Assembly: GCA_035355675.1 (NCBI GenBank)
Contig: DAOQRN010000002.1
Span: forward strand, 1,986 to 65,985
Source of the DNA: an archaeon
GTDB lineage: Archaea; Iainarchaeota; Iainarchaeia; Iainarchaeales; JAAZKV01
Direction: 5' to 3'
Length of the DNA: 64,000 nucleotides
A model generated the notes under the pieces. That model saw only the letters and a list, made by a program, of their open reading frames with translations, had not been told where the DNA came from and did no database searches. Of the stretch, positions 1 through 64,000 are shown piece after piece (position 1 is the stretch's first letter; every line of letters starts with the position of its first letter). The position numbers were made by a program, and so were the translations under genes.

Positions 1-124
1 TAATTTCGTTTGTTAATTCATCAGGGGTTGCTTCGTTGTAATTCGTTTTTTCACTTTCAGTGCAACCAAAAAAAAGCAGGGCACTTAAAATGACTATTCC
101 AATTATTGCTATTTTTGTTTTCAT

Positions 125-1063
125 TTATTCACCCTTTTTTCCAACTTGGTTAGATATTTCTTGAATTCTTTCTGAATTTTGTCCTAATTTATCAGATAAC
201 CCTTGTATTCTTTCTGCTCTTTTTTGGTATCCATTAGCATTTAAGTCGCTTGCCCTATTTTCTAACCAGTTACTTAGTCTTTCTATTCTTTGTGATTCCA
301 TTTGAAGAAATTTTTGAACCCCATTATTTTTTGCTTGTTGAATTAGTGCTTTTTCAGAAATAACTCTTTTATTTGTTTTTTCTTTAATTTCTGCATTAAC
401 TCTTTTTCTTTCTTGTATATTCATATCTATAAATTCTTGATGAATTCTATCTCTTACTTGTTGTTTTGTCATATTTCCGTCAATTATTCCTTGGATGAAT
501 TCTTCATCATTCACTCCAAGAATCTCTAACATGGTTTGTGTTCTTTCAGCGTTGTGTTGTCTTATTGCATTTATTGTTTTTTCTTTAATTGAGTTTAATT
601 CATTTAATTCTAATTCTTTTACTTCTTCATGAATTGTTTGTATATCTTCACTTGTTAGTATTTCTCTTGTTTGTTCTCTAAATTCTTGTGTTAGAGTTAT
701 TGCTTCTTTTTTTATTGCAACATAATCAGTTACAATTGTGTTAGCATCTTTTCCTTCAAACACATACTCTTTTACTTCTACAAGTAGTGCTTCAAGTTCG
801 TTAAGAGTGTTTTCGGATTTGTTTAAATCAAACTCTGGATGATTTTCTGTTATCACTTCTAATGTTTTTGCTCCAACTAAAATATTTCTAGTTATACTTT
901 TTTCAAGTTGTAGTAATCTTACTTCTGCTCCGTGCGGAGTAGCAAGTATTCCTACTTCTTCAAGAGTGTTCGCATCAATTATATTTTGATCCTCAGCAAA
1001 TACTCCTGGAAGTATTCCTATTACTAACAATAGTGCTAGTATTTCAAACATTTTTTTTATCAT
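125..1063 (-). CDS. Secreted or cell-surface protein with an N-terminal signal peptide and a long coiled-coil, K/E-rich body; function unknown
   Basis: 312-aa ORF. The hydrophobic N-terminus (MIKKMFEILALLLVIGILPGVFA) looks like a signal peptide and the rest is charged and helical. I recognised no catalytic motif. Confidence 0.5.
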   Translation of the reverse strand: MIKKMFEILALLLVIGILPGVFAEDQNIIDANTLEEVGILATPHGAEVRLLQLEKSITRNILVGAKTLEVITENHPEFDLNKSENTLNELEALLVEVKEYVFEGKDANTIVTDYVAIKKEAITLTQEFREQTREILTSEDIQTIHEEVKELELNELNSIKEKTINAIRQHNAERTQTMLEILGVNDEEFIQGIIDGNMTKQQVRDRIHQEFIDMNIQERKRVNAEIKEKTNKRVISEKALIQQAKNNGVQKFLQMESQRIERLSNWLENRASDLNANGYQKRAERIQGLSDKLGQNSERIQEISNQVGKKGE

Positions 1064-1110
1064 ATTAATTCCTCCGTTTGCTCATTTTTCAAGCATTCTA
1101 AAGTAATTAC

Positions 1111-1141
1111 TTCCGGAACAATTATTATATATTTTCCGGAA
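1111..1141. promoter_or_regulatory. Two identical palindromes, TTCCGGAA-N15-TTCCGGAA, flanking an AT-rich TATA-like spacer; candidate operator and promoter of the 125..1063 gene
   Basis: TTCCGGAA occurs at about 1111-1118 and again at about 1134-1141, with the spacer CAATTATTATATATT between them. The pair sits in the intergenic region between the HTH regulator gene (1175..1504) and the downstream secreted-protein gene. Confidence 0.35.
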
Positions 1142-1174
1142 AAAGGCGGAACAAGTAGTTACAATTTTCAAAAA

Positions 1175-1504
1175 TTAGTCCTTTTGATTTTTTTCTTTTA
1201 TTTTTACAAGCATTGTCATTCCTTTTCTTTCTTTACTAATTATGTCTTTTTTTTCAAGAGAATTAAGGTTTCTTGAAAGTGCTGCTTTTGGGTAATTTAG
1301 TGTTTTTTGTAGTTCGCTTTGAGTAATTTTCCCATCATTTTTTTCTAATAGTTCCATTATTTTTAATTGTCTTTCAGTTAATGCATCTTTGTCATAAGTT
1401 ATTTTATTGTTGTTTTGCTTAGTTGAGTTTTTCTTATTTTTTATAATATAATAAATTCCAAAAATTACAATTATTATTCCAATAATTAAAATAAGTGTGT
1501 CCAT
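1175..1504 (-). CDS. Membrane-anchored winged-helix transcriptional regulator (MarR/ArsR-like HTH fused to an N-terminal TM helix)
   Basis: 109 aa. There is an N-terminal TM segment (LILIIGIIIVIFGIYYII) followed by a helix-turn-helix-like stretch (LTERQLKIMELLEKNDGKITQSELQKTLNYPKAALSRNLNSLEKKDII). Confidence 0.5.
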   Translation of the reverse strand: MDTLILIIGIIIVIFGIYYIIKNKKNSTKQNNNKITYDKDALTERQLKIMELLEKNDGKITQSELQKTLNYPKAALSRNLNSLEKKDIISKERKGMTMLVKIKEKNQKD

Positions 1505-1542
1505 AAAATTAATTCCGGTCTTGTTTCCATTAATTATATAAT

Positions 1543-1911
1543 TTACTTTAACATTAATTGTTTTTCATTCCCAGTTCCAATTATTGTTATTTGTTCATTT
1601 GTTGTTTTTATTCTGTAATTTGAATTGGTTTCTATTTTTTCTATTTCAGTCCCAGTTGGTAATATTATTTCATATACATATTCAGAAAAAGTATCAGTAA
1701 TATTTATTTCAAATATCCATTTGGGTCCATTTTTTGTAGTTAATTCTTGAGTTGTTTTTGTTTCAAGTTGAGGGTGGTTTGTTGTTCCACTAATTATTGT
1801 TTCTCCGTTTTCATTTATTTGAAAAATTATGTCAGCATAATATTCACTAGCATTCGCTTGTGAGATTATTAAAAGAATTATTAAAACTAATAATATTATT
1901 TTATTTTTCAC
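1543..1911 (-). CDS. Small secreted protein, function unknown
   Basis: 122 aa with a signal peptide (MKNKIILLVLIILLIISQANA). No motif recognised. Confidence 0.4.
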   Translation of the reverse strand: MKNKIILLVLIILLIISQANASEYYADIIFQINENGETIISGTTNHPQLETKTTQELTTKNGPKWIFEINITDTFSEYVYEIILPTGTEIEKIETNSNYRIKTTNEQITIIGTGNEKQLMLK

Positions 1912-2030
1912 ATAATATTTTTGTAAGTTTGTAATTAAATAAGTATTTGTTTGGTTTTATTTTTCTGGATTGTATAAGTTTTAAGTTTAGGTTTTTTATT
2001 TTTCTTTTTTTATTTGTTTTTAATTAAAAT

Positions 2031-3395
2031 TTATTTCAGTCTGAATTTTTTCATTGCCTTTTTTCCTTGCATTTGTTTGAACATGTCTCCTAGTCCTTTT
2101 TGTCCAAAGTTTTGTAGTGCTTTTTCGCTTTGCATTCCTTTGAATTTTTTAAACATTTTTTTCATTTGTTTGAATTGTTTTATTAGTTCTCTTACTTCTT
2201 CAACGTTTTTCCCGCTTCCTTTTGCGATTCTTTCTACTCTACTCCTACTCATTAGGTCTGGGTTTATTCTTTCTTGTTCTGTCATCGAGTCTATTATTAT
2301 TTTGAATCCGTCCATTTTTTCTTGTCCTGTTTCCATCATTTCTTTTGGTAGTTTCATTCCTAGTCCTAGCATATCAGCTACTTTATTTAGTGGTCCCATT
2401 TTTTTTGTAGCTTCTAATTGTTGATAGAATATTTTAAAATTTATTTCTCCTCTCATTATTGCTTCAGTGTCTAAGTTTTCCATTTCTGCTTCTTTTGCTT
2501 TTTCTAGTAGTCCTTCTAGGTCTCCATATCCCATTATTCTTGAGAGGTATCTGTTTGCATCAAATGCTTCAAATTCGTTTTGTTTTTCTCCTGTTGAAAT
2601 AAAGTATACGCTTGCCCCTGTTTCGTTGCATGCAACAAGTGCTCCTCCTCCTTTACTTGATCCATCCATTCTTGTAATTATTACTCCGTTCACTCCTACG
2701 GCTTTATGGAATGCTTGTGCTTGTTTTTTTGCGAGGTTTCCAATATCTGCCCCAATTACAAGCCATTTTTCTTCAGCGTTAAGGGCGGTGTCTATTTCTT
2801 GTATTTCACTAACTAGTTCTTCATCAAGTCCGCTTCTTCCTGCAGAGTCACAAATAATTATATCACATTTTTTTTCTAGTTCTTTTATTCCTTCTTTCAC
2901 TACTTTTCCAGCGTTTTGTTCTTTTTTTATTCCAAAAAATTCTGCTCCAGCAAGTTTTGCATTTGTTTCTAGTTGTTCGTATGCAGCAGGTCTAAATGTA
3001 TCAGCAGCAATTACTCCTACTTTGTGTCCTCTTTTTTTATAATAGTGTGCTAGTTTTCCTGCAGCTGTAGTTTTTCCTGACCCAAATAATCCACAAAGAA
3101 GTATTTTTTTTGGTTTTTCTGGAGCACTTTTTCCCCCCAAAATTTCTACAAGCGAATCATAAGTTACTTTAATTATGTATTCTCTTTGTGTTACTCCTTT
3201 TGGTGGCTCTTTGAATGCTCTTTCTTCAATTTTTTTACTAAGTGTTAGTACTGTTGTTACATCAACATTTGAAGCAATTAGTGCTCTTTGCATTTCTTTT
3301 ATAGCTTCTTTAACTACCTCTTTGTCAATTGCACCAGCATTTCCGATTTTGTCCATCGCTTTTCTAAGTGCTTCTCCAAGTCCCATATTTATCAA
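2031..3395 (-). CDS. srp54: Signal recognition particle protein SRP54 (Ffh)
   Basis: The GTPase P-loop GLFGSGKTT and the DTFRPAAYEQL motif are present, and the M-domain is Met/Lys-rich. Confidence 0.95.
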   Translation of the reverse strand: MINMGLGEALRKAMDKIGNAGAIDKEVVKEAIKEMQRALIASNVDVTTVLTLSKKIEERAFKEPPKGVTQREYIIKVTYDSLVEILGGKSAPEKPKKILLCGLFGSGKTTAAGKLAHYYKKRGHKVGVIAADTFRPAAYEQLETNAKLAGAEFFGIKKEQNAGKVVKEGIKELEKKCDIIICDSAGRSGLDEELVSEIQEIDTALNAEEKWLVIGADIGNLAKKQAQAFHKAVGVNGVIITRMDGSSKGGGALVACNETGASVYFISTGEKQNEFEAFDANRYLSRIMGYGDLEGLLEKAKEAEMENLDTEAIMRGEINFKIFYQQLEATKKMGPLNKVADMLGLGMKLPKEMMETGQEKMDGFKIIIDSMTEQERINPDLMSRSRVERIAKGSGKNVEEVRELIKQFKQMKKMFKKFKGMQSEKALQNFGQKGLGDMFKQMQGKKAMKKFRLK

Positions 3396-3491
3396 GTATT
3401 TTTTGTAAGTTAATTGTTTTAAATGATTCTGAATTTGGTTTTTGAGAAGATTTTTAAACTAATAATCCTAAGTATTTACAGGTGATTAAGA

Positions 3492-4067
3492 GTGGATATA
3501 ATTATTTTATTATTAATTGGGTTTGTAGTAATAGTTGTTATTGGAATTTTATTTTTAGTTCTAACATACAATTCTCTTGTTACAGTTTCAAAACAAGTGG
3601 ATAATGCTTGGGCTCAAATTGATGTTCAATTAAAGAGAAGAGCTGACCTTATCCCTAATTTAGTTGAAACAGTTCAAGGTTATGCAAAGTTTGAAAAAAG
3701 TGTTTTAACTGAAGTTACAGAGGCTCGTGCGGCTTTAATGTCTGCAAAAGGTCCAAAAGATGCAGCAAAAGCTGATAACATGTTGACTGGTGCTTTAAAA
3801 TCAATTTTTGCGGTTTCAGAAGCGTATCCAACATTAAAAGCTAATGAGAATTTTAAAGCTCTTCAAGAAGAATTATCAAGTACTGAAAACAAAGTTGCTT
3901 TCGCAAGACAATTCTATAATGATATGGTTATGAAGTGGAATACAATGGTTGTAACTTTCCCTAATGTTGTGATTGCACCAATGTTTGGTTTAAGTAAGCA
4001 AAGAGAGTTCTTTGAAGCAACAGTTGAGGAAAGAAAATCAGTTAAAGTTGATTTTTCAGGAATGTAA
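3492..4067 (+). CDS. lemA: LemA family membrane protein
   Basis: 191 aa with an N-terminal TM helix and the LemA-type core NAWAQIDVQLKRRADLIPNLVETV. Confidence 0.8.
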   Translation: MDIIILLLIGFVVIVVIGILFLVLTYNSLVTVSKQVDNAWAQIDVQLKRRADLIPNLVETVQGYAKFEKSVLTEVTEARAALMSAKGPKDAAKADNMLTGALKSIFAVSEAYPTLKANENFKALQEELSSTENKVAFARQFYNDMVMKWNTMVVTFPNVVIAPMFGLSKQREFFEATVEERKSVKVDFSGM

Positions 4068-4091
4068 ATTAGTTTTGAATTAATATAGTCT

Positions 4092-5069
4092 TTGAGCAAA
4101 AGCATAAGTGTGCTTTTGCTTTTTAATTTTTTTAGTTGTGATAAAATGCCTATTAATTTTTATGAACAAATTTCTTCAAACAAGAAAAAAACTTATCTCC
4201 TTTTTTTAGCATTTTTTCTTTTAGTTGGAATTCTTGCCGCATTAGTGTCTTATGTTCTTGGTGGATTTTCAATTATTGGCGGATTTTTTTTAACAATTTT
4301 TGGGATATTAATAATTTTTTTCGCTTTAATATCATATTATACTTGTGATAGTATTGTTACTTTCATTTCCGGTGCTAAAGAAGCGAATAAAGAAAAGTAC
4401 AAGCAATTAATTAATGTTGTTGAAGAGATGAGTATTGCTTCTGGCCTTCCCCTGCCTAAAGTTTTTGTAATTGAAGATACGGCAATTAATGCTTTTGCAA
4501 CAGGAAGGGACCCTGAACATTCAGTAATTTGTGTGACAACAGGTTGTTTGACTAGATTAAATAGAGAACAACTTCAAGGAGTAATTGCTCATGAATTATC
4601 CCACATAAAAAATTATGATATTAGAACTATGACTATTGCTACAGTTCTTGTTGGGGTTTCAGTTTTGTTATCAGATTTCTTTTTACGAGTTGCTTTTGCT
4701 GGGTTTAGGGGGAATTCTAACTCTAATAATAAAATGGATATTTTTATTTTAATTTTTGGAGTAATCCTTGCTCTTTTAACTCCATTTATTGCTGAATTAA
4801 TTAAATTATCAATTTCTCGTAAGAGAGAATTTTTAGCAGACGCTTCCGCAGTAGAGTTAACTAGAAACCCTGAAGGGTTAGCTAGCGCTCTTGAAGTAAT
4901 TTCAAAAGACACAGAACCTCTTGAAGCCGCAAATAAAGCAACAGCACACCTCTACATTTCTGATCCTCTAAAAAACACTAAAGGAATGTGGTTCGCAAAC
5001 ATGTTTAATACACACCCACCAATTAATGAAAGAATAGCAACACTAAGAGGACAAGTACAATCTAATTAG
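4092..5069 (+). CDS. htpX: M48 zinc metalloprotease HtpX; the ORF begins at a TTG and the real start is likely the ATG near 4146
   Basis: HEXXH zinc-binding motif (HELSHIKNYD) and multiple TM helices, typical of HtpX/M48. The N-terminal 18 residues of the listed ORF are probably not translated. Confidence 0.85.
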   Translation: MSKSISVLLLFNFFSCDKMPINFYEQISSNKKKTYLLFLAFFLLVGILAALVSYVLGGFSIIGGFFLTIFGILIIFFALISYYTCDSIVTFISGAKEANKEKYKQLINVVEEMSIASGLPLPKVFVIEDTAINAFATGRDPEHSVICVTTGCLTRLNREQLQGVIAHELSHIKNYDIRTMTIATVLVGVSVLLSDFFLRVAFAGFRGNSNSNNKMDIFILIFGVILALLTPFIAELIKLSISRKREFLADASAVELTRNPEGLASALEVISKDTEPLEAANKATAHLYISDPLKNTKGMWFANMFNTHPPINERIATLRGQVQSN

Positions 5070-5112
5070 TTTGAATTGTTTTTTTATTTTTTTTTAAATT
5101 AATTTCTTTAAA

Positions 5113-6807
5113 TTAAATTATTCTATTTATTATGTATTCTTCACTGAATTTTTCAAAGTCTTTGTATTCTTGTCCTGTCCCAATATAAAGAATTGGTTTT
5201 TTTAATTTGTATAAAAGGGAGATTGTTGTTCCCCCTTTAGCATCTGTATCTATTTTTGTTAAAATAAATCCATCTATTCCGATTGCTTCGTCAAATTCTT
5301 TTGCTTGATCAAGTAGTCCTTGTCCTGCGTAAGCTTCTCCTACGTATAGTTTTAGATCGGGTTTTGTTACTCTTTCTATTTTTCGTAGTTCTTCCATCAA
5401 GTTTTTGTTTGTTTCTTGTCTTCCTGCTGAATCCATTAGTACTACCTCTATTCCGCTTGCTTCTGCTGCTTTTATTGCATCAAATGCTACTGCTGCAGGG
5501 TCTGCTCCGTATTGGTGTTTTATTACTCGAACTCCAAGTCTTCTTCCGTGTTCTTCTAGTTGGTCAATTGCTGCTGCTCTAAAAGTGTCTCCTGCTGCCC
5601 AAATACTTTTTAGTTTATTTTTTTCAAGCATATAACTTAGTTTTCCTAGACTTGTTGTTTTTCCTGCTCCATTTGGTCCAAGTAGGAGTATTTTGTATGG
5701 TTTTTCTTTTTTGTTTTTAATTTCACTTAATAAATCAATTTTTTCTGTTATCATCATTTCTTTTAGTATTTCTTTTATTTGTTCGTTTAAGAATTCATCA
5801 ATATTTTTTGTGTTAACTTTTTGTCCTAATAATCTTTTCTTGATTTGTTCCACTAGTTCGTGTGCTGCGTCTTGCTCTACATCACTTTCAAGTAAACTTA
5901 GTTCTAGTTCCCATAAAAGATCACTTATTTCACTCTCTTTTATTTCTACTCCTCCAAAAATTAGTCCTGAGAGTTTTCCCCCCACTCCAACTTTTGCTTT
6001 AAGTTCTCGTTTATCTTCGCTTGCACTTTTAATATCAAAATCTTTTAGTGATTCTCTTTTTTCTTCCATTCTTTGTTCTTGTTCACTAATTTCTTCCCCT
6101 ATCTCTTCAACTTCTTCTTCCTCTTCTATGAGTTGTTCTTCAATTTCTTTGATTTCTTTTTTTTCTTCAGGTTTTAGTACAACATTTTCTTTAATTTCTT
6201 CAAGAGTTTCAATTTTTTCTTTTTTAGTTAGAACTTTTTCTTCTTTTATTTCTTTTAAGTGTTCTTTTTGTTTTTCTTCTAATTTTTTTGTTTCTTGAAT
6301 TTCTTTTTCAATTATTTTTTCTTGCGATATAGTTTTTTCTTCTTTTTTTCCAAAAGAAAATATTTTTTGGAGTATTCCTTTCTTTTCTTCTTTTTTAGTT
6401 TCAATTATAGGTTTTTTTTGTATTTCTTTTTCTTTAATAATTATTTTTTTTGTTTCTGGTTCTTTTGTTTGTTCTTTCTCAATTTTTTTTTCAATAATTT
6501 TATATTGTTTCATTTCTTTTGTGTCTTCTTGTTTTATTTCTTCTTCAATTTCCTTTAACAGTTTTTTTTCCATTTCTTGTGCTTGTTCTTCTTTTGTTTT
6601 CTTTTTTTCTTTTAAGTGTTCTTTTTTGCTTTCTAGATTTTTGTGTTCAGTTTTTGAAGTGATTTTTTCTTTTTGCTCTTTTTTTTCTTCGGGCATTTTT
6701 TTTGTTTCTTTATTTTTTTGTGTTGGTTCTTTTTCTTCTTTTTTAGAAATAGTTTTTTTTAATTTTTCACTAAAATTATTTAGTTTTTCTTTTAAGAATC
6801 CAAACAT
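5113..6807 (-). CDS. ftsY: SRP receptor FtsY with an unusually long (about 300 aa) K/E-rich repetitive N-terminal domain
   Basis: The NG domain has P-loop LLLGPNGAGKTTS and DTFRAAAIDQLEEHG. The N-terminal half is a low-complexity run of K/E/I/T repeats. Confidence 0.9.
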   Translation of the reverse strand: MFGFLKEKLNNFSEKLKKTISKKEEKEPTQKNKETKKMPEEKKEQKEKITSKTEHKNLESKKEHLKEKKKTKEEQAQEMEKKLLKEIEEEIKQEDTKEMKQYKIIEKKIEKEQTKEPETKKIIIKEKEIQKKPIIETKKEEKKGILQKIFSFGKKEEKTISQEKIIEKEIQETKKLEEKQKEHLKEIKEEKVLTKKEKIETLEEIKENVVLKPEEKKEIKEIEEQLIEEEEEVEEIGEEISEQEQRMEEKRESLKDFDIKSASEDKRELKAKVGVGGKLSGLIFGGVEIKESEISDLLWELELSLLESDVEQDAAHELVEQIKKRLLGQKVNTKNIDEFLNEQIKEILKEMMITEKIDLLSEIKNKKEKPYKILLLGPNGAGKTTSLGKLSYMLEKNKLKSIWAAGDTFRAAAIDQLEEHGRRLGVRVIKHQYGADPAAVAFDAIKAAEASGIEVVLMDSAGRQETNKNLMEELRKIERVTKPDLKLYVGEAYAGQGLLDQAKEFDEAIGIDGFILTKIDTDAKGGTTISLLYKLKKPILYIGTGQEYKDFEKFSEEYIINRII

Positions 6808-6877
6808 TGTTTCTCACTTATTAAGTAGTGTTGGCTTAGTTTTATTAATTGTTTTTAGTGGTGGATTTTTTTGTGAT

Positions 6878-7315
6878 TTATTGTTTTGTTGCTTTACTAA
6901 AGTTTTTTCTTTTTTCATTTTGTAACTGTTGAATAATACTAACTATTTGTGATAATCTTTGTTCCACTTTAATTAAATCGTTGTTAACTTTTTGTGCTTG
7001 TTTTTCTAAATCTTCTTTTCTTTTTTCAAGCATTTTTATTGTTTCCTCAATATTTTCATCAATGTATCCGTCTTCTGCAAAACTTTTTTTACAAATGTTT
7101 GTTTTTATTTCACTTTCAATGAATATTCCTGCCCCTAATTTTACTAAATAGGTTCCTTTTTGTTTTTTTATTTCTTTTAGTGCTTCCATTGCCCCATTTG
7201 TTTCTTTTATCACTTCTGTTATTTTTATTAGTGTTTGTTGTCTGTTGTTTAGTTGTTTTTCTTCTTGTTGAGCCATTTGTATTAATTGTTGTTCAGTTAA
7301 GTGGTGTTCAGTCAC
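6878..7315 (-). CDS. pfdA: Prefoldin alpha subunit
   Basis: 145-aa coiled-coil protein with a central beta-hairpin region (TYLVKLGAGIFIESEI). It sits in the conserved archaeal position between LX and ftsY and overlaps the upstream gene by 4 nt. Confidence 0.7.
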   Translation of the reverse strand: MTEHHLTEQQLIQMAQQEEKQLNNRQQTLIKITEVIKETNGAMEALKEIKKQKGTYLVKLGAGIFIESEIKTNICKKSFAEDGYIDENIEETIKMLEKRKEDLEKQAQKVNNDLIKVEQRLSQIVSIIQQLQNEKRKNFSKATKQ

Positions 7316-7500
7316 TTAATCACCTTTATTTCATCAACACTCATATGTGCTCTTAGTATTCTTTGTTTTCCCCCAATTAGAGAGTATGCTTTTTCTTTTG
7401 CTAGTTTTTCACTTGTTGCTTCTATTGTTTTTGTATATTTTTCCTTAACTCTACTTTTAGTATATGTTCCTTTTACTTCATACATAGTCATTTTTCTCAC
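7312..7500 (-). CDS. rplX: 50S ribosomal protein LX (L18Ae)
   Basis: 62 aa, with MYEVKGTYTK resembling the LX N-terminus (MKVFEVKG...). It occupies the conserved position between aIF6 and prefoldin alpha. Confidence 0.6.
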   Translation of the reverse strand: MRKMTMYEVKGTYTKSRVKEKYTKTIEATSEKLAKEKAYSLIGGKQRILRAHMSVDEIKVIK

Positions 7501-7534
7501 CTTTTTCTAAAATTAATTGTGGTTGGTTCTTTAT

Positions 7535-8194
7535 TTATTCTTTTTGTTCTAGTGCTTCATCAATTCTGTTTAGTTCAAACCCTGTGGTGTTTTCTCCTGC
7601 AACAAATCCTTTGGTGTTTGCAAGAATAGAATTTCTTATTAAATTGTCCCCAGTATTTGCGGTTGATGATCCGCCTTTAATTTTTAAAGTTTCTTCAATT
7701 TGAGTTATTTCTTCTTCTGTTGCATTTGGACTTACTACAAATCCTTTGTTTGTTAAAAGTATTGCTGATCCTATTGCATCAGTTCTTGCTAGATTCATTT
7801 GAGTTACTTTTAGATTTTCTTTTTCTAGTTCTTCCACAATATTTTTTTGAGCAGTTTTTGAAATTATTGCACCATTATCGTTTAGTTCAATTAGGTTCCC
7901 TATTGCTTGTTCTGTTTTTATTATTTTTACTTTTATTTCTTTTTCTATTTTTTCTATTTCTTTTTGGCTAGCAAAATTTGGTATTACACAGAATTTGTTA
8001 TTCATTTTTGCAAAAACTGATAATAATTCACTACTATACAGGTTTGTTGTTTCTACTTTTACATCAAGTGTTTTTTCAATTAGTTTTTTTGCTTTTTCTT
8101 CAATTCTTTCAGGTAAAAAGCATAAATTATCATTTGTTATTCCAAATAACCCTATGTAGTTTGACCCTAAAACTTTTGTTTTTGCTGCATCCAT
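7535..8194 (-). CDS. eif6: Translation initiation factor 6 (aIF6/eIF6)
   Basis: 219 aa. Pentein-fold repeats (SNYIGLFGITNDNLCFLP ...) match the aIF6 family. Confidence 0.9.
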   Translation of the reverse strand: MDAAKTKVLGSNYIGLFGITNDNLCFLPERIEEKAKKLIEKTLDVKVETTNLYSSELLSVFAKMNNKFCVIPNFASQKEIEKIEKEIKVKIIKTEQAIGNLIELNDNGAIISKTAQKNIVEELEKENLKVTQMNLARTDAIGSAILLTNKGFVVSPNATEEEITQIEETLKIKGGSSTANTGDNLIRNSILANTKGFVAGENTTGFELNRIDEALEQKE

Positions 8195-8261
8195 ATTTTT
8201 TCACTTATAAAAATAGTTTCTCTCTCAAAAGAATTATCTTTTGAGGGAGAGTTAAATCAAA

Positions 8262-8654
8262 TTATTTCTTTTCTTCTGTGTTTTGTTTTTTTTCTTCATT
8301 TTTTGGTTTTTCTGTTTCTTTTTTTGCTTCTTCCTTTGTTGCTTTGTTTTCAGTTTTTGTTTCTTTTTTGTTTTCCACTTTCTTTTCAACTATTTTTTCA
8401 TCAGGTAAGTAAACTCTTGCTGTATCTTTTTCTGCAATTATTTTTACTGTAATTTTTCTTGGGCAATTGAACAATCCTCTTCCCCATAATGTTTCATTTA
8501 CCCCATTACTGATTTTTATTTTTTCTATTCTTGTTTCTTTTGTTATTGCTTGTTTTAGAAAGTGTTGTGCTGATTTTGCTCTTTTTGTTTTTGGTTTACT
8601 AAATGTTTTTATTAAATTTACCGTAATTATTTTTTCTTTAAATTCTTTAGCCAT
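8262..8654 (-). CDS. rpl31e: 50S ribosomal protein L31e with a K/E-rich C-terminal extension
   Basis: The core VNLIKTFSKPKTKRAKSAQHFLKQAI...ISNGVNETLW matches L31e. The C-terminal roughly 40 aa is a lysine/glutamate tail. Confidence 0.85.
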   Translation of the reverse strand: MAKEFKEKIITVNLIKTFSKPKTKRAKSAQHFLKQAITKETRIEKIKISNGVNETLWGRGLFNCPRKITVKIIAEKDTARVYLPDEKIVEKKVENKKETKTENKATKEEAKKETEKPKNEEKKQNTEEKK

Positions 8655-8667
8655 TTTTCTTCAACCC

Positions 8668-8910
8668 CTATTTCTTTTTCCACTTTCCGTGGCTTCCTTT
8701 TTTTATTGTAACTTTTGCTTGTTTTCTTTCGTGTTTGTTAAACCTTGTTTTGATATCAATGTTTTTCCAAGTTCTTTTTTGTCTTGAATTCCAGATTCTT
8801 TTCCCCGCTTTTTGCATTACCCATACTGGTGCGTTAGTTAATCCTGAACCTACTTTTTTTCGTTCACTTATTTGAAATTCCTTGAATTCTTTGTCTTTGT
8901 GTTTTGCCAT
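8668..8910 (-). CDS. rpl39e: 50S ribosomal protein L39e with a C-terminal basic extension
   Basis: APVWVMQKAGKRIWNSRQKRTWKNIDIK matches the L39e core (...[28 protein letters not shown]). Confidence 0.75.
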   Translation of the reverse strand: MAKHKDKEFKEFQISERKKVGSGLTNAPVWVMQKAGKRIWNSRQKRTWKNIDIKTRFNKHERKQAKVTIKKGSHGKWKKK

Positions 8911-9473
8911 TATTGATCACCTTCTTTCTTTTGAGGTTTTTTTGATTGTTCTTTTTTATTATCTTTTTTTTGTTCTTGTCCTTTTAGTGCATCATGCACT
9001 TCTTTTTTCTTTTTATCATCAATGTCATGTTTTTTCTCTTTTTTATTATATTTTCCTGCTTCAATATTTTTCACAGCAAGTTTACTTGATTCGTTTAATA
9101 ATTTGAATCCTTTTACAGTAATTTTTCTTCCTTTTGGTTTTGCTTTTTCTAAGTATCCTGCTTTTTCTAGTGCTTGTACTGCAGATCTAATAACTTTTCC
9201 ACTTGCTTTGTAGTGGTGTTCTCTTTTTACTCCTCTATTTTTTCTTCCACCATAATAAGATCTTAATTCTTCAGTTCCAATTGTCCCTAATTTATATGCT
9301 CTGTAAAGTATACTTCCCATTCTAACATAAAACCAGTCTTCTCTTTGTGGTGCACGTTCTGTGTGAACCCCGGTTTTTACGTATGGAACAAATTCTGGTT
9401 GTTGTATTTCTGTTTTTAGTTTTTCTGCAACTTCTTCAATCGTGTAGTTTGCAGGTACATCATATATTCCCAT
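8910..9473 (-). CDS. rps19e: 30S ribosomal protein S19e with a K/E-rich C-terminal extension
   Basis: MGIYDVPANYTIEEVAEKLK...YVRMGSILYRAY...GGRKNRGV is typical of S19e, followed by a 50-aa K/E/D tail. The gene overlaps L39e by 1 nt. Confidence 0.85.
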   Translation of the reverse strand: MGIYDVPANYTIEEVAEKLKTEIQQPEFVPYVKTGVHTERAPQREDWFYVRMGSILYRAYKLGTIGTEELRSYYGGRKNRGVKREHHYKASGKVIRSAVQALEKAGYLEKAKPKGRKITVKGFKLLNESSKLAVKNIEAGKYNKKEKKHDIDDKKKKEVHDALKGQEQKKDNKKEQSKKPQKKEGDQ

Positions 9474-9610
9474 TTTTTTTCACCTTTTGACATTTCAGTC
9501 ATAATTTGCTTAATCCCAAATTTTTGGGAAAGCTAACAGACCTAATACAAAAATACCCTAAAAAAAGGTTTATAAATGTGGGGTTTTTAACAAAATCTTA
9601 GTAATTTAAT

Positions 9611-10489
9611 TTATTCATAATAAGTTGATCCATCAAAAACTTCGATATCCTTTATTGTTGTTGTTAGAGTTTTAGTGTAAGTTGTTGAAGATGTTCCAGA
9701 TTTAGAATAATCAAATGCCAAAGTTATTGTTACGTTTTGTCCAACGGATTTATTTAATTCAAATCGAGGGTTGTTTCTTGGTTGGAGTGAAAGTAAAACT
9801 TGTTCATTTGGTGCGAGAATAACTTCAGTTGAACCTAATTGTGAGTAATTTTTAAAAAACAGCACTCCTTGCCAATTTATTGTGTTGATAAGTTGGGTTT
9901 CATTAAATTTTACTGTTGTTATTTGAACATTTTCATTAAATTTATTTTTTATTATTACATTAATTGTATCATCAAGTATTTTATCTGTGGCAGTAGTATC
10001 AGAATTATTTCTTCCATAATATTTAAAATCAGTTATTTCAAGTATCCCTTCTTCAATAAGTTCACTTACTTGTACTACTTCAGTATTTATTTTAAAACTT
10101 CCAATAGGAATAATGGTTGCTTTAATTATTCCTAACAATTTTTTGTTTGTCCAACTTTCTTGCCCTTTAATATGAGTATAACTCGTTTTTCCTTTTTTAT
10201 ATCTTAAGGTTGTTCCATTTCCAGCTTTTGGAAAAATAATATCTAAACTTGTTTCTTCAGGGATTGATAAATCCATTTGATAACTTTTTCCTTCTTCAAG
10301 TCTTACTCCAAGTAATCCACTTAATGGGTCTTTTATTGTGTCTACATTGTTTTTATCAGTGCTCTCTTGTCCTGTTGTTAGCACTCCTGTTAGTGCTATT
10401 ATTACTACTGCTACGACAAGTATTGCTGCACCAATTATTAGCAAGTACTCAATTGCTCCTTGTCCTTTTTTTTCAATCATGTTGTTCAC
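9611..10489 (-). CDS. Archaeal type IV pilin-like protein (class III signal peptide, DUF361-type N-terminus) with a large glycosylated-looking extracellular domain
   Basis: The N-terminus MNNMIEKKGQ|GAIEYLLIIGAAILVVAVVIIALTG matches the PibD/FlaK substrate consensus. The body has many NxT/S sequons. Confidence 0.7.
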   Translation of the reverse strand: MNNMIEKKGQGAIEYLLIIGAAILVVAVVIIALTGVLTTGQESTDKNNVDTIKDPLSGLLGVRLEEGKSYQMDLSIPEETSLDIIFPKAGNGTTLRYKKGKTSYTHIKGQESWTNKKLLGIIKATIIPIGSFKINTEVVQVSELIEEGILEITDFKYYGRNNSDTTATDKILDDTINVIIKNKFNENVQITTVKFNETQLINTINWQGVLFFKNYSQLGSTEVILAPNEQVLLSLQPRNNPRFELNKSVGQNVTITLAFDYSKSGTSSTTYTKTLTTTIKDIEVFDGSTYYE

Positions 10490-10525
10490 TATTTAATTAT
10501 TTTTTCTATTTATATTCTTTTGTTT

Positions 10526-10825
10526 TTAGTTAGTTTCTCCAAATTTTTTTACTAGTCCGCATTCTTTACATTTTACAATAATGAATGGTTTTTCTTTTTT
10601 TATTTCAACATTTGTGTTTAAACATTTTTTACAGTATTTTGTTTTAAGTTCTTTTGGAATACTTACTTCGCATTTTTTACCAATTTTTGTAGCAATAGTT
10701 AAGTATCTTTTTTGTAATTCTTTGTCTTTTGTTTTTTCAGTAAGTTCAAATAGTTTGTATATTCTTTCAGTAGCTATTTTTTGGTAAGGTTTTAGTTTTT
10801 TTTCAAAATTTTTTTGTTTTTTCAT
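10526..10825 (-). CDS. rnp4: RNase P protein subunit Rpp21 (Rpr2)
   Basis: 99-aa basic protein with a C-terminal zinc ribbon (CKKC...x17...CKEC) and a basic helical N-terminus, typical of Rpr2/Rpp21. Confidence 0.7.
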   Translation of the reverse strand: MKKQKNFEKKLKPYQKIATERIYKLFELTEKTKDKELQKRYLTIATKIGKKCEVSIPKELKTKYCKKCLNTNVEIKKEKPFIIVKCKECGLVKKFGETN

Positions 10826-10882
10826 AATAATTAATAGAGTTAGAAGTTAATTAAAATTAGTGTTGTTGAGTTAAATTTTAAG

Positions 10883-10970
10883 TGCGCCCGCGTTGTTTTG
10901 AACGTCGAGTTTCGGCACGACAAAGCGAAGCAATATCTTCGTCCTGTTAGGACTCAATATAGCGGTTTAT
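10883..10970 (-). pseudogene. Degenerate tRNA-like element (remnant or pseudo-tRNA) that shares its 3' acceptor and T-arm end with the adjacent tRNA-Gly
   Basis: The 13-mer AAGTGCGCCCGCG (plus strand) occurs at 10880-10892 and again at 10977-10989. The first copy continues into a T-loop-like TTCAAAA but with a mismatched T-stem, and I found no complementary 5' acceptor strand. An internal hairpin GTCCTGTTAGGAC lies at about 10941-10953. Confidence 0.35.
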
Positions 10971-10979
10971 TTTTTTAAG

Positions 10980-11050
10980 TGCGCCCGCGGGGATTTGAAC
11001 CCCGACAAAAAGCTTGGAAGGCTTTTATGCTACCATTACATCACGAACGC
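10980..11050 (-). tRNA. tRNA-Gly (anticodon UCC)
   Basis: Manual fold of the minus strand: acceptor GCGTTCG/CGGGCGC with two G-U pairs, D-arm ATGT/GCAT, anticodon stem AAAGC/GCTTT with loop CTTCCAA, T-arm CGGGG-TTCAAAT-CCCCG, discriminator A. No CCA is encoded. Confidence 0.85.
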
Positions 11051-11159
11051 TGTTTAATTTCGACTGGACGGTTTATTGATAACGTGGCGTTATTTTCAGT
11101 AACGCTTAGTGGCTTTGCCACTTTATTAAATATTTGTCCTTAAATTGCTTTTTTAAATC

Positions 11160-11891
11160 TTGGCTTTTTCATTTTTTTCTCAATTTTTTTTGAGTAAGGT
11201 TTTATTAAGTAGTTTCTACTTTCAATTTATTATATTATTTTTTGGGGTGATTTTATTGGTAAATGGTTGTTTTATTGTTTTTGATGGGTTGCCTGGTTGT
11301 GGAAAGGGGACAATGATTAAGAGGGTTTTTGAGTATGTTTATGAAAAGAGCAAAAAGTATGACAATATTTTGATTACTGATGAACCCACTAATGGGCCAT
11401 ATGGGTTAAAGATTAGAGAAATGTTTTCAAAACAAAAATCTTCTGCTGATTTTGCTGACGAGTTATTTCAAGCATTTGTTGATGATAGGGCGTGGCATAT
11501 TGAGAATGTAATTAATCCTTGTCTTGAAAAAAATTTTGTTATTTTGTGTGATAGGTATAAGTATTCAAGTATAGTGTATCAAACTCTTCAAGGGAATGAT
11601 TTTGAAAAAGTTTTTGCAGCACATAAAGATTTTTTGGCACCAAATTTAGCTCTTATAATGGATGTTGATCCAGAAGTTGCTTATAATAGGATAAACAAAG
11701 CAAAAGAAGAAAAAAGAAAGGAGCAAAAAGATGGGTTTAGGGAACTTGAGTTTATTACAAATTTAAGAAAGGGTTTTTTGGAGTTGCCAAGTAAATTACC
11801 TAATGAAAATATTAAAATTATTGATGCAAACAAAAGCGTTGATAGTGTTTTTGAACAAATAAAACCTTTGTTAGATGAGGTTCTTTTCTGA
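11160..11891 (+). CDS. tmk: Thymidylate (dTMP) kinase; the listed TTG start is probably too far upstream and the true start lies near 11247-11256 (GTG/TTG)
   Basis: P-loop FIVFDGLPGCGKGT, DRY-like motif LCDRYKYSSIVYQ and a LID region, as in Tmk. The hydrophobic 30-aa N-terminal extension of the listed ORF is unlikely to be real. Confidence 0.8.
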   Translation: MAFSFFSQFFLSKVLLSSFYFQFIILFFGVILLVNGCFIVFDGLPGCGKGTMIKRVFEYVYEKSKKYDNILITDEPTNGPYGLKIREMFSKQKSSADFADELFQAFVDDRAWHIENVINPCLEKNFVILCDRYKYSSIVYQTLQGNDFEKVFAAHKDFLAPNLALIMDVDPEVAYNRINKAKEEKRKEQKDGFRELEFITNLRKGFLELPSKLPNENIKIIDANKSVDSVFEQIKPLLDEVLF

Positions 11892-11940
11892 AATAATTTT
11901 GTTTAGTAATATTTAAATTTAACAAAATCCTTAATTTTGT

Positions 11941-12846
11941 ATGGATTTTGATAGAATTGTTGATGCGGCTTGCAATTTTTTTTCTTTAAAGAAATTTTTT
12001 TGGTTTTTAACTCTATTTTGGTTAGCATTTCCAGTTCTAGTTTTTATTCCTTGGGCAATTAGTAAGAATTATTTTTCTTTAAACCTTGAACCGATAGTAG
12101 TTATTTTATTTTTTTCAATGTATTTTTGTTTATTAACTGGGTTGATTGTTTTACTTCAATATTTTTGTTTTAATAAAAAAATTAATTTTAATGTTTTCGA
12201 ATTAAAAAAAATACTATTAATTTTTCCTTTGGTTTTTATTGAATTGTTTTATGTTTTTGTTTGGAATCTTCATAAATCCTTAAGGTTCTCCCAAATTTTA
12301 TTGTTATTGGGAATTCCTTTGCTTAATTATTATTTAAATTTGAATCCAAATAATTTGATTAGATCTTTTTTTGTTATTTTTGTATTTTTTTATATTCTTA
12401 TGATTATTTATAATTCTGTAAGATTAATTTTTACTATTCCTATATTTTTTATTAAAAATGAATCTATTTTCCAGTCTCCAAAATCCTCTTGGGCTCTTAC
12501 TCATAATAAGTTTAACTCAGTTTTTATGGCATTATTTTTAATTTTTGGAGTTTTGCTTATTTTATTTTTGATTTGTTATATTATTTCTTCATTCTTTTTC
12601 CATATTGTTTTTAGTGTTATATTTTTGCCAAGAATTTCTTCTGAATTATCTATTGTTGCAGGCACCTTATTTGCTTTGGGCCCGGTGTTAGTTGCTTATT
12701 ATTCTTCATTTACTGAATTATTTGATCAATTGTTAAAGGATAATGAATCTTCAAATATTATTAAGAAAATTTTATCCAAAAAAGTTTTATCTACAAAAAG
12801 TAATAAGAAAAAAATTTTAAAAAAGAAATTAAAAAACAAAAAATAA
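11941..12846 (+). CDS. Polytopic integral membrane protein, function unknown
   Basis: 301 aa with 7-8 predicted TM helices and a K-rich C-terminal tail. No motif recognised. Confidence 0.5.
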   Translation: MDFDRIVDAACNFFSLKKFFWFLTLFWLAFPVLVFIPWAISKNYFSLNLEPIVVILFFSMYFCLLTGLIVLLQYFCFNKKINFNVFELKKILLIFPLVFIELFYVFVWNLHKSLRFSQILLLLGIPLLNYYLNLNPNNLIRSFFVIFVFFYILMIIYNSVRLIFTIPIFFIKNESIFQSPKSSWALTHNKFNSVFMALFLIFGVLLILFLICYIISSFFFHIVFSVIFLPRISSELSIVAGTLFALGPVLVAYYSSFTELFDQLLKDNESSNIIKKILSKKVLSTKSNKKKILKKKLKNKK

Positions 12847-12877
12847 TTTTTTATTAATTAATTTCTTTTTTATTTGT

Positions 12878-13102
12878 TTATCGTTTTCCAAAGCTTCCTG
12901 TCATTATTGATCCTACTGAAAGTATTGCTGCTGCAAGTACTGCCCAATTTGGATCTGGTGCTATTCCAAACACTAAATTACTTGACATACTTACAATGAA
13001 TAGTGTTGCTGTAAAAAACACTGTTGCAATTATTACTATAATTATTGATGTTAGTACTGTTCCCATCAAGAATCCGCCTATTACTGTTCCGACTATTCCC
13101 AT
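12878..13102 (-). CDS. Small two-TM membrane protein, function unknown
   Basis: 74 aa, almost entirely hydrophobic (MGIVGTVIGGFLMGTVLTSIIIVIIATVFF...). Confidence 0.35.
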   Translation of the reverse strand: MGIVGTVIGGFLMGTVLTSIIIVIIATVFFTATLFIVSMSSNLVFGIAPDPNWAVLAAAILSVGSIMTGSFGKR

Positions 13103-13129
13103 TGTTCATCAACTCCTTTTTTTATTGAG

Positions 13130-13201
13130 TGCGACCGCCGGGAATTGAACCCGGGCCCCGTCCTTGGCAAGGACGAATCATAACCACTAGACAACGATCG
13201 C
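13130..13201 (-). tRNA. tRNA-Gly (anticodon GCC)
   Basis: Minus-strand fold: acceptor GCGATCG/CGGTCGC, D-arm GTCT-AGTGGTTA-TGAT, anticodon stem CGTCC/GGACG with loop TTGCCAA, T-arm CCGGG-TTCAATT-CCCGG, discriminator A. Confidence 0.9.
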
Positions 13202-13265
13202 TTTTAATGAATGTGTTTTAAATTTTAAGTTTGTTAAGTATTAATTTTCTTAGTTTTATTTAAAA

Positions 13266-14987
13266 TTATATGTATTGTTTTTTTGTTAAAAATAATCCAA
13301 AAATTATTATTGCTATTGCAGGGAGTAGTGCAAATAATATTATTTGAGGGTTTTCGATTATTGTTTTTGTAATGTCTTGGTTGTTTTCTTTTTTTGTATC
13401 TATTTTTTGAACTACAGTAGTTTCTTTTGGTTCTTCTTGTTTTTCTATGATTTGTGTTAGTGGGTAAAAGGTTTGTGTCACTTTTTCAGTTTTTGTTTCA
13501 ATAATTATTTCTTGTTTTTGTTGGTTATTTTCAATTTTTTTTCTAAAGTTTTGTTTTGTAAATGGGGATATTTTTTCAATCCAATAATAATTTTTATCAT
13601 TATTATTAACATTGATGTCGATATTGTTTTCTTTGCTGCTGTAATTTGTTGTTGTTATATCAATTAATATTTCTTTTTGAGTAGTTATTGGAGTGATGTC
13701 GTTTATGACAATTTTTTCATCATCTTTTTGATTTCCTTGGGTGATAGTTATTTCTTTTGAGTAGGGGTTTGATAAACTATTAAAAGTTATGTTTCCTTTT
13801 GCAAGTTCATTTAGTTTTAAATTTATTATTGGGTAAATTGAAAAAGTAATATTTCCTTTTTCTTTAGGGTTTAAAATAATTGATTTACTTTTGTCTTGAA
13901 TTAAAATTTCTTTGTAATTTTCTCTTATTGTTAATGGAACAATTATTTTCTTTTCAGTAAGATTTGTCACGTCTAAAATTATTTCATTCCATTGATTTGT
14001 TTTAACATCAGTATTTTTTGTTTCAATTTTTACTTCATTAAAATAATTAAAATCAATTATTTCTATTATTGGGAGGGTTTGTGTTTGAAAATTAACGCTA
14101 GTTGTTTTTGGGTACGTTGCTTTTGCAAGGGATTGAGTTATGTCTTTAAATGAACCGATTTTTATGTGTGTTCCATCTACAAATCCAATTTCTCTAAATG
14201 TTGGATCGCTTGGCACCCACCCTAAATCTTTATGGAATATTTCTATCCATGCGTGATTTCCCCATTCAATTCCATCAAAAGTGATTCCAATAATGATTCT
14301 TGTAGGAATATTTTTTGATCTTAGTATTGATGCCGCAAGGTTTGCAAATTCATCACACACTCCTTTTTTTTCAAGTAAGGTTTCTATAGCAGATTTTTGC
14401 AACAAATAATATGTTTTAAAATCATCTCCTGTTGCGTATTCAACATATTCATTTACCCAAAATATTGTTTTATTTATGGAATCTAAAAAACTTTCATTAA
14501 TTAACTTGTTTTTTGCAAGTGTAAGTATTTCTAGTGAGTTACTTTCAACTTTTTCACTATCTTTTGTAAATTCTGTTATTTTTTCATTATAATTAGATAT
14601 ATTATAATCTGTTATTTCATGAATTTGTGCACTTGTTTTTATTTTGGCAATTATTTTATAATTAAAGTCCCCGTTTTCTGTTATTGTGAATAGTGCGTAT
14701 TTATTATCAAATTCATCATAAGTGTAAATTGGTTTTATTTTATTTCCGTTTATTATTAATTCTTCATTTATTTCAAGTATTTTTTGATAGGGTGTTTCTT
14801 GAAAAGTTAGTGTTTGAAATTTAACTTCTTCTCCTTTCTCTAATTCACTTATTCTTCCATTTCCTCCCAAAGTTATTTGTAAAGTCATTTCTGAAATTGT
14901 AGTCGGATAAATATTTTGTGCATAAATCGTGGTTGTTAAAAAAATCAAAATTGTTAGTATTTTTAAAAAATTTTTTGTATGTTGCAT
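13266..14987 (-). CDS. Secreted transglutaminase-like cysteine protease-fold protein with a C-terminal membrane anchor
   Basis: Signal peptide at the N-terminus. The transglutaminase-like core carries a Cys/His/Asp triad in GVCDEF...WGNHAWIEIF...WVPSDPT. A C-terminal TM helix (ILFALLPAIAIIIFGLFL) follows. Confidence 0.7.
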   Translation of the reverse strand: MQHTKNFLKILTILIFLTTTIYAQNIYPTTISEMTLQITLGGNGRISELEKGEEVKFQTLTFQETPYQKILEINEELIINGNKIKPIYTYDEFDNKYALFTITENGDFNYKIIAKIKTSAQIHEITDYNISNYNEKITEFTKDSEKVESNSLEILTLAKNKLINESFLDSINKTIFWVNEYVEYATGDDFKTYYLLQKSAIETLLEKKGVCDEFANLAASILRSKNIPTRIIIGITFDGIEWGNHAWIEIFHKDLGWVPSDPTFREIGFVDGTHIKIGSFKDITQSLAKATYPKTTSVNFQTQTLPIIEIIDFNYFNEVKIETKNTDVKTNQWNEIILDVTNLTEKKIIVPLTIRENYKEILIQDKSKSIILNPKEKGNITFSIYPIINLKLNELAKGNITFNSLSNPYSKEITITQGNQKDDEKIVINDITPITTQKEILIDITTTNYSSKENNIDINVNNNDKNYYWIEKISPFTKQNFRKKIENNQQKQEIIIETKTEKVTQTFYPLTQIIEKQEEPKETTVVQKIDTKKENNQDITKTIIENPQIILFALLPAIAIIIFGLFLTKKQYI

Positions 14988-15034
14988 AGTTAATTGAAGT
15001 ATTTAGTGTATTTAAAATTAGTGTTAAAATTTAG

Positions 15035-15107
15035 TGGGCCCGGTCGGATTCGAACCGACGACTCTCACCTTGTAAGGGTGATGTCATAGCCGCTAGACCA
15101 CGAGCCC
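15035..15107 (-). tRNA. tRNA-Val (anticodon UAC)
   Basis: Minus-strand fold: acceptor GGGCTCG/CGGGCCC, D-arm GTCT-AGCGGCTA-TGAC, anticodon stem TCACC/GGTGA with loop CTTACAA, T-arm GTCGG-TTCGAAT-CCGAC, discriminator A. Confidence 0.9.
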
Positions 15108-15262
15108 ATTTACAAATTAAAAAGTGGTGGTGTGTTTTTTTAAACCTTAACTTTTCTTGACTTTTAACTATTTTTATCTTATTTTCGCTTTTTTCATAAT
15201 TTTTACTTGTTTTCTTCATTAAAAAGGTTTATATATTAGTTTTTTGTTTTTCTAGTAAGAGG

Positions 15263-15736
15263 GTGATTTCGTTGAAAAGGCTTTTTTTATTTAAGATTGG
15301 GGACTCGCATGTTGAGCTTCCTAAGTTAATTGGTGGCTTTTTGATAATAGTTGCAGTTTTAATGTTAGTAAAATCTGGGGCTGTGATGTTTGATTCTTGG
15401 CAATCAGTTAGGGATTTTGATAATTGTGTAATTGATGCAGTTAGTTATGCTGATGATGGCAGTATAAATCCAAGTATTGATTATTTGGTTTCTGAATTAA
15501 AGGTTCAAGAATGTAAAAATTCTTTGTATCAAATTACGGGTGCACAAATTCCGGGGGGAGTTTATAATTTAACTACTCGTCAGGCTTGGACTGCAGTTTT
15601 GGGTCCAATTGTTCAGTTTTTTATTTGGACAATAGTTTTGTTGTTTGCATTATTTTTGTTTAACAATAATTCAATAGTTGTTCCTATCGAGCAAGTGGAA
15701 TTACCAGTTAGAAGTTTTAGTAAAAAGAAAAAATAA
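15263..15736 (+). CDS. Membrane protein with two TM segments, function unknown
   Basis: 157 aa with an N-terminal and a C-terminal hydrophobic helix. No motif recognised. Confidence 0.4.
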   Translation: MISLKRLFLFKIGDSHVELPKLIGGFLIIVAVLMLVKSGAVMFDSWQSVRDFDNCVIDAVSYADDGSINPSIDYLVSELKVQECKNSLYQITGAQIPGGVYNLTTRQAWTAVLGPIVQFFIWTIVLLFALFLFNNNSIVVPIEQVELPVRSFSKKKK

Positions 15737-15785
15737 TTTTTTAAAAAAGTTTTGAAGGGGAATTTTCCCCTTCATTTCTAATTTT

Positions 15786-17192
15786 TTATTCTATTGTGTA
15801 TATTGATACTTTTTCATTTGGAGTAATATTTCCTTTTCTTACCCCTATTAGGTTTTTGATTCCTTTTTTTTCAGCAGTTTCTACTAGTCTGTTTGTTACT
15901 ATTCCATCAAAGAGGATTGTTGTTATTTTTTTCTTTGATTTGTCGATTGTTTCAAGTAGGTCTTTTACATCTACTTCTTTGATTTTCTTTTTCTTATCGT
16001 CTAATAGTTTTGCTTTTGATTTTCCTTTCATTTTTGAAAAATCTTTTTTTAGTTTCTCAAATTCTTTTGGTAGTTCTACTTTTTGTTCCGGTAGTTTTAT
16101 TGGTGTTTGTGCGTTTATTTGCGGTGCTCTATTGAAGTTGTTTTGTCCGAAAGGTTGTCTAAAGTTGTTACCAAATTGTGGTCTTTGTCCAAATGATCTT
16201 TGTCCATAACTTCCTCTTTGTCCGAAACTATTTTGTTGTCCAAATGGTCTTTGTCCAAATCTTTGGTTTGGTTGTCTATTGAATCCACTGTATCTTTGGT
16301 TTTGTCCTTGGAAGTTTCTTCCATATTGTGGTTGTGGATTAAATCCTTGTTGTGGGAAAGGAGTTGGTTTTGTTCCTGGAACATATTTTTGTTTTCTTTT
16401 TAATGCTTGTAGTATTTCTTTTTGTGTTAATTCTTCAACTTCTTTTCCGTCAGGTGCTTTTGCTACAAAATCTATTTTTGTTAGGGATCCTAGTTTTGCT
16501 ATGTTTAGTTCTCCGCCTCTGTCTCCATCAGCAAGTACTGTTACTGTTTTTTCATTACATAGTGTAATTAGTTCTGCAGTAATGTTTGCTCCGTTCATTG
16601 CGATAGCATTTTTGATTCCGTATCCAAGTAACTTCAAAACATCAGCTCTTCCTTCAACTACAATTATTTCTTTACTTGTGTTTACTTCAGGTCCTGCTGC
16701 TAGTCCTTCGTAGTTTATTATGTCGTCAGCTCTTGCATCTTCTTTTATGCCTTGAGCCATTTCGTCACTTTCTACTCCTTCAAATTTTTGCATGTGTTTT
16801 AGTAGTTCTTTTGCTCTTTCTGTTATTGTTTCTCTTTTTTCTTTTCTAGTATCAGTTATTTTTAGTACTCTTACTTTTGCTTCAAATGGTCCAACTTTTT
16901 CTACAGTTTCCATTGTTGCTGCTAGAATACTTGTTTTTACTTGGTCTAAGGAACTAGGTATTACTATTTGTCCGCTTGTTGTTCCTTTTCCTTTTATTAT
17001 TGTTACTTCTATTCGCCCTATTTTTCCATTTTGTTGTAGTTCTTTTAAGTCCATATCTTGTCCTAGTAATCCTTCGCTTTGTCCAAAGATTGCTCCTACA
17101 AGATCTGGTTTTTCTACTACTCCTTGTACTTCATAATTCGCTAATATTTCATACTTTATTGTGCTAATATATGTTTTAGCCATAACTTTCAC
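15786..17192 (-). CDS. dnaG: Archaeal DnaG-type primase / exosome-associated Toprim protein, carrying a roughly 90-aa FG/RGG-like low-complexity insert
   Basis: The N-terminus EVQGVVEKPDLVGAIFGQSEGLLG matches archaeal DnaG, and the Toprim domain has EGRADVL...LADGDRGGE. Residues about 275-362 form a Q/G/F/N/R-rich repeat (FGQR x5). Confidence 0.85.
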   Translation of the reverse strand: MKVMAKTYISTIKYEILANYEVQGVVEKPDLVGAIFGQSEGLLGQDMDLKELQQNGKIGRIEVTIIKGKGTTSGQIVIPSSLDQVKTSILAATMETVEKVGPFEAKVRVLKITDTRKEKRETITERAKELLKHMQKFEGVESDEMAQGIKEDARADDIINYEGLAAGPEVNTSKEIIVVEGRADVLKLLGYGIKNAIAMNGANITAELITLCNEKTVTVLADGDRGGELNIAKLGSLTKIDFVAKAPDGKEVEELTQKEILQALKRKQKYVPGTKPTPFPQQGFNPQPQYGRNFQGQNQRYSGFNRQPNQRFGQRPFGQQNSFGQRGSYGQRSFGQRPQFGNNFRQPFGQNNFNRAPQINAQTPIKLPEQKVELPKEFEKLKKDFSKMKGKSKAKLLDDKKKKIKEVDVKDLLETIDKSKKKITTILFDGIVTNRLVETAEKKGIKNLIGVRKGNITPNEKVSIYTIE

Positions 17193-17311
17193 TTCTCCTT
17201 TTTTGTGAATATTTTTATTTTTTTTAAATGATTTTTTTCAAAAAAGTTTTTTTTGCTTTTTTTACTTTACCATTTTTTATTTTCTAAAGTGTTTTTTTAG
17301 AATTAGGTTTG

Positions 17312-17596
17312 TTAGCTTAAACTTGTTAGTTTTTCTTTTAACTTTTCACTATCAAGTTCTATGCTTACTATTTTTTGTTTACTTTTCAACCCTGACACTA
17401 TTAGTGTTTGGGCTTTAAATATCCGTGTTAATTCTTTCAAAATTTCTTTATTCGCTTTTCCTTTATCAGGAATGCAAGTGGTTTCAACATATAAGATACT
17501 GTCACTATCAACCCATTTCGCTTTAAATTCTTTTTTTCCTGTTGAAACATTTAATTTAATTTTTGTTTTGCTTAACACTAAACAAACCTTTTTCAC
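17312..17596 (-). CDS. DUF167 / YggU-family (UPF0235) protein
   Basis: 94 aa, with VKLNVSTGKKEFKAKWVDSD...PDKGKANKEILKELTRIFK...VSGLKSKQKIVSI matching the YggU pattern. It starts at a GTG. Confidence 0.6.
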   Translation of the reverse strand: MKKVCLVLSKTKIKLNVSTGKKEFKAKWVDSDSILYVETTCIPDKGKANKEILKELTRIFKAQTLIVSGLKSKQKIVSIELDSEKLKEKLTSLS

Positions 17597-17759
17597 ACTT
17601 TATAACAAAATTTATTAACTGGAAGGCATTTAAACCTTGTGATGGAACCAAAATCTCGCGGCTTGTTCATTAATGGTAAGGCAAGAATTAGTGGTGTTTC
17701 TACTAATAAGAATGCAAGAATAGTGGATTTATTGAAGTTAAATAAAAAATGATTAATTT

Positions 17760-18158
17760 TTGGTGATTTTTGTGGCTCATTATAATAAAGGTGCTAATGC
17801 TGAAAGGGAATTAATTAAAATTCTTGATAGTAAAGGTTTTGCAGTTCTTCGTGTTGCGGGTAGTGGAGTAAATCCTATTCCTTCTCCTGATGTTGTTGCA
17901 TTAAAATGTGGTAAAATTTTTGCAATTGAGTGTAAAGCATGGAAAGGAGATTATTTAGCAATTCCTGTAAAAAACATGGTTGATGAGATAAATTGGTCTA
18001 GTGTTGCAGGGGCTGAGTTTTTTATTGGGTGGAAAGTGCCTCACAGGGGTTGGTTCTTCTTAAAACCTGAACAATTCAGGGTAACAGAAAAAAATTATAT
18101 GGTTTCTCTAGAAGATGTTGAAAAGTTAGGTAAAAAACTAGAAGAAATATTTATCTAG
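17760..18158 (+). CDS. hjc: Holliday junction resolvase Hjc
   Basis: ERELIKILDSKGFAVLRVAGSG...PDVVAL...AIECK matches the Hjc nuclease core (E, D, E-x-K). TTG start. Confidence 0.8.
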   Translation: MVIFVAHYNKGANAERELIKILDSKGFAVLRVAGSGVNPIPSPDVVALKCGKIFAIECKAWKGDYLAIPVKNMVDEINWSSVAGAEFFIGWKVPHRGWFFLKPEQFRVTEKNYMVSLEDVEKLGKKLEEIFI

Positions 18159-18393
18159 TTTTGTCATTTTTTCTGATTTTGATTCATTTTTTAAAACCTC
18201 TTTTTTCTATTATTAGTATGAGACTAGGGAATGATGATATAATTAGTGAACTAAAAGTTCGTTTAGAGAAAGAAAAATCTTTAAGCAAGAAAGTTCAAAT
18301 AAAACAAGTAATTGATTTAATAAAAAAACTTTAAAATTTTTGAGTTTTATTAATTTTATTTTTTAGTAAAATAAAGATAATTTTATTTTTTTA

Positions 18394-19161
18394 TTATTTT
18401 AATTCGTGTTTTTGGTATTTTTCAAGTATATATCTCGCTGCTTTTTCTGTATCTGGTCTTCCTCCAGATTTTATTAGATTTTTATTTTTGGCTATTTCGT
18501 CAAGTATTTCTTCTTCGTCCCAATTTTCATTAAATTTTATTTTAAAAATTTGGCACATTTTTTCTTTTCCTGTGTATTGAATTAATTTTAGTGCAGTTCT
18601 TTCAATATCTTCGAGTTGATTTGGATTTTTTGATTCAACTAGAAATAAATCAAATTCATCTTCATTCTCTTTTGGAATAATTCCTGGACTATCAATTAAG
18701 TAAATTCCTTCAGTTATTTTTACTTTTGACATCCCTCGTGTGAGTCCTGCTTTTCTTGATGTTGCAACTCTTCCTCTTCCTTTTCCTGCTAGGGAATTAA
18801 TTAAAGTGCTTTTTCCAACATTAGGGTATCCAATAATTCCAATAGTGTATTTCTCATTTTTTCCTTTTGCAGCACTAATTTCTCTTCTTATCATATTAAT
18901 TCCATCTTTGTTTTTTGCGGAAACAAAAATTACTTTCATTTTTGATTCTTTTTGAATTTCTTGTTTTATAAGTTCAAGTTCTTTTTTTTCAACAAGGTCA
19001 CTTTTGTTTATTACAAGAAGAACCTTTTTTCCTTGACAAATTACATTTTGTTCAAGATCAAAGTTACGTGTTTTTTTTGGGTGTCGTGCATCAAGTATTT
19101 CAAGAACAAGATCACTTTGTTTTATTAAAGAATAAATGTGTTTAAAAAATCCTGAAACCAT
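18394..19161 (-). CDS. Circularly permuted ribosome-biogenesis GTPase (YlqF/RbgA/Nug1 family)
   Basis: The G4 motif (LVINKSDL) precedes G1 (GYPNVGKSTLINSL) and G3 (DSPG), the permuted order of the RbgA family. A DARHP motif is present. Confidence 0.8.
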   Translation of the reverse strand: MVSGFFKHIYSLIKQSDLVLEILDARHPKKTRNFDLEQNVICQGKKVLLVINKSDLVEKKELELIKQEIQKESKMKVIFVSAKNKDGINMIRREISAAKGKNEKYTIGIIGYPNVGKSTLINSLAGKGRGRVATSRKAGLTRGMSKVKITEGIYLIDSPGIIPKENEDEFDLFLVESKNPNQLEDIERTALKLIQYTGKEKMCQIFKIKFNENWDEEEILDEIAKNKNLIKSGGRPDTEKAARYILEKYQKHELK

Positions 19162-19281
19162 TTTTAATCAACTTTTTAAATTTCAAAAATTAAAATGTTA
19201 AAAAATATTGTCCAATAATTAATGTTATTTATAATCTTTTAATTAATTTATTTTGTTATTTGTTTTTTAATTAATATTTTT

Positions 19282-19623
19282 TTATAATAATTTTAGTTTT
19301 CCAAAGTATTTTTGTCCACTATTTTCTTCTATTGGCCCGCATGCGAAGCATGTTTTGCTCCCTGGTTCTATTTGTGTGTGTCCGGCATCAGTTATTAGTG
19401 CACATGGTAGTTCTCTTTTTGCTTTTTGAAATAATTCAAGCATTTCTTCAGTGCTTGAAATTTTTAATACAATTTTTTTCATTCCTTGCCCTTTCCACTC
19501 ATCAATAATTTCTCTATCCACTTTCTCAAGTACACTTACGGCAGCATGTGAAGCTTGTGCAGCAATTTTTCCTTTGTTCATTCCTAAGGAAGTATTCACT
19601 ATTATGTATTGTACTAAATCCAT
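19282..19623 (-). CDS. pth2: Peptidyl-tRNA hydrolase, archaeal type (Pth2)
   Basis: 113 aa, with MNKGKIAAQASHAAV...ALITDAGHTQIEPGSKTCFACGP matching the Pth2 family. Confidence 0.85.
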   Translation of the reverse strand: MDLVQYIIVNTSLGMNKGKIAAQASHAAVSVLEKVDREIIDEWKGQGMKKIVLKISSTEEMLELFQKAKRELPCALITDAGHTQIEPGSKTCFACGPIEENSGQKYFGKLKLL

Positions 19624-19672
19624 ACTAATTATATAATTGGACTGGTTTTTTAAGGTTGGTTTTAGAATTTTT

Positions 19673-20008
19673 TTAAGGGGTTTTTAGTGCTTTTTTTAGT
19701 TCATTTTTTAGTCTTTCAATATTTTTGCTAGTTATTAAAAAGTCTCTTTCAGCAATTTTTGCATCATACATTAAGTGTTCTGCAAGTTCTGTGTGTTTTA
19801 GTTTTTTTGCTTTTTCGGATAATTTTACGAGTCTTAAGTATCTTGTTTCTAACATTTTTTCTTGGGCTTTTTGAACTTCAAGATTTGTTAATTTCATTTT
19901 TAATTGGTTTTTTTCTTTTGCTGCTTTTTGAAATTTATTTCTAGCTTCAAGTGTTTTTCTCTCTGCTTCTTTTTGTCTTATTCTTAAATAACTTGGCATA
20001 AAAATCAC
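19673..20008 (-). CDS. Small basic coiled-coil protein, function unknown
   Basis: 111 aa, K/E-rich and helical. No motif recognised. Confidence 0.4.
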   Translation of the reverse strand: MIFMPSYLRIRQKEAERKTLEARNKFQKAAKEKNQLKMKLTNLEVQKAQEKMLETRYLRLVKLSEKAKKLKHTELAEHLMYDAKIAERDFLITSKNIERLKNELKKALKTP

Positions 20009-20347
20009 TTAGGGTTTTTTTAGTTCTTGTTTTATTTGTTGTTTTTGTGCAGCAATTTTTGCATCAGTTAGTTTAAAGTTTTCTTCACAAATTTTTATTG
20101 CATTTTCAATACTTTTTTTGTTTGCTTGGTTTTTTGGATTATCTCTTTGTTGTAATAGGGTTTTCCAAAGTCTTTCCCATCCTTTTTGTTGGGTTTTTAA
20201 TCTTTTAATAAATTCCATTCTTCCTTTCATTGTTCGTACAGTTTTTGCTCGTCTTCTATTTTTTAGTTCCATTTCTTGACCAAAAATAGATACTCTTGTA
20301 GTTGCGTATTCTCCATTATGTTTTAATTTGTTTAGTGGTTTTTGCAT
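20009..20347 (-). CDS. Small basic protein, function unknown (possibly nucleic-acid binding)
   Basis: 112 aa, rich in R, K and Q. It abuts the downstream gene with no gap. Confidence 0.4.
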   Translation of the reverse strand: MQKPLNKLKHNGEYATTRVSIFGQEMELKNRRRAKTVRTMKGRMEFIKRLKTQQKGWERLWKTLLQQRDNPKNQANKKSIENAIKICEENFKLTDAKIAAQKQQIKQELKKP

Positions 20348-20378
20348 AATTAATTAGGTTGTTAGGTGGGTTATATTT

Positions 20379-20837
20379 TTAATGTTCTTCGTGTTCTTTT
20401 ATTGTTTCAATAACAATATCAGTTCTTTTGTTTTTTTCCAAGTAATTTTTGATTGCTGCTCTTAGTGCTTGGTCTCCTAAAACAGAACAATGAATTTTAA
20501 TGGCGGGGAGTCCTCCAAGTCTTTTCATAATATCAGTTCCTGTTAAAGTTAATGCTTGTTGTAAATTCATTCCTCCTTTTTCTGTTAGCATTTTTGCAAG
20601 CATTGAGGTTGAAGCAATTGCGCTTGCGCATCCAAAAGTTTTCCACCTGACATCAATTATTTTGTCGTTTTTTATTTTTATCCAAAATTCCATCATGTCT
20701 CCGCACTTCATGTTTCCTACTTTCCCATACCCATCAAAGTCTTTAATTTCTCTTTCACTTTTCAAAAATTTTTCAGGTTTTAAGAAATGTTTTTTCACTT
20801 CTTTTGAATAAAACCAATCACTACCTTCAAGTTTCAT
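20379..20837 (-). CDS. iscU: Fe-S cluster assembly scaffold protein (IscU / NifU N-terminal domain type)
   Basis: Three conserved cysteines in the contexts NMKCGDMMEF, TFGCASAIASTSML and IHCSVLGDQAL. Confidence 0.85.
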   Translation of the reverse strand: MKLEGSDWFYSKEVKKHFLKPEKFLKSEREIKDFDGYGKVGNMKCGDMMEFWIKIKNDKIIDVRWKTFGCASAIASTSMLAKMLTEKGGMNLQQALTLTGTDIMKRLGGLPAIKIHCSVLGDQALRAAIKNYLEKNKRTDIVIETIKEHEEH

Positions 20838-20840
20838 TTT

Positions 20841-22028
20841 TTATTCCTCCTTTTTGTTCCATGCTGATGATATTGTTCTTAGAAATGGAATTATTTTTTT
20901 GAGTTTGTTTACTGTGTAATCAATTTCTTTTTTTGTAGTAGTTTTTCCTAAGGTAAATCTTATGCTCCCGTGTGCGAGTTCGTGACTTAAACCCATTGCG
21001 AGCAGTACGTGACTTGGTTCTAGGGATTGAGAAGAACAAGCAGAACCTGTACTTGCTCTAATTCCTTCTTCATTAAGTCTAAGTAAAATACTTTCGCCTT
21101 CAACCCCGTAAAAAGAAACATTAACATTGTTAGGTAATCTGTTTTTTCTATCTCCATTAATTTTTACTTCTTCAATTTCTTTTTCAATTCTTTTTATCAT
21201 ATAATTTCTTAGTTTTGTTAATCTTTTGCTTTCTTTCTTTTTTTCTTTTTTTGCAATTTCAAGAGCACTAGCAAGTGCAATTATTGCTGGGATGTTTTCT
21301 GTTCCTGATCGTAAGTTTTTTTCTTGGTGCCCTCCATGTATTAGTGGTTCAATTTTAATATTTTTTTTCTTAAATAGTACTCCGCTTCCTTTGAAGGCAT
21401 AGATTTTGCTTCCATTAATTGTCATCAGGTCTACATCAAGTTCTTTTGTATTAATTGAAAGATATTCTGCTCCTTGGCAAGCATCAGTGTGAAGTAATTT
21501 TCCATGGGTGTGTACAATTTCTGCAATTTTTTTTATTGGTTGAATTGTTCCGACTTCATTATTTGCATACATTATACTTACAAGTAGTGTATCTTCACGT
21601 ATTGCTTTTTCTAATTCGTCAAGTTTTACTATTCCGTTTTCATCAACATTAATGTATGTTACTTCGAATCCTAATTTTTCTACCCATTTCATTGTTTCAA
21701 GTATTGCGTCGTGTTCTGTTTTTTGTGTAATAAAGTGCCCCTTTTTGCCTTTCATTAGTTCGTGTAGTGCAATTCCTTTTATTGCAAGGTTTATACTTTC
21801 TGTTCCGCTTCCTGTAAAAATTATTTCGTTTTCTTCAGAGTTTAGTATTTTTGCTATTTTTTTTCGAGCACTCTCCATTTCTTTTTTTGCAACAAGTCCA
21901 GTTGAGTGAAAACTTGAAGGGTTTCCATAAATTTTTGAAAAATAGGGTAGAGATTCTTTTAGTACTTCGCTTCGTACTGGGGTAGTAGAACCATAATCAA
22001 GGTAAATTGTTTTCATTTTTTTCACCAA
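20841..22028 (-). CDS. iscS: Cysteine desulfurase (IscS/NifS family)
   Basis: PLP-lysine region INGSKIYAFKGSG and active-site cysteine STGSACSS. A class V aminotransferase fold is implied. Confidence 0.9.
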   Translation of the reverse strand: MVKKMKTIYLDYGSTTPVRSEVLKESLPYFSKIYGNPSSFHSTGLVAKKEMESARKKIAKILNSEENEIIFTGSGTESINLAIKGIALHELMKGKKGHFITQKTEHDAILETMKWVEKLGFEVTYINVDENGIVKLDELEKAIREDTLLVSIMYANNEVGTIQPIKKIAEIVHTHGKLLHTDACQGAEYLSINTKELDVDLMTINGSKIYAFKGSGVLFKKKNIKIEPLIHGGHQEKNLRSGTENIPAIIALASALEIAKKEKKKESKRLTKLRNYMIKRIEKEIEEVKINGDRKNRLPNNVNVSFYGVEGESILLRLNEEGIRASTGSACSSQSLEPSHVLLAMGLSHELAHGSIRFTLGKTTTKKEIDYTVNKLKKIIPFLRTISSAWNKKEE

Positions 22029-22057
22029 TAATAATTAATCAAAATAATTTTTCTAAT

Positions 22058-22363
22058 TTAGTGTTTCCCTTTGCAATTTTTTTCCGCATGTTCTTCTATT
22101 AATTCAAATAAAGTTTTATTTTTTGATTTAGTAAAAATGTCGCTTGATAAATAGTATTCTCTTTCTTTTCCTTTTTGTTTAAAATTAACAAAACTGCAGT
22201 GGCGTAAATCCATTAGTGCGTGACTTACTACACTTTGTTCACTTTTTACTTCTTTACAAATTTCTTGAACAGTTTTTGGTTTTTTTCTTAAGGATTCAAT
22301 TATGTCACACCTAAGTTTATTTCCAAGTACGCCTAAACATTTGTGAGGAAAATTAGGGTTCAT
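22058..22363 (-). CDS. ArsR/SmtB-family HTH transcriptional regulator
   Basis: 101 aa, with LGNKLRCDIIESLRKKPKTVQEICKEVKSEQSVVSHALMDL typical of an ArsR wHTH. Cys residues sit at the helix-3 position and at the C-terminus (CKGKH). Confidence 0.7.
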   Translation of the reverse strand: MNPNFPHKCLGVLGNKLRCDIIESLRKKPKTVQEICKEVKSEQSVVSHALMDLRHCSFVNFKQKGKEREYYLSSDIFTKSKNKTLFELIEEHAEKNCKGKH

Positions 22364-22438
22364 ATGAAATAATATTCATATGTTAGTTTTTAAATGTATT
22401 TCCAATAGTATTTTTTTTATTTTTATGATTTCTTTGTT

Positions 22439-22846
22439 TTATTGTATTAGTGCATCTGCTTGACTTTCTTGTTGAGGGGTATCATTTTTTGTTTCTTCTG
22501 TATTTTGTGCATTTTCTTGGATTGGCGAAGCACCTTTTAGTGTTATTTTTTTAGTTACTCCATCTTCTCCCCAAAGGTATGTCATTGATACTGGATCATC
22601 TTTACTTATTGTGAATTGATAATTTCCAGGATTTCCTGTTTTTAGTGTAAATAATTTTGAGTATTGTATTACTGCTCGATCTCCCATTCCTTTTACAAGT
22701 GCGTATACTGGTTGGTCGTTTCCATTTCCTTGTATTCTATCAAATGTTTGTCCTTCTTCCACGTCAAACACTTCATCAGTTATGTCTTTTGTGAATGGAG
22801 GTTTCCATTTTTGTTTTATACTTCTTACTTCAAATCGCAGTTTCAT
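22439..22846 (-). CDS. Hypothetical protein, predicted beta-rich
   Basis: 135 aa. No recognisable motif. Confidence 0.4.
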   Translation of the reverse strand: MKLRFEVRSIKQKWKPPFTKDITDEVFDVEEGQTFDRIQGNGNDQPVYALVKGMGDRAVIQYSKLFTLKTGNPGNYQFTISKDDPVSMTYLWGEDGVTKKITLKGASPIQENAQNTEETKNDTPQQESQADALIQ

Positions 22847-22977
22847 AAATACACCTTTTTTTAGTTAATTATTTTCAACTAATAAACGTTTATTTTCTTT
22901 TTAAACTTGCCGTTTTTGGAATTTTTTTCTGGCTTGGTGCTAGTGGTATATTTTTATACCTCCTTTTCTTTCTTTAT

Positions 22978-24057
22978 TTGATGGAAATTGACAATTTTAT
23001 TAATTCTGCAGCCAAAACTATTGAAAATAGGCACTCTTTTTATGAGGGTGTTTCCTCTCAATTAGTTCCATTAAAATCAAAAAAAATCATTAATTTTGGC
23101 GAAAATGTAGTAGTTCCTGTAAAAAATGAAGTTTTATCAGGACTTGTGAGTGGAGTTGATTCTGGGTTTGTTTCAAAAAAACTCTCTTTTTTTGATATAG
23201 TGTTAGTTCGTACTGCAGGAGTAGTTTTTTCTTTTGAAAATGGAGTATTAAAAAAAACTGATTATTATCCTGCTCCAGTTTCATTTCCAACTCCTTTACC
23301 ATTAAAGTTAGGTCTTGAGAGTGATGAAGAAAACCAAAGTGTTTCTTTTGAAAGATTAAAACAAGAAATAAAACTAAATATTGAAATTATTAAAAAATAT
23401 GGACCTGCTTTTTCTTTTATTGATGGGAGTATTGTTCCACAGTATCAAGATAAACCAAGAAAAGATTCACAAATTAATGATGATTACAAAACAGTAATTG
23501 AATTATTTGAAGAACTCTATAAAACTGCAGAAGAAAATAATTGTGTTTTAATTTCAACTGTTGAAGATTCAAGAGGGAGTAGGTTTAAACAAATTCTTCA
23601 AGAAGAAATAATTCCGTCACAAAATATTTCAAGAGTTGATTTAAAGAATTGTTTTGATATTTCTCTTTTAGATCACTTTTTGTTACCAAAAGAAAGAACT
23701 TTCGCATTTTCTTACACTAAAGATATTTTATCTCACCCAATTTTAAAAGATTTTTCTACTGAGTGGAGTAAAAGTGTTTTTGTTTTTTACATTAAAGTGA
23801 GTGAATTTGATAATCCGTTAAGAGTAGAATTTTTGTGCAAAAATAAAAATGATTTAATAAATTTAGCAAACAAAATTTCTTCAGTTGTGTTTTCTCTTTC
23901 CTCACTTCATAAAGAGTATTCTTATCCAAGTGTATTAATTGAAGCAGATTTAAGAGCAAAATTAACCGATACTGATATTTCTCTTGTGTATGATAGATTA
24001 ATAGACAAATTGGGTCCAAAAATAAATATGAGAAGAAATAATAGACCATTTGGATAA
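22978..24057 (+). CDS. nurA: NurA-like 5'-3' nuclease (partner of HerA)
   Basis: 359 aa with the Asp-containing motifs GVDSGF and FIDGSIV. It is encoded immediately upstream of a HerA ATPase, the characteristic pairing. Confidence 0.6.
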   Translation: MMEIDNFINSAAKTIENRHSFYEGVSSQLVPLKSKKIINFGENVVVPVKNEVLSGLVSGVDSGFVSKKLSFFDIVLVRTAGVVFSFENGVLKKTDYYPAPVSFPTPLPLKLGLESDEENQSVSFERLKQEIKLNIEIIKKYGPAFSFIDGSIVPQYQDKPRKDSQINDDYKTVIELFEELYKTAEENNCVLISTVEDSRGSRFKQILQEEIIPSQNISRVDLKNCFDISLLDHFLLPKERTFAFSYTKDILSHPILKDFSTEWSKSVFVFYIKVSEFDNPLRVEFLCKNKNDLINLANKISSVVFSLSSLHKEYSYPSVLIEADLRAKLTDTDISLVYDRLIDKLGPKINMRRNNRPFG

Positions 24058-24115
24058 AGATTATATTGTTTCAATAAATTTATTTAATAATTAGTTTTTT
24101 GATTGGTGATTTTTT

Positions 24116-24799
24116 TTGATTAAAGTAATTGCTTTTGATTTGTGGAATACTTTAATTGCTACAACAATTGATTTTCCTCATTTAATTTCTCTAGCAAAAA
24201 AAGATAATTTGTCTTTAGGGGAATTTATTGCAAAATATGAGAATGCTACTCACAAAAAAAGTTTTTCTTCATTTGAAGAACTAAAAAATGCTTTTTTTAA
24301 AGAATTTGAAGAAACAAATAATAAATTGCTTGAGAAAGAACTTTATGAAGTTTACATAAATAGAGTGGATAAAATAATTCTTTTCCCAGATGTTAAAGAG
24401 AATTTAATAAAATTAAAAAAACAAGGTTACACTTTAGTGCTTGTTTCAAATGTAGAAAATTTAGCATTTAATGATGTGAATAAAGTTTTGAATTTAGAAC
24501 AATATTTTGATTATTTTTGTTTAAGTTATGAAATTGAGGCAATTAAGCCTGATAAAAAAATGTTTGATTGTATTATAAAAAAAACAAGTGTTCTTCCAAG
24601 TGAAGTTTTAATGGTTGGGGATTCTTTGAGGAGTGATATTTTTGGAGCAAAAAATGCTAGAATGCATAATTGTTGGATTAATAGACCAAAAAAGAGTTAT
24701 GATTTAGCAAAAGTGACTCCTGAGTTTGAAATAAAAAGCTTTGATGAGTTATATTTAGTATTAGATAAATTAAATGAATCAAAGAAAATAGGTGTGTAA
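24116..24799 (+). CDS. HAD-superfamily hydrolase (haloacid dehalogenase-like)
   Basis: Motif I VIAFDLWNTL (DxYGTL-like), motif III lysine and motif IV MVGDSLRSDIFGAKNA. TTG start. Confidence 0.65.
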   Translation: MIKVIAFDLWNTLIATTIDFPHLISLAKKDNLSLGEFIAKYENATHKKSFSSFEELKNAFFKEFEETNNKLLEKELYEVYINRVDKIILFPDVKENLIKLKKQGYTLVLVSNVENLAFNDVNKVLNLEQYFDYFCLSYEIEAIKPDKKMFDCIIKKTSVLPSEVLMVGDSLRSDIFGAKNARMHNCWINRPKKSYDLAKVTPEFEIKSFDELYLVLDKLNESKKIGV

Positions 24800-24891
24800 G
24801 TTAAATTCCTAAAAATGTTAGGTGTTAAAAAAGAATTTTTTGACCTTTGGCATGAAGGTGGGGATTTATTTAAAAAGGAAAAATTACTTTA

Positions 24892-26424
24892 TTGATTATT
24901 ATGAATAGGGATTCTTTAGGGACAATTGTTTCTTCAATTGATGGTCCTTCTCCAAGTGTTTTGTCTTTTGTAGTGAACGAAGGTAAAGTTCACAAGGGGA
25001 TGTTTATTGAACTTGAATACTCTGAAGGTACAATGGTTTGTTTAGTTGAAGATGTTGTTAAAACTAATAGGTATTTTGAAAGACCTGATTCAGTTAAAAC
25101 AATTGGAGCAGAACTTGAAAAAAACTTTCCAGTAAGTGATTGGGAATTTTTGCTTGGCAGAGCAAGACCACTAGGAGTATTTGTTGAGAGTAATGGTAAT
25201 ATTCAGCGTTCAACTTTTCCTCCCTCTCCAGGCACAAAAGTTTTCAAAGCAAAAGATGAGAATTTAAAAAAGTTTTTAGCGCTTCAAGAAAACGGACTTC
25301 ATTTAGGTTCAATTAATTTTCACGATGTTTTAATGAAAGTGAATTTATCAAAACTTTTACAAAAACATTTAGCAATTCTCGCAATGAGTGGGGCAGGAAA
25401 GAGTTATTGTGTTTCAGTACTTCTTGAAGAATTATTATTAAGAGAAAAAGAAAATGGACAAATTGCAGTAATTGTTTTTGATACTCATGGGGAATATACT
25501 TGTTTTGGTGAATCAGCAAAAAGCCCGCATAAGGATTTTTCAAGCGTGACAAAAGTTATTGATGCTTCTAAAATAAAAATTGCTTCCTCAAAATTAACTC
25601 CGGGGATGATAGCAAATATAATGCCTGATTTATCTGCCCCTCAAAAAAGAGAATTATCAAGTATTATTTCTCGTCTTTCAAATGAAATGAAAAGTGGGGT
25701 GGGCCCTTTTGATTTAGCCTCAGTAAGAGCAGAACTCTCTTCTTCTCAAAATCAAAAAACTGCAGAAACTCTTTTAGGTATTTTATCAGAGCTTGAGGAT
25801 TTAGAATTATTTTCAAAAATAGATTACCCTGCAGTTAGTGATATTGCTAGACCTGGTCAACTTTGTGTTCTTGATTTGAGTAAAATTATTTCAGATAAAA
25901 AGAAACAAATAATTGTATCATATTTTTCAAATAAATTATTTAATGATAGAAGACAAAAAAGAATTCCTCCCTTTGCTCTATTTGTTGAAGAGGCACATAA
26001 TTTTATTCCAGAAACAACAAGTAAGGGGGTTGCAATTGCAAAATCAACTCTAAGAACAATTGCAAGAGAGGGAAGAAAGTTTGGAGCAGCACTAGTAGTT
26101 ATTTCTCAAAGACCAAAAAGGTTAGATACAACAACCCTTGCAAATTGTAACACAAATATTATCCTTAGAATTACTAATCCTTATGATTTAGATCACATAA
26201 AGCAAAGTAGTGAAGGGCTTGATCAAGCAAGTATTAATTCTATTTCTTCACTTAGAGTGGGGGAAGCATTAATTGTAGGGGAAGCAGTTGGTGCTCCAAC
26301 TTTTTTTAGAGTTCGGTTAAGAACTTCTCAACCAAGTAAACACGAAGTTACTCTTGAAGAAGCAGCTAAAAGATTTAGTGAACAAAAAGAAAAAAACGAA
26401 GATGAAATAAATTCATTCTTATAA
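24892..26424 (+). CDS. herA: HerA-type hexameric DNA helicase/translocase ATPase
   Basis: Walker A ILAMSGAGKSY, Walker B VVFDTHGEY / FVEEAHNFIP, and a HerA-like C-terminal region ISQRPKRLD. Confidence 0.85.
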   Translation: MIIMNRDSLGTIVSSIDGPSPSVLSFVVNEGKVHKGMFIELEYSEGTMVCLVEDVVKTNRYFERPDSVKTIGAELEKNFPVSDWEFLLGRARPLGVFVESNGNIQRSTFPPSPGTKVFKAKDENLKKFLALQENGLHLGSINFHDVLMKVNLSKLLQKHLAILAMSGAGKSYCVSVLLEELLLREKENGQIAVIVFDTHGEYTCFGESAKSPHKDFSSVTKVIDASKIKIASSKLTPGMIANIMPDLSAPQKRELSSIISRLSNEMKSGVGPFDLASVRAELSSSQNQKTAETLLGILSELEDLELFSKIDYPAVSDIARPGQLCVLDLSKIISDKKKQIIVSYFSNKLFNDRRQKRIPPFALFVEEAHNFIPETTSKGVAIAKSTLRTIAREGRKFGAALVVISQRPKRLDTTTLANCNTNIILRITNPYDLDHIKQSSEGLDQASINSISSLRVGEALIVGEAVGAPTFFRVRLRTSQPSKHEVTLEEAAKRFSEQKEKNEDEINSFL

Positions 26425-26495
26425 ATTTATTAATATCCTTTGGTTACTTTTGACCACCGGCATTGTACTTGTAGAGCCTATTTAAATACCCAAAT

Positions 26496-28010
26496 TTGAC
26501 TACTTGTATGTCAAAAGATATTTTCCAACAAAACAAGAGTAATGTTCTTTACTTAACTAATGTTACTTATATTGAATCAAAAAGAGAAGTTTTAGTGGAG
26601 TTTTCAAATAAATTTGAAAAGAAAATCGAGCGTTATAAATTTTTTCCATTTATTTTACTTCCAAAATCAATTGATGGAGAGAAACTAAAAGAATTACTTA
26701 TTTCATTTTCTTTTAGATCATTTAGTTTGCAAGAGAAAGAAAATTATTTTTCCTTACAAAGTGTATCATTTTTAGAGTTAAAAAAAATGGTTAGTGTGTT
26801 AAGTAAGTGTTTTGGGAAACTTCCTCTAGTTTTAGAACCTGAAAGACAATTTTTGATAGAAAAAAATTGGAGTTATTTTGATTCTTTTTCTTATTTTGAG
26901 AATTCTTTAATAAAAGTTGATTCTTTTTTAAAAGATGTTAGTTTTTCAGTTTTACCAGAAATACCTTTTGTTGAAGCACTAAAAATAAATCAAGAAGAAG
27001 CAGTTTTTTTTGTTAATCAAGCAGTATTATCAAATATTTTAAAAGTTCCAATAAATTTAGTGCCAAAAAATAAACAAGAACAAGAAGAAATCTTTTTAGA
27101 AAATATTTTTTTTAAAAATGCTGAATTTGTTTCATGGGAAAAAGAAAATTTTGTTAAAGCAAAAAACTTTACTCCTTTTGGGTATTTTGATAATTTTTCT
27201 TCAATAGATTTTTCCCCAGTTTGGGTAGAATTATTTTCAAAAAAATTCTTTAATATTGGTCCTGAAACAAAAAATTGTTCGTGTTGTAAACCTTTCACTC
27301 TTGAAGATAAAAATTTACTTCCTTCTTCTTTAATTGAAGTAAAATTTGTTGAGAGTGATTTCTTTTTTGAATCTTCTTCAGAAAATTTTGCTCAAGAATT
27401 TCATATAGTTAATGAAAATAAATTATTAAGAGAACAAAAAAAGAAAGAATTTTTTCTAAAACATCCACCAATTGGTCCTTTTAGTGTCGGTCAAGTTGAG
27501 AAAGTTCCACTTCTTGATGCAAAGAAATTATTGCTCGAAGGAGTAGTTGAATTATCTACAGAGCATAAAGTTGATTGGTTTTGTTTGAATAAAGAAAGTT
27601 TTTTTAGTAAAGAATTATATAGTTTTAGTGAAAAATTAAATGGGTTTGAAGAGTTTTCAAAAAATAAACAAACTAGTTTACTTATTTCTTCTTTTGAAGA
27701 TTTTTTTGCAGAATATTTTATAAAAAATTTTAGTAATTTAGTTGCTGAAATTCCTTTCCAGTTAATGAATAAAGGATCAAAATTTTATTCAGTTTCTTTA
27801 GCTAAAACAATTATTAGTATTCAAGAAGCCACTTTGTTTAAATTTAAAGAATTTTCAGAAAAAGAAGGATATAGAATACTTCATACAAACAGCAGGGGGG
27901 CTTATGTTAAGGGTTATTCTTCTTTGACTCTTGCAAAAAAGTTCTCAAGTTCTCTTGCATTGCCTTTGCCAAAAATAAGGTCTTTTGCCAAAAACTCTAA
28001 ATTAAGTTAA
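26496..28010 (+). CDS. Uncharacterised 504-aa F/K/E-rich protein. The N-terminus loosely resembles the N-terminal region of family-B DNA polymerases, but no catalytic motifs are present
   Basis: VLYLTNVTYIESKREVLVEF...KIERYKFFPFILLP is reminiscent of a PolB N-terminal domain. It lacks Walker, phosphoesterase and PolB catalytic motifs, and has a CSCC motif mid-protein. Confidence 0.45.
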   Translation: MTTCMSKDIFQQNKSNVLYLTNVTYIESKREVLVEFSNKFEKKIERYKFFPFILLPKSIDGEKLKELLISFSFRSFSLQEKENYFSLQSVSFLELKKMVSVLSKCFGKLPLVLEPERQFLIEKNWSYFDSFSYFENSLIKVDSFLKDVSFSVLPEIPFVEALKINQEEAVFFVNQAVLSNILKVPINLVPKNKQEQEEIFLENIFFKNAEFVSWEKENFVKAKNFTPFGYFDNFSSIDFSPVWVELFSKKFFNIGPETKNCSCCKPFTLEDKNLLPSSLIEVKFVESDFFFESSSENFAQEFHIVNENKLLREQKKKEFFLKHPPIGPFSVGQVEKVPLLDAKKLLLEGVVELSTEHKVDWFCLNKESFFSKELYSFSEKLNGFEEFSKNKQTSLLISSFEDFFAEYFIKNFSNLVAEIPFQLMNKGSKFYSVSLAKTIISIQEATLFKFKEFSEKEGYRILHTNSRGAYVKGYSSLTLAKKFSSSLALPLPKIRSFAKNSKLS

Positions 28011-28087
28011 ATTCCTCATTTTTTAGCTCTTTTAGCTACTTTTTTAAACCCTGTCTTGACAATATTTCTTATTGACTTGGTGAGTGT

Positions 28088-28294
28088 ATGTCTCGATTAA
28101 CTAGATTTGAATTAACTAGAGTTTTATCAGCTAGATCTTTACAATTATCTTTAGGAGCGCCTCCTTTAGTAAAAAAAGTAAAAGAATTATCTATGCTTGA
28201 TGTTGCAGAAAAAGAGTACAAAGAAAAAGTGCTTCCATTAAGTGTTTTAAGAAAATACCCTAATGGGACAATAAAAAGAGTGGAGTTATCTTAA
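28088..28294 (+). CDS. rpoK: DNA-directed RNA polymerase subunit K (Rpb6/omega-like)
   Basis: LTRFELTRVLSARSLQLSLGAPPLV matches the RpoK core (TRFE...ARALQIS.GAP). Confidence 0.75.
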   Translation: MSRLTRFELTRVLSARSLQLSLGAPPLVKKVKELSMLDVAEKEYKEKVLPLSVLRKYPNGTIKRVELS

Positions 28295-28313
28295 TTTTTA
28301 AAAATATTTTTGG

Positions 28314-28529
28314 GTGAGTAAAATGGGTAAATCAGTTTCAAAAGTTTTAAAGTATAAAGGGGAAGTTTTGTTAAGAGAATTTCCTGAAAAATTTGGGAAA
28401 AATTTTGAACAAAATAAAAAAGAATTATCTACAATGGAACTTGGTTTATCAAAAACAACAAGAAATGTTGTTGCAGGATATATAATAAGACTTGCTAAAA
28501 GAAAAGAAAAAGAACAACTAAAAAACTAA
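28314..28529 (+). CDS. rps17e: 30S ribosomal protein S17e
   Basis: NKKELSTMELGLSKTTRNVVAGYIIRLAKR aligns with the S17e core (NKRVCEEIA...SKKLRNKIAGYVTHLMKR). Confidence 0.7.
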   Translation: MSKMGKSVSKVLKYKGEVLLREFPEKFGKNFEQNKKELSTMELGLSKTTRNVVAGYIIRLAKRKEKEQLKN

Positions 28530-28607
28530 TTAAGTTCCTTTTTTTTATTTTTTTCTCATTTGGGTCTTTTATTATTTTATTTTTAATTGGTTCATTTTGT
28601 TTATTAG

Positions 28608-30656
28608 TTACATTAGATTTTTTATTTCTAGTTTTGTCGCTTCATCAAGGTTTTTGTCTCTGTAAAGCAAGTAGAGGTTGCTTGATGCTGCTTCTTCTAG
28701 TTGTTTATCATGGGTAATAATAAATATTTGTTCTACTAGTTTTGGCATTTCTTCACGCAACATTTCACTTAGTTTTGAAACAGAGTTTGAGTCAAGATTG
28801 TGTGTTGGTTCGTCAAGTATTAGCATTGAAAGGTTTTTTGTTAAAACTAGTGCAAAAGCCATTCTTATACAGAGTGCAGCAGCACTTCTTTCTCCGCCAG
28901 AAAGTATTCCTTCAACTCTCACCCATTCTCCTCCGCGAGTGAGTACAACTAAGTCATACCCATCCTCAACAATTGAGAGTTTTGCATCAATATAATCTTT
29001 GTAAGGGTAAATTTTTTCCCAAATATTGCTCATTGCAGTATTTATTGTTTCAATCATTTCTTTTCTTAGTTCAATTTGAGTAGCAATTAGACAATTACTA
29101 AAAACTCCAAGATCTTTTGCAGCGTTTTCTTTTTGAATAATTTCATTCTCATTTTTTTCAATGTTTTTTCTTATTTGGGTTATTTTTTCAAGATTATTTT
29201 CAAGACTCCTCTTTAATACGTTTTTTGAAGAAATTTCATTTAAAGCAATTTTTATTTCATTATTTTCTTTAAAATATTTTTCCTTAAGTGTATCCACTAG
29301 TTTTTTATCAAAATTTAATTCTTTTAATTTGTTCTCAATTGTTGGCAGATTTGAGTTTAATTCAATTAATTTTTTTCTTTTTTCTTCAATTTCTTTAATT
29401 TCTTTTAATAAAGATTCTTGTGAGTAGTTTTCTTTTTTAAAGGAATCAATATTTTTTTCAAATTCTTTTTTTTCTTTTTCTTTCTCTTCAACATTTTTCT
29501 TAAGTTCCATTAATTCTTTTTCTTTTATTTGTTTTTCAACTAGATACTCTTGCATTTTTTTGTTTCCTTCTTCAATTATTTGTTTTTTGTGGTTTTCATC
29601 AAGTTTTTGTTTACATTTTGGACAATTTCCTTTTAGTGTAGAAATTTCAATAATTTCTTTTTCAATAGAATTAATTTGAAATGACAGCACTTTTTTTTCT
29701 TCAGAAATTAGTAATATTTTTTCATTAATTGTTCTTATTTCGTCTTCCACTTTTTCCTTAGTATTAATCACTTTTGTTATTTCTTCTTTTATTTTCCTAA
29801 TTGTGTTATTTATTTCAATTTCATTAATTTCTTTTGATTTTTTTAGTTCTTCATTAATTTGCTCAATCTTTGTTTTTATTTTAATTAATTCATTATTCAA
29901 TTGAGTATTTATTTTATCTTTTTCTGCTTCTTTTTTGTATTCGATTTCACTAAGTTCTACACTTTTTTTGCTTTTATTTAATTTTTCTTCAATTGTTTTT
30001 AGTTGGTTTTCTATTTCTTTTATTTGTACAATTATTTTTTCTTCTTCATAATTTTTGAGTGTGCTTTTTTGTTGTTCTAAAAATTCTTTCGCAGTTTTAT
30101 TTTCTTTTACTATTTCGTTTTGAAGTGTTGTAGAGCATTTTCGCGCATTCTCATATTTTTCAAGTTGCAACAATTCATCAAATTTTTTTTTTCTTTCACT
30201 TGGGGATAATTTTAGAAAAAAATCTAGTTCATTTTGTTCAGCATACACTGCGCGTGAGAATATTTCATAATCCATCCCCAATATTTTTTCAATTCTTTCA
30301 TTAACATCTTTTTGTTTTGGCCCTGCAATAAATTTTTTATTTTCATATAATTTTGCTTCATTTGTTCCATCAAGTTTAATTATTCTTTCAACTTCATATT
30401 TTTTTTCTTCTTGAACAAAAGTTAGTTTTATTTCAGAGGTTTCTGATTGGTTGGGTTTATTTTTTATTATTTCTTTTAAAGAAACACTTCTATTTTTTAG
30501 TCCTGGAAAAGTCCCAAATAATCCGTAAGTTATTGCGTTAACAATTGAGCTTTTTCCACTTCCCATTACTCCAATTATTACATTTGTTCCTTTCCCAAAG
30601 TCAAGTGTAGTGTTTGAGTGTGTTCGCCAATTTGTTAGTTCTAGACTTGTTATCAT
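28608..30656 (-). CDS. rad50: Rad50-like SMC-family ATPase (double-strand-break repair)
   Basis: Walker A GVMGSGKSS, a long coiled coil with a central CPKC zinc-hook, the signature motif LSGGERSAAALCIRMAFAL and Walker B LILDEP. Confidence 0.85.
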   Translation of the reverse strand: MITSLELTNWRTHSNTTLDFGKGTNVIIGVMGSGKSSIVNAITYGLFGTFPGLKNRSVSLKEIIKNKPNQSETSEIKLTFVQEEKKYEVERIIKLDGTNEAKLYENKKFIAGPKQKDVNERIEKILGMDYEIFSRAVYAEQNELDFFLKLSPSERKKKFDELLQLEKYENARKCSTTLQNEIVKENKTAKEFLEQQKSTLKNYEEEKIIVQIKEIENQLKTIEEKLNKSKKSVELSEIEYKKEAEKDKINTQLNNELIKIKTKIEQINEELKKSKEINEIEINNTIRKIKEEITKVINTKEKVEDEIRTINEKILLISEEKKVLSFQINSIEKEIIEISTLKGNCPKCKQKLDENHKKQIIEEGNKKMQEYLVEKQIKEKELMELKKNVEEKEKEKKEFEKNIDSFKKENYSQESLLKEIKEIEEKRKKLIELNSNLPTIENKLKELNFDKKLVDTLKEKYFKENNEIKIALNEISSKNVLKRSLENNLEKITQIRKNIEKNENEIIQKENAAKDLGVFSNCLIATQIELRKEMIETINTAMSNIWEKIYPYKDYIDAKLSIVEDGYDLVVLTRGGEWVRVEGILSGGERSAAALCIRMAFALVLTKNLSMLILDEPTHNLDSNSVSKLSEMLREEMPKLVEQIFIITHDKQLEEAASSNLYLLYRDKNLDEATKLEIKNLM

Positions 30657-30758
30657 GAAATAGTTTTGATTGAAAATGAATAAAAAATAGTAGTACTATT
30701 TGTTTATTTTATTATTTTTTAGTGTTAATAATTAAATTAGATTTTTAGTTTTTTTTAT

Positions 30759-31016
30759 TTAAAGTAGTGTCATCATATCTACTTCTACTTGGTTAATTCC
30801 TGGTATTTTTCTAATTGCTTCTTCAAGTTTAGGTAGTGCTCCGTCAGTTTTATCAGGGATAACATACCCTACTCTTATTACTTCTATCCCAAATCCTATT
30901 GGTTCTCTTTTAAGATCTCTAAATGCTCCTTCTTTTACTTCTTTTAAAGCATTTGACACACTATCAAGGTTTTCTGGATCAGAAAATACTTTAAAAACTA
31001 CCATTGCGTTTCCCAT
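30759..31016 (-). CDS. ef1b: Translation elongation factor 1-beta (aEF-1beta)
   Basis: 85 aa (MGNAMVVFKVFSDPENLD...GFGIEVIRVGYVIPD...VEVDMMTLL), with length and sequence typical of archaeal EF-1beta. Confidence 0.8.
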   Translation of the reverse strand: MGNAMVVFKVFSDPENLDSVSNALKEVKEGAFRDLKREPIGFGIEVIRVGYVIPDKTDGALPKLEEAIRKIPGINQVEVDMMTLL

Positions 31017-31064
31017 TTTTGTTTCACTTCTCTTTAATAAAATTTGAATAATTGCGTTTGTTAA

Positions 31065-31220
31065 TTAAGGTCCAACAAATCCGCATTCTTTACAAGTGTA
31101 TGTTTTTGATGTTGTTTTACAGTGGTCGCATCTTACAATTGTTGTTTTTCCGCACTCTGGGCATTTAAACTCAGTTTTTGCGTCTGTTACTATTTTGTTA
31201 CATGTTGTACAAGTTTTCAT
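31065..31220 (-). CDS. Small Zn-ribbon protein (COG2888-like), not in the ORF track; the classic neighbour of aEF-1beta
   Basis: Manual translation gives MKTCTTCNKIVTDAKTEFKCPECGKTTIVRCDHCKTTSKTYTCKECGFVGP (51 aa, four CxxC pairs), encoded directly upstream of ef1b on the same strand. Confidence 0.6.
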   Translation of the reverse strand: MKTCTTCNKIVTDAKTEFKCPECGKTTIVRCDHCKTTSKTYTCKECGFVGP

Positions 31221-31344
31221 TTTTCTCACCAATGCTATTTTTATACTATTTCAATAGAATATTTTCTATTCACTAACCTTTAAAAAGGTTCTTTGAAGGA
31301 CTCTTTTTTGGATCAAAAAAGAGTGTTTAAAGTTTTTGATTTTT

Positions 31345-31432
31345 GGGCCCGTCTGCCAATGGATTAAGCGGCGAGACTTCGGACAATTTTGAGAGATATC
31401 TCGAGATGGGGGTTCGATTCCCTCCGGGCCCG
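31345..31432 (+). tRNA. Intron-containing tRNA, probably tRNA-Arg (anticodon UCG) with an approximately 15-nt intron at the canonical 37/38 position
   Basis: Acceptor GGGCCCG/CGGGCCC, T-arm GGGGG-TTCGATT-CCCTC, anticodon stem CGAGA/TCTCG, loop CTTCGG then the insert ACAATTTTGAGAGAT; discriminator G. The total is 88 nt. The anticodon call rests on a hand fold. Confidence 0.65.
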
Positions 31433-31448
31433 TTAGTTTTTTTATTAA

Positions 31449-31907
31449 TTAAATTCTAATTTTTACTCTTGTAGTTGGTTTCTTTTTTCCTTGTGCAACT
31501 TTTTTTTGAATAATTGCTTCTCTTAATGTACTTCTTTTTTTCATTTTCTCTACTTCTGCTCCTAATCTTTTTTTGACAAGGTTTGCAATAGCATTATTTG
31601 TACTTCCTTCTATTTGAAAGATGTTGTTTCTTTTTAGTTGTTCAAAAACAATTGGGCTCATATTAATTATTGCTTTTGTTGTTGCGAGTCTTTCTTTTTT
31701 ACTTGTTGGGTTATTAGTTTGAAGATCACTTACAATTAATTTGTCCTTTATTTGATAACCCATTATTCTTACTCCAAATTTATTTTCGGGAAAGATATAA
31801 TGAATTAAACATTCAGTAATTCCATCATGTGGATAAATTCCAAAAATTATTTCATGTCCTTTTCCAAATTGTTTTTCTAAATTAATTATTTTGGTCATTT
31901 TTTTCAC
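31449..31907 (-). CDS. Hypothetical protein
   Basis: 152 aa. No motif recognised. It overlaps the upstream CCA gene by 4 nt. Confidence 0.4.
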   Translation of the reverse strand: MKKMTKIINLEKQFGKGHEIIFGIYPHDGITECLIHYIFPENKFGVRIMGYQIKDKLIVSDLQTNNPTSKKERLATTKAIINMSPIVFEQLKRNNIFQIEGSTNNAIANLVKKRLGAEVEKMKKRSTLREAIIQKKVAQGKKKPTTRVKIRI

Positions 31908-33271
31908 TCAAATATTTCTTTTCCTTTTATATATCTTGTTAAGTATTCAGCAAATTCTCCCTTATAGTGTTTTATTATTTCTTTTTCATCAAGAACTTTT
32001 GCTTTTTTACAAAATATTTTTAATGATTCTTTTTCTTGTTTTGACATTTCTTTTAAAAAGTTTTCTAGTATTTTTTTGCTTTCAGTTTCTTTTCTTTCAA
32101 TATCAATTGTAATTCTTCCTTCTTTAATATAGGGTCCTGCTACAATTTTTCTTTTCTTTTCGAGGAATTTTTTAGAGTTTTCTTCATCAGTTGCTTGTGG
32201 TCCACTAATTGTTTTAATTTTTTGGAGATTTTTTTCTCTTAGAGTGAAAATAAATACCACTTCTTTTTCATTACTCCACAAATTGCTTCTTTCAACAATA
32301 AAATCTTGTTCTCCTAAATGTGTTTCACTTTTTTTCAAAAATCTTCTTAATTGTCCCCAAAATAGGTCTGGGAGTATTTTTTTTGGAAAAACTGATTTTA
32401 TTGCAATTAATTCTCTTTTTTCTAGTTCTTTTTTTAGTTCATTTTTATTTAATTTTTTTGTTTTTTCTTTAAAAAAGAATTTTTCAGATGGATTTTCTAA
32501 AAATTTTTTTGCAGCATAAACTAATCTTTGAAATTGTTCTTCAGATAGTGCACTTGCAACATTTCTGTTATTGTCAACTGGGTCAATTATTATTAATGGG
32601 GTGCCTTTAAACTGTTCTGCATTTTTTTCGTTTGAATTTTCAAACAACAATATTTTTCCAGTATTCCATTTAGATATTTCTTTTATCGCATTATCAAATG
32701 TTTCATAATGTAATACTAATAGTTCAATTGCATATCCTGGAAGGGCACAATTTTTCAAATCCGCGCCATAAGCGTCTATTCCTTTCATAAATTGTTTTAA
32801 AAGTCGGGTGTCTTTTCTTTGTTCAATACTCATCCCATTTTGAATATATTTATTATGAAAGGGGGTTCGATCTACTGCACTTTTTATGTCATTCCCTGAT
32901 TTTACCTTATAACTTGGGACAATTTCAACATCAAATCCCTTATATACTCCTCTAATGTAAGGGTGCTGGGAGTATGCTTTTTCCCATTTTTTTCCTTTAA
33001 AAACGATTTTACCAATTTTTATTCCTTCTTTTTCTAGTTCTTTTTCAGTTAGTTCTCGATCAAACATTACAAAAAGATCCAAGTCTTGATCATTATGTAA
33101 ATGTGTATCTCTTGCACTGCTTCCACACCACTCTAAATTTAAGTGTTTTCCTTTAATTTTCATTATTTTTTTTTCAATTTCTTCAAATATTTTTTTTTCA
33201 AGCATTTTTTCCTTTTTTGAAGGAGTAATTTTTTTAAGTACATTTTTGTATAGTTTATTCATGATTTTCAC
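31904..33271 (-). CDS. cca: CCA-adding enzyme (archaeal class I tRNA nucleotidyltransferase)
   Basis: Nucleotidyltransferase motif EWCGSSARDTHLHNDQDLDLFV (GS...D.D). The roughly 450-aa length is typical of archaeal CCA enzymes. Confidence 0.85.
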   Translation of the reverse strand: MKIMNKLYKNVLKKITPSKKEKMLEKKIFEEIEKKIMKIKGKHLNLEWCGSSARDTHLHNDQDLDLFVMFDRELTEKELEKEGIKIGKIVFKGKKWEKAYSQHPYIRGVYKGFDVEIVPSYKVKSGNDIKSAVDRTPFHNKYIQNGMSIEQRKDTRLLKQFMKGIDAYGADLKNCALPGYAIELLVLHYETFDNAIKEISKWNTGKILLFENSNEKNAEQFKGTPLIIIDPVDNNRNVASALSEEQFQRLVYAAKKFLENPSEKFFFKEKTKKLNKNELKKELEKRELIAIKSVFPKKILPDLFWGQLRRFLKKSETHLGEQDFIVERSNLWSNEKEVVFIFTLREKNLQKIKTISGPQATDEENSKKFLEKKRKIVAGPYIKEGRITIDIERKETESKKILENFLKEMSKQEKESLKIFCKKAKVLDEKEIIKHYKGEFAEYLTRYIKGKEIFE

Positions 33272-33306
33272 TTTATAATAAGTTTATTATACCTCTTTTT
33301 ATATAA

Positions 33307-34848
33307 ATGGTTTCAATGAACTTTACAGATATTCGTTTAAAGAAGATTTCAGAATCTACTCTTTGTGAGATTTTTGAAGGAGTTTCTTATAATTTTTATG
33401 ATATAAAAAGTGCCCCATTTTCCGAACTTGAGCAAAAATTTGCAAATTTACTAATACGATTATTACAACGAAATGCTTCTTTATTAGAATTTAGTGCTTT
33501 TGATTTGCCTGATGGATTTTCAGACGCTTTTAAAGATGAAGTTATTTCTTTTGTTGAATCTAATGGATTAGTGGATAGAATTCCATCAAATAAACTTTTT
33601 ATTTCGGTTTTAGAAGTTTTGGCAAGAATTATTTCTAATATTTCTTTTATTTCAGATAAGGCAACTTTTTGTGAGTTTGTTCTTCAAAATTCTATTGGGC
33701 TTAAACAATTAGCTTTTTTTTCTTTAGATGAAGAGTTAGAAGAATTAATGGTTAATGGATTAGATAATGTTTTTGTTTTTCATAAAAAATTTGGTATGTG
33801 TAAAGTTAATGTTAGTTTTGATGAGAGAGCATTGTCTTTTTTGTTGGGGCGTATTGCTTTTTCTTCAGGAAAAAATTTTGACACTGAACATCCTTTGCTT
33901 GATACGAGATTACCTGATGGTTCAAGAGTAAATGCTTTAATGGGGTTTCTTGCAAAATCTGGTATTTCATTAACTATTAGAAAGTTTTCTCAAAATCCAA
34001 TAACAATTCTTGATTTAATTGAAAATAAAACAATTTCTTCTGATTTAGCTGCTTTTTTATGGGTTATGGTAGATGGGTATGGAACTTTTCCAAAAAATGT
34101 TTTAATTGTTGGTGGGACAGCTTCTGGAAAAACTACTTTACTCAATGTTTTAGGTAATTTTGCAAGGCTTCATGAAAGAATTGTTTCTATTGAGGATACA
34201 TTTGAAATTTCTTTACTTTCTCGTGATAATTGGGTTGCTTTAGAAGCAAAGGGAAGTCTTGATGAAGATATTTCAATGGATGTTTTGCTAAAAAATTCTT
34301 TAAGAATGCGACCTGATAGAATAATTGTTGGGGAAGTTAGAGGAAAAGAAGCATTAACTTTATTCACTGCAATGGATAATGGTCATTCAGGGTGTCTTGG
34401 AACAATTCATTCTAATAGTTCTAGAGAACTTGTAGTTAAATTACAAGAACGTCCCTTTTCAATTCCAACTACAATGATTCCTTTATTGGATTTAATTGTT
34501 GTAATGCAAAGAACTTATTCTAAGTCAACTGGGATTAAGAGAAAAGTTGTTGAAGTTTCTGAAGTTTCAAGAATGGATAATAAGGTGTTACTTGGAAATA
34601 TTTATTCTTATAATGATTCTTTTGGAGAAGTTAGGCGTACTGATATACCGATTGGGCTATTTGATATTTTATCTCAACAATTATCTATAACAAAGAATGA
34701 TTTAAAGAAAGAAATTGAAATAAGAAAATTAATTTTAGAATGGATGATTGAAAAAAAAATTAGAAAACCAAATGATGTTTTAGAATTTATACAATCCTAT
34801 TATTATCGTCCAGAAAAAGTTTTACAAATGATTAAATCAGAGGAATAA
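33307..34848 (+). CDS. Type IV pilus/archaellum-family secretion ATPase (FlaI/TadA/VirB11-like); paralog of 49830..51512
   Basis: Walker A VLIVGGTASGKTTLLN, Asp box SIEDTFE, Walker B/His box RIIVGEVRGKEALTLFTAMDNGHSGCLGTIHSNS. Confidence 0.85.
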   Translation: MVSMNFTDIRLKKISESTLCEIFEGVSYNFYDIKSAPFSELEQKFANLLIRLLQRNASLLEFSAFDLPDGFSDAFKDEVISFVESNGLVDRIPSNKLFISVLEVLARIISNISFISDKATFCEFVLQNSIGLKQLAFFSLDEELEELMVNGLDNVFVFHKKFGMCKVNVSFDERALSFLLGRIAFSSGKNFDTEHPLLDTRLPDGSRVNALMGFLAKSGISLTIRKFSQNPITILDLIENKTISSDLAAFLWVMVDGYGTFPKNVLIVGGTASGKTTLLNVLGNFARLHERIVSIEDTFEISLLSRDNWVALEAKGSLDEDISMDVLLKNSLRMRPDRIIVGEVRGKEALTLFTAMDNGHSGCLGTIHSNSSRELVVKLQERPFSIPTTMIPLLDLIVVMQRTYSKSTGIKRKVVEVSEVSRMDNKVLLGNIYSYNDSFGEVRRTDIPIGLFDILSQQLSITKNDLKKEIEIRKLILEWMIEKKIRKPNDVLEFIQSYYYRPEKVLQMIKSEE

Positions 34849-34879
34849 TAAGATTTTTTTGTTTAGTTAATTTTTTTAA

Positions 34880-35473
34880 TTATTTTTTTATTTCTTTTTT
34901 AATTTGTTTAGTTAATTTTTTTAATACTTCTTGGTTTTTTATAAATTTTTGATTTGCTTTTTTTACTAAATATTCTAAATATTTTTTATCAACACAAAAA
35001 TTACCTTCTTTTATTGGGGTGGTGATGTTATGAGTTCCAAGAATTTCAATGATATATTTTCCTTCTTTAACTACTTTTATTCCTGCTCTTTTTAACCCTA
35101 CTTTTTCACATAAAACTAATATTTTTTTTGCATTTTCAATACTATTTGCTCCAATGTGTAAAATTATCGGTTCTTGTTTAAACCATAAAATGTGTCCATT
35201 ATATGATTTTATTCCTTCTTCTATTTCTTTTAATTTTACAATTCTGTGCCATTTTCTATGGAATGCGCTTTCTCTTTTTTCTTCTTCTTTATTAAGTCCT
35301 ACAAGTGAAATTCTTCCAGAACAACAACTACTAGTAAAGTATTCTTTAGTTTTTGTTATGTGTGTACAAAGTGGGATGAATTCTTTGTCCATTTTTCCAT
35401 CTTTTTTTGCTTTTAAAAAAGTTTGGGTGTGATGTTTTTTTGTCATTTGGAATCGACTTTCTTTTTCATCCAT
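34880..35473 (-). CDS. taw3: tRNA wyosine-derivative methyltransferase Taw3 (TYW3 family)
   Basis: The SSCCSGRISL motif (the conserved S-C-SGR of TYW3) and the length are consistent. Confidence 0.7.
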   Translation of the reverse strand: MDEKESRFQMTKKHHTQTFLKAKKDGKMDKEFIPLCTHITKTKEYFTSSCCSGRISLVGLNKEEEKRESAFHRKWHRIVKLKEIEEGIKSYNGHILWFKQEPIILHIGANSIENAKKILVLCEKVGLKRAGIKVVKEGKYIIEILGTHNITTPIKEGNFCVDKKYLEYLVKKANQKFIKNQEVLKKLTKQIKKEIKK

Positions 35474-35520
35474 AAAATACCCTTTTTATTTCTTTTGTTA
35501 CTAAATTAATTTGATTTATT

Positions 35521-36303
35521 ATGTTTAAAAAGGCGTTGTTTTTATTTTTTTTAATTTTAGTATTAAACAGTGTTTTTTCTTTAAGATTAATTGGCCCTGT
35601 TTATACCGACCTTAATGGGAATGATTATGTTGGATCAATTTTGCCTGGAAGTAATTTGGAATTGACTTTTTCAAAACAATTTGATAGGTATGTTTCATTG
35701 GAATTAGTTTCTCAACTTCCATCAGGGTTTGAAAGTAAAATAGTTGAGGAAGTAGATTATTCAAAAATTTTAATTTCTTCTCCTAAAAATGCAGTGCTTG
35801 GAAAATATCCATTAACATTGGAATTTATTGGGGAAAAAGAATCGGTTGTATTTCAAGTTTATTTTTTAGTTGAAAAAGATTTATTGACTGTTTCATCAGA
35901 TAATTATTTTGCTTCTTCAAACGTTGGTGAAAAGGCAGTATATAACTTTACTTTTATTAATAATTCTCATGCGGATGTTAATTTTACAATAATTAATGAA
36001 CTTCCATGGTTTTGGAATTCTGATTCTTTTTTTGAACAAGAAAATGTAAAAGTGCTTGTTCCATCAAAATCAACAAAAGAAGGTTCATTATTTATTTATC
36101 CAAGAAAGCAAGGGGAAACAATTTTTAATACCACAATTTTTTTTGATAATTCTTCAGAAAGCAGATCATTTTCATTAAGACTTAATGCAACGCCAAGTAT
36201 TAAAGGAAAAACAGAGTCAGTATTTTTTGGTTTACCTTTTTATTCATTTTCTTTGATGCCTAATTATTTAATTAATGGTTTGTTTAGTTTATATTTTAAC
36301 TAA
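35521..36303 (+). CDS. Secreted protein with a signal peptide, function unknown
   Basis: 260 aa. Signal peptide MFKKALFLFFLILVLNSVFS. The body is N/S/F-rich with several NxS/T sequons. Confidence 0.45.
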   Translation: MFKKALFLFFLILVLNSVFSLRLIGPVYTDLNGNDYVGSILPGSNLELTFSKQFDRYVSLELVSQLPSGFESKIVEEVDYSKILISSPKNAVLGKYPLTLEFIGEKESVVFQVYFLVEKDLLTVSSDNYFASSNVGEKAVYNFTFINNSHADVNFTIINELPWFWNSDSFFEQENVKVLVPSKSTKEGSLFIYPRKQGETIFNTTIFFDNSSESRSFSLRLNATPSIKGKTESVFFGLPFYSFSLMPNYLINGLFSLYFN

Positions 36304-36308
36304 TTTTT

Positions 36309-37913
36309 ATGCCTCGAAAAGATAATTATAGTAAAGAGCACATTTCATTTGCAAAAAAAATAATTCAAGAAATTAATTCAGGGCTAATTAATAATTCAAA
36401 AACTCTTGAAGATCGAAGTTTTTTTTGGAGTAAATTTTTTAAATTAAAAGAAATGCCTTCGCACCCTTTCATTTTTTCTTTTGTTTCAGAAAAAGAAAAA
36501 GAAAATAAAAAATTTATTTCACTTTTATCAATAAAACCTACTCGGAGTCTTTCAGGAGTTCAAGTTGTTGCAGTAATGTTGCCCCCTTTTGCTTGTCCTG
36601 GTAAGTGTATTTATTGTCCTAATCAATTTGATGGAAAAATAGCTCCAAAATCTTATACTGGTTTTGAGCCATCTACATTAAGGGCCCAGAGATTAAATTA
36701 TGATTCTTTTGAAATTGTTTCTAATAGAATTAAACAACTTGATCTTACTGGACACAGGGCTGAAAAAATAGAACTTATTTTTCAAGGAAGTACATTTACT
36801 TGTTTGAATAAAAAAAAGCAAGAAATTATTGTAAAAAAATCTCTTGAGGCGATTGTTGAAAAAAAATGTTCTTCTTTTGATAAAGTTAAATTTTTGGCTG
36901 AGACATCAAAAAGAAGAGTCGTTGGGATTACTTTTGAAACAAGGCCTGATTATTGTAATGAAAAGGATATTGAACAAATGTTATATTTGGGTGGGACAAG
37001 AGTAGAACTTGGTGTTCAACATGCTGATGATTTAGTTTATAAAAAAATACAAAGGGGGCATTCAGTAGAAGATGTTATTAATTCAACTTCAAGACTTAAA
37101 GATTCTTCATTTAAAGTGTTATACCATTTGATGCCAGGTCTTCCTGGAACTACTCCAAAAAAAGATTTAAAAAATTTCAAAAAAATATTTAAAGACCCTA
37201 ATTTCAAACCAGATATGGTAAAATTTTATCCTTGTTTAGTAATAAAAAACTCAGAACTTTATAATGAGTGGAAAAAAGGGAGGTTTAATCCAATTTCTGA
37301 AAAAGATGCAATTTATGTTTTAAGTGAAATACAAAAAGAAATTCCCCCATGGGTAAGAGTAATGAGAATTAATAGGGATATTCCTGGAAATATAATTTCT
37401 GCAGGAATTAAGACTACTAATTTAAGACAAGTTATTGATGAGTATATGAAAAAAAATGGAATTGTGAGTAAAGATATACGTTCAAGAGAAGCAGGATTAT
37501 TATCACGGGACAAAGAAATTGATTATTCAAAAGCAAAAATTAAAAGAATTTTTTATGAATCTTCAAGTGGTGAAGAAGTTTTTATTTCAATGGAATCAAA
37601 AGATGCTTTATTTGGTTTTGTAAGATTAAGAAATCCGGCTAATCCTTTTATTAAATCAATAAAAAGCAAAACTTCTTTGATTAGAGAACTTCATGTTTAT
37701 GGGAAAGCTCTTTCTCTTGGTAAAAAAGATGAAGAAAGCACTCAACATAGGGGATTTGGTAAGGAGTTAATGGATGAGGCTGAAAAAATTGCAAGAGAAA
37801 AGTTTGATTCAAAAAAAATCGCAGTTATTTCAGGTCTTGGTGTTAGAAATTATTATAAAAAACAATTTAATTATAAAATTGAAGAACCATTTGTTTCAAA
37901 AATATTAAAATAA
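36309..37913 (+). CDS. elp3: Elongator subunit Elp3 homolog (radical SAM plus GNAT tRNA-modifying enzyme)
   Basis: Radical-SAM cluster motif FACPGKCIYCPN and a C-terminal GNAT region LIRELHVYG...QHRGFGKELMDEAEKIA. Confidence 0.9.
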   Translation: MPRKDNYSKEHISFAKKIIQEINSGLINNSKTLEDRSFFWSKFFKLKEMPSHPFIFSFVSEKEKENKKFISLLSIKPTRSLSGVQVVAVMLPPFACPGKCIYCPNQFDGKIAPKSYTGFEPSTLRAQRLNYDSFEIVSNRIKQLDLTGHRAEKIELIFQGSTFTCLNKKKQEIIVKKSLEAIVEKKCSSFDKVKFLAETSKRRVVGITFETRPDYCNEKDIEQMLYLGGTRVELGVQHADDLVYKKIQRGHSVEDVINSTSRLKDSSFKVLYHLMPGLPGTTPKKDLKNFKKIFKDPNFKPDMVKFYPCLVIKNSELYNEWKKGRFNPISEKDAIYVLSEIQKEIPPWVRVMRINRDIPGNIISAGIKTTNLRQVIDEYMKKNGIVSKDIRSREAGLLSRDKEIDYSKAKIKRIFYESSSGEEVFISMESKDALFGFVRLRNPANPFIKSIKSKTSLIRELHVYGKALSLGKKDEESTQHRGFGKELMDEAEKIAREKFDSKKIAVISGLGVRNYYKKQFNYKIEEPFVSKILK

Positions 37914-37968
37914 TTTTTTGGCATTTAACTTAAGTTAAATTTAAGTACTGTTTAATCGCTTTTATTTC

Positions 37969-38328
37969 ATGATTGAAATAGTTTTATTTTTGCTAGTATT
38001 ATTATTGCTTGTAATAATTTTCTTTTTATATAAAAGAATTAATTTTTTGAATTTAGAATTAAATAATATTAATTTTTTAAAAAAGTCTCAGAGCATAAAA
38101 TATGGTCAGTTAACAGAACAGTGGATTCCATTTTCAGAAAAATTCCCTTTTTCTCCAAGTTCATTTAAATTTTTAGGGCAACCCATTGATGGTATTGTAT
38201 TTGATGATGAAAAATTAGTTTTTATTGAATTTAAAACAAATAAAAGTAAATTAAATGAGTCTCAAAAAAAAATTAAAAAACTAGTTGATGAAAAAAAAGT
38301 GGAGTGGTTAGAGTTTAGGGTTGAATAA
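37969..38328 (+). CDS. Small membrane-anchored protein with a possible PD-(D/E)xK-like nuclease signature
   Basis: 119 aa. N-terminal TM helix, then IDGIVFDDEKLVFIEFKT (D...D/E-x-K spacing). Confidence 0.3.
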   Translation: MIEIVLFLLVLLLLVIIFFLYKRINFLNLELNNINFLKKSQSIKYGQLTEQWIPFSEKFPFSPSSFKFLGQPIDGIVFDDEKLVFIEFKTNKSKLNESQKKIKKLVDEKKVEWLEFRVE

Positions 38329-38359
38329 AAAATAAATAATTTTTAAAATTTTTATTTTA

Positions 38360-39448
38360 TTATTCTAATTTATATCTAAGTATTGCACAAACTCCGCTCA
38401 AGTTTTGAATTATTTTTTCTTGAGGGTTTTTTGAGGATATTACAAATATTTTACATTTTGTTGTTTCTGCAAGATCCATTATTTTTTCTATTTCTTTTCT
38501 TTCTTGCATTAGTGATGTTTCACTAATTAATAATTTTTCAACAGCGCCAAGTTCTAGTGCTTCTATCACTTTATCTTTTCCGTACTCTGTTTTTCCTTTT
38601 GATATTAGGGATAAGAATTCTTCAATTACTTCCCCTTCTTGACTTAATTGTAGTTCTTTTTCGAGGGTTTTTAGTTTTCCTTGGGTTATTAGTTCTTTAA
38701 AACCAGTTTCGCTTATTTCATTTGTTGTTTCAATAAATGCTTGGGGGAATCCTTTTTGTTTTTTTTCTTCATAAAATTTTTTAAAATTCTCTTTAGTGAA
38801 TCCTGGTCCCACTATTAGTATTTTTTTTGGTTCAAGTACAGTTATTTTTTCCATTACTTTTTCAAAGTAATCACTTTTTTCTTCAGCAAATCTTTTTCCA
38901 CTTTTTTTTGACTTTATTTTTGCTTTTTTAATTAATGAAAATTGGTTAACAAAAGCAAGTTCTGCTGACTCATCATCAAGTAAAACAATAAGTAGTTTTG
39001 TTGTTGCGCTTTCTTTTTCAACTTTTTTTAATCTATCAATTTGCCATTCTTTAATTGATTTCTTTTTTATAATTACTTTTTCTCCTTTTTCAAGATCAAT
39101 ACTTTGGTGGCTTTTTAGTTGTATCATTTCTTCTGGTTTTCCACTAATAATAATACCACTTGCTCTAAGATTTTCACTATATTCTTGGAAATGAACTTCT
39201 TTTATCTCAAGTTCAACAAAAATTGTTATTCTTTGTGTTTTTTCTCCTTCTCTCTCTGCTTTTATTTTTCTATCAGTTTTTCCTTTAATAATGTCACCAC
39301 TTTCAATTATTTTTTCAAGATGCCAAAGGTCTTCGCTAGTTTCTGGTATTAAAATAAGTTCATTATATTTTTTATCAATTTTTAGTATTTTCATTTTCTC
39401 ACAACAATTATTTATAATATCTGTTTTCTTTTTTTTGTTCTCTATCAA
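38360..39448 (-). CDS. pelA: Pelota (aPelota/Dom34) ribosome-rescue factor; the true start is probably the second Met (about 39394)
   Basis: MKILKIDKKYNELILIPETSEDLWHLEKIIESGDII matches the Pelota N-terminal domain, followed by an eRF1-like central and C-terminal region. Confidence 0.8.
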   Translation of the reverse strand: MIENKKKKTDIINNCCEKMKILKIDKKYNELILIPETSEDLWHLEKIIESGDIIKGKTDRKIKAEREGEKTQRITIFVELEIKEVHFQEYSENLRASGIIISGKPEEMIQLKSHQSIDLEKGEKVIIKKKSIKEWQIDRLKKVEKESATTKLLIVLLDDESAELAFVNQFSLIKKAKIKSKKSGKRFAEEKSDYFEKVMEKITVLEPKKILIVGPGFTKENFKKFYEEKKQKGFPQAFIETTNEISETGFKELITQGKLKTLEKELQLSQEGEVIEEFLSLISKGKTEYGKDKVIEALELGAVEKLLISETSLMQERKEIEKIMDLAETTKCKIFVISSKNPQEKIIQNLSGVCAILRYKLE

Positions 39449-41171
39449 GTACTGAATCGTGTTTATTTATTCTTGGTCTTTTTGTATCTTTGTCTCTTCT
39501 TACTGTAATGTCTAAATATTTCAACAAGTGGTTCATTCCTTCATTTATCCCAAATGGTCCTGTTGCTTTTCCATTTTTTGTTGGTTCTCCTGTGAAAACC
39601 ATTATTTTGTCACTCACATAATCCATAAATGTTAAATCATGATCAATTATTATTGCTGAACAATTTTTTATATCAATATAATTTCTAATTAGTTTTCCTA
39701 CAGCAAGTCTTTGTTCTACATCTAAATAAGCACTTGGTTCGTCAAGTAAATACACATCAGCTTTTTTGCTTAAACAAATAGCAATGGATAATCTTTGGAA
39801 TTCTCCTCCTGAAAGTGTTTTTGCTTTTTTTTCTAAAAGGGGCTCTAATTCAAGAGGTTTTAATAAATTGTTTCGAACTTCTTCCATGTTTATTCCTTCA
39901 AATAGTTCTTGAACAGTTTTTTCACCAACATAATTGATATATTGTGGTTTGTAAGATATTTTTACTCTTTGTTGAATTTCTGTGTTATCTGCTTTTATTT
40001 CTCCCGCAAGTATTTTCATAAATGTTGTTTTTCCTATTCCATTTGGACCGATTATTCCAACTATTTCATTTTTTTGTATTTTATTTTCTTCTACAGTTAG
40101 TTCAAATTCTCCTAATTTCTTTTTTAGTTCAGGCCACTGAATAATTTTTTCTTTTTTTCCTGTATTTTCAGTTTTTATTGTTGAGTAAAAGTTTATTTGG
40201 TATTCTCTAAATTTATAGTTTTCTTCTTTTGAAAATCCCTCTAAATAATCATTAATCCCTTCTCTTGTTGTTTTTATTTGTGAAACAAATCCATAAACTT
40301 TTGGTTTTCCATAAATTAAGTGTACAAAATCACTTAAATAATCAAGTAAAATAAGGTCGTGTTCTACTACTAATACTGTTGAGTTTTCTGCAAGTTTTCT
40401 AATAAATTTTGCAACTCTTAATCTTTCTCGGATATCCAAAAATGATGTTGGTTCATCAAAAAAATAAACTTCTGCTTTTTTTAGTGCAGTTGCAGCGATT
40501 GCTATTTTTTGGAATTCTCCTCCTGAAAGTTTGGATGAATCTCTATCCAGAATGTTTTCTATTTGTAGTTCTTTTGCGATAACATCAAGTTCTTTTTTTT
40601 CATCAACTTTTAATAATAATTCCCCAACAGTTCCTGTAGGTTTTATTGCTTCAATATTTTGCGGTTTTACAGCAATAGTTATTCCATTGTTGTATACTTT
40701 TTTAAAAAACTCTTGTTCTTTTTTTCCACGGTAATATTCAATTACTTTTTTTTGAGCACTTTCTTTTTCTTCATTTTTTTCACCAAAATTTGGAATAATA
40801 TTTCCTGAAAGTATTTTTGTAATCGTTGTTTTTCCTATTCCATTTCTTCCAACAAGTCCAACTACACTATTTTCTTTTGGTACTGGGAGTCCATGTAACC
40901 TAAAAGTGTTTTTTCCAAAAGAATGGATTGGTTCTCCAAGATTTATCATTACATTAACAATACTTATTGCGCCAAAAGGACATTTATTTTGACAAATTTC
41001 ACAACCTATGCATTGTTCTTCAGAAATTATTGGTTTTTGTAGGTTTTCATGAGTTATGCATTTTTTCCCGGTTCTATTTACTGGGCATACTTTTTCACAT
41101 AAATAGTTTCCACATTTTTCAAAATTACAAACATCATAATTTATTACAGCTATTCTTTTTTTAGAATTCAT
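39408..41171 (-). CDS. abce1: ABCE1 (RNase L inhibitor / Rli1) ribosome-recycling ATPase
   Basis: An N-terminal 2x[4Fe-4S] ferredoxin-like domain (CGNYLCEKVCP...CIGCEICQNKCP), then two ABC cassettes (GLVGRNGIGKTT, LSGGEFQ; GIIGPNGIGKTT, LSGGEFQ). Confidence 0.9.
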   Translation of the reverse strand: MNSKKRIAVINYDVCNFEKCGNYLCEKVCPVNRTGKKCITHENLQKPIISEEQCIGCEICQNKCPFGAISIVNVMINLGEPIHSFGKNTFRLHGLPVPKENSVVGLVGRNGIGKTTITKILSGNIIPNFGEKNEEKESAQKKVIEYYRGKKEQEFFKKVYNNGITIAVKPQNIEAIKPTGTVGELLLKVDEKKELDVIAKELQIENILDRDSSKLSGGEFQKIAIAATALKKAEVYFFDEPTSFLDIRERLRVAKFIRKLAENSTVLVVEHDLILLDYLSDFVHLIYGKPKVYGFVSQIKTTREGINDYLEGFSKEENYKFREYQINFYSTIKTENTGKKEKIIQWPELKKKLGEFELTVEENKIQKNEIVGIIGPNGIGKTTFMKILAGEIKADNTEIQQRVKISYKPQYINYVGEKTVQELFEGINMEEVRNNLLKPLELEPLLEKKAKTLSGGEFQRLSIAICLSKKADVYLLDEPSAYLDVEQRLAVGKLIRNYIDIKNCSAIIIDHDLTFMDYVSDKIMVFTGEPTKNGKATGPFGINEGMNHLLKYLDITVRRDKDTKRPRINKHDSVLDREQKKENRYYK

Positions 41172-41244
41172 GGGTACTCACATAATTATTCATTTTAAGC
41201 GAATTATTATAAATCCGTATATTGTTATTTTTAAATTTTTTTAC

Positions 41245-41658
41245 TCATTTTAAAGGATTACCTTTGATAATAATGGTTTTTAGAAAATTATTATAATAAT
41301 TTTTTGTTCCAGTATTTATTAAAGTGGTACAATTTAAGTCATGTGTAATTTGATTAAGATCGTTAGTTTGAATTACTTTCCAATTATCAGTAGTGCATTT
41401 TGTTTGATTAAAAGTTTTATTAAAAATTTGATTTGCAGTGCTATTAAAATCCCTAATTATTTTTCTGTGTTCTGCATTCCAGTTATAGTACCATGCTTTT
41501 TCATTTAATGTGATTGTATAATTATTTAATTTTATTGCGTCTTCATAATAATAATTGTAAATACCATTTTCTTGTGTTTCTTGATTATTTTCAGAAATCA
41601 AAAATATGCTTATTATTGAAATTAATATTACCATAATTATGGTTGCGTATCCTTTCAT
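41245..41658 (-). CDS. Pilin-like or pilus-associated small protein with an N-terminal hydrophobic segment
   Basis: 137 aa. The N-terminus MKG|YATIIMVILISIISIFLI is class III-like. The body has many NxT/S sequons. It is first in a four-gene operon with overlapping stops and starts. Confidence 0.45.
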   Translation of the reverse strand: MKGYATIIMVILISIISIFLISENNQETQENGIYNYYYEDAIKLNNYTITLNEKAWYYNWNAEHRKIIRDFNSTANQIFNKTFNQTKCTTDNWKVIQTNDLNQITHDLNCTTLINTGTKNYYNNFLKTIIIKGNPLK

Positions 41659-41915
41659 TTTATTTCCTCACAATATTTTTTAAGATCCAAATTTCCACTA
41701 ATAAAATTAATATCCAAATAGTCTTTACAATAAGAATGATTTTCAGTTATTGTTGAGTTTTCATTTGTATAAATTGTACTACCATAATTTATATTTACCA
41801 AAGAAATATTTGAGGTTTTTGGGGGTGTATCATTATTTACTTGTAAAAATAAGAATACTAATAAGATTGAAACTACTAATAAAGCCTCAATTGTGAAAAT
41901 AAATCCTTTTTTCAT
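41655..41915 (-). CDS. Pilin-like protein (class III signal peptide)
   Basis: 86 aa, MKKG|FIFTIEALLVVSILLVFLF. Confidence 0.5.
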   Translation of the reverse strand: MKKGFIFTIEALLVVSILLVFLFLQVNNDTPPKTSNISLVNINYGSTIYTNENSTITENHSYCKDYLDINFISGNLDLKKYCEEIK

Positions 41916-42409
41916 TTTCCCACCTTTAAAATTATTTTTTCTTTAGTTAAAAAATTTTTAAAGCAATTATTATTTAAGCAATTTGTAAGATCCATGTTAA
42001 TATAATCTGTACTTTTTTCACAAGTCATTATTTCTGTTTCAATAGCAAAAATATTTTTTTTATCAATTAGTTGTGGGGTATAATTTTTATTATTTACAAT
42101 AAGTTCTAAATCATAATTTAATAATCCAATTTCTTCTTTAATATTAGTTTTTTGTAATAATTTTCTTTTATCAATAGTGTTTTTTAGAGTTGTTCCATTT
42201 AGTTCACAATTGTATTGTGTGTTTGCAAGTAATATCATTAATGAACTATTTAAAGAATCTTCCATGTTTTTTTTCTCAATATATTCTTTAGTGTTATAAT
42301 TGTTTAGTTCGCTTGTTTGAATTATCATTCCAATTATTAGAATTACTAAAATCATGGACATTAAAAAATCTAATGAAAATATTTGTCCTTTTGGATTTAT
42401 TTTAAACAT
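41912..42409 (-). CDS. Pilin-like protein (class III signal peptide)
   Basis: 165 aa, MFKINPKGQ|IFSLDFLMSMILVILIIG. Confidence 0.55.
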   Translation of the reverse strand: MFKINPKGQIFSLDFLMSMILVILIIGMIIQTSELNNYNTKEYIEKKNMEDSLNSSLMILLANTQYNCELNGTTLKNTIDKRKLLQKTNIKEEIGLLNYDLELIVNNKNYTPQLIDKKNIFAIETEIMTCEKSTDYINMDLTNCLNNNCFKNFLTKEKIILKVGK

Positions 42410-42797
42410 TTCTTATCACCATATCATTTTCGATTTTTTCAATTATTAAATTTTTTGGAATTTTTGAAGAGTGTGTGCTTTTTATATTTTTTCCAGTTAA
42501 ATTTTCACTAATTTCAAAAGTATTTTCATCGATAATTGTAAAATTTGGAGTGAATGTTGTATTTTTATAAATTACTTTTCTTAAAGTTATTTTTGAATAA
42601 AAATTTGTGTCACTTAAAGTTTGAGCAGTGTTTATTAATAAACTAATTTCATTACCTTGTTCTTTTAATTGATTTTGTAAAAAAATATCTTCTTGAGTTT
42701 CTTTGATATCATTCCCAATTAGGGATAAACCACTTAATGCAACAAATATTGCAAGGATAGTTATTAATAAATCAAGGCTTATTTGTCCATTTTTCAT
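42402..42797 (-). CDS. Pilin-like protein (class III signal peptide)
   Basis: 131 aa, MKNGQ|ISLDLLITILAIFVALSG. Confidence 0.55.
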   Translation of the reverse strand: MKNGQISLDLLITILAIFVALSGLSLIGNDIKETQEDIFLQNQLKEQGNEISLLINTAQTLSDTNFYSKITLRKVIYKNTTFTPNFTIIDENTFEISENLTGKNIKSTHSSKIPKNLIIEKIENDMVIRNV

Positions 42798-42851
42798 GTT
42801 TATTTATTAGTTTTTTATATTTTTAATTGTGTCTTTTTTGTTTTTTATTTA

Positions 42852-43271
42852 TTATTCAATTAAAACTATTTTAATTTCTTCCCCTTTTTCATTATAAAAT
42901 TTTATGTTTTCTAATTTAAAACTATTATCAATTATTCCATTTATGGAGTAATTTTGAAAAAATTTTTTATCTTCTTTACTTGGGTGATTTTCTCCTAAGG
43001 GGTGGGAGTGGATTGTTCCAACAATTTTATTGTCAAACGGAATTATTAAAGAATTTATTTCTACAAATGTTTCTCCTGCAATATTTGGTAAATATACAAT
43101 TTGATCAATTATTTCATTATTTTTTGATAAAAAAATTAACATTTCTTTTGGAAAATTATTTTTTGCAGAATTGCAAATTTCTTGAAGTAGTTGTTTTTTT
43201 ATTTTAAACATAATTATATTAGTATGAATAAGTAAAAAAATAGAGTGGGTATAATTAGCGAGTTCATACAT
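42852..43271 (-). CDS. JAB/MPN (JAMM) domain metalloprotease; the likely start is the internal Met at about 43211
   Basis: Full JAMM motif: an upstream Glu (FPKEMLIFL), then H-S-H-P-L-G-E-N-H-P-S-K-E-D, i.e. HxHx7Sx2D. Confidence 0.7.
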   Translation of the reverse strand: MYELANYTHSIFLLIHTNIIMFKIKKQLLQEICNSAKNNFPKEMLIFLSKNNEIIDQIVYLPNIAGETFVEINSLIIPFDNKIVGTIHSHPLGENHPSKEDKKFFQNYSINGIIDNSFKLENIKFYNEKGEEIKIVLIE

Positions 43272-44374
43272 AGACTTCTTTTAACTTTTTTACTTATTGT
43301 AAATAATCCAAGGCTTGTTGAAAAAATAAGGGTTATTATTCCAAGAATTCCACCAGTTATTATTGTTGCAAAAATCATGATTAAAAGACTGATTATGTTT
43401 AATTTTCTAGTTAAATTTTCATTAAAAAAGTTTATCATTATTTTTGATAATTGGATTGTTGCAAATCCCCCAATTCCTGCAGAAATTACCATTATTATAA
43501 TTCCAAGAATCATTGTTTCTTGGGTTAATGTAATTTTATCTTGTAGAAAAATCATTGCCCCGTTTCTTGTTTTTTTTAATGCGAATAGAGTAATAAATCC
43601 AAAGAAAAAATTTGCTGTATTTATGCTTCCAAGCATTGTTAAGTAGTTTTTTTCTTGAATTTTTAGTTTAAAAGTTTTAATTATTGTTGCTGCAGTGTTA
43701 CTTCCAATACCTGGGATTATTGCAACAATTGTTCCCCCAATTAGTCCCAGTATTGGATCAGTTATTTTATTTTCAATATTTATTTCAGTATTTTGTTTTT
43801 TTATTATATTTTTTTCTTTTAATGAATACAATGTTGCGCTTACTCCAAAATATCCTGTAATTAGTGCAAATATTTGTCCACTAAATATCAATCCTTGTGT
43901 TGTTGCAATAAAGATTATAAAAATTGATATTATTTTTTTCCTAAAAGATTTTTCTTGTTGTATCATTATTATGGGGGTTAGGAGTAATATTATTGGAGTA
44001 ATTAAAATTATTTCTCTTTGATTTTGTTCAAGTAATAAAAATATTATTGGGGTTATTAGAACTCCCACAATTGTTGCTATTATTCCTCCAAATACTGTTA
44101 GAGTTATTGCGTTAATTCCTTCGCCTTGAATTAACATTTTGTGGGCGGGTAATACTCCTTCAAATGTTGTGGTTGAGGGCACCCCTAAAAATGTTGATGG
44201 GATAAATTCCACAAAGGTTTGAACTATTGACATACTTAGGACCAAAACCATTATTTCTTTTCCAAAAATTGGGCTTATTGCGATTAAAGCGATTATTGTG
44301 TTTGTGTGTAGGCCTGGGGTTAATCCAGCAATTATTCCAAATATTGATCCAAGGATTAGGTAAAAAATAATCAT
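43214..44374 (-). CDS. TctA-like (DUF112) polytopic membrane protein
   Basis: 386 aa with about 10 TM helices and two repeat halves carrying the motifs GLTPGLHTNT and IPGIGSNTAATI (TctA-type G-x-PG). Confidence 0.5.
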   Translation of the reverse strand: MIIFYLILGSIFGIIAGLTPGLHTNTIIALIAISPIFGKEIMVLVLSMSIVQTFVEFIPSTFLGVPSTTTFEGVLPAHKMLIQGEGINAITLTVFGGIIATIVGVLITPIIFLLLEQNQREIILITPIILLLTPIIMIQQEKSFRKKIISIFIIFIATTQGLIFSGQIFALITGYFGVSATLYSLKEKNIIKKQNTEINIENKITDPILGLIGGTIVAIIPGIGSNTAATIIKTFKLKIQEKNYLTMLGSINTANFFFGFITLFALKKTRNGAMIFLQDKITLTQETMILGIIIMVISAGIGGFATIQLSKIMINFFNENLTRKLNIISLLIMIFATIITGGILGIITLIFSTSLGLFTISKKVKRSLCMNSLIIPTLFFYLFILI

Positions 44375-44700
44375 ATTTCTTTTATCACCTTGTATGCATA
44401 AAAGTTATTTTCTTTTTCTTTTTCGACATAGGCTGTGATAAAATCATTTTTTTGGATAGTAGTTTCTTTGGGGTAGTAGATTGTGGCTTTACTTCCATCA
44501 TTAAGAATTAGTATTGTTGAGGGGAAGTTTTTTACTACATATTCTACTTTTCCACTTATTATTCCTTTTGTAATTTTTTCATTATTAATTAATTCTTGGA
44601 TTGTTATTTTTTCAAATTCTTCTTTATAGAAAACTAAAAATCCAATAAATCCTATTAAAATAATTATCAAACAAATTTGTGAAATTTGTGTGTCGTTCAT
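44371..44700 (-). CDS. Small membrane-anchored protein, function unknown
   Basis: 109 aa with an N-terminal TM helix. It overlaps the upstream gene by 4 nt. Confidence 0.35.
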   Translation of the reverse strand: MNDTQISQICLIIILIGFIGFLVFYKEEFEKITIQELINNEKITKGIISGKVEYVVKNFPSTILILNDGSKATIYYPKETTIQKNDFITAYVEKEKENNFYAYKVIKEI

Positions 44701-44789
44701 ATTTTTTTGTTTTTTTAAAAGAATATAAACCCCAGTATTTTTTCGTTATTTGTCGTATTATTTTTGTGGGTTAAGTGTTGATTGTTTTT

Positions 44790-45146
44790 TTAAATTTTTC
44801 TTATTGTTATATTGAGTTGGACATTGTTAAGTTTTAAGTTTTCAACCATTTTTTGTTTAAATTTTGTTAAAAATTCAACGTTGTTTATTATTTTATTAGT
44901 TTCAATTGGGTCTTCAGTTAATATAACTAAATTTATTTTATTTAGGTTATTACTTTTTTCCAAAGTGATGCTTTCAATATAACTTGTAGAAGTTGTTTCA
45001 TTTAGTTTTTCAATAAATTCATTTTTTGTAAATATTATCAGGTTTGTATTTTCGGTTGTTTGAAAATAGAGGGATGTAATATAAATTGAAGCACTTAATA
45101 CAATAAGTGAAATAAATAATAATTCAAATGTTACTTGTCCTTTCAC
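44790..45146 (-). CDS. Pilin-like protein (class III signal peptide)
   Basis: 118 aa, MKGQ|VTFELLFISLIVLSASIYI. Confidence 0.55.
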   Translation of the reverse strand: MKGQVTFELLFISLIVLSASIYITSLYFQTTENTNLIIFTKNEFIEKLNETTSTSYIESITLEKSNNLNKINLVILTEDPIETNKIINNVEFLTKFKQKMVENLKLNNVQLNITIRKI

Positions 45147-45160
45147 TTAAATCATCCTTT

Positions 45161-45601
45161 TTAATTTATTATTATGTTGTTATCAATTTTTTGTAAAATT
45201 ATTGTTTGATTTTGAGTTAGTTCATTTTTTAGACATTTAAGGTCAGGGTTAACAAAATAGTTTTTGTCACATATGTCATTTGGACAATTTTTTGTTTCTG
45301 GATTATTTTTATTTTCATTTATTTTCACACTAAAACCAATATTTCCATCATTATAACAATATATTTTTCCATTTTCGGGTATTCTCAAAATTATTGTTTC
45401 TTTTGATCCATTACTAAAATTATTTAATCTGTTAATTCCTTGCATAATTTTCATACACTCATTATCTGTTTGTGTTAAATTTCTTATATCTGTTACTGAA
45501 GATTGAGCACTTTTTATCATGGGGTAGGTTACTGAAACAATATAAGTTATTATTAGCACAATTATTATTAGAAATTCTATTGAGGTTTGTCCTTTTTTCA
45601 T
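45161..45601 (-). CDS. Pilin-like protein (class III signal peptide)
   Basis: 146 aa, MKKGQ|TSIEFLIIIVLIITYIV. The body is Cys/Asn-rich. Confidence 0.55.
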   Translation of the reverse strand: MKKGQTSIEFLIIIVLIITYIVSVTYPMIKSAQSSVTDIRNLTQTDNECMKIMQGINRLNNFSNGSKETIILRIPENGKIYCYNDGNIGFSVKINENKNNPETKNCPNDICDKNYFVNPDLKCLKNELTQNQTIILQKIDNNIIIN

Positions 45602-45605
45602 TTTT

Positions 45606-46685
45606 TCACCAAATTAGTATCCAAGCGTCACCAATGATTAAACAAAGTAAATACCCTATTAGCATTGTAGGAACAAAGGGCATTGATTCTTTTATTTTTA
45701 TGGTTTCGCCTATTTTTTTATTTTTGTATAATTTTTTAAGTAATTTTATTTCTTCTTCATTGAGGCCCCTAGCTTTAGTTGCAGAAATGATTTCATTTTT
45801 TTTTGAAAAAATTTCATTAATTTTATTTTCTTTTACAAGTTTTATTATTTGTTTAATTGAAAAATTTTGTTCTTTTACTTGATTTTTTTCAAAATATAAT
45901 GTTTTTGATGGTATCATTCCTTCTTTTAATTTACTAATTTTTACTGTTGTTTGAAGAACGGGTCCAAGGGATAACATTAGTTTTATTGTTCCATAAATAA
46001 ATATTATAAATATAAAACTTGTTAAGGTATTTTGTAAGGTTTGAAGCGGCAATATAATTAACCCAATAATAGAAATTAAAATTGTGATTATAATTTTTCC
46101 TTTTTTTAAAATTCCTATTAGTATTAATGTGGGAAGTATAATTAGTGATGGGATTTGTAGAAAATAAAAAATTGTTGATAATCCTCCAATTAGTATTGAT
46201 AAAATTATTCCATCAATTACTCTTTTTTTAGCGTCTTTTATTAAATTATTTCTTGCTTCTTTATTATTTTTTAATTTTAATAAAATAACAAGCATTGCAT
46301 ATGGTAAAAATCCAATTAGAGAATAAATAAATAAGGTTATTGCAAAGATTTGAAAATTAGAGTTTGTAAATTCTCCTATTTTTAATATTGCGGGCGTGAA
46401 TGGATTTAGTGCCCCTAGTGCCATGAATAATTTAACATCTCCTCCAGCAAATACTCCTATTTTCCAAAGAATCCATCCAAAAGTAAACCCTATTATTAAT
46501 CCAAGTAATGAAAATATTATTGGTAGTGGGGTTTGTTCGAAATAAGATTGAATTAAATAAATAATTAACCCAATTATTGCTAAAGAAAAGTTTAATTTGT
46601 TTGAAACAATTCTTTCTTTTAAATCAGTGTATGTTGCTATTAGTAATCCTATTATTGAAATAATTATTGTTAAGTAAAAATACAT
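45606..46685 (-). CDS. Prepilin peptidase (A24-family aspartic protease, PibD/FlaK/TadV-like) with a C-terminal extension
   Basis: Polytopic membrane protein with the first catalytic Asp in YTDLKERIVS and the second in FAGGDVKLFMALGA. Confidence 0.75.
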   Translation of the reverse strand: MYFYLTIIISIIGLLIATYTDLKERIVSNKLNFSLAIIGLIIYLIQSYFEQTPLPIIFSLLGLIIGFTFGWILWKIGVFAGGDVKLFMALGALNPFTPAILKIGEFTNSNFQIFAITLFIYSLIGFLPYAMLVILLKLKNNKEARNNLIKDAKKRVIDGIILSILIGGLSTIFYFLQIPSLIILPTLILIGILKKGKIIITILISIIGLIILPLQTLQNTLTSFIFIIFIYGTIKLMLSLGPVLQTTVKISKLKEGMIPSKTLYFEKNQVKEQNFSIKQIIKLVKENKINEIFSKKNEIISATKARGLNEEEIKLLKKLYKNKKIGETIKIKESMPFVPTMLIGYLLCLIIGDAWILIW

Positions 46686-46744
46686 TGTTTATCAGAAGTT
46701 TAATGGATTTTCTTGATTAAAATACTTTTTGTTTAATTATTTTT

Positions 46745-46924
46745 TTATTTTTGCATTATTTGTTCTATTGTTTGGGTTCTTATTGTTAGTATTTCTGCTT
46801 GTGCTTCAAGTGCAAGTTGTCTTAGTGTTTCAACAATTAATGCAGTGCTTATTGCAAGTGAAATAACAAAAACAGCGGTCAGTAAATATTCAAAACTTAC
46901 TTGTGCTTTTTCTTCTTGTAACAT
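46745..46924 (-). CDS. Small Flp-like pilin (59 aa), not in the ORF track
   Basis: Manual translation: MLQEEKAQ|VSFEYLLTAVFVISLAISTALIVETLRQLALEAQAEILTIRTQTIEQIMQK. The N-terminus is class III, similar to the QGAIEYLL pilins. Coordinates are +/-1. Confidence 0.5.
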   Translation of the reverse strand: MLQEEKAQVSFEYLLTAVFVISLAISTALIVETLRQLALEAQAEILTIRTQTIEQIMQK

Positions 46925-46928
46925 TTTT

Positions 46929-47276
46929 TCACTCCCATTTTAGTAATGGATCATTTTCATATTTTGGATCAAGTTTTCCTGGACAAATGCTGTTTGATTT
47001 TTTTGCAAAAACAAATTCTCCACTTGAAAGCATTTCTCCTCTATCAGATTTTTTTAAATAACATCCACACAATAGACTGTTTGTGTCAAGCCCGCCTTTT
47101 GATTTTGGTCCACAAAGGTAATCATAAGTGTTTCTATTTCCTGAATCAATTGTTGGTCCTAGTACTCCTGTCATATATGATACTACTACTGCGATTACAA
47201 TAATTGCAGCTCCTAATAATAACAAGTATTCTATTGCTCCCTGTCCTTTTTTTTCAAAAAAATTCATTCTAATCAC
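46929..47276 (-). CDS. Type IV pilin (DUF361-type class III signal peptide)
   Basis: MIRMNFFEKKGQ|GAIEYLLLLGAAIIVIAVVVSYMTGVLG, followed by a Cys-containing globular domain. Confidence 0.7.
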   Translation of the reverse strand: MIRMNFFEKKGQGAIEYLLLLGAAIIVIAVVVSYMTGVLGPTIDSGNRNTYDYLCGPKSKGGLDTNSLLCGCYLKKSDRGEMLSSGEFVFAKKSNSICPGKLDPKYENDPLLKWE

Positions 47277-47334
47277 TATTATGTAAATGTTTTTTTAGTA
47301 TTTAAAGTTAAGTAGTTTGATTAAAAAAGAAGTT

Positions 47335-47357
47335 GAAAAGGCATTTTTTGCCTTTTC
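47335..47357 (-). terminator. Perfect 9-bp hairpin GAAAAGGCA-TTTTT-TGCCTTTTC immediately downstream of the 72-aa pilin gene, followed by a T-run on the transcribed strand
   Basis: The inverted repeat is seen directly. On the minus strand it is followed by CAACTTCTTTTTT. Confidence 0.45.
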
Positions 47358-47376
47358 AAAAAATTAAATGTTTTAA

Positions 47377-47595
47377 TTATGGTTCTTCTGTTGGTGCTAC
47401 ATACCCTGGACATCCTTCTACTGTGTTGTCTCTTAGGCAGTTTAGATCATTCATTTCATTATTATAGTCACCTGTACTTACATCATCTTGTGAACTAAGT
47501 ACTCCTGTTAGTGCTACTATTACAACAGCAACTACAAGTATTGCAGCTCCAATTATTAGTAAGTATTCTATTGCTCCTTGTGCTCTTTCTTCCAT
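47377..47595 (-). CDS. Short type IV pilin (72 aa); candidate major pilin
   Basis: MEERAQ|GAIEYLLIIGAAILVVAVVIVALTGVLSS, with a very short C-terminal domain (two Cys) and a strong downstream terminator hairpin. Confidence 0.7.
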   Translation of the reverse strand: MEERAQGAIEYLLIIGAAILVVAVVIVALTGVLSSQDDVSTGDYNNEMNDLNCLRDNTVEGCPGYVAPTEEP

Positions 47596-47649
47596 TGTTT
47601 TCCCTCCATTTTTAGTAAAAATAACTTATCTTATAAGGTTTTTCTCATT

Positions 47650-47797
47650 TTTAAGGGTTTTGTTTTTGTTGTGTTTGGGTAGTTTCACTAATTGTGCTTG
47701 CAGTATTTTTCATAAATAAAGCAACTGCGGTTGCAATTACAACAACAAATAATAATCCTAAAATTACTTCAAATTGTGCTTGTGCTCTTTCTTCCAT
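47650..47797 (-). pseudogene. Pilin paralog with an apparent frameshift in an A5 homopolymer
   Basis: The ATG sits directly after the TadC-like stop. Frame 1 reads MEERAQAQFEVIF then junk to a stop. Frame -1 after the A-run would read ...LGLLFVVVIATAVALFMKNTASTISETTQTQQKQNP, a complete pilin. Confidence 0.4.
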
Positions 47798-48715
47798 CTA
47801 CATTGCCCCCATTAAAAATATTTTTAGTATAATTACTGATATATAATATACAATAAAAGCTGTTAATAATAGTATTGGGATGTAGATTATTGCTTTGTTA
47901 GGTTTTCCATCACGTATTAGTGCCATTATTGTTCCGCTTCCAATAACTTCAATTATTAAGTATCCTTGAGTGATTATTAGAATAAGATCACTGTTTGTTT
48001 TTGTTTGTATTGCTTGTGCGGCATTAATTTGGGTACTTAGCACTGTTGAAAACATTCCCATTATTGCAGTGATTTCTCCAAATATTATTGGTGCAATTAT
48101 TCCTCCTGCAGCTATCATAAATAAAAATTGCATTTGGGTGTTAGATTTTCTTTCTTCTTTTAATTTGTGCATGTCTCTTACATCTTCTGAAATGTCATCA
48201 AGTACTTCTGCAAGACTTGCTCCGGTTTTTATTGAATCAAGAATTATTGTTATTGTTCTCCGCACTAACTTTGAGTCAATTCTTTCAGAAAATCCTCTAA
48301 GCGAACTATCAATATTTGTTCCTTCTTCAAGTCTTCTTAAACTAATTTCCATTTCTTCAGATAGTCTTCCATAATCTGCATTTGCTACTTCTCTTAATGC
48401 ACTTTCATAAGTATCTCCTGCTTTAAGTGTGTCAGCCATTTGTTTTAGTGCATCACTAAAGTTTGATTCAATTGAATCAATTATTGTTTCTTTTTTCATG
48501 TAGGGATAACCCAAACTTAGAACGAGTGTTGCAATTGCAAATGCTATTGGCAATAAATTTGCCTCTTTAATAAAAAAGGAACTTATAATTAATACTAAAA
48601 TGAATATTATGATTGTTGAAATTAAGGATAAAGTTATCCATTTTTTTGCATCATATTGTAGTCGGCAAAACTTTAATATGATTTCATAATCTTCAATCAA
48701 TTTTTTTATTTCCAT
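47798..48715 (-). CDS. TadC/FlaJ-like pilus assembly membrane protein (T2SS-F domain)
   Basis: 305 aa with an N-terminal cytoplasmic domain then TM helices. The cytoplasmic GDTYESALREVANADYGRLSEEMEISLRRLEEGTNIDSSLRGF matches the T2SSF/TadC pattern. Confidence 0.7.
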   Translation of the reverse strand: MEIKKLIEDYEIILKFCRLQYDAKKWITLSLISTIIIFILVLIISSFFIKEANLLPIAFAIATLVLSLGYPYMKKETIIDSIESNFSDALKQMADTLKAGDTYESALREVANADYGRLSEEMEISLRRLEEGTNIDSSLRGFSERIDSKLVRRTITIILDSIKTGASLAEVLDDISEDVRDMHKLKEERKSNTQMQFLFMIAAGGIIAPIIFGEITAIMGMFSTVLSTQINAAQAIQTKTNSDLILIITQGYLIIEVIGSGTIMALIRDGKPNKAIIYIPILLLTAFIVYYISVIILKIFLMGAM

Positions 48716-48732
48716 TTTTTATCACTACTTTT

Positions 48733-49833
48733 TTATATTTGTGGTTGCATTTTGTATACCATATAATTCATAAATATAAAAATCATTGGCATTATTATAA
48801 AATAAATTATTAACAAAACATCTATTGTTAGGGGAACTGATTTGAATAATTCTTTACCTGTTGTTGCAAGCGGGGAGTTTCTTATTGATCCAAGAATTAA
48901 TATTGATACTGGTAAAATTATTCCTAAAAATATAAAAATGACTGCAAAAAAATTCATGCTTTGTGAGAAAGAACTTATTTTATTTTTTAAATCATTTGTA
49001 ACATCTTTTGCAATATCATTCATTACTTCTGAAAGGTTTCCTCCAATTCTCATAGCTCTTAATATGTGGTTTATTGTTGTTTTTAGTGGTCTTAACTGGG
49101 TTCTTAGAGATAAGTGTTTTAAAGCAATATTTGTGTCAGTTCCTTCTTCTATTTCATTAATTGTTTTTGAAAATTCTTCACTTAGTACTCCATAATCATT
49201 TGAAGCAATCGCTTGCATTGCTTTGTAAAGTCCAATTCCTGATTTTAATTCAGTTGCCATATGTCTTAAAGCAAAAGGGAGTTCTGTTGAACATAAATTT
49301 CCTCTTTCTATTGCTTTACTTTTTGGTAATTGTATTATTATTATTGTGGAAATTAAAGTTCCAAATACCCCAAATATTGGGGGTAATAAGGCAATGAGTG
49401 CAAGATTTCTAGTAAAAATTGAAATTAATAATCCAATAATTACTGAAAACAATCCTATTACTAGTCCTGCTGTTGTTGATAGTGCTAAGTATTGATTTGC
49501 TGAGTATTGCATATTTGCTGAGTATAAATAAAATCCTAGTTCTTGTGTCATTGGAAAATTTTTAAAATAATTTTGTAAAGGTTTTATTACATTTTTTATT
49601 TTTAAGTAGAGTGATCCTATTTGTTTTGTTAGGTCTGAACCAAATTCTTCTACGTCTTCTTGTGTATCAATATCAATTTTTGCATAAGTGTCTTCTGCAA
49701 TGATTCCTCTCATTTCTTTAAGGCTAGTATTTACTTCATCAATTACGAGTCCCTCTTCTCGGTATTTTTTTTTCATTGTTTCAACTATTTTAGTAACTTC
49801 GTTTTCATCTATTGATAAGGTTTCACTACTCAT
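48733..49833 (-). CDS. TadB/FlaJ-like pilus assembly membrane protein (T2SS-F domain)
   Basis: 366 aa. GIGLYKAMQAIASNDYGVLSEEFSKTINEIEEGTDTNIALKHL matches the T2SSF cytoplasmic domain and TM helices flank it. Confidence 0.7.
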   Translation of the reverse strand: MSSETLSIDENEVTKIVETMKKKYREEGLVIDEVNTSLKEMRGIIAEDTYAKIDIDTQEDVEEFGSDLTKQIGSLYLKIKNVIKPLQNYFKNFPMTQELGFYLYSANMQYSANQYLALSTTAGLVIGLFSVIIGLLISIFTRNLALIALLPPIFGVFGTLISTIIIIQLPKSKAIERGNLCSTELPFALRHMATELKSGIGLYKAMQAIASNDYGVLSEEFSKTINEIEEGTDTNIALKHLSLRTQLRPLKTTINHILRAMRIGGNLSEVMNDIAKDVTNDLKNKISSFSQSMNFFAVIFIFLGIILPVSILILGSIRNSPLATTGKELFKSVPLTIDVLLIIYFIIMPMIFIFMNYMVYKMQPQI

Positions 49834-51512
49834 TGTGTGTCACCAATTTTTCTTCTTTGTTCTAAAAATAATTTTGCTTCTTTTGAAACTTGTTTTATTT
49901 CTCTAGTATTTTTTTCTAAAAGTTTTTCTAAAAATTGTTTTCTTATTTCAATTTCTGCATATATTTGTTCTCTTGATAGTCCTGTAAAGTTTTGTAAATT
50001 TTTTAAGTATTGGCTTTCAAGTATTGTTCGTTCGATTCTATCTTTTGCAGGGTCTCTTTGGAATATTGTTTGTGTTTTTGGTTTTCCATCGAGTGCGCCA
50101 TATATTTCTGCGATTTCAGTTATTCTTCTTATAGTTCCTTTTTTTCTATCATAATATCTGTGTTCAACAATAATTATGTCTAGTCCTGATAACATTACTT
50201 CTGGAACATTCATTGGGGGTGTTGTTACTCTTATGATTGTTTCTTGTGGACTATTTGCGTGTACTGTTCCTAAACATCCATCGTGTCCTGTGTTTATTGC
50301 AGTGAATAAAGTGAATGCTTCTTCATGTCTTATTTCTCCAACAATTATTCTATCGGGTCTCATTCTTAAAGAATTTTTTGTTAAAATATCTAATTTTAGT
50401 TCTCCTGTTCCTTCTATTCCTGGAGGTCTTGCTTCAAGTCTTATCCAATGGTTTGTTGGAATATTTATTTCAGCAGTGTCTTCGATTGTGATTATTCTTT
50501 CTCTGTCTGGAATTAATGCTGCAAGTACATTTAGTAGTGTTGTTTTTCCTGACCCTGTTCCTCCCGCAATTAACATATTTGCTGGTTTTGTATTCATTCC
50601 TTCTACACATAACCAAAGGAATGCAGCCACTTCGCTTGAAACAGTATTCATTTTTATTAAGTCAATTATTGAATATGGGTCTTCTCTAAATTTTCTAATA
50701 GTTAGTGTTCCTCCACTTATACTTGCTGGGGGAATTGTTGCATTTACTCTTGAACCATCAGTCAATCTTGCATCAAGTAATGGTGAAGATACATCAACTC
50801 TTCTTCCAATTTCTCTTGCAATTCTATTAATTAGATCTTCAATTTCTTGTTCTGAAAAAAATTCAATATTTGTTTGCATCATTTCATAGTCTCTGTGAAA
50901 TACAAAAACTGGTTTTTTCGCACCAATTATCATTATTTCTTCTAAATTATCATCTTTAATTAATTCATCGATTAATCCATACCCTACCATTTCTCTAACA
51001 ACAGCTTCTGCATAGAATAGTGTTTTACTTTCTGGAATTCTTAAACTTGGGTTGTTTTGAATTATTTCTATTACTTTTTGTTTGTAAATTATTCTTTTTT
51101 CTTCTTGGTTCCTTATTTTATATGGAGCAATACTAACGAGTCTTGTTGTCGCTTCTTTTATTGTGTTAATTATTTTTCTTTCAATTGCAGTTGGTCTTAT
51201 TGTTGGGACGTAATAGTAGTTTAGTGGTTTTCCTGGAATTTTATATATTTTTACTTTCCCATAACTTGATAGTTCAATTTTTTTTTCTTGTTCAAGTTCT
51301 TTTTCAAATTCATTTTGTTCTGATGATGGTTCAATAACTATGTCCCCTTCAATTTTTTTCATTTCTTCTTTTGTTACTGTTTTTGCCAGTTCTTCTTCTT
51401 TTTCTTCAGGTTTATTTTGTATTAGCGTATCAATTTTTTGTTCAGTGTTTGTTGTTTCTTTTTTTGCTTCTTTCATTAATTCAGCAAGATAGTCTGTAGT
51501 CATTTTAATCAC
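49830..51512 (-). CDS. Type IV pilus assembly ATPase (FlaI/TadA/VirB11 family)
   Basis: Walker A MLIAGGTGSGKTTLLN, Asp box TIEDTAE, Walker B/His box RIIVGEIRHEEAFTLFTAINTGHDGCLGTVHANS. It overlaps the TadB-like gene by 4 nt. Confidence 0.9.
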   Translation of the reverse strand: MIKMTTDYLAELMKEAKKETTNTEQKIDTLIQNKPEEKEEELAKTVTKEEMKKIEGDIVIEPSSEQNEFEKELEQEKKIELSSYGKVKIYKIPGKPLNYYYVPTIRPTAIERKIINTIKEATTRLVSIAPYKIRNQEEKRIIYKQKVIEIIQNNPSLRIPESKTLFYAEAVVREMVGYGLIDELIKDDNLEEIMIIGAKKPVFVFHRDYEMMQTNIEFFSEQEIEDLINRIAREIGRRVDVSSPLLDARLTDGSRVNATIPPASISGGTLTIRKFREDPYSIIDLIKMNTVSSEVAAFLWLCVEGMNTKPANMLIAGGTGSGKTTLLNVLAALIPDRERIITIEDTAEINIPTNHWIRLEARPPGIEGTGELKLDILTKNSLRMRPDRIIVGEIRHEEAFTLFTAINTGHDGCLGTVHANSPQETIIRVTTPPMNVPEVMLSGLDIIIVEHRYYDRKKGTIRRITEIAEIYGALDGKPKTQTIFQRDPAKDRIERTILESQYLKNLQNFTGLSREQIYAEIEIRKQFLEKLLEKNTREIKQVSKEAKLFLEQRRKIGDTQ

Positions 51513-51637
51513 TAAAACTTAGGTTTTTTAGTTATTTAAGGTTTGCTTTGGAGTGTTTCTTTTAAGAAATTTGTTTATTTTTTTAGTACTTTTTGTTGTT
51601 TGGAGTTTTTGCTTTTTGTTTATTTTTTTAGTACAAT

Positions 51638-53395
51638 TTATTTTTTCTCTTTGATTTCTTTTTTAATTTTTTCAATAAATTCTTCTATTTTTAGTATTTC
51701 TTGTTCTCCAACTCGCGGTCTTACTGCGACTTTTCCTTCTGTTTCTTCTTTTGCTCCAACAACAATTATGTAGGGTACTTTTTCTTTTTGAGCGTCTCGT
51801 ATTCTATATCCTAGTGTTTCGTTTCTATCATCAATTTTCACTCTTATTTCATTTTCAAGTAATTCTTTTTTTACTTTATTAGCATAATCATTAAATTTTT
51901 CTGATATGGAAATTATTCTTACTTGTTCTGGCGATAACCATGTTGGGAATGCTCCTTTGTATTTTTCAATAAGCATTGCCATTGTTCTTTCATAGCATCC
52001 AATTGATGAACGGTGTATTATATATGGCCTCTTTTTTTGTCCGTCGCTATCCACATAGGTCATATCAAATCTTTCTGGCAAAGCAAAATCAATTTGTACT
52101 GTAATTAGTGTGTCTTCTTTTCCATAAACATTTTTTGTTTGCAAGTCTAGTTTTGGTCCGTAGAATGCTGCTTCTCCTTCTGCTTCAACATATTTTATTC
52201 CTAAGTGATCTAATATTTTTTTCATTTCATTTTGAGAGTGTTTCCATGCATCAGGGTTATCAATATATTTTCCTTTTTTGTTTTCAGGGTCCCATTTTGA
52301 GAATCTATAAGTAATATCTTCTCTTATTCCAAGAGTGTCCATTACATAATTAATTAAATTAATTACTTCTTTGAATTCGTTTTCTAGTTGTTCTGGAGTC
52401 ACTATAATGTGTCCTTCTGATAGAGTGAATTGTCTTACTCTAGTTAATCCATGCATTTCTCCTGATGATTCATTTCTAAATAGTACTGAAGTTTCCGCAT
52501 ATTTTATTGGTAGGTCTTTGTATGATTTTAATCCATTTTTATAAATTAAGAATTGATAGGGACAAGTCATTGGTCTTAGGGCCATTACTTCTCCTGGATT
52601 TTTTTCATCTCCAAGCATGAACATTCCGTCTTTGTAGTGCTCCCAGTGTCCTGACACTTTATATAAATCGCTTTTCGCCATGTATGGAGTTCTAGTGTAA
52701 ACATATCCTCTTTTTTCTTCTTCATCTTCAATAAATCTTGTTAGTATTTGGAATAATTTTGCTCCTTTTGGCATTAGTAATGGTAATCCTTGTCCGATTA
52801 GTTCATGTGTCATGAACAAATTTTGTTCTCTCCCAATTTTGTTGTGGTCTGAGCTTTCTGCTTCGTCTCTAAGTTTTATCCAGTTATCAAGTTCTTGTTG
52901 TGTTTTAAATGCGATTCCATATACTCTTTGTAATTGTTTGTTTTTTTCGTTTCCTTTCCAGTATGCTGAACTCATTTTTAGTAATTTTATTGCACCAATT
53001 TCACTAGTACTTTCTAGATGTGGGCCTTTGCACATGTCTAAAAAATTCCCTGTTTTGTATGTTGAAATTTCTTTTTCTCCACTTGTTTTTAAATCATTAA
53101 TTAGTTCCACTTTGTATGAATTATTTTTAAATACTTCAAGTGCTTCATTAATTGGGATAATTTTTTGTTCCATTATTTCTTTTCTTGATAAAATTTCTTT
53201 CATTTTTTCTTCAACTTTTTCAAGATCTTTTTCATTTAAATTTTTGTCTAGTTCAAAATCATAATGAAACCCCATTTCAATTGGTGGTCCTATAGCAATT
53301 TTCACATTTGGGTAAATTTCCGTTAGTGCTGAAGCGAATACGTGTGCAGCAGTATGCCACATTTTTTCATTTCTTATTGCTTCTTCATTACTCAT
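51638..53395 (-). CDS. thrS: Threonyl-tRNA synthetase (lacking an N-terminal TGS domain)
   Basis: SAD-like N-terminus (WHTAAHVFASAL...GFHYDF), DHNKIGREQNLFMTHE...GLPLLMPKGA, class II motif 2 LFRNESSGEMHGLTRVRQFT, and a C-terminal anticodon-binding domain. Confidence 0.8.
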   Translation of the reverse strand: MSNEEAIRNEKMWHTAAHVFASALTEIYPNVKIAIGPPIEMGFHYDFELDKNLNEKDLEKVEEKMKEILSRKEIMEQKIIPINEALEVFKNNSYKVELINDLKTSGEKEISTYKTGNFLDMCKGPHLESTSEIGAIKLLKMSSAYWKGNEKNKQLQRVYGIAFKTQQELDNWIKLRDEAESSDHNKIGREQNLFMTHELIGQGLPLLMPKGAKLFQILTRFIEDEEEKRGYVYTRTPYMAKSDLYKVSGHWEHYKDGMFMLGDEKNPGEVMALRPMTCPYQFLIYKNGLKSYKDLPIKYAETSVLFRNESSGEMHGLTRVRQFTLSEGHIIVTPEQLENEFKEVINLINYVMDTLGIREDITYRFSKWDPENKKGKYIDNPDAWKHSQNEMKKILDHLGIKYVEAEGEAAFYGPKLDLQTKNVYGKEDTLITVQIDFALPERFDMTYVDSDGQKKRPYIIHRSSIGCYERTMAMLIEKYKGAFPTWLSPEQVRIISISEKFNDYANKVKKELLENEIRVKIDDRNETLGYRIRDAQKEKVPYIIVVGAKEETEGKVAVRPRVGEQEILKIEEFIEKIKKEIKEKK

Positions 53396-53617
53396 ATTTA
53401 TCCCTTTCCCTTTATTTTAAAAAAATCCTGCAAGAAAAGCCTTTTAAATTGCTTTTCAAGCTTTATTGAGTGGTCGTAGTACTAGTGCTTGTAATAGGCA
53501 TGAACTCAATTACTATTTCCATGAATAATTAGTGTTGCTGTTAGTATTTATATTTAAACAAAAAAATAATGTAACAAATTGTATAGTTTGTTTTGTGACT
53601 TTTGGTTAATTATAGTT

Positions 53618-53704
53618 TTATCTTTTTGCTCTTTGGCATTTTTCTTTTCCGCACGGCTTCACAAAGCCGGCATGTTGGTGAATATCGGCTCCACCGAATT
53701 CACC
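53618..53704 (-). pseudogene. Duplicated, diverged 3'-end fragment (29 codons plus stop) of the adjacent 53720..54256 gene
   Basis: The 28-nt block TTGCTCTTTGGCATTTTTCTTTTCCGCA is identical at about 53626-53653 and about 53728-53755. The fragment translates to GEFGGADIHQHAGFVKPCGKEKCQRAKR*, against ...EEGGRVFCREYHSLCGKEKCQRARR* in the intact gene. A 6-bp hairpin CGGCTT-CACA-AAGCCG lies inside it. Confidence 0.4.
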
Positions 53705-53719
53705 TTTTTATTAGTTTAA

Positions 53720-54256
53720 TTATCTTCTTGCTCTTTGGCATTTTTCTTTTCCGCAAAGTGAATGGTATTCTCTACAAAATACTCTTCCGCCTTCTTCTTT
53801 CATATGCCTGCATTCTTTCCATGTTGCAGGAGAGTACACTCCTGATTGTGATTCTATTACAACATTTTTTATAATATTACAATGTTTATCATCTACTCTT
53901 TGTTTTGATCTTGGTAAAATTATGTCGTCATCGCCAATTAGTTTTGGTTTTTGTTTAACTTCATTTTCAACTTCTTTTATCTCTTCTTGTTCTTTAATAT
54001 CTTCAATCATTTCTTTTGTACTATTATTTAGTTCTTCAGTTTTATTTATTGGAGTTGATTTAAAGTTTTTTGGATAAAGTTTTAGTTCAATATCGCTTGC
54101 TCCTGCAGCCATCATTGCTGGTGATGATCTATACGCTGATGTGTTTCCTTTTGGTCGTGGCATTTTTTGTATATCAATACTTTGTCCCATCGCTATCATT
54201 TTTTCATTCATTTTTCTTGTGCTTTCAACCAAATTTTTAAATGCCATTGTTACCAC
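53720..54256 (-). CDS. Hypothetical protein with a C-terminal Cys/His-rich (putative zinc-binding) tail
   Basis: 178 aa. The C-terminus reads HCNIIK...WKECRHMKEEGGRVFCREYHSLCGKEKCQRARR. Confidence 0.45.
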   Translation of the reverse strand: MVTMAFKNLVESTRKMNEKMIAMGQSIDIQKMPRPKGNTSAYRSSPAMMAAGASDIELKLYPKNFKSTPINKTEELNNSTKEMIEDIKEQEEIKEVENEVKQKPKLIGDDDIILPRSKQRVDDKHCNIIKNVVIESQSGVYSPATWKECRHMKEEGGRVFCREYHSLCGKEKCQRARR

Positions 54257-54412
54257 CGATCATTACAGTTTTTTAGTAATTCTATAATTATTTAATAGAA
54301 TATAAATCTTTTGGGTGGGTGGGTTTTTTGAAAATTTATTGTATTTATTTTTGGCAAATCAATAAAGGTATATTTATTTGTTAGTTTGCACTTTATAGAT
54401 TAGTGTTGATTT

Positions 54413-55645
54413 ATGATTTCTCCAGAACTTTGCATTAAGTGTAAAGGAAAATTACTTTGTGGACTTGATAAGTGTCCAATTCTTGAAAAACAATTCAAAC
54501 AATCAAGTATTGTTTCTTCAATGAAGGATAATAATTTTGTTGGAGCAACTCCGCCTGGTTTTTTTGTTTCTTGGCAATCTTATCCAAAAGTTGCAGTAGC
54601 CCCACTTTCTGCTTTACCTAGTGAAGTGAGTGAATTAAGTGATTTGCCAGAAAAATGGTATGGTTTGAGTCAAGAAAAAATTATTTCATTTAGAGAATCA
54701 CTTCTAAGGTCTTACAAAAAAATGCCAGTTTCTTTAGCATCAAATCCAAATTATGAGTTAGTTGATTTTCAAGAACTCGCAATGGCTTCTTCAATAGTGG
54801 AACTTGAAGTTAATTTAGCAAAAAAACCAAGAGATGATTTTTCTTTTGATTCATTTACTGCACCAATGGGGCCTTCAGCAGAATTAAACAAATTATCAAT
54901 TATTGAGAATCCAAAAATTCCTCAAAAAGTGGACTATTTGCATAATGATGTTGCAGCAAAATCAAACACTGCATTAATTGAATTATACAAAGATGGTGTT
55001 CCAGTTTCTTCTTTATCAAAAATTCTTTCAGCAGGAGTTCTTGGAGTAAAAAAAAATAGAAAACTTGTTCCAACTCGTTGGAGTATTACAGCAGTTGACT
55101 CAAATTTATCAAAATATTTAATTAATGAAAAAGTTTCACAAGGAAAAATAATTGATTCTTTTAAATTATTTAATTCAAATTATTTAGACAATAATTTTTG
55201 GGTATTATTAATGCCTTATCCTTGGAGTTTTGAACAAATAGAAACTTGGTTACCTGGAGGAATATGGAATAAAGAATCAACAGAGTTTAATGTATTATCA
55301 GATCATGAATTAAACACTGGATTAAAAGGATATCCTGAAGAAACAGAAGGGGCTTACTTTGCTGCACGCCTTGCTGTTTCAGAGTATTTATCAGAAAATA
55401 AATCAAATGCAGCAGCAATTGTTTTTAGAGAAATTGGAAAAGATTATGCAGTTCCTTTGGGAGTTTGGCAAATTAGAGAAAATGTTCGTGCTGCGTTAAA
55501 ACAAAAGCCATTAGATTTTTCGACTCTTGATTTAACTCTTGATTTTTTATCAAAAAAACTAATAGTTCCTGTCACACAATACAAAAATAAATCAATTTTA
55601 TTAAAATACTTTAAACAACAAACAAGACTAAATCAATGGTTTTAG
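54413..55645 (+). CDS. Nre-like candidate DNA-repair protein: N-terminal C4 zinc finger plus a C-terminal PIP-box-like motif
   Basis: The N-terminus CIKCKGKLLCGLDKCP gives four Cys. The C-terminus ...QQTRLNQWF fits a QxxLxxWF PCNA-interacting motif. The roughly 410-aa length is typical of archaeal NreA/NreB. This is a recollection-based call. Confidence 0.35.
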   Translation: MISPELCIKCKGKLLCGLDKCPILEKQFKQSSIVSSMKDNNFVGATPPGFFVSWQSYPKVAVAPLSALPSEVSELSDLPEKWYGLSQEKIISFRESLLRSYKKMPVSLASNPNYELVDFQELAMASSIVELEVNLAKKPRDDFSFDSFTAPMGPSAELNKLSIIENPKIPQKVDYLHNDVAAKSNTALIELYKDGVPVSSLSKILSAGVLGVKKNRKLVPTRWSITAVDSNLSKYLINEKVSQGKIIDSFKLFNSNYLDNNFWVLLMPYPWSFEQIETWLPGGIWNKESTEFNVLSDHELNTGLKGYPEETEGAYFAARLAVSEYLSENKSNAAAIVFREIGKDYAVPLGVWQIRENVRAALKQKPLDFSTLDLTLDFLSKKLIVPVTQYKNKSILLKYFKQQTRLNQWF

Positions 55646-55725
55646 ATTTTAAAAAATAGTTATTTAAAAATAAAATTAATTATTTTTTTATTTTAATTTT
55701 TTATTTGTTTTATTTTTTTAAATTT

Positions 55726-56250
55726 TTATCTTAATAAATTATCAGTTAATTTTCTTAATTTTAAAGAATTGATTGTCGCAGCGTAAATAACATCTCCTGT
55801 GGCACACATGGCTTTTTTTTGTTCACCCATTAATGCAACAAGAAATGCGTTGTATAATTTTTGAGTTTCTTTTTCAGCATTTTTTCCAACTAATATTTCT
55901 CTAATTAAGATTTGTGATCTTTCATGAATTATTTTTTTAAAAAAAGGATTTGTAATTCCATAATGAGATATTATTTTTCCTGTTGTTTTTTGGGTAGCAA
56001 CTCTTAGTTCTTTGTTTTGTGATTTTTTTACTCTTCTTAAAATTAATTTTGATTCATGTGCAATTGCTTGGAGTTGTTCTTGATAAGGTCTCTCTCTTTG
56101 TGCTTCCCTATCAACTAATTTTTCTAAATGATTCATTTCACTTCTTGCCTTGTATTCTCTTTGAGCAATTTTTGATGCAGAAACTACAAGTTGTTTAGGT
56201 TTTAATAAGAATTTTTTTCTCGCTTCAATTGTTGGAGCCAATTTTTTCAC
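55726..56250 (-). CDS. Hypothetical helical protein, encoded immediately downstream of rfcS
   Basis: 174 aa, basic and helical. No motif recognised. It abuts the RFC small subunit with no gap. Confidence 0.4.
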   Translation of the reverse strand: MKKLAPTIEARKKFLLKPKQLVVSASKIAQREYKARSEMNHLEKLVDREAQRERPYQEQLQAIAHESKLILRRVKKSQNKELRVATQKTTGKIISHYGITNPFFKKIIHERSQILIREILVGKNAEKETQKLYNAFLVALMGEQKKAMCATGDVIYAATINSLKLRKLTDNLLR

Positions 56251-57216
56251 CTATTTTTTGTATTTCATAAATTGTGCAATTAGTGCTTCAAGTTGTATTC
56301 TTTCATTTGCTCCTTCAGTTAATCTAAAATCATACTCTCCAATAATGTGCACAAGTTCAATTTTACTTTTTTGATCAATTTTATCCTCGCTCATATTCAT
56401 TGTTTCTCTATAAATTTGAACCATTACATCTTCTCCGCTCATTCCTTGTTCATACATTAATTCATCAAGTTTTTTTCTGGCATCAATAAATTTTCCATTT
56501 AATGCGAGTATTATCATTTCTTGTACTTGTTCAGGTCTTGCTTTTGAAGAAACAGTGTAAATTATGTCTTCGTTTAATTTAGTGTCAAGTGTTGCGGCAG
56601 CTTGCAAAATATTAATAGCTTTTCTCAAATCTCCTTGGCAAATATAATTAATCGCATTTTTTCCTTTTTCGTCAATAATTATTTTTTCCTTTTCAGAAAT
56701 TTTTTGTATTTGTTCATCAACTTCTTTTGCCCCAAGCGGTTTAAATCTATAAATAACACATCTTGATTGAATTGGTTCTATTATTTTTGAAGAATAATTA
56801 CATGATAAAATAAATCTGCAAGTTTTTGTATATTTTTCCATTGTTCTTCTTAGCGCTTGTTGTGCATCTTGAGTTAGTGCATCACATTCGTCAAGGAATA
56901 TTATTTTAAAATTAGAGTCAAATGCTAGAGTTCTTGCAAAATCCTTAATCGTGTTTCTAACAATATCGATTCCTCTATCATCACTTGCATTTAGTTCTAA
57001 AAAGTTTTGTTCAAAATTAGTTGAAAAAAATTCTTTTGCAAGAGCAATACTTGAAGAAGTTTTACCTGTTCCTGCGGGGCCAGAAAACATCATATTTGGC
57101 ATATTTTTTTTATCTACATATCCTTTAAGTCTTTTAGTTATTTCTTCATGTCCAATTACTTCGCTTAAATTTTTAGGTCTGTATTTTTCAACCCAAGGTA
57201 ATTCAATATCAGTCAT
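56251..57216 (-). CDS. rfcS: Replication factor C small subunit
   Basis: PWVEKYRPKNLSEVIGHEE, Walker A SGPAGTGKTS, DEAD-like IIFLDECDALT, and SRC motif PIQSRCVIYRF. Confidence 0.9.
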   Translation of the reverse strand: MTDIELPWVEKYRPKNLSEVIGHEEITKRLKGYVDKKNMPNMMFSGPAGTGKTSSSIALAKEFFSTNFEQNFLELNASDDRGIDIVRNTIKDFARTLAFDSNFKIIFLDECDALTQDAQQALRRTMEKYTKTCRFILSCNYSSKIIEPIQSRCVIYRFKPLGAKEVDEQIQKISEKEKIIIDEKGKNAINYICQGDLRKAINILQAAATLDTKLNEDIIYTVSSKARPEQVQEMIILALNGKFIDARKKLDELMYEQGMSGEDVMVQIYRETMNMSEDKIDQKSKIELVHIIGEYDFRLTEGANERIQLEALIAQFMKYKK

Positions 57217-57325
57217 AGAAAAGTCTTTCTGGGTAAAGATTAAAAGCCTATTATTTTAATATTTCTTTAATAATAATGTATTATAAAGAATAAGATATTT
57301 GGTTTGATAATTAAAACAATTTGTA

Positions 57326-57982
57326 TTGGTGTTAAAAATGGTGTTAAAAGATTTTAATCAAAATTTAGTTTTATTAATTGCTTATTTTTTGATTGCTTAT
57401 TTGGTGTTATGGTTTTTAGGTGGGGCGTGTCTTGATCCACTTTCTGGCGGGACTTGTTTATCTAGTGAAGCAGTGGCTGGATTAAATAATGTTCCTTTAC
57501 TTCAATTATTTTTGCCGCTTAATCCTTGGCATTCATTAATGTATTGGTTTGCTCCCATTGCAGGTATGATTATTTCTTATTTTTCTTTAAAATGGTATAA
57601 TAGTTATTTTGAAACAAAATTTGCTTCAAGTATTTTTGTTTTATTTTTATTCTTATTTGCAATAGTTTTTGGGTATTTTATTAATTTGAATTGGTATTAT
57701 GGGGAAGCAGCAGCATATAATTCAAGAGAGGGGGTAAAAGTAGGGTTATATTTTTGTTTTTCTGAAATAAATCCTAATGAATGTAGTGCAACTGTTGAAA
57801 AAATTAATCAAGAATTAATTAATCAAGCTCAATCAAACAATCTATCCACAGTTCAACAAAATATACCCGTTAATTTTTGGGCAGAACTAAAAGAAAGTAT
57901 TTACTTAACTTTTATTTTGGGTGCAATAATTGGTTGGTTGCCACTTTTTGTTAAAAACTTTTTAGAATCAAGAAAAAAATAA
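57326..57982 (+). CDS. Integral membrane protein, function unknown
   Basis: 218 aa with about 5 TM helices. No motif recognised. Confidence 0.4.
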   Translation: MVLKMVLKDFNQNLVLLIAYFLIAYLVLWFLGGACLDPLSGGTCLSSEAVAGLNNVPLLQLFLPLNPWHSLMYWFAPIAGMIISYFSLKWYNSYFETKFASSIFVLFLFLFAIVFGYFINLNWYYGEAAAYNSREGVKVGLYFCFSEINPNECSATVEKINQELINQAQSNNLSTVQQNIPVNFWAELKESIYLTFILGAIIGWLPLFVKNFLESRKK

Positions 57983-58067
57983 TTTTTTATTTTTCATTTT
58001 TACTGTTTAATAATTAAATATTTTTTTGGTTTAATACTTCTAAAAATTAGATTATTAAAAATTAAAG

Positions 58068-59321
58068 GTGTTTTTTTTGAAAAAGTTTTATTTAGAGGGT
58101 TATGGTTGTTCACTTAATATTTCAGAAACAGAAAAAATTGATGATTTTTTAGAAAAAAATAACTACAAAAGAACTAATAAAATAAAAGATGCTGATTTTA
58201 TAATAATTAATACTTGTTCAGTAAAACAAGTAACTGAGCAAAGAATGCTTTCAAGAATTGAATATTTTTTATCTAATAAAAAAGAATCTTCAAAAATTAT
58301 TGTTTTTGGGTGTCTTGCAGCACATAAAAATAAAGAATTAACAAAAAAATTTCCGACAGTTTTTGTTTGTAATACTTCTCTTGAATCACTTTGCGCGGTT
58401 TTGGGAATAAAAAAACTTTTATTTTCCCCAAAAATATTGGGTAAAAAATCAAACCCTTTAGTTTCAATTATTCCTGTTAGTATTGGTTGTTTAGGGAATT
58501 GTACTTATTGTGCAACAAAATTAGCAAGACCCAATTTTAAATCATATTCTGTTAATGAAATTGATTTTGCATTTAAAAATGCTTTAGAGTCAGGTTCAAA
58601 AGAAATTTGGCTAACTTCACAAGACCTTGGGTGTTATGGTTTTGATATTAAAACAAATCTTGTTGATTTACTTAAAGTTTTACTAAAAAATGAGGGGAAT
58701 TATAAAATAAGACTTGGGATGATGAACCCTAATTTTTTAAAAAAAATTAGTGCTGATTTAATTCCTCTTTTTTCTGATGAAAGATTGTACAAATTTTTGC
58801 ATGTCCCTGTACAAGCAGGATCTGATAGAATTTTGAAATTAATGAATAGGGGGTACAAGAGTAAAGAATTTATTGATTTAGTCAAATCTTTTAGAAAAAA
58901 AGTAAAAGGCATTACATTTTCAACAGATATTATTGTTGGTTTTCCAACAGAAACCAAAAAAGATTTTGAAAAAACTTTGTATTTGTTAAAAAAAACTACT
59001 CCTGAAGTAGTAAATATTTCCAGATTTGCAAAAAGAAGCGGAACAAAAGCTACGAGTTTTAGTGGACAATTATCTGAAGAAACAAAAAAAGATTATTCAA
59101 GAAAATTAACAAAATTTTGTGATGAATATATGTTAATTAATAACAAAAAAACTATTGGATCTAAAGTTAATGTTTTAGTTTCAGAAAAGAAATCAGATAT
59201 TCTTTTTGTTGCTAGAACAAATAATTATAGGCCTGTAAATGTTGATTTTGGTTATTCAAATTTTGTTGATGTAGAAATTATTGAGGCATTTCCTCATTTC
59301 TTTAAAGGAGAAAAGTATTGA
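58068..59321 (+). CDS. Radical-SAM methylthiotransferase of the MiaB/e-MtaB (CDKAL1-like) family
   Basis: MTTase N-domain with Cys (YLEGYGCSLN, NTCSV, FGCLA), radical-SAM motif IGCLGNCTYCAT, and a C-terminal TRAM-like region. TTG start. Confidence 0.85.
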   Translation: MFFLKKFYLEGYGCSLNISETEKIDDFLEKNNYKRTNKIKDADFIIINTCSVKQVTEQRMLSRIEYFLSNKKESSKIIVFGCLAAHKNKELTKKFPTVFVCNTSLESLCAVLGIKKLLFSPKILGKKSNPLVSIIPVSIGCLGNCTYCATKLARPNFKSYSVNEIDFAFKNALESGSKEIWLTSQDLGCYGFDIKTNLVDLLKVLLKNEGNYKIRLGMMNPNFLKKISADLIPLFSDERLYKFLHVPVQAGSDRILKLMNRGYKSKEFIDLVKSFRKKVKGITFSTDIIVGFPTETKKDFEKTLYLLKKTTPEVVNISRFAKRSGTKATSFSGQLSEETKKDYSRKLTKFCDEYMLINNKKTIGSKVNVLVSEKKSDILFVARTNNYRPVNVDFGYSNFVDVEIIEAFPHFFKGEKY

Positions 59322-59391
59322 TTTTTTTAGTTTTTTCTTTATTTTTTATAAAAATAATGGGTTTTTAAGACTTTTTTTACTATTCTAGTTT

Positions 59392-60195
59392 ATGTTTGAC
59401 ATTGTTTTGAAACGTACTTTTGAAGAATTCTCTGAAAATTTGAAAGTAGCATTGAGTTTTGGAGTATTATTTGTTTTTGTAGCTTTTTTTGTTTTTTTTG
59501 AACAATTTTTTATTTCATCAGGAACAGTTTTTTTGTTCTTTGACATTAACTTACTTGCAATAATTGGTTTAGTTGGTGTATTAGCTTTTTTGTATGCTTT
59601 TTCTTTTTTCATTTCTTTAACAGTTTACTCAATTCAAAGAGATATTCACAGATTAACACTTGATGATTATTGGAATGTTTTATTAAAAAAAGGGGCATTA
59701 AATATTTTTATTTTTTACTTTTCTTTAGCTTTATTATTTTTTGTTTTATCAACTTTAGGTTTAACTTTTTCACAAATTATTTTTTCAAGTGTAATAATGT
59801 TTGTAATTTCAACACTATTAATGTATGTTCCACAAAGTATTATTTTTGATGAAGTTGGAATTGGTTCAGGAATACGAGAAAGTGTTTCTTTTTGGAGAAA
59901 AAATTTTGGAGTTAGTTTTGGGATATTATTTTTATCTACGCTCGCTTTATTTTTAATAATTATTATTGAATTTGTTGTTGATTTTTTTGGTTTTCCGGGA
60001 TCAATAATTTCATTTGTTTTAGTTTTAATATTTTTAATTCCATTCGTTGAACAAATGAAATCATATGCATATATTTTGAAAAATAATTTAATTAGAGCGC
60101 CTGAAATTAGTAGTGCGAAACACAAAAAGAAATTTATCGATCCTTTTGAAAGAACAACTAGACTAAGGGAAAGAAATCCAAAAGGAAAATTATAA
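59392..60195 (+). CDS. Integral membrane protein, function unknown
   Basis: 267 aa, 6-7 TM helices. Confidence 0.45.
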   Translation: MFDIVLKRTFEEFSENLKVALSFGVLFVFVAFFVFFEQFFISSGTVFLFFDINLLAIIGLVGVLAFLYAFSFFISLTVYSIQRDIHRLTLDDYWNVLLKKGALNIFIFYFSLALLFFVLSTLGLTFSQIIFSSVIMFVISTLLMYVPQSIIFDEVGIGSGIRESVSFWRKNFGVSFGILFLSTLALFLIIIIEFVVDFFGFPGSIISFVLVLIFLIPFVEQMKSYAYILKNNLIRAPEISSAKHKKKFIDPFERTTRLRERNPKGKL

Positions 60196-60218
60196 ATAAA
60201 AAAATCTTGTTTTTTTGT

Positions 60219-61763
60219 TTAGTTTTTAAAACTAATTAGTTTTATTTTTTCTTTGATTAGTTCTTCAACATCATTAATTGACTTTGCTGGTTTTAAAAAA
60301 TTATATTCCGTTTCATTTTTGTTTATTATGAGCCCTTCATCAATTTCTCTATTTTGTAAATTTATTTGTTCAAATTTAGTTTGAGCGAGTTTTGTGCAAT
60401 CCAAAAGAATTTCTTCACTAAAAAGTACACTTATTTCTTTTGTAATTTTTTTAACACATTCATTTGGCTTCATTTCCGTGAAATATTTTGTTAAGTTATT
60501 TAGGTTGGTTATTCCAATTCCTGTTTTATTTTTTTCAATTAAAAACTTGCTTAAAAATTGTTTTTTTGAAAGAATCTCATTTCTTTGTTTTTCAATTTTT
60601 TTCACTTCTTCACTTATTTCTTTAAGTTCTTTAATAAATTCTTCAAAACTATTTCCTTGAGCAATTTTTTCTAAATTAATATTGATAAATGAATTAATTG
60701 TGGGGGTAATTGAGTAAGTGTTTTCTGATGATGGAAAATATTCTTTTTCAGAACAGTTAAGTATTGTTAGTTGTTTGTTTAATTTTTTTAATAAATTTAA
60801 TTCAAATGTGGAATCAATACTAATTACACATTCTTTTCTTTCAATTAGTTGTTCTCCAATTAATAGTGCGTTTGTTTTGTTGCCCTTTGTATTTAGTATT
60901 TCTGGGGTAAATAGTTCTATTGATAGTTTTGTTTCTTTTGGTAATATGTTTAAATATTCAATTAATTTGATTCCGATTTTTTTTGATTGGTTTTGGTTTT
61001 TACAAAATTCAGAAAGTGTGTGTGTTGCACCATAAATACTTATTGTGGTAAAAACCATTTTTTGTTTTTCAATGATTTTTCTTATATTTTGGGAGATTGT
61101 TTTGTCTTCATCTTCAAATTTTTCAAATAGATGTGTGTGTGAAAAAATTCTTGAAGAGTATCCTTCAATATCTTCAATGTGTATTGTTCCTTCGCAGTGT
61201 AATTCTCTTGCTTTTTTTGGTAGCACTAAAGCAATGTTGTATTCTCTCACTCCTTCTCCAAAATATGGTTTTTTATCTATTTTTTCTTTAATATCAAATG
61301 CAGCACTACCAAGTCTTGCATAATTATTTCTAACTTCTTCATAATTGTAAGAAATTAGTTTTGAGTTAACAAGTTCTCTAATTAAAGTAGTGCTAAGAGT
61401 TTCTATTTTTGCATCTTTTATTTGATTTTCTACTTCAAGAGTTATTTTTTCAGCTATGTTTCTTGGCAAATTTGTTTCTTTTAAAAGTGATTTAATTATG
61501 TGCCCTCTATTAAATGGGAGAATTTTTTCGTTTGTTGTGTAAACCTTCATTTGGTTGAATTTGTTATAAATTATTGCTGCTTGGGGATCAAGTTCTTCTA
61601 AAAGTTTTTGAGATTTTTCTCTAAGTTTTTTCTCACTTGTTGTATTCATTTCAGTTAGTTCTTTTACTATTTTTGTAATGGTCCAGGGAGTTGCATTTGC
61701 TTCCATTATTTCTTTTGCAATTACTTGTATTTTTTCTTCAATAATTTTCATATTTTTTCCCAC
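60219..61763 (-). CDS. Hypothetical 514-aa protein with a possible N-terminal ATP-cone-like segment
   Basis: Residues about 60-140 (KVYTTNEKILPFNRGHIIKSLL...IRELVNSKLISYNYEEVRNNYARLG) resemble an ATP-cone. The remainder is unassigned, with no glycyl-radical or P-loop motif. Confidence 0.35.
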   Translation of the reverse strand: MGKNMKIIEEKIQVIAKEIMEANATPWTITKIVKELTEMNTTSEKKLREKSQKLLEELDPQAAIIYNKFNQMKVYTTNEKILPFNRGHIIKSLLKETNLPRNIAEKITLEVENQIKDAKIETLSTTLIRELVNSKLISYNYEEVRNNYARLGSAAFDIKEKIDKKPYFGEGVREYNIALVLPKKARELHCEGTIHIEDIEGYSSRIFSHTHLFEKFEDEDKTISQNIRKIIEKQKMVFTTISIYGATHTLSEFCKNQNQSKKIGIKLIEYLNILPKETKLSIELFTPEILNTKGNKTNALLIGEQLIERKECVISIDSTFELNLLKKLNKQLTILNCSEKEYFPSSENTYSITPTINSFININLEKIAQGNSFEEFIKELKEISEEVKKIEKQRNEILSKKQFLSKFLIEKNKTGIGITNLNNLTKYFTEMKPNECVKKITKEISVLFSEEILLDCTKLAQTKFEQINLQNREIDEGLIINKNETEYNFLKPAKSINDVEELIKEKIKLISFKN

Positions 61764-61950
61764 AATTAGATTTCAATAAAGTATTCTTGTTGGAAAATGT
61801 TATTAAATAAATTTTATTTGAGTTTTATTAAAATTGATGTCCAAAAAAGTGTGATTATTTAACTATTTTTTGTTTTTTTGTTAGGAAACTAAATTTTTAA
61901 GGCTTTGTGGGGTTGTTTTATTTAACTTTAATGGTTTTTGTTGTTTAATT

Positions 61951-62436
61951 TTGGTGGTTATTTTGGTTGTTCCTCTTGATAAAATTGATCATATTATTTT
62001 GCAAGCACTTCTTTTAGATGGGAGAGCTTCTTTTTCAGCAATAGCTCGTGAAACAAAATTAACTGATGTTGCAATAAAGAAAAGATTTGAGTCTCTTAAA
62101 AAAAGAGGAGTAATTGATTCGGTTTCAGTTGACCTTAATTACAAAGTATTAGGTTATGAAAATCCAATTTTTTTACAACTTAGAACTGATGTTTCAAAAA
62201 ATAAAGATATTATAAAAAAACTTCAAGGGATGGATTTTGTAATAGAACTTTACCAAGTTTTGGGTGAGTATAATTTGATTGCAAAATTAATTGTTCCAAA
62301 CCTTGATAGTGCTGAAAAATTTATTTCTCAGCTTGGTTTAATTGATGGAGTAATTGATCTAAAAACAATGGTTGTATTATCTGATGTAAAAAAATCAAAA
62401 ACACTTCCTGCATCAACTTTACAAAATAAGATTTAA
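61951..62436 (+). CDS. lrp: Lrp/AsnC-family transcriptional regulator
   Basis: wHTH IILQALLLDGRASFSAIARETKLTDVAIKKRFESLKKRGVI plus a C-terminal RAM domain. TTG start. Confidence 0.8.
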   Translation: MVVILVVPLDKIDHIILQALLLDGRASFSAIARETKLTDVAIKKRFESLKKRGVIDSVSVDLNYKVLGYENPIFLQLRTDVSKNKDIIKKLQGMDFVIELYQVLGEYNLIAKLIVPNLDSAEKFISQLGLIDGVIDLKTMVVLSDVKKSKTLPASTLQNKI

Positions 62437-62607
62437 TTTTTAATCAAATAATTACTATAATTAAATTTTGCCATTTTTATCTAAATTAATATTTTTTTTA
62501 TAAATTTTCATATTTTTTGAATTGTCGATTTATCCTCTTGGTTTTTTATTCTTTTTCTTCTCTCTTTATTCTTATAGTTGATAAATATTTTTTGATTTGT
62601 GGTTTTA

Positions 62608-64000
62608 ATGGATCTAATTATTTCAGAGAAAGCTATTGCTGGTGAAAGAATTGCAGAACTTTTAGCTGATGGAAAAGTACAAAATAAAACAATTAATGGA
62701 GCTAGAGTGTTTGAGTTTGAGTGGAAGGGTAATCCAATTAGATTAATTCCATTAAGGGGTCATATTAGTAATGTTGAGTTTCCAAAAAAATACTCTAATT
62801 GGATTGGGATTGATGTAAGGGATTTAATTACAGCGCCTGTTATTTATTCAGAAACAGAAAAATTAATTATTGATTGTATTCGTTTCTCTGCGCCAGAAGC
62901 AAATAATATAATTATTGCAACTGATGCTGATAGAGAGGGGGAAGCAATTGGTCTTGAAGCAATTAATTATGCAAAAGAAACAAACAAAAATATTAAAATT
63001 CAAAGAGCATATTTTTCAGCAATCACAAAAGAGGATGTGGATAAATCTTTTAATAATTTAGAAAAATTTGATTTTAATTTTGCTTACTCCGCAAATGCTA
63101 GAAGAGAAATTGATTTAATTTGGGGGGCGGTGCTTACAAGATTTCTTTCACTTGTTTCAGGCCAAATTGGAAAAGATTTTTTAAGTGTTGGAAGAGTTCA
63201 AACACCAACCCTTGCACTTGTTGTTGATAGGGAAAAAGAAAGATTAGCATTTGATCAAAAAAAATATTGGGAAGTAATTGCAAAGTGTGAAAAGAATGCA
63301 GAAAAATTTGACGCAATTCATATTGAAGAAAAATTTTGGGAAAAAGAAAAAGCATTAAGTGTTTTTAATAAAAATCCAAAAAAAGCAGTGGTTAAAAAAA
63401 TTGATAAAAAAATTAGGGTATTAAAAAAACCAGTTCCGTTTAACACTACTGAATATATTAGAGCAGCAACTGCAATTGGGTTTTCTGCTGGTAAAGCTAT
63501 GTCAATAGCTGAATCGCTTTATCAAAGAGGATTTACATCATACCCAAGAACTGATAATTCAACTTATCCAAAATCTCTTGACTTAAAAGATGTATTAAAC
63601 AAATTAGCTTCTGTTACTGAGATTAGGGATGATGTTGCCAAGATTTTAGCTCAAAAGGAAATAATTCCTTCTAGTGGAAAAGAAACAAAAGATCATCCGC
63701 CAATTTACCCAGTTGGTGTTGTTCAAAAAAGTGCTCTCACTCTTGATGATTGGAAAATTTATGAATTAATTTGTAGAAGATTTTTAGCAACTCTTTCAGA
63801 AGATGCAAAAACAGAAAATGTGTCAGTTTTGCTTGACGCGAGTGGAGAAAATTTTGTTTCAAGAGGGCAAATAATTCTTTACTTTGGTTGGAAAGAAATT
63901 TATCCTTATAGTAAAGTTTCTGAAGTAATTTTACCAAAACTTGAAGTTGATGATGTTGTTAATATTGAAAAACTTGAATTAACTGAAAAAGAAACTCAAC
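62608..64000 (+). CDS. topA: DNA topoisomerase I / type IA topoisomerase (5' partial; continues beyond the window)
   Basis: Manual translation from the ATG at about 62608 shows Toprim IIIATDADREGEAIG and the active-site Tyr region GFTSYPRTDN. There is no stop codon before the window ends. Confidence 0.85.
   Translation, partial: MDLIISEKAIAGERIAELLADGKVQNKTINGARVFEFEWKGNPIRLIPLRGHISNVEFPKKYSNWIGIDVRDLITAPVIYSETEKLIIDCIRFSAPEANNIIIATDADREGEAIGLEAINYAKETNKNIKIQRAYFSAITKEDVDKSFNNLEKFDFNFAYSANARREIDLIWGAVLTRFLSLVSGQIGKDFLSVGRVQTPTLALVVDREKERLAFDQKKYWEVIAKCEKNAEKFDAIHIEEKFWEKEKALSVFNKNPKKAVVKKIDKKIRVLKKPVPFNTTEYIRAATAIGFSAGKAMSIAESLYQRGFTSYPRTDNSTYPKSLDLKDVLNKLASVTEIRDDVAKILAQKEIIPSSGKETKDHPPIYPVGVVQKSALTLDDWKIYELICRRFLATLSEDAKTENVSVLLDASGENFVSRGQIILYFGWKEIYPYSKVSEVILPKLEVDDVVNIEKLELTEKETQ

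Follow-up and report, generated by a model that had tools for sequence, protein, structure and literature searches.

What kind of filament does the gene cluster at 41245..51512 of this archaeal DNA encode, and what is a TctA-like membrane protein doing in the midst of it? The cluster is very probably a complete archaeal Epd-like ("system 1", Tad-related) type IV pilus locus, and it is ordinary for the known archaeal Epd kind except for the TctA-like protein and an OB-fold partner; the pilus type is thus already known, and the new point is this embedded "transporter" together with its partner.

Extent and surroundings of the locus

The cluster, recognized as a co-oriented unit in the initial annotation, is real; it is tightly packed (spacings of -58 to 100 nt), lies entirely on the minus strand and is flanked by the genes for ThrRS (51638..53395) and ABCE1 (39408..41171). 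It comprises 17 ORFs rather than the 20 genes first counted, the same 17 being called independently on identical contigs (L001-L003) and in an 87%-identical relative (L004). This 17-gene order is found in relatives having 72-87% identity in the ATPase and is essentially unchanged in a locus at about 65% (L037), while the core order of ATPase, two platform proteins, pilin, A24 peptidase and 146-aa pilin-like protein recurs in Methanobacteriota and Hadarchaeota. The close relatives are Candidatus Iainarchaeota (Diapherotrites, DPANN), which are counted in the literature among the metabolically richer, possibly free-living DPANN, and the suggestion of a reduced, probably host-associated organism is therefore not established.

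Assembly ATPase, platform proteins and prepilin peptidase

The machinery proposed from the first reading, a FlaI/TadA ATPase, two separate T2SS-F membrane proteins and an A24 prepilin peptidase, is borne out by domain matches. The ATPase (49830..51512; Pfam T2SSE, 1.3e-43) is of the CpaF/TadA/EpdL type and has 557-560 residues, 557 if translation begins at the ATG at 51503 as other gene callers have it, and its motifs are all present: Walker A (GGTGSGKTT), Walker B (RPDRIIVGEIR) and the His box (TGHDGCLGTVHA). It is followed by the genes of a TadB-like platform protein of 366 aa (48733..49833; Pfam T2SSF, 7.8e-21), the start of which overlaps the ATPase stop by 4 nt, and a TadC-like one of 305 aa (47798..48715; T2SSF, 3.8e-17), each with a single T2SSF domain. 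The former and the first platform gene product of three related loci (L044, L045, L055) are one-to-one best matches, and the latter is the best match for the second platform gene product in the same three loci; the ArlJ/FlaJ model aligns to the C-terminal half of the TadC-like protein with 85.8 bits against a cut-off of 400.

The prepilin peptidase (45606..46685) joins an A24 aspartyl protease to an archaeal C-terminal domain (Peptidase_A24, 1.1e-15; Arc_PepC, 8.9e-13; Arc_PepC_II, 1.6e-6), and its candidate catalytic aspartates lie within YTDLKER and FAGGDVKLF. Its architecture is EppA-like, the NCBIfam EppA model aligning over the full length (residues 5-351) with 46 bits against a cut-off of 450, whereas the FlaK model covers just its N-terminal part.

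Pilin-like proteins

Ten proteins of the locus begin with a short leader that has [KR]-x(0-1)-[GA] at its end; Q, F or Y and a hydrophobic helix come next, and these N-termini are kept family by family across orthologous loci. The Pfam Class_IIIsignal gathering threshold of 23.7 bits is passed by just two of them, of 72 aa (25.7 bits) and 115 aa (31.3 bits), so that the QGAIEYLL pilins noted earlier are real; two more fall below it and six have no Pfam match, and for these eight pilin status is based on the N-terminal motif and its conservation. The earlier count of at least ten prepilin-like proteins accordingly holds as to the number with conserved N-termini, but far less so by the Pfam threshold. 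A 109-aa protein (44371..44700) is no pilin but a membrane-anchored OB fold. Nor is the number of pilin-like subunits unusual, as had been thought, many pilin genes being typical of system 1 (2026 preprint).

Following the platform genes is a 48-aa Flp-like pilin (family a, MEERA/QAQFEV; 47651..47797), which is without a Pfam match and has orthologs. This gene was the likeliest candidate for a reported frameshifted copy, an idea that can be dismissed since every minus-strand pilin-type motif is N-terminal in a called ORF and in its frame, and since the orthologs in all relatives are intact at 47-59 aa, those of ten related loci having a conserved [EK]E[KR]AQ..E N-terminus. Next comes the 72-aa short pilin (MEERA/QGAIEYLL; 47377..47595), preceded by a TTATAAGATA box and a GGAGGG ribosome-binding site. 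The strong terminator ascribed to it is the region's strongest terminator-like hairpin, found directly after its stop (47333..47359), with an 11-bp stem and then CTTCTTTTTT, and top-ranked among 7 such sites (shuffles give 2.5 +/- 1.6). The 72-aa protein, earlier singled out as a candidate, is probably the major pilin, and short pilins are an Epd/Tad trait according to the literature. The 115-aa pilin (family c, KKG/QGAIEYLLLL; 46929..47276), which has orthologs and starts at the ATG at 47267 according to other callers, is followed by a 59-aa pilin-like protein (family d, MLQEEKA/QVSFEYLL; 46745..46924). This ORF, pointed out initially as unlisted, does exist; it lacks a Pfam match and is the best conserved of the small proteins (63-89% identity in relatives), being always directly upstream of the peptidase gene. 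Likewise, the gene for the 146-aa pilin-like protein (family e, MKKG/QTSIEF; 45161..45601; Class_IIIsignal 20.8 bits) always comes after the peptidase, even in the Methanobacteriota locus L044, and its N-terminus is conserved. The 118-aa protein (family f, MKG/QVTFEL; 44790..45146; 21.6 bits) also has orthologs.

The remaining four resemble minor pilins: one of 131 aa (family g, MKNG/QISLDLL; 42402..42797), without a Pfam match and with [KR][GA]QISLD conserved; one of 165 aa (family h, PKG/QIFSLDFL; 41912..42409), in which KGQIFSLDF is almost invariant across loci and the gene of which overlaps the preceding one by 8 nt; one of 86 aa (family i, MKKG/FIFTIEAL; 41655..41915), with a conserved [KR]G[FLMI]IF[TS]x[ED] and a 4-nt overlap with the 165-aa gene; and one of 137 aa (family j, MKG/YATII; 41245..41658), which keeps KG[YF] and a hydrophobic N-terminus and is otherwise only 24-42% identical among relatives. 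Since this last protein lacks an acidic residue downstream of the cleavage site, it may possibly be a tip or cap pilin by likeness to minor pilins of the GspK type.

Placement among type IV filaments

The separation of TadB-like and TadC-like genes was at first regarded as bacterial-like. It is however the hallmark of the archaeal clade of Epd-like systems, which is the probable source of bacterial Tad (Denise et al. 2019, PMC6668835), and a split platform has been described for system 1, DPANN included (2026 preprint); the arrangement is therefore archaeal and no bacterial oddity. Epd-like/system 1 pili are recorded in DPANN in the literature, with the defining traits seen in this locus. In agreement with this, both platform proteins pair one-to-one with the proteins encoded at the equivalent positions in loci of Methanobacteriota, Hadarchaeota and Methanothermococcus, with 45-135 bits, as opposed to just 19-40 bits for Blastopirellula TadB/TadC.

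A bacterial Tad locus recently acquired, or bacterial DNA contaminating the bin, is consequently very improbable. Such an origin might be read from the bacterial CpaF being the best solved relative of the ATPase (256 bits; Archaeoglobus GspE 2OAP, 241; FlaI, 203), from the 'CpaF family protein [archaeon]' name that NCBI gives to a 100% identical protein, and from the Tad-like order of ATPase, TadB-like and TadC-like genes with a G/A/xxxxEY pilin motif, but ATPase identity falls from 57-87% with Iainarchaeota homologs to 45-52% with those of other archaea and 34% with Blastopirellula CpaF, an archaea-specific domain (Arc_PepC) is part of the peptidase, the pilins have the archaeal Class_IIIsignal motif, TadZ, secretin, TadD and TadG were not found in the locus by Pfam scan, and archaeal housekeeping genes (ABCE1, Pelota, RFC, Nre, S19e, eIF6) flank the cluster. 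The published direction of transfer is furthermore from Archaea to Bacteria (PMC6668835), and the nesting of the locus among archaeal Epd-like systems refutes a bacterial origin. That the locus encodes an archaellum for motility is the least probable notion of all: JGI pipelines label many ATPase homologs 'flagellar protein FlaI' and the FlaI model is the top NCBIfam match by score, yet its 292 bits are far below the cut-off of 550 (TadA model: 248 bits, cut-off 373), the platform is made of two single-domain genes, no FlaC/D/E/X family occurs in the locus or the scanned ORFs, and archaellin, FlaF/G/H and secretin families are absent from both the Pfam-scanned ORFs of the window (the whole 64,000-nucleotide stretch) and the JGI annotation of an identical contig, just as the initial annotation had stated in calling this a Tad-related pilus and no archaellum. 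A bindosome-like or pseudopilus scaffold, i.e. a short surface structure that positions binding proteins or exports proteins and forms no long pilus, is somewhat less far-fetched but still improbable. The model of BasE, a bindosome ATPase, matches the ATPase below threshold (181 bits, cut-off 1000), a C-terminal part of 60-140 aa with unassigned fold is present in six of the ten pilin-like proteins, and a transporter lies within the locus; against this, none of the in-locus pilin-like proteins matches a solute-binding-protein family in Pfam, filament-forming Epd/Tad systems typically have, as here, a short Flp-like pilin with promoter-like and terminator-like signals of its own, and the nearest matches of the ATPase and platform proteins are in CpaF and Epd-type loci and not in Sulfolobales Bas.

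The OB-fold/TctA/JAMM module

A TctA-like transporter and a JAB metalloprotease embedded in the Epd-like locus had been noticed correctly, but the OB-fold partner and the conservation of the module in the locus had been missed. The 109-aa partner has one N-terminal membrane helix and a five-stranded barrel, an OB fold of the RPA/Stn1/tRNA_anti type, and its ectodomain, with a net charge of -5 to +5, is not basic. The stop codon of its gene overlaps the start codon of TctA (ATGA), and the two genes are translationally coupled. The TctA-family protein (43214..44374; 386 aa; Pfam TctA, 3.8e-31) has about 11-12 membrane helices and the invariant motifs GLxPGLHxN (residues 17-25) and PGIG (221-224); a model of it shows no ComEC resemblance. 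The stand-alone JAMM/JAB metalloprotease (42852..43211; 119 aa from M21; Prok-JAB, 4.4e-7), encoded after TctA in related loci as well, has an intact HSHx7SxxD motif and matches AfJAMM/AF2198 (1R5X, 1OI0) over the full length (5.5e-18).

Of 26 related, Iainarchaeota-type loci, 24 have the three genes between two pilin blocks, with TctA 5-8 kb downstream from the ATPase gene. Of 80 metagenome loci centred on TctA, about 60 have the OB-fold gene adjacent to it, and in L126, L127 and L129 the pair and pilus genes are no more than close to each other. Synteny is however weak evidence in this lineage, since ThrRS and ABCE1 adjoin the locus as stably as the module does and an unrelated phosphoglycerate mutase (iPGM) is found inside it in several relatives, and the linkage of module and pilus probably represents a single inherited event rather than many independent ones.

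A possible role in DNA uptake

In Methanococcus maripaludis the single-TM OB-fold protein MMJJ_13020 adjoins the 11-TM TctA-like MMJJ_13030, each is essential for natural transformation, and the epd pilus genes and eppA are required as well; a TctA homolog is likewise essential for transformation of Methanoculleus thermophilus, and it was proposed as the missing archaeal DNA transporter (PMC10133366). The Epd pilus, membrane-anchored OB protein and TctA-like protein are the same three components as found here, and the OB/TctA pair appears to correspond to MMJJ_13020/13030, judging from shared Pfam families, architecture and gene order. Since a pair needed by methanogens for DNA uptake lies in a pilus cluster, the locus may be a DNA-uptake machine. 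That the module couples the pilus to DNA uptake is tentative, a reading to which we give rather less than an even chance; the combined statement of an Epd-like pilus with a module so coupled comes close to an even chance without reaching it.

In such a machine, the ten prepilins would be inserted in the membrane via the N-terminal helix, and the EppA-like peptidase would presumably cut the leaders of 3-11 residues after Gly or Ala at position -1. The CpaF/TadA-type ATPase and the two platform proteins would then polymerise the major pilin, which is short and Flp-like and is probably the 72-aa protein, with the six larger pilin-like proteins as minor pilins, and the translationally coupled block of four, including the one without the acidic residue, may form a tip complex. 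Extracellular DNA captured by the pilus could be received by the surface OB-fold protein, as by ComEA in bacteria, and the TctA-like protein might transport the DNA, or products of its degradation, through the membrane. If true, the locus would be a compact competence machine, which could also mediate adhesion.

An adhesion or host-attachment role of the pilus, as initially proposed, is possible in any case, and it may be its only one, the OB/TctA/JAMM genes then being an unrelated uptake unit for small solutes such as carboxylates, syntenic by chance; this we also consider a real but somewhat doubtful possibility. According to the literature, the sole Epd pilus so far characterised serves in attachment to surfaces, and so does Tad. 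Housekeeping genes (ThrRS, ABCE1, iPGM) are just as stably linked to the locus or embedded in it, the OB/TctA pair is mostly found alone, i.e. not beside pilus genes, outside Iainarchaeota, and L007 as well as non-DPANN loci have the pilus core but not the module. TctA is furthermore a family of secondary carboxylate transporters, and Makarova et al. predicted archaeal members of arCOG04469 to be such transporters, which counts against DNA transport. The Diapherotrites reportedly synthesize nucleotides themselves, which makes scavenging a weaker reason for DNA uptake. The charge of the OB ectodomain and the lack of ComEC resemblance in TctA speak against DNA uptake as well. On the other hand, the module is placed on the same strand between two pilin blocks with gaps of 54-89 nt to them, its linkage to the pilus is kept through rearrangement in L016 and L021, the TctA partner is an OB fold of the RPA/Stn1 type and no TctC-type solute-binding protein (neither TctB nor TctC was found in the locus), and in Methanococcus transformation depends on all three corresponding components. 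The two functions, adhesion and uptake of DNA, are moreover compatible.

To our knowledge, DNA transport has been biochemically demonstrated for no TctA-like protein. Outside the locus, the window encodes a stand-alone 292-aa pilin (9611..10489, minus strand; Class_IIIsignal 28.5 bits) next to the genes for S19e and RNase P Rpp21. After cleavage its N-terminus would be almost the same as in the 72-aa pilin, and about 250 aa form a C-terminal domain; the protein is possibly a trans-encoded subunit or adhesin.

Gene content and lineage

The locus comprises 17 minus-strand ORFs that run from 51512 down to 41245 between the genes for ThrRS (51638..53395) and ABCE1 (39408..41171). Intergenic distances are -58 to +100 nt, with overlaps at six gene junctions, and the GC content of the region, about 23-30%, is that of the rest of the window. 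Identical contigs are present in two metagenomes of JGI (3300009696 and 3300010357) and in an ENA assembly (ERZ27257461), and since independent gene callers find the same 17 genes on these contigs as well as on a relative with an 87%-identical ATPase, the 20 genes counted in the initial annotation are unsupported. Gene order around the pilus locus is unusually stable in the Iainarchaeota lineage, the succession of ThrRS, pilus locus and ABCE1 being kept in most Iainarchaeota-type loci (related loci L004-L054).

ATPases 57-87% identical to that of the locus come nearly exclusively from MAGs named Candidatus Iainarchaeum, Diapherotrites or "archaeon". The archaeal locus also occurs on contigs in MAGs labelled Chloroflexota bacterium, Thaumarchaeota archaeon and Izemoplasmatales bacterium (L011, L020 and L037; also protein P0065), and these are probably cases of binning contamination. 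The notion that the organism is host-associated is not established, since the literature depicts Diapherotrites as DPANN of comparatively rich metabolism that possess type IV pili and may be free-living.

A highly probable archaeal Epd-like pilus

The locus very probably encodes an archaeal Epd-like (system 1) pilus, a verdict that follows from its split platform, from matches to archaeal counterparts and from the lack of secretin, TadZ, archaellin and Fla accessory families. The ATPase belongs to the T2SSE family (Pfam, 1.3e-43) and is assigned to the TadA/CpaF/EpdL branch rather than to FlaI by similarity, in family and structure-hit scores. Among solved structures CpaF scores highest (256 bits), ahead of GspE from Archaeoglobus (241) and of FlaI, the ATPase of the archaellum (203), and the protein stays below the NCBIfam cut-offs of both FlaI (292 against 550) and the TadA equivalog TIGR03819 (248 against 373). 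By similarity comparison its identity amounts to 45-52% with loci of Methanobacteriota, Hadarchaeota and Hydrothermarchaeota and to 34% with bacterial CpaF. The ATG-start form (P0001) gave an exact database match, whereas the exact look-up with the GTG-start form gave none.

The two adjacent platform genes, TadB-like (48733..49833, 366 aa) and TadC-like (47798..48715, 305 aa), each contain a single PF00482 T2SSF stretch and correspond one-to-one to both platform genes of three related loci (L044, L045 and L055). Their products match counterparts from Methanobacteriota, Hadarchaeota and Methanothermococcus first-to-first and second-to-second at 45-135 bits, whereas Blastopirellula TadB and TadC reach only 19-40 bits. 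The peptidase combines Peptidase_A24 with the archaeal C-terminal domains Arc_PepC and Arc_PepC_II, and the NCBIfam EppA model spans its whole length at 46 bits against a cut-off of 450, the likeness being one of architecture.

The pilus itself is of an already known kind. Denise et al. (PMC6668835) characterize the Epd-like clade by two single-domain platform genes, short major pilins and a Tad-like gene order, Makarova et al. noted two tadC-like genes in many archaeal loci, and type IV pili, specifically two-platform system 1 loci, have been reported for DPANN. Split platform and many pilins are indeed expected traits of archaeal Epd-like pili, and in calling the pilus Tad-like the initial annotation therefore had its kind right, while the arrangement that it regarded as unusual for archaea is a trait of the Epd-like clade and the number of pilins is likewise nothing out of the ordinary. 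The locus resembles M. maripaludis Epd and system 1 in its CpaF/TadA-type ATPase, in its pair of adjacent single-T2SSF platform genes, in having an A24 peptidase of its own that includes the archaeal C-terminal domain, in pilins that combine Q at +1 with a QxxxE(Y/F) motif, in a candidate major pilin that is very short and lacks a globular domain, and in its many extra pilin-like genes. It differs in that the FlaH/MinD/TadZ-like second ATPase, which is typical of system 1 but optional, is absent from the 17 genes and from the scanned window ORFs, in that the peptidase falls far under the EppA cut-off, and in that ATPase identity to the Methanothermococcus locus is just 35-41%, a large divergence. 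Furthermore, all components lie in one 10-kb cluster, whereas epd/eppA, epdJKL and the pair of OB-fold and TctA-like genes occupy separate loci in M. maripaludis (PMC10133366).

With the bacterial Tad/Flp type IVc system, as known from Caulobacter (Cpa) and Aggregatibacter (Tad), the locus has in common an ATPase whose nearest solved relative is CpaF, the tadA-tadB-tadC order, short Flp-type pilins carrying a G/A|xxxxEY processing motif and pseudopilin-like extras comparable to TadE and TadF. The locus is however devoid of secretin (RcpA/CpaC), TadZ/CpaE, TadD, TadG and RcpB/C, with no family match to secretin, TadZ, TadD or TadG in any locus ORF, its peptidase has the archaeal C-terminal domain, and its proteins are nearer to archaeal than to bacterial counterparts. 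We reject a recent acquisition of a bacterial Tad locus on account of the absent accessory proteins and of platform scores that favour archaeal loci. Denise et al. (PMC6668835) see the Epd-like system as an archaeal sister or ancestor of Tad and not a member of it, bacterial Tad having arisen by transfer from such an archaeal system. That the locus might encode an archaellum is likewise rejected, since the FlaI cut-off is missed, the platform is split where an archaellum would have a fused two-domain FlaJ, and archaellin and FlaF/G/H families have no match in the locus or the scanned window ORFs. The initial annotation had already pointed out the lack of archaellum accessory genes and secretin, and this holds for locus genes and scanned window ORFs alike.

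Many orthologs of the ATPase carry inteins (L031-L036, L042-L045, L051, L054 and L055; proteins P0060, P0063 and P0064), as seen from PF14890 in precomputed domains and from tblastn matches split near query residues ~348 and ~414; the copy in the window has none. The window encodes a further ATPase of the T2SSE family (33307..34848, plus strand; 513 aa; Pfam 7.8e-33), an orphan placed between the genes for CCA-adding enzyme and TYW3 with no adjoining platform or pilin gene. It shares 37% identity with the locus ATPase, scores 236 bits with FlaI and 177 with TadA, each under cut-off, and could be a second motor, for instance for retraction.

Pilin-like proteins

Ten pilin-like proteins have leaders of 3-11 residues ending in [KR]-x(0-1)-[GA], followed by Q as first mature residue in eight and by F or Y in the others, and then by a hydrophobic helix; an acidic residue at +5 or +6 is present in all except the last gene of the translationally coupled four. 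The class III signals attributed to these proteins are borne out by the Pfam Class_IIIsignal threshold in two of them (72 and 115 aa), whereas two score just under it and six are unmatched. The N-terminal motifs are nonetheless kept family by family in orthologous loci, while C-terminal parts diverge down to 24-48% identity, and this conservation amid divergence is good evidence, as far as sequence comparison goes, that the ten are real prepilins. Every occurrence of the pilin motif on the minus strand is in frame at an ORF start and in no relative is the 48-aa gene disrupted, for which reasons we reject the reading of one copy as frameshifted. Apart from this copy, the gene count and the identity of the 109-aa protein, what the initial annotation observed is largely right.

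The 72-aa protein is a candidate major pilin, judged by its sequence and surroundings. It begins MEERA|QGAIEYLL, has a Class_IIIsignal score of 25.7 bits against a threshold of 23.7 and would be about 67 aa when mature, and its shortness, the lack of any globular domain, the Q at +1 and the class III (DUF361) signal are all Epd-like traits. Its gene is preceded by a TATA-like box and a GGAGGG site, and the best terminator-like hairpin of the region directly follows its stop, signals that fit a highly expressed major pilin. A scan for sigma-70 promoters gave 73 sites where 68 were expected, which is chance level for a model not applicable to archaea.

A stand-alone pilin of 292 aa (9611..10489, minus strand; Class_IIIsignal 28.5 bits) is encoded among ribosomal and RNase P genes. 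In its mature N-terminal helix it is nearly the same as the 72-aa pilin, whereas the ~250 aa of its C-terminal part are without family match, and an exact database look-up returned no match; the locus pilus may have it as a subunit or adhesin encoded in trans.

OB-fold protein, TctA-like permease and JAMM protease

The 109-aa protein (44371..44700) does not belong to the pilins and consists of one N-terminal membrane helix and an OB fold of the nucleic-acid type. Its clade aligns over the full length with OB-fold comparison proteins (hhalign 96.6%, E 6.8e-10), and the protein is too diverged to match PF01336 itself. The ectodomain is not basic, its charge being uninformative and slightly unfavourable to DNA binding. 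The stop of the gene overlaps the start of the directly following TctA-like gene (43214..44374), after which come the gene for a 119-aa JAMM homolog (42852..43211) and the four coupled pilin-like genes. The TctA-like protein matches PF01970, a carboxylate-transporter family, over its full length (3.8e-31, 108.6 bits), and TctB and TctC are absent from the pilus locus. Its AF2 model is all-helical and confident (pLDDT 88), and has no close solved structure. The JAMM protein is homologous to AfJAMM (AF2198): similarity extends over the full length (5.5e-18), both proteins measure about 120 aa, and the HxHx7SxxD motif of the metal site is intact. The window homolog differs in residing with pilus and TctA genes, an association not described for AfJAMM in the literature searched. 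An apparent 520-aa TctA-JAB fusion (L012 and L035) was rejected, since an in-frame stop separates both genes.

Stability of the linkage

The new element of the locus is that pilus genes are stably and physically linked to those for an OB-fold protein, for a TctA-like permease and for a JAMM protease, as the literature searched, including two pilus censuses and their supplements, connects neither TctA nor JAB with archaeal pilus loci or with DPANN. In 24 of the 26 Iainarchaeota-type loci with enough downstream sequence TctA lies 5-8 kb downstream of the ATPase, and in most cases the OB gene precedes it and JAB follows. Even in two loci of rearranged layout (L016 and L021) the peptidase, the 146-aa pilin-like protein, OB and TctA still adjoin the ATPase block. 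In one related locus the module is missing from beside the pilus core. Synteny is however weak evidence in this lineage, since ThrRS and ABCE1 keep their places beside the locus just as stably and since a phosphoglycerate-mutase-like gene of ~505 aa is found between JAB and the four minor-pilin genes in L017, L037, L059, L064 and L071, from which it follows that unrelated housekeeping genes can sit inside the pilus cluster. The linkage of pilus and module probably reflects one ancestral event.

A TctA-centred metagenome scan with a 5-sequence alignment yielded 80 loci at 33-66% identity. The OB gene is directly upstream of TctA in about 60 of these, and full pilus linkage with JAB is confined to the 5-7 loci closest to Iainarchaeota. 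We can therefore conclude that the OB/TctA pair is old and widespread and that only in the Iainarchaeota lineage has it been inserted into the pilus locus. Three loci outside Iainarchaeota (L126, L127 and L129) have pilus and TctA genes near each other with unrelated genes between, which is too weak to count as independent co-localization. Profile searches with the TctA and OB proteins gave, among the matches listed, DPANN proteins only. In other DPANN, a Pacearchaeota MAG (L057) and L058, a TctA-like gene has PolD DP1/DP2, Cdc6 and PolB rather than pilus genes as neighbours; the one in L057 comes directly after a 120-aa ORF that overlaps it.

A possible role in DNA uptake

How DNA passes the membrane in archaea is an open question, as they have no ComEC, and the sole lead so far is genetic and comes from Methanococcus. 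Transposon and deletion mutants of M. maripaludis JJ show that natural transformation requires Epd pilus genes and eppA, a TctA homolog (SAMN04488571_104187) is also essential in Methanoculleus thermophilus, and because archaea lack ComEC the TctA-like protein was proposed as the missing archaeal DNA transporter; genetic evidence for the role covers these two species only (PMC10133366). The module points in the same direction, since its OB/TctA pair shares families (a PF01336-type OB fold and PF01970), architecture (one TM helix plus OB domain; about 11 TM helices) and order (OB gene directly upstream of TctA) with the transformation-essential genes MMJJ_13020 and MMJJ_13030, likewise without TctB or TctC. 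The window pair differs in being placed within a pilus locus with the JAMM protease next to it, and the likeness is one of family, architecture and order. As an independent genomic association in a distant phylum it supports the Methanococcus lead.

By analogy, then, the Epd-like pilus may tentatively be thought of as coupled to DNA uptake via the module. The resemblance to bacterial competence, in which ComG with its four minor pilins acts alongside ComEA and ComEC, lies in a filament of one major and several minor pilins, a membrane-anchored nucleic-acid receptor and a polytopic membrane protein, and is one of function, not homology. Indeed ComEA has a helix-hairpin-helix domain and not an OB fold, the TctA-like protein is unrelated to ComEC by structure-model comparison, and ComEC and ComEA families are absent from the scanned ORFs. 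Rather more doubtful is the notion that in the Iainarchaeota locus we see a self-contained "competence operon", the first from an archaeon, in which an Epd-like pilus would capture DNA, the OB protein would serve as DNA receptor, the TctA-like protein as translocator and the JAMM protein as processing or regulatory subunit. If this were true, DPANN of the Iainarchaeota lineage would be naturally transformable and TctA-like proteins would constitute a ComEC-independent route for import of DNA or oligonucleotides. In bacterial CPR/Saccharibacteria natural competence is a route to genetic manipulation, and if DNA uptake were confirmed it could likewise allow genetic manipulation of DPANN archaea. 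The module offers a testable hypothesis for archaeal DNA import and a compact set of genes on which biochemical and heterologous tests could be made.

Other genes in the window

A DNA-end-processing cluster (22978..30656) encodes NurA, a HAD hydrolase, HerA, a 504-aa ORF and, on the opposite strand, Rad50. The 504-aa ORF (26496..28010) is without Pfam or NCBIfam match and occupies the position expected for Mre11. The window furthermore contains Hjc (17760..18158) and an Hjc-related endonuclease (37969..38328).

Follow-up and report, generated by a model that had tools for sequence, protein, structure and literature searches.

Gene content of the locus

The window, by which the whole 64-kb stretch of DNA analysed is meant, has a GC content of 27.9 %, and all the genes surrounding the JAMM metallopeptidase gene that is the subject of this work are encoded on the minus strand. 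The genes considered here are the following, in the order in which they are transcribed.

49830..51512, minus strand: FlaI-like ATPase
48733..49833 and 47798..48715, minus strand: two FlaJ/TadC-like platform genes
47651..47797, 47377..47595, 46929..47276 and 46745..46924, minus strand: four small pilins bearing signal peptides of class III
45606..46685, minus strand: A24 prepilin peptidase, 2.4 kb upstream of the JAMM gene
45161..45601 and 44790..45146, minus strand: two pilin-like genes
44790..51512, minus strand: the core type IV pilus genes as a whole block
44371..44700, minus strand: protein of 109 aa, predicted from an AF2 model and Foldseek to have a single TM helix at the N-terminus and an OB-fold barrel
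43214..44374, minus strand: TctA-like (DUF112) polytopic membrane protein of 386 aa (PF01970, E 3.8e-31)
42852..43211, minus strand: AfJAMM-type MPN+/JAMM metallopeptidase gene, 119 aa, with the stop codon TAA (42854..42852) counted in
41245..42797, minus strand: four pilin-like genes in a row (131, 165, 86 and 137 aa), having class-III-signal-like N-termini of the form K/R-G-Q/F/Y

Transcription thus runs from the ATPase through the two platform genes, the four pilins, the A24 peptidase and the two pilin-like genes to the OB-fold, TctA-like and JAMM genes, which are followed by the four further pilin-like genes and by the genes for ABCE1 and Pelota. The JAMM gene lies within a type IV pilus cluster, where the earlier note on this DNA had placed it, with the TctA-like gene directly upstream and four proteins having class-III-signal-like N-termini encoded directly downstream. 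These four downstream genes, which had no Pfam matches, were assigned by direct reading of their N-termini.

The possibility that the cluster codes for an archaellum was rejected because the ATPase scored 292 bits, far below the cut-off of 550 for the FlaI equivalog; archaellin or FlaF/G/H genes were also not seen. A gene for a membrane-anchored nuclease resembling Holliday junction resolvases is located approximately 3 kb past the end of the pilus cluster, and is syntenic in the relatives.

Extent and family of the JAMM gene product

The longest open reading frame of the JAMM gene (42852..43271, minus strand) corresponds to 139 predicted amino acids, and its coordinates were those given in the earlier note. 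The reading frame exists as given, but the 139-aa gene model was rejected as too long. The true translation start is almost certainly the second in-frame ATG (43211..43209), giving a protein of 119 aa that begins MFKIKK, because the homologs consist of 118-124 aa and have the N-terminus MWKIKK, because the 20 additional codons of the longer form would run into the 3' end of the TctA-like gene (stop codon at 43216..43214), and because the NCBI record of the identical protein (HNV01001.1, 'Mov34/MPN/PAD-1 family protein') has the 119-aa form. The protein adds a member to a known family, and this assignment is already present in public annotation.

The JAMM signature that had been noticed in the sequence is genuine. 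In the 119-aa numbering it consists of E23 and H68-S-H70-x7-S78-x2-D81, an intact E...HSHx7SxxD site, and the catalytic residues were invariant in all 25 of the homologs which were labelled with their genomic context. The protein matched the Pfam family Prok-JAB (PF14464) with 30.9 bits (gathering cut-off 25, E 2.7e-7), and a phmmer search of the PDB sequences aligned AfJAMM/AF2198 over residues 2-119 (E 5.5e-18); the profile of the JAMM family found AfJAMM/AF2198 with an E value of 3e-24. The AF2 model (pLDDT 82.6, pTM 0.79) was superimposed by Foldseek on structure 1oi0 with TMq 0.82 and TMt 0.90 (E 2.4e-10), and the structural matches that came after AF2198 were the desampylase PfJAMM1 (5ld9/5lda, TM about 0.7) and then Rpn11 and CSN5. 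Pfam, PDB and structure searches thus all place the protein in the JAB/MPN superfamily, at levels well outside what chance would give, and it is a standalone MPN+/JAMM family member with an intact active site. Neither a signal peptide nor a TM segment was found in it, and it is predicted to be a cytoplasmic, Zn-dependent (iso)peptidase.

Narrower assignments were not reached by the profiles. The NCBIfam desampylase model NF041370 gave 17.4 bits against a cut-off of 130, and the RadC profiles also remained below their cut-offs, with 15.2 against 22.1 bits for PF04002 (E 0.02) and 17.7 against 133.85 bits for TIGR00608 (E 0.002); the JAMM family profile matched 2qlc with an E value of 0.12. The AfJAMM-like family is small, with 390 clusters at 50 % identity in an exhaustive HMMER search (E up to 1e-3). 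When its longer members were searched for fusion partners, Prok-JAB was the sole domain found.

A compact unit of OB-fold, TctA-like and JAMM genes

The PF01970 match of the TctA-like protein spans positions 1-422 of the 423 in the profile. The protein has 113 homologs, the majority of them from metagenome-assembled genomes labelled as DPANN, and TctB or TctC genes were absent among the neighbours of its gene.

The 109-aa gene upstream of the TctA-like gene had not been commented on in the earlier note. Its product is, according to its model, a membrane-anchored OB fold: the AF2 model (pLDDT 74) has a helix at residues 3-29 followed by five strands, and was matched by Foldseek to CcmE, RPA14/32, IF1 and the OB domain of LysRS. 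The protein from the window itself had no significant match in Pfam, and the profile of its family gave only noise when compared with the PDB (legumain, E 0.3), so that the assignment relies on the AF2 model with its Foldseek matches and on the Pfam results for the positional counterparts of the gene, of which that in the distant locus L023 matched PF01336 with an E value of 1e-14 and that in L041 matched the same family weakly.

The OB-fold and TctA-like genes share 4 nt (an ATGA overlap), and the stop codon of the TctA-like gene is separated from the ATG of the JAMM gene by 2 nt in the window and by 2-4 nt in the related loci L001, L018 and L019. The tightest partners of the JAMM gene are the OB/TctA-like membrane pair rather than the pilins. 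The three genes form a compact unit in which the JAMM gene is the last, and which is probably transcribed as a discrete unit.

Promoter-like elements

Three sequence elements were located in the spacers on either side of the three-gene unit.

44742..44755, minus strand: imperfect palindrome CGNC-N5-ACGAA (TTCGNC..GNCGAA type), upstream of the OB-fold gene, candidate transcription-factor site
44723..44729, minus strand: TATA-like box TTTATAT, 29 nt upstream of the ATG of the OB-fold gene, candidate promoter of the three-gene unit
42816..42826, minus strand: TTAAAAATATA box in the 54-nt spacer past the JAMM stop codon, 29 nt upstream of the next ATG

The exact palindrome pattern occurred once in the 64-kb window, where approximately 0.04 occurrences of an equivalent pattern were expected by chance. 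It was also present as one copy in each of 16 fetched loci that have the OB-gene spacer and, in addition, as one overlapping match on both strands in L033, and always directly upstream of the OB-fold gene, the distant locus L041 included. The rest of this spacer, which is 89 nt in the window, has diverged among the loci. A search of the window for a regulon gave only the one exact site, and matches with one mismatch were at chance level.

A T-rich box was found at a fixed distance from the OB-fold gene in 11 aligned loci. The TTAAAAATATA box is a candidate promoter for the pilin-like genes downstream of JAMM, and most of the 13 related loci aligned have a TTAAAA box about as far from the next ATG as in the window. 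The TATA-like boxes are suggestive only and would not be convincing alone because the genome is AT-rich, whereas the palindrome, which contains CG, is convincing. The OB-TctA-JAMM unit would appear from these elements to have its own, probably regulated, candidate promoter.

Conservation and rearrangement of the locus

Related loci were reached both via the JAMM protein (63-39 % identity) and via the TctA-like protein (about 50-70 % identity). The place of the JAMM gene in the pilus cluster was conserved in approximately 20 related loci, down to a JAMM identity of 39 %, and the order OB-TctA-JAMM was present in all 15 metagenome loci found with JAMM, as far as the length of the contigs permitted, and also in the loci reached with TctA. 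The relatives have NCBI labels such as 'archaeon', 'Candidatus Diapherotrites' and 'Candidatus ainarchaeum', from which the window was assigned to a lineage of the DPANN type. The earlier note had allowed that profile searches might fail to place the protein among the JAB/MPN proteins, or that its gene might be a random insertion; both doubts are removed by its JAB/MPN+ membership and by its place in the pilus cluster, which was conserved in every related locus recovered.

Conserved position alone is weak evidence of a functional link because the flanks are equally syntenic in the clade. The synteny covers the entire region from ThrRS to Elp3/TYW3, including the unrelated housekeeping genes encoding ABCE1 and Pelota. 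The genomes are compact, and the JAMM gene also overlaps with, or is only a short gap away from, unrelated genes, namely those for ABCE1 (L039) and for aconitase (Archaeoglobi).

Loci in which the gene order has changed were more informative. The adjacency of the TctA-like and JAMM genes was kept with three different downstream genes, namely the pilin-like genes in the clade of the window, ABCE1 in L039 and L040, and iPGM in L042. In L039 and L040 the four pilin-like genes are absent and OB-TctA-JAMM is followed directly by ABCE1. In L042 the TctA and JAMM genes are followed by that for phosphoglycerate mutase, the TctA-like protein is only 29 % identical to that of the window and a rough NJ tree puts the JAMM on another branch. 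In L041, on the other hand, the A24 peptidase, the two pilin-like genes, the OB-fold gene and the TctA gene are together, with the palindrome, and the JAMM gene is about 6 kb from OB-TctA, adjoining a histidine phosphatase gene.

The TctA-like gene also occurs apart from JAMM. The TctA-like genes of L020, L021, L022 and L023 (identity range 26-34 %) have no JAMM gene nearby; those of L020 and L023 have a small TM/OB gene upstream, and that of L022 stands alone. In L021, from Methanobacterium formicicum, the TctA-like gene is 1-3 kb from genes for the pilus ATPase and platform proteins; L021 and L041 are independent cases of proximity between TctA and pilus genes. Among the methanogens, the closest TctA-like protein recovered came from Methanobacterium and has 26 % identity with that of the window.

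The contexts in outgroups were obtained as 10 loci from a scan of a genome collection with the C-terminal pattern of JAMM. Linkage of TctA and JAMM was absent in Archaeoglobi, Methanolobus and Promethearchaeota. The AfJAMM orthologs of Archaeoglobi have an aconitase-family gene on one side and a TrkA_C/PhoU gene on the other, that of Methanolobus adjoins DUF92 and histidine kinase genes, and in a Promethearchaeota MAG an AfJAMM-type gene is fused to an N-terminal region without family assignment. A further member of the family (L043/44) is two genes from Cdc48 and near Lon. The JAMM gene is present in a pilus cluster only in this DPANN clade, with orthologs elsewhere lacking pilus neighbours, and is not a recurrent component of archaeal type IV pili across lineages.

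Similarity to known systems

The JAMM protein of the window is like AfJAMM/AF2198 of Archaeoglobus fulgidus (1oi0, 1r5x) in length and has 33 % identity with it over the full length. The two share the E...HSHx7SxxD zinc site and the minimal MPN fold without insertions of the Ins-1 or Ins-2 type; they differ in genomic context, as the AfJAMM orthologs in Archaeoglobi have no TctA-like or pilus genes as neighbours. AfJAMM is the protein with which the JAMM zinc site was defined in 2003. A search for its substrate was without success (PMC300881): it was inactive on the substrates tried, ubiquitin derivatives remained uncleaved, and of its biology it was stated that 'nothing is known' (PMC300881). 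The desampylases PfJAMM1 (5ld9/5lda) and HvJAMM1 share the fold and the catalytic motif with the JAMM of the window, but the identity is only 17-20 %, the score with NF041370 is below the cut-off and no SAMP-like or E1-like gene was seen within the 64-kb window.

A counterpart of the OB/TctA-like pair has been studied genetically in Methanococcus maripaludis. According to that study (PMC10133366), MMJJ_13020, encoding a single-TM OB-fold protein, and MMJJ_13030, encoding a TctA-like protein, are essential for natural transformation, as is a type IV-like pilus; the TctA homolog of Methanoculleus thermophilus is likewise essential, and the TctA homolog was proposed by the authors to be the missing archaeal DNA transporter. 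Genetic evidence for the requirement comes from these two organisms only. The terms 'JAB', 'MPN' and 'metalloprotease' do not occur in that paper, and none of the gene-list entries inspected is such a protein (PMC10133366). In both M. maripaludis and the window the gene for the OB-TM protein is directly upstream of the TctA-like gene, TctB and TctC are lacking, and the pair is linked, either functionally or physically, to a type IV-like pilus; the likeness is at the level of architecture. Unlike MMJJ_13020/13030, the pair in the window is embedded in the pilus cluster and has JAMM as a third gene. Neither JAB nor TctA is named in a survey of the type IV pilus loci of archaea (PMC4858521). A literature search gave no paper linking JAB with TctA/DUF112 or with archaeal pili, and the only match for DPANN together with TctA was to a primer sequence; on RadC and competence, nothing relevant was retrieved. 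No earlier description was found of this variant of the archaeal OB/TctA module, in which the pair is combined with JAMM, lies inside a pilus cluster and is preceded by the conserved palindrome.

RadC of bacteria is a JAB-domain protein found in competence regulons. It has in common with the JAMM of the window the JAB fold and, as proposed here for the latter, a link to DNA-uptake genes. RadC, a bacterial protein, has an N-terminal helix-hairpin-helix region, whereas the JAMM of the window lacks this and scores below the RadC cut-offs. The arrangement proposed below would also resemble ComEA/ComEC in its logic, in that an anchored extracytoplasmic nucleic-acid binder and a polytopic channel would work together with a type IV pilus. 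The proteins are not homologous, however, since ComEA and ComEC have HhH and ComEC/Rec2 folds and the proteins of the window have OB and TctA-like folds. To our knowledge, archaea lack ComEC. The OB-fold/TctA-like pair from Methanococcus genetics is the sole candidate that they have for translocating DNA (PMC10133366).

Possible function of the JAMM protein

The reading tentatively favoured here, which falls somewhat short of being probable, is that the JAMM protein is a cytoplasmic accessory peptidase in a candidate pilus-linked DNA-uptake module with the OB/TctA-like pair. It is suggested by the tight junctions between the three genes, their order throughout the clade, the persistent adjacency of TctA and JAMM, the unit's own promoter region, the OB fold of the 109-aa protein, the precedent in M. 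maripaludis and the independent proximity of TctA to pilus genes in L021 and L041. By its architecture, the OB/TctA-like pair would be the counterpart of the transformation pair of that organism. The pilus would bring nucleic acid to the cell surface, the extracytoplasmic OB domain would bind it after the action of the pilus, and the TctA-like protein would carry it across the membrane. The JAMM protein, co-expressed with the pair, would be an accessory hydrolase on the cytoplasmic side of the membrane; its possible tasks are the trimming or release of a protein component or of cargo linked to protein, or the turnover of a channel subunit. JAMM would be a lineage-restricted addition rather than a universal part of the module, and would not be the prepilin signal peptidase. 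Counting against such an accessory role are the synteny of the whole region, the compactness of the genomes, the separation in L041, the JAMM-free OB/TctA pairs in L020 and L023 and TctA-like genes in L021 and L022, the lack of any reported JAB gene in the M. maripaludis screen (PMC10133366), and the other AfJAMM-like genes that are in unrelated contexts or near Cdc48 and Lon.

A more ambitious form of this proposal, considered rather unlikely, makes JAMM an integral cytoplasmic subunit of a hitherto undescribed nucleic-acid import machine composed of the pilus, the OB receptor and the TctA-like channel under an operator-controlled promoter. The machine would serve DNA uptake by nucleotide-auxotrophic DPANN archaea, the part of JAMM being to gate the channel, to recycle it or to remove protein from incoming cargo.

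It is also quite possible that the gene is a housekeeping hitch-hiker, encoding a general cytosolic (iso)peptidase which is desampylase-like or engaged in protein turnover, and which was placed here by genome compaction and inherited gene order. The desampylase PfJAMM1 is the second-best structural match (TM about 0.7), ahead of Rpn11 and CSN5, one relative of the gene (L043/44) is two genes from Cdc48 and near Lon, and family members elsewhere have unrelated neighbours; the synteny of the whole region takes in ABCE1, Pelota and ThrRS, and JAMM is apart from the TctA-like gene in L041. Against this reading are the adjacency of TctA and JAMM, which survives three downstream rearrangements and a decrease in TctA-like identity to 29 %, and the bracketing of the unit by conserved promoter-like elements. 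Further points against it are that the window has no Ubl-like ORF with a GG terminus, that the desampylase profile gave 17.4 bits (cut-off 130) and that AfJAMM failed to cleave ubiquitin derivatives (PMC300881).

A RadC-like role, in which JAMM would act where the uptake channel opens into the cytoplasm, either on the nucleic acid coming in or on proteins bound to DNA, is improbable. The JAMM gene is co-located with the candidate DNA-uptake pair, the gene for the Holliday-junction-resolvase-like nuclease is syntenic approximately 3 kb beyond the pilus cluster, and there are weak profile similarities to Pfam RadC (E 0.02), TIGR00608 (E 0.002) and 2qlc (E 0.12). Every RadC score is nevertheless below the curated cut-off (15.2 against 22.1 and 17.7 against 133.85 bits), the closest relatives of the protein are JAMMs of the peptidase type, it has neither a helix-hairpin-helix nor any other DNA-binding domain, and RadC itself lacks an agreed biochemical function. 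Still less credible is a function in pilus maturation, the earlier note's suggestion, by which JAMM would process pilins or remove a modifier attached to them. Pilin-like genes are found on both sides of JAMM and are conserved in the clade, but the cluster has a dedicated A24 prepilin peptidase, JAMM is soluble and without a secretion signal, and its conserved linkage is to the TctA-like gene, which persists in L039/L040 and L042 without the downstream pilin-like genes. The processing of pilins is thus unsupported. The same applies to an attached modifier, as no ORF of at least 45 aa ending in GG(x0-5), whether ThiS/MoaD-like or another Ubl candidate, and no other modifier gene was found within the 64-kb window; the survey of archaeal type IV pili also names no JAB component (PMC4858521).

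If JAMM is merely a co-located housekeeping gene, the finding is reduced to that of a correctly annotated Mov34/MPN family gene, whereas if the import-machine reading is true, the founding structure of the JAMM group gains its first physiological context. The three-gene unit offers the AfJAMM family, an orphan since 2003, its first specific candidate partners, and the presence of the OB/TctA-like pair inside a pilus cluster is independent support, from genomic context, for an archaeal pathway comprising pilus, OB-fold protein and TctA. For DPANN archaea, with their reduced metabolism, a way of life based on taking up nucleic acids is plausible. The conserved palindrome provides a handle on the regulation of the OB-TctA-JAMM unit.

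Conserved element upstream of the OB-fold gene

The gene for the single-TM OB-fold protein, which lies beside the TctA-like gene in the type IV pilus cluster, is preceded by a conserved imperfect palindrome together with a TATA-like box.

44742..44755 (-), imperfect palindrome CGNC-N5-ACGAA, conserved, 5' of the OB-fold gene
44723..44729 (-), TATA-like box, 5' of the OB-fold gene

In the window, CGNC-N5-ACGAA occurs only once in its exact form, and it is found ahead of the OB-fold gene in all of the compared loci which contain that spacer (the window and L001, L002, L005, L008, L018, L019, L024-L026, L031, L033-L037, L039 and L041), being kept even where the TctA-like proteins share only approximately 28 % identity. 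The palindrome is probably a transcription-factor site.

Pilus-type and nuclease-like genes outside the cluster

Proximity of a TctA-like gene to pilus genes is also seen in the methanogen Methanobacterium formicicum (L021, AMPO01000005.1, 638..13293), in which T2SSE and T2SSF pilus genes are located within 1-3 kb of a TctA-like gene; this is a second, independent case. The window itself contains three genes of these types outside the pilus cluster.

33307..34848 (+), second T2SSE/FlaI-like secretion ATPase (PF00437, E 8e-33)
37969..38328 (+), 119-aa PF10107-domain protein (E 1e-17)
9611..10489 (-), 292-aa protein with a class III signal peptide (N-terminus KKGQGAIEYLLIIGAAILVVAVV)

Approximately 6 kb separates the second secretion ATPase gene from the end of the pilus cluster; the gene is conserved in L001, and was seen in part in L018. 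The N-terminus of the 292-aa protein is almost the same in sequence as the N-termini of the small pilins (46929..47595), and the protein has the appearance of a large pilin or an adhesin whose gene stands apart from the main cluster. The 119-aa protein has a TM helix at its N-terminus and the PF10107 domain, an endonuclease domain akin to the Holliday junction resolvase of archaea. Its gene is located approximately 3 kb past the end of the pilus cluster and 4.5 kb from the stop codon of the JAMM metallopeptidase gene, and is syntenic in L001, L019 and L039. This membrane-anchored, nuclease-like protein could be relevant to the processing of incoming DNA.

Other members of the AfJAMM-like family

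An N-terminal extension of approximately 100 amino acids, for which no Pfam match was found, is present in some AfJAMM-like proteins (L017 9701..10366 (+), P0162, P0205, P0209, P0221 and P0273), one of which comes from a Promethearchaeota MAG. The AfJAMM-like gene of L043/L044 (5496..8845) encodes an N-terminal extension of 20 amino acids; a Cdc48-type AAA ATPase is encoded two genes downstream of it, with a Lon_C protease nearby, a neighbourhood which hints at a role in proteostasis for that branch of the family.

Other features of the window

31345..31432 (+), 88-nt tRNA (Rfam, 41.3 bits)
13266..14987 (-), 573-aa protein with a transglutaminase-like core domain (PF01841, E 5e-18)

The tRNA, unlike in the Rfam search, was not reported by ARAGORN, and may contain an intron or a long variable arm. 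The N-terminus of the transglutaminase-like protein resembles a signal peptide.
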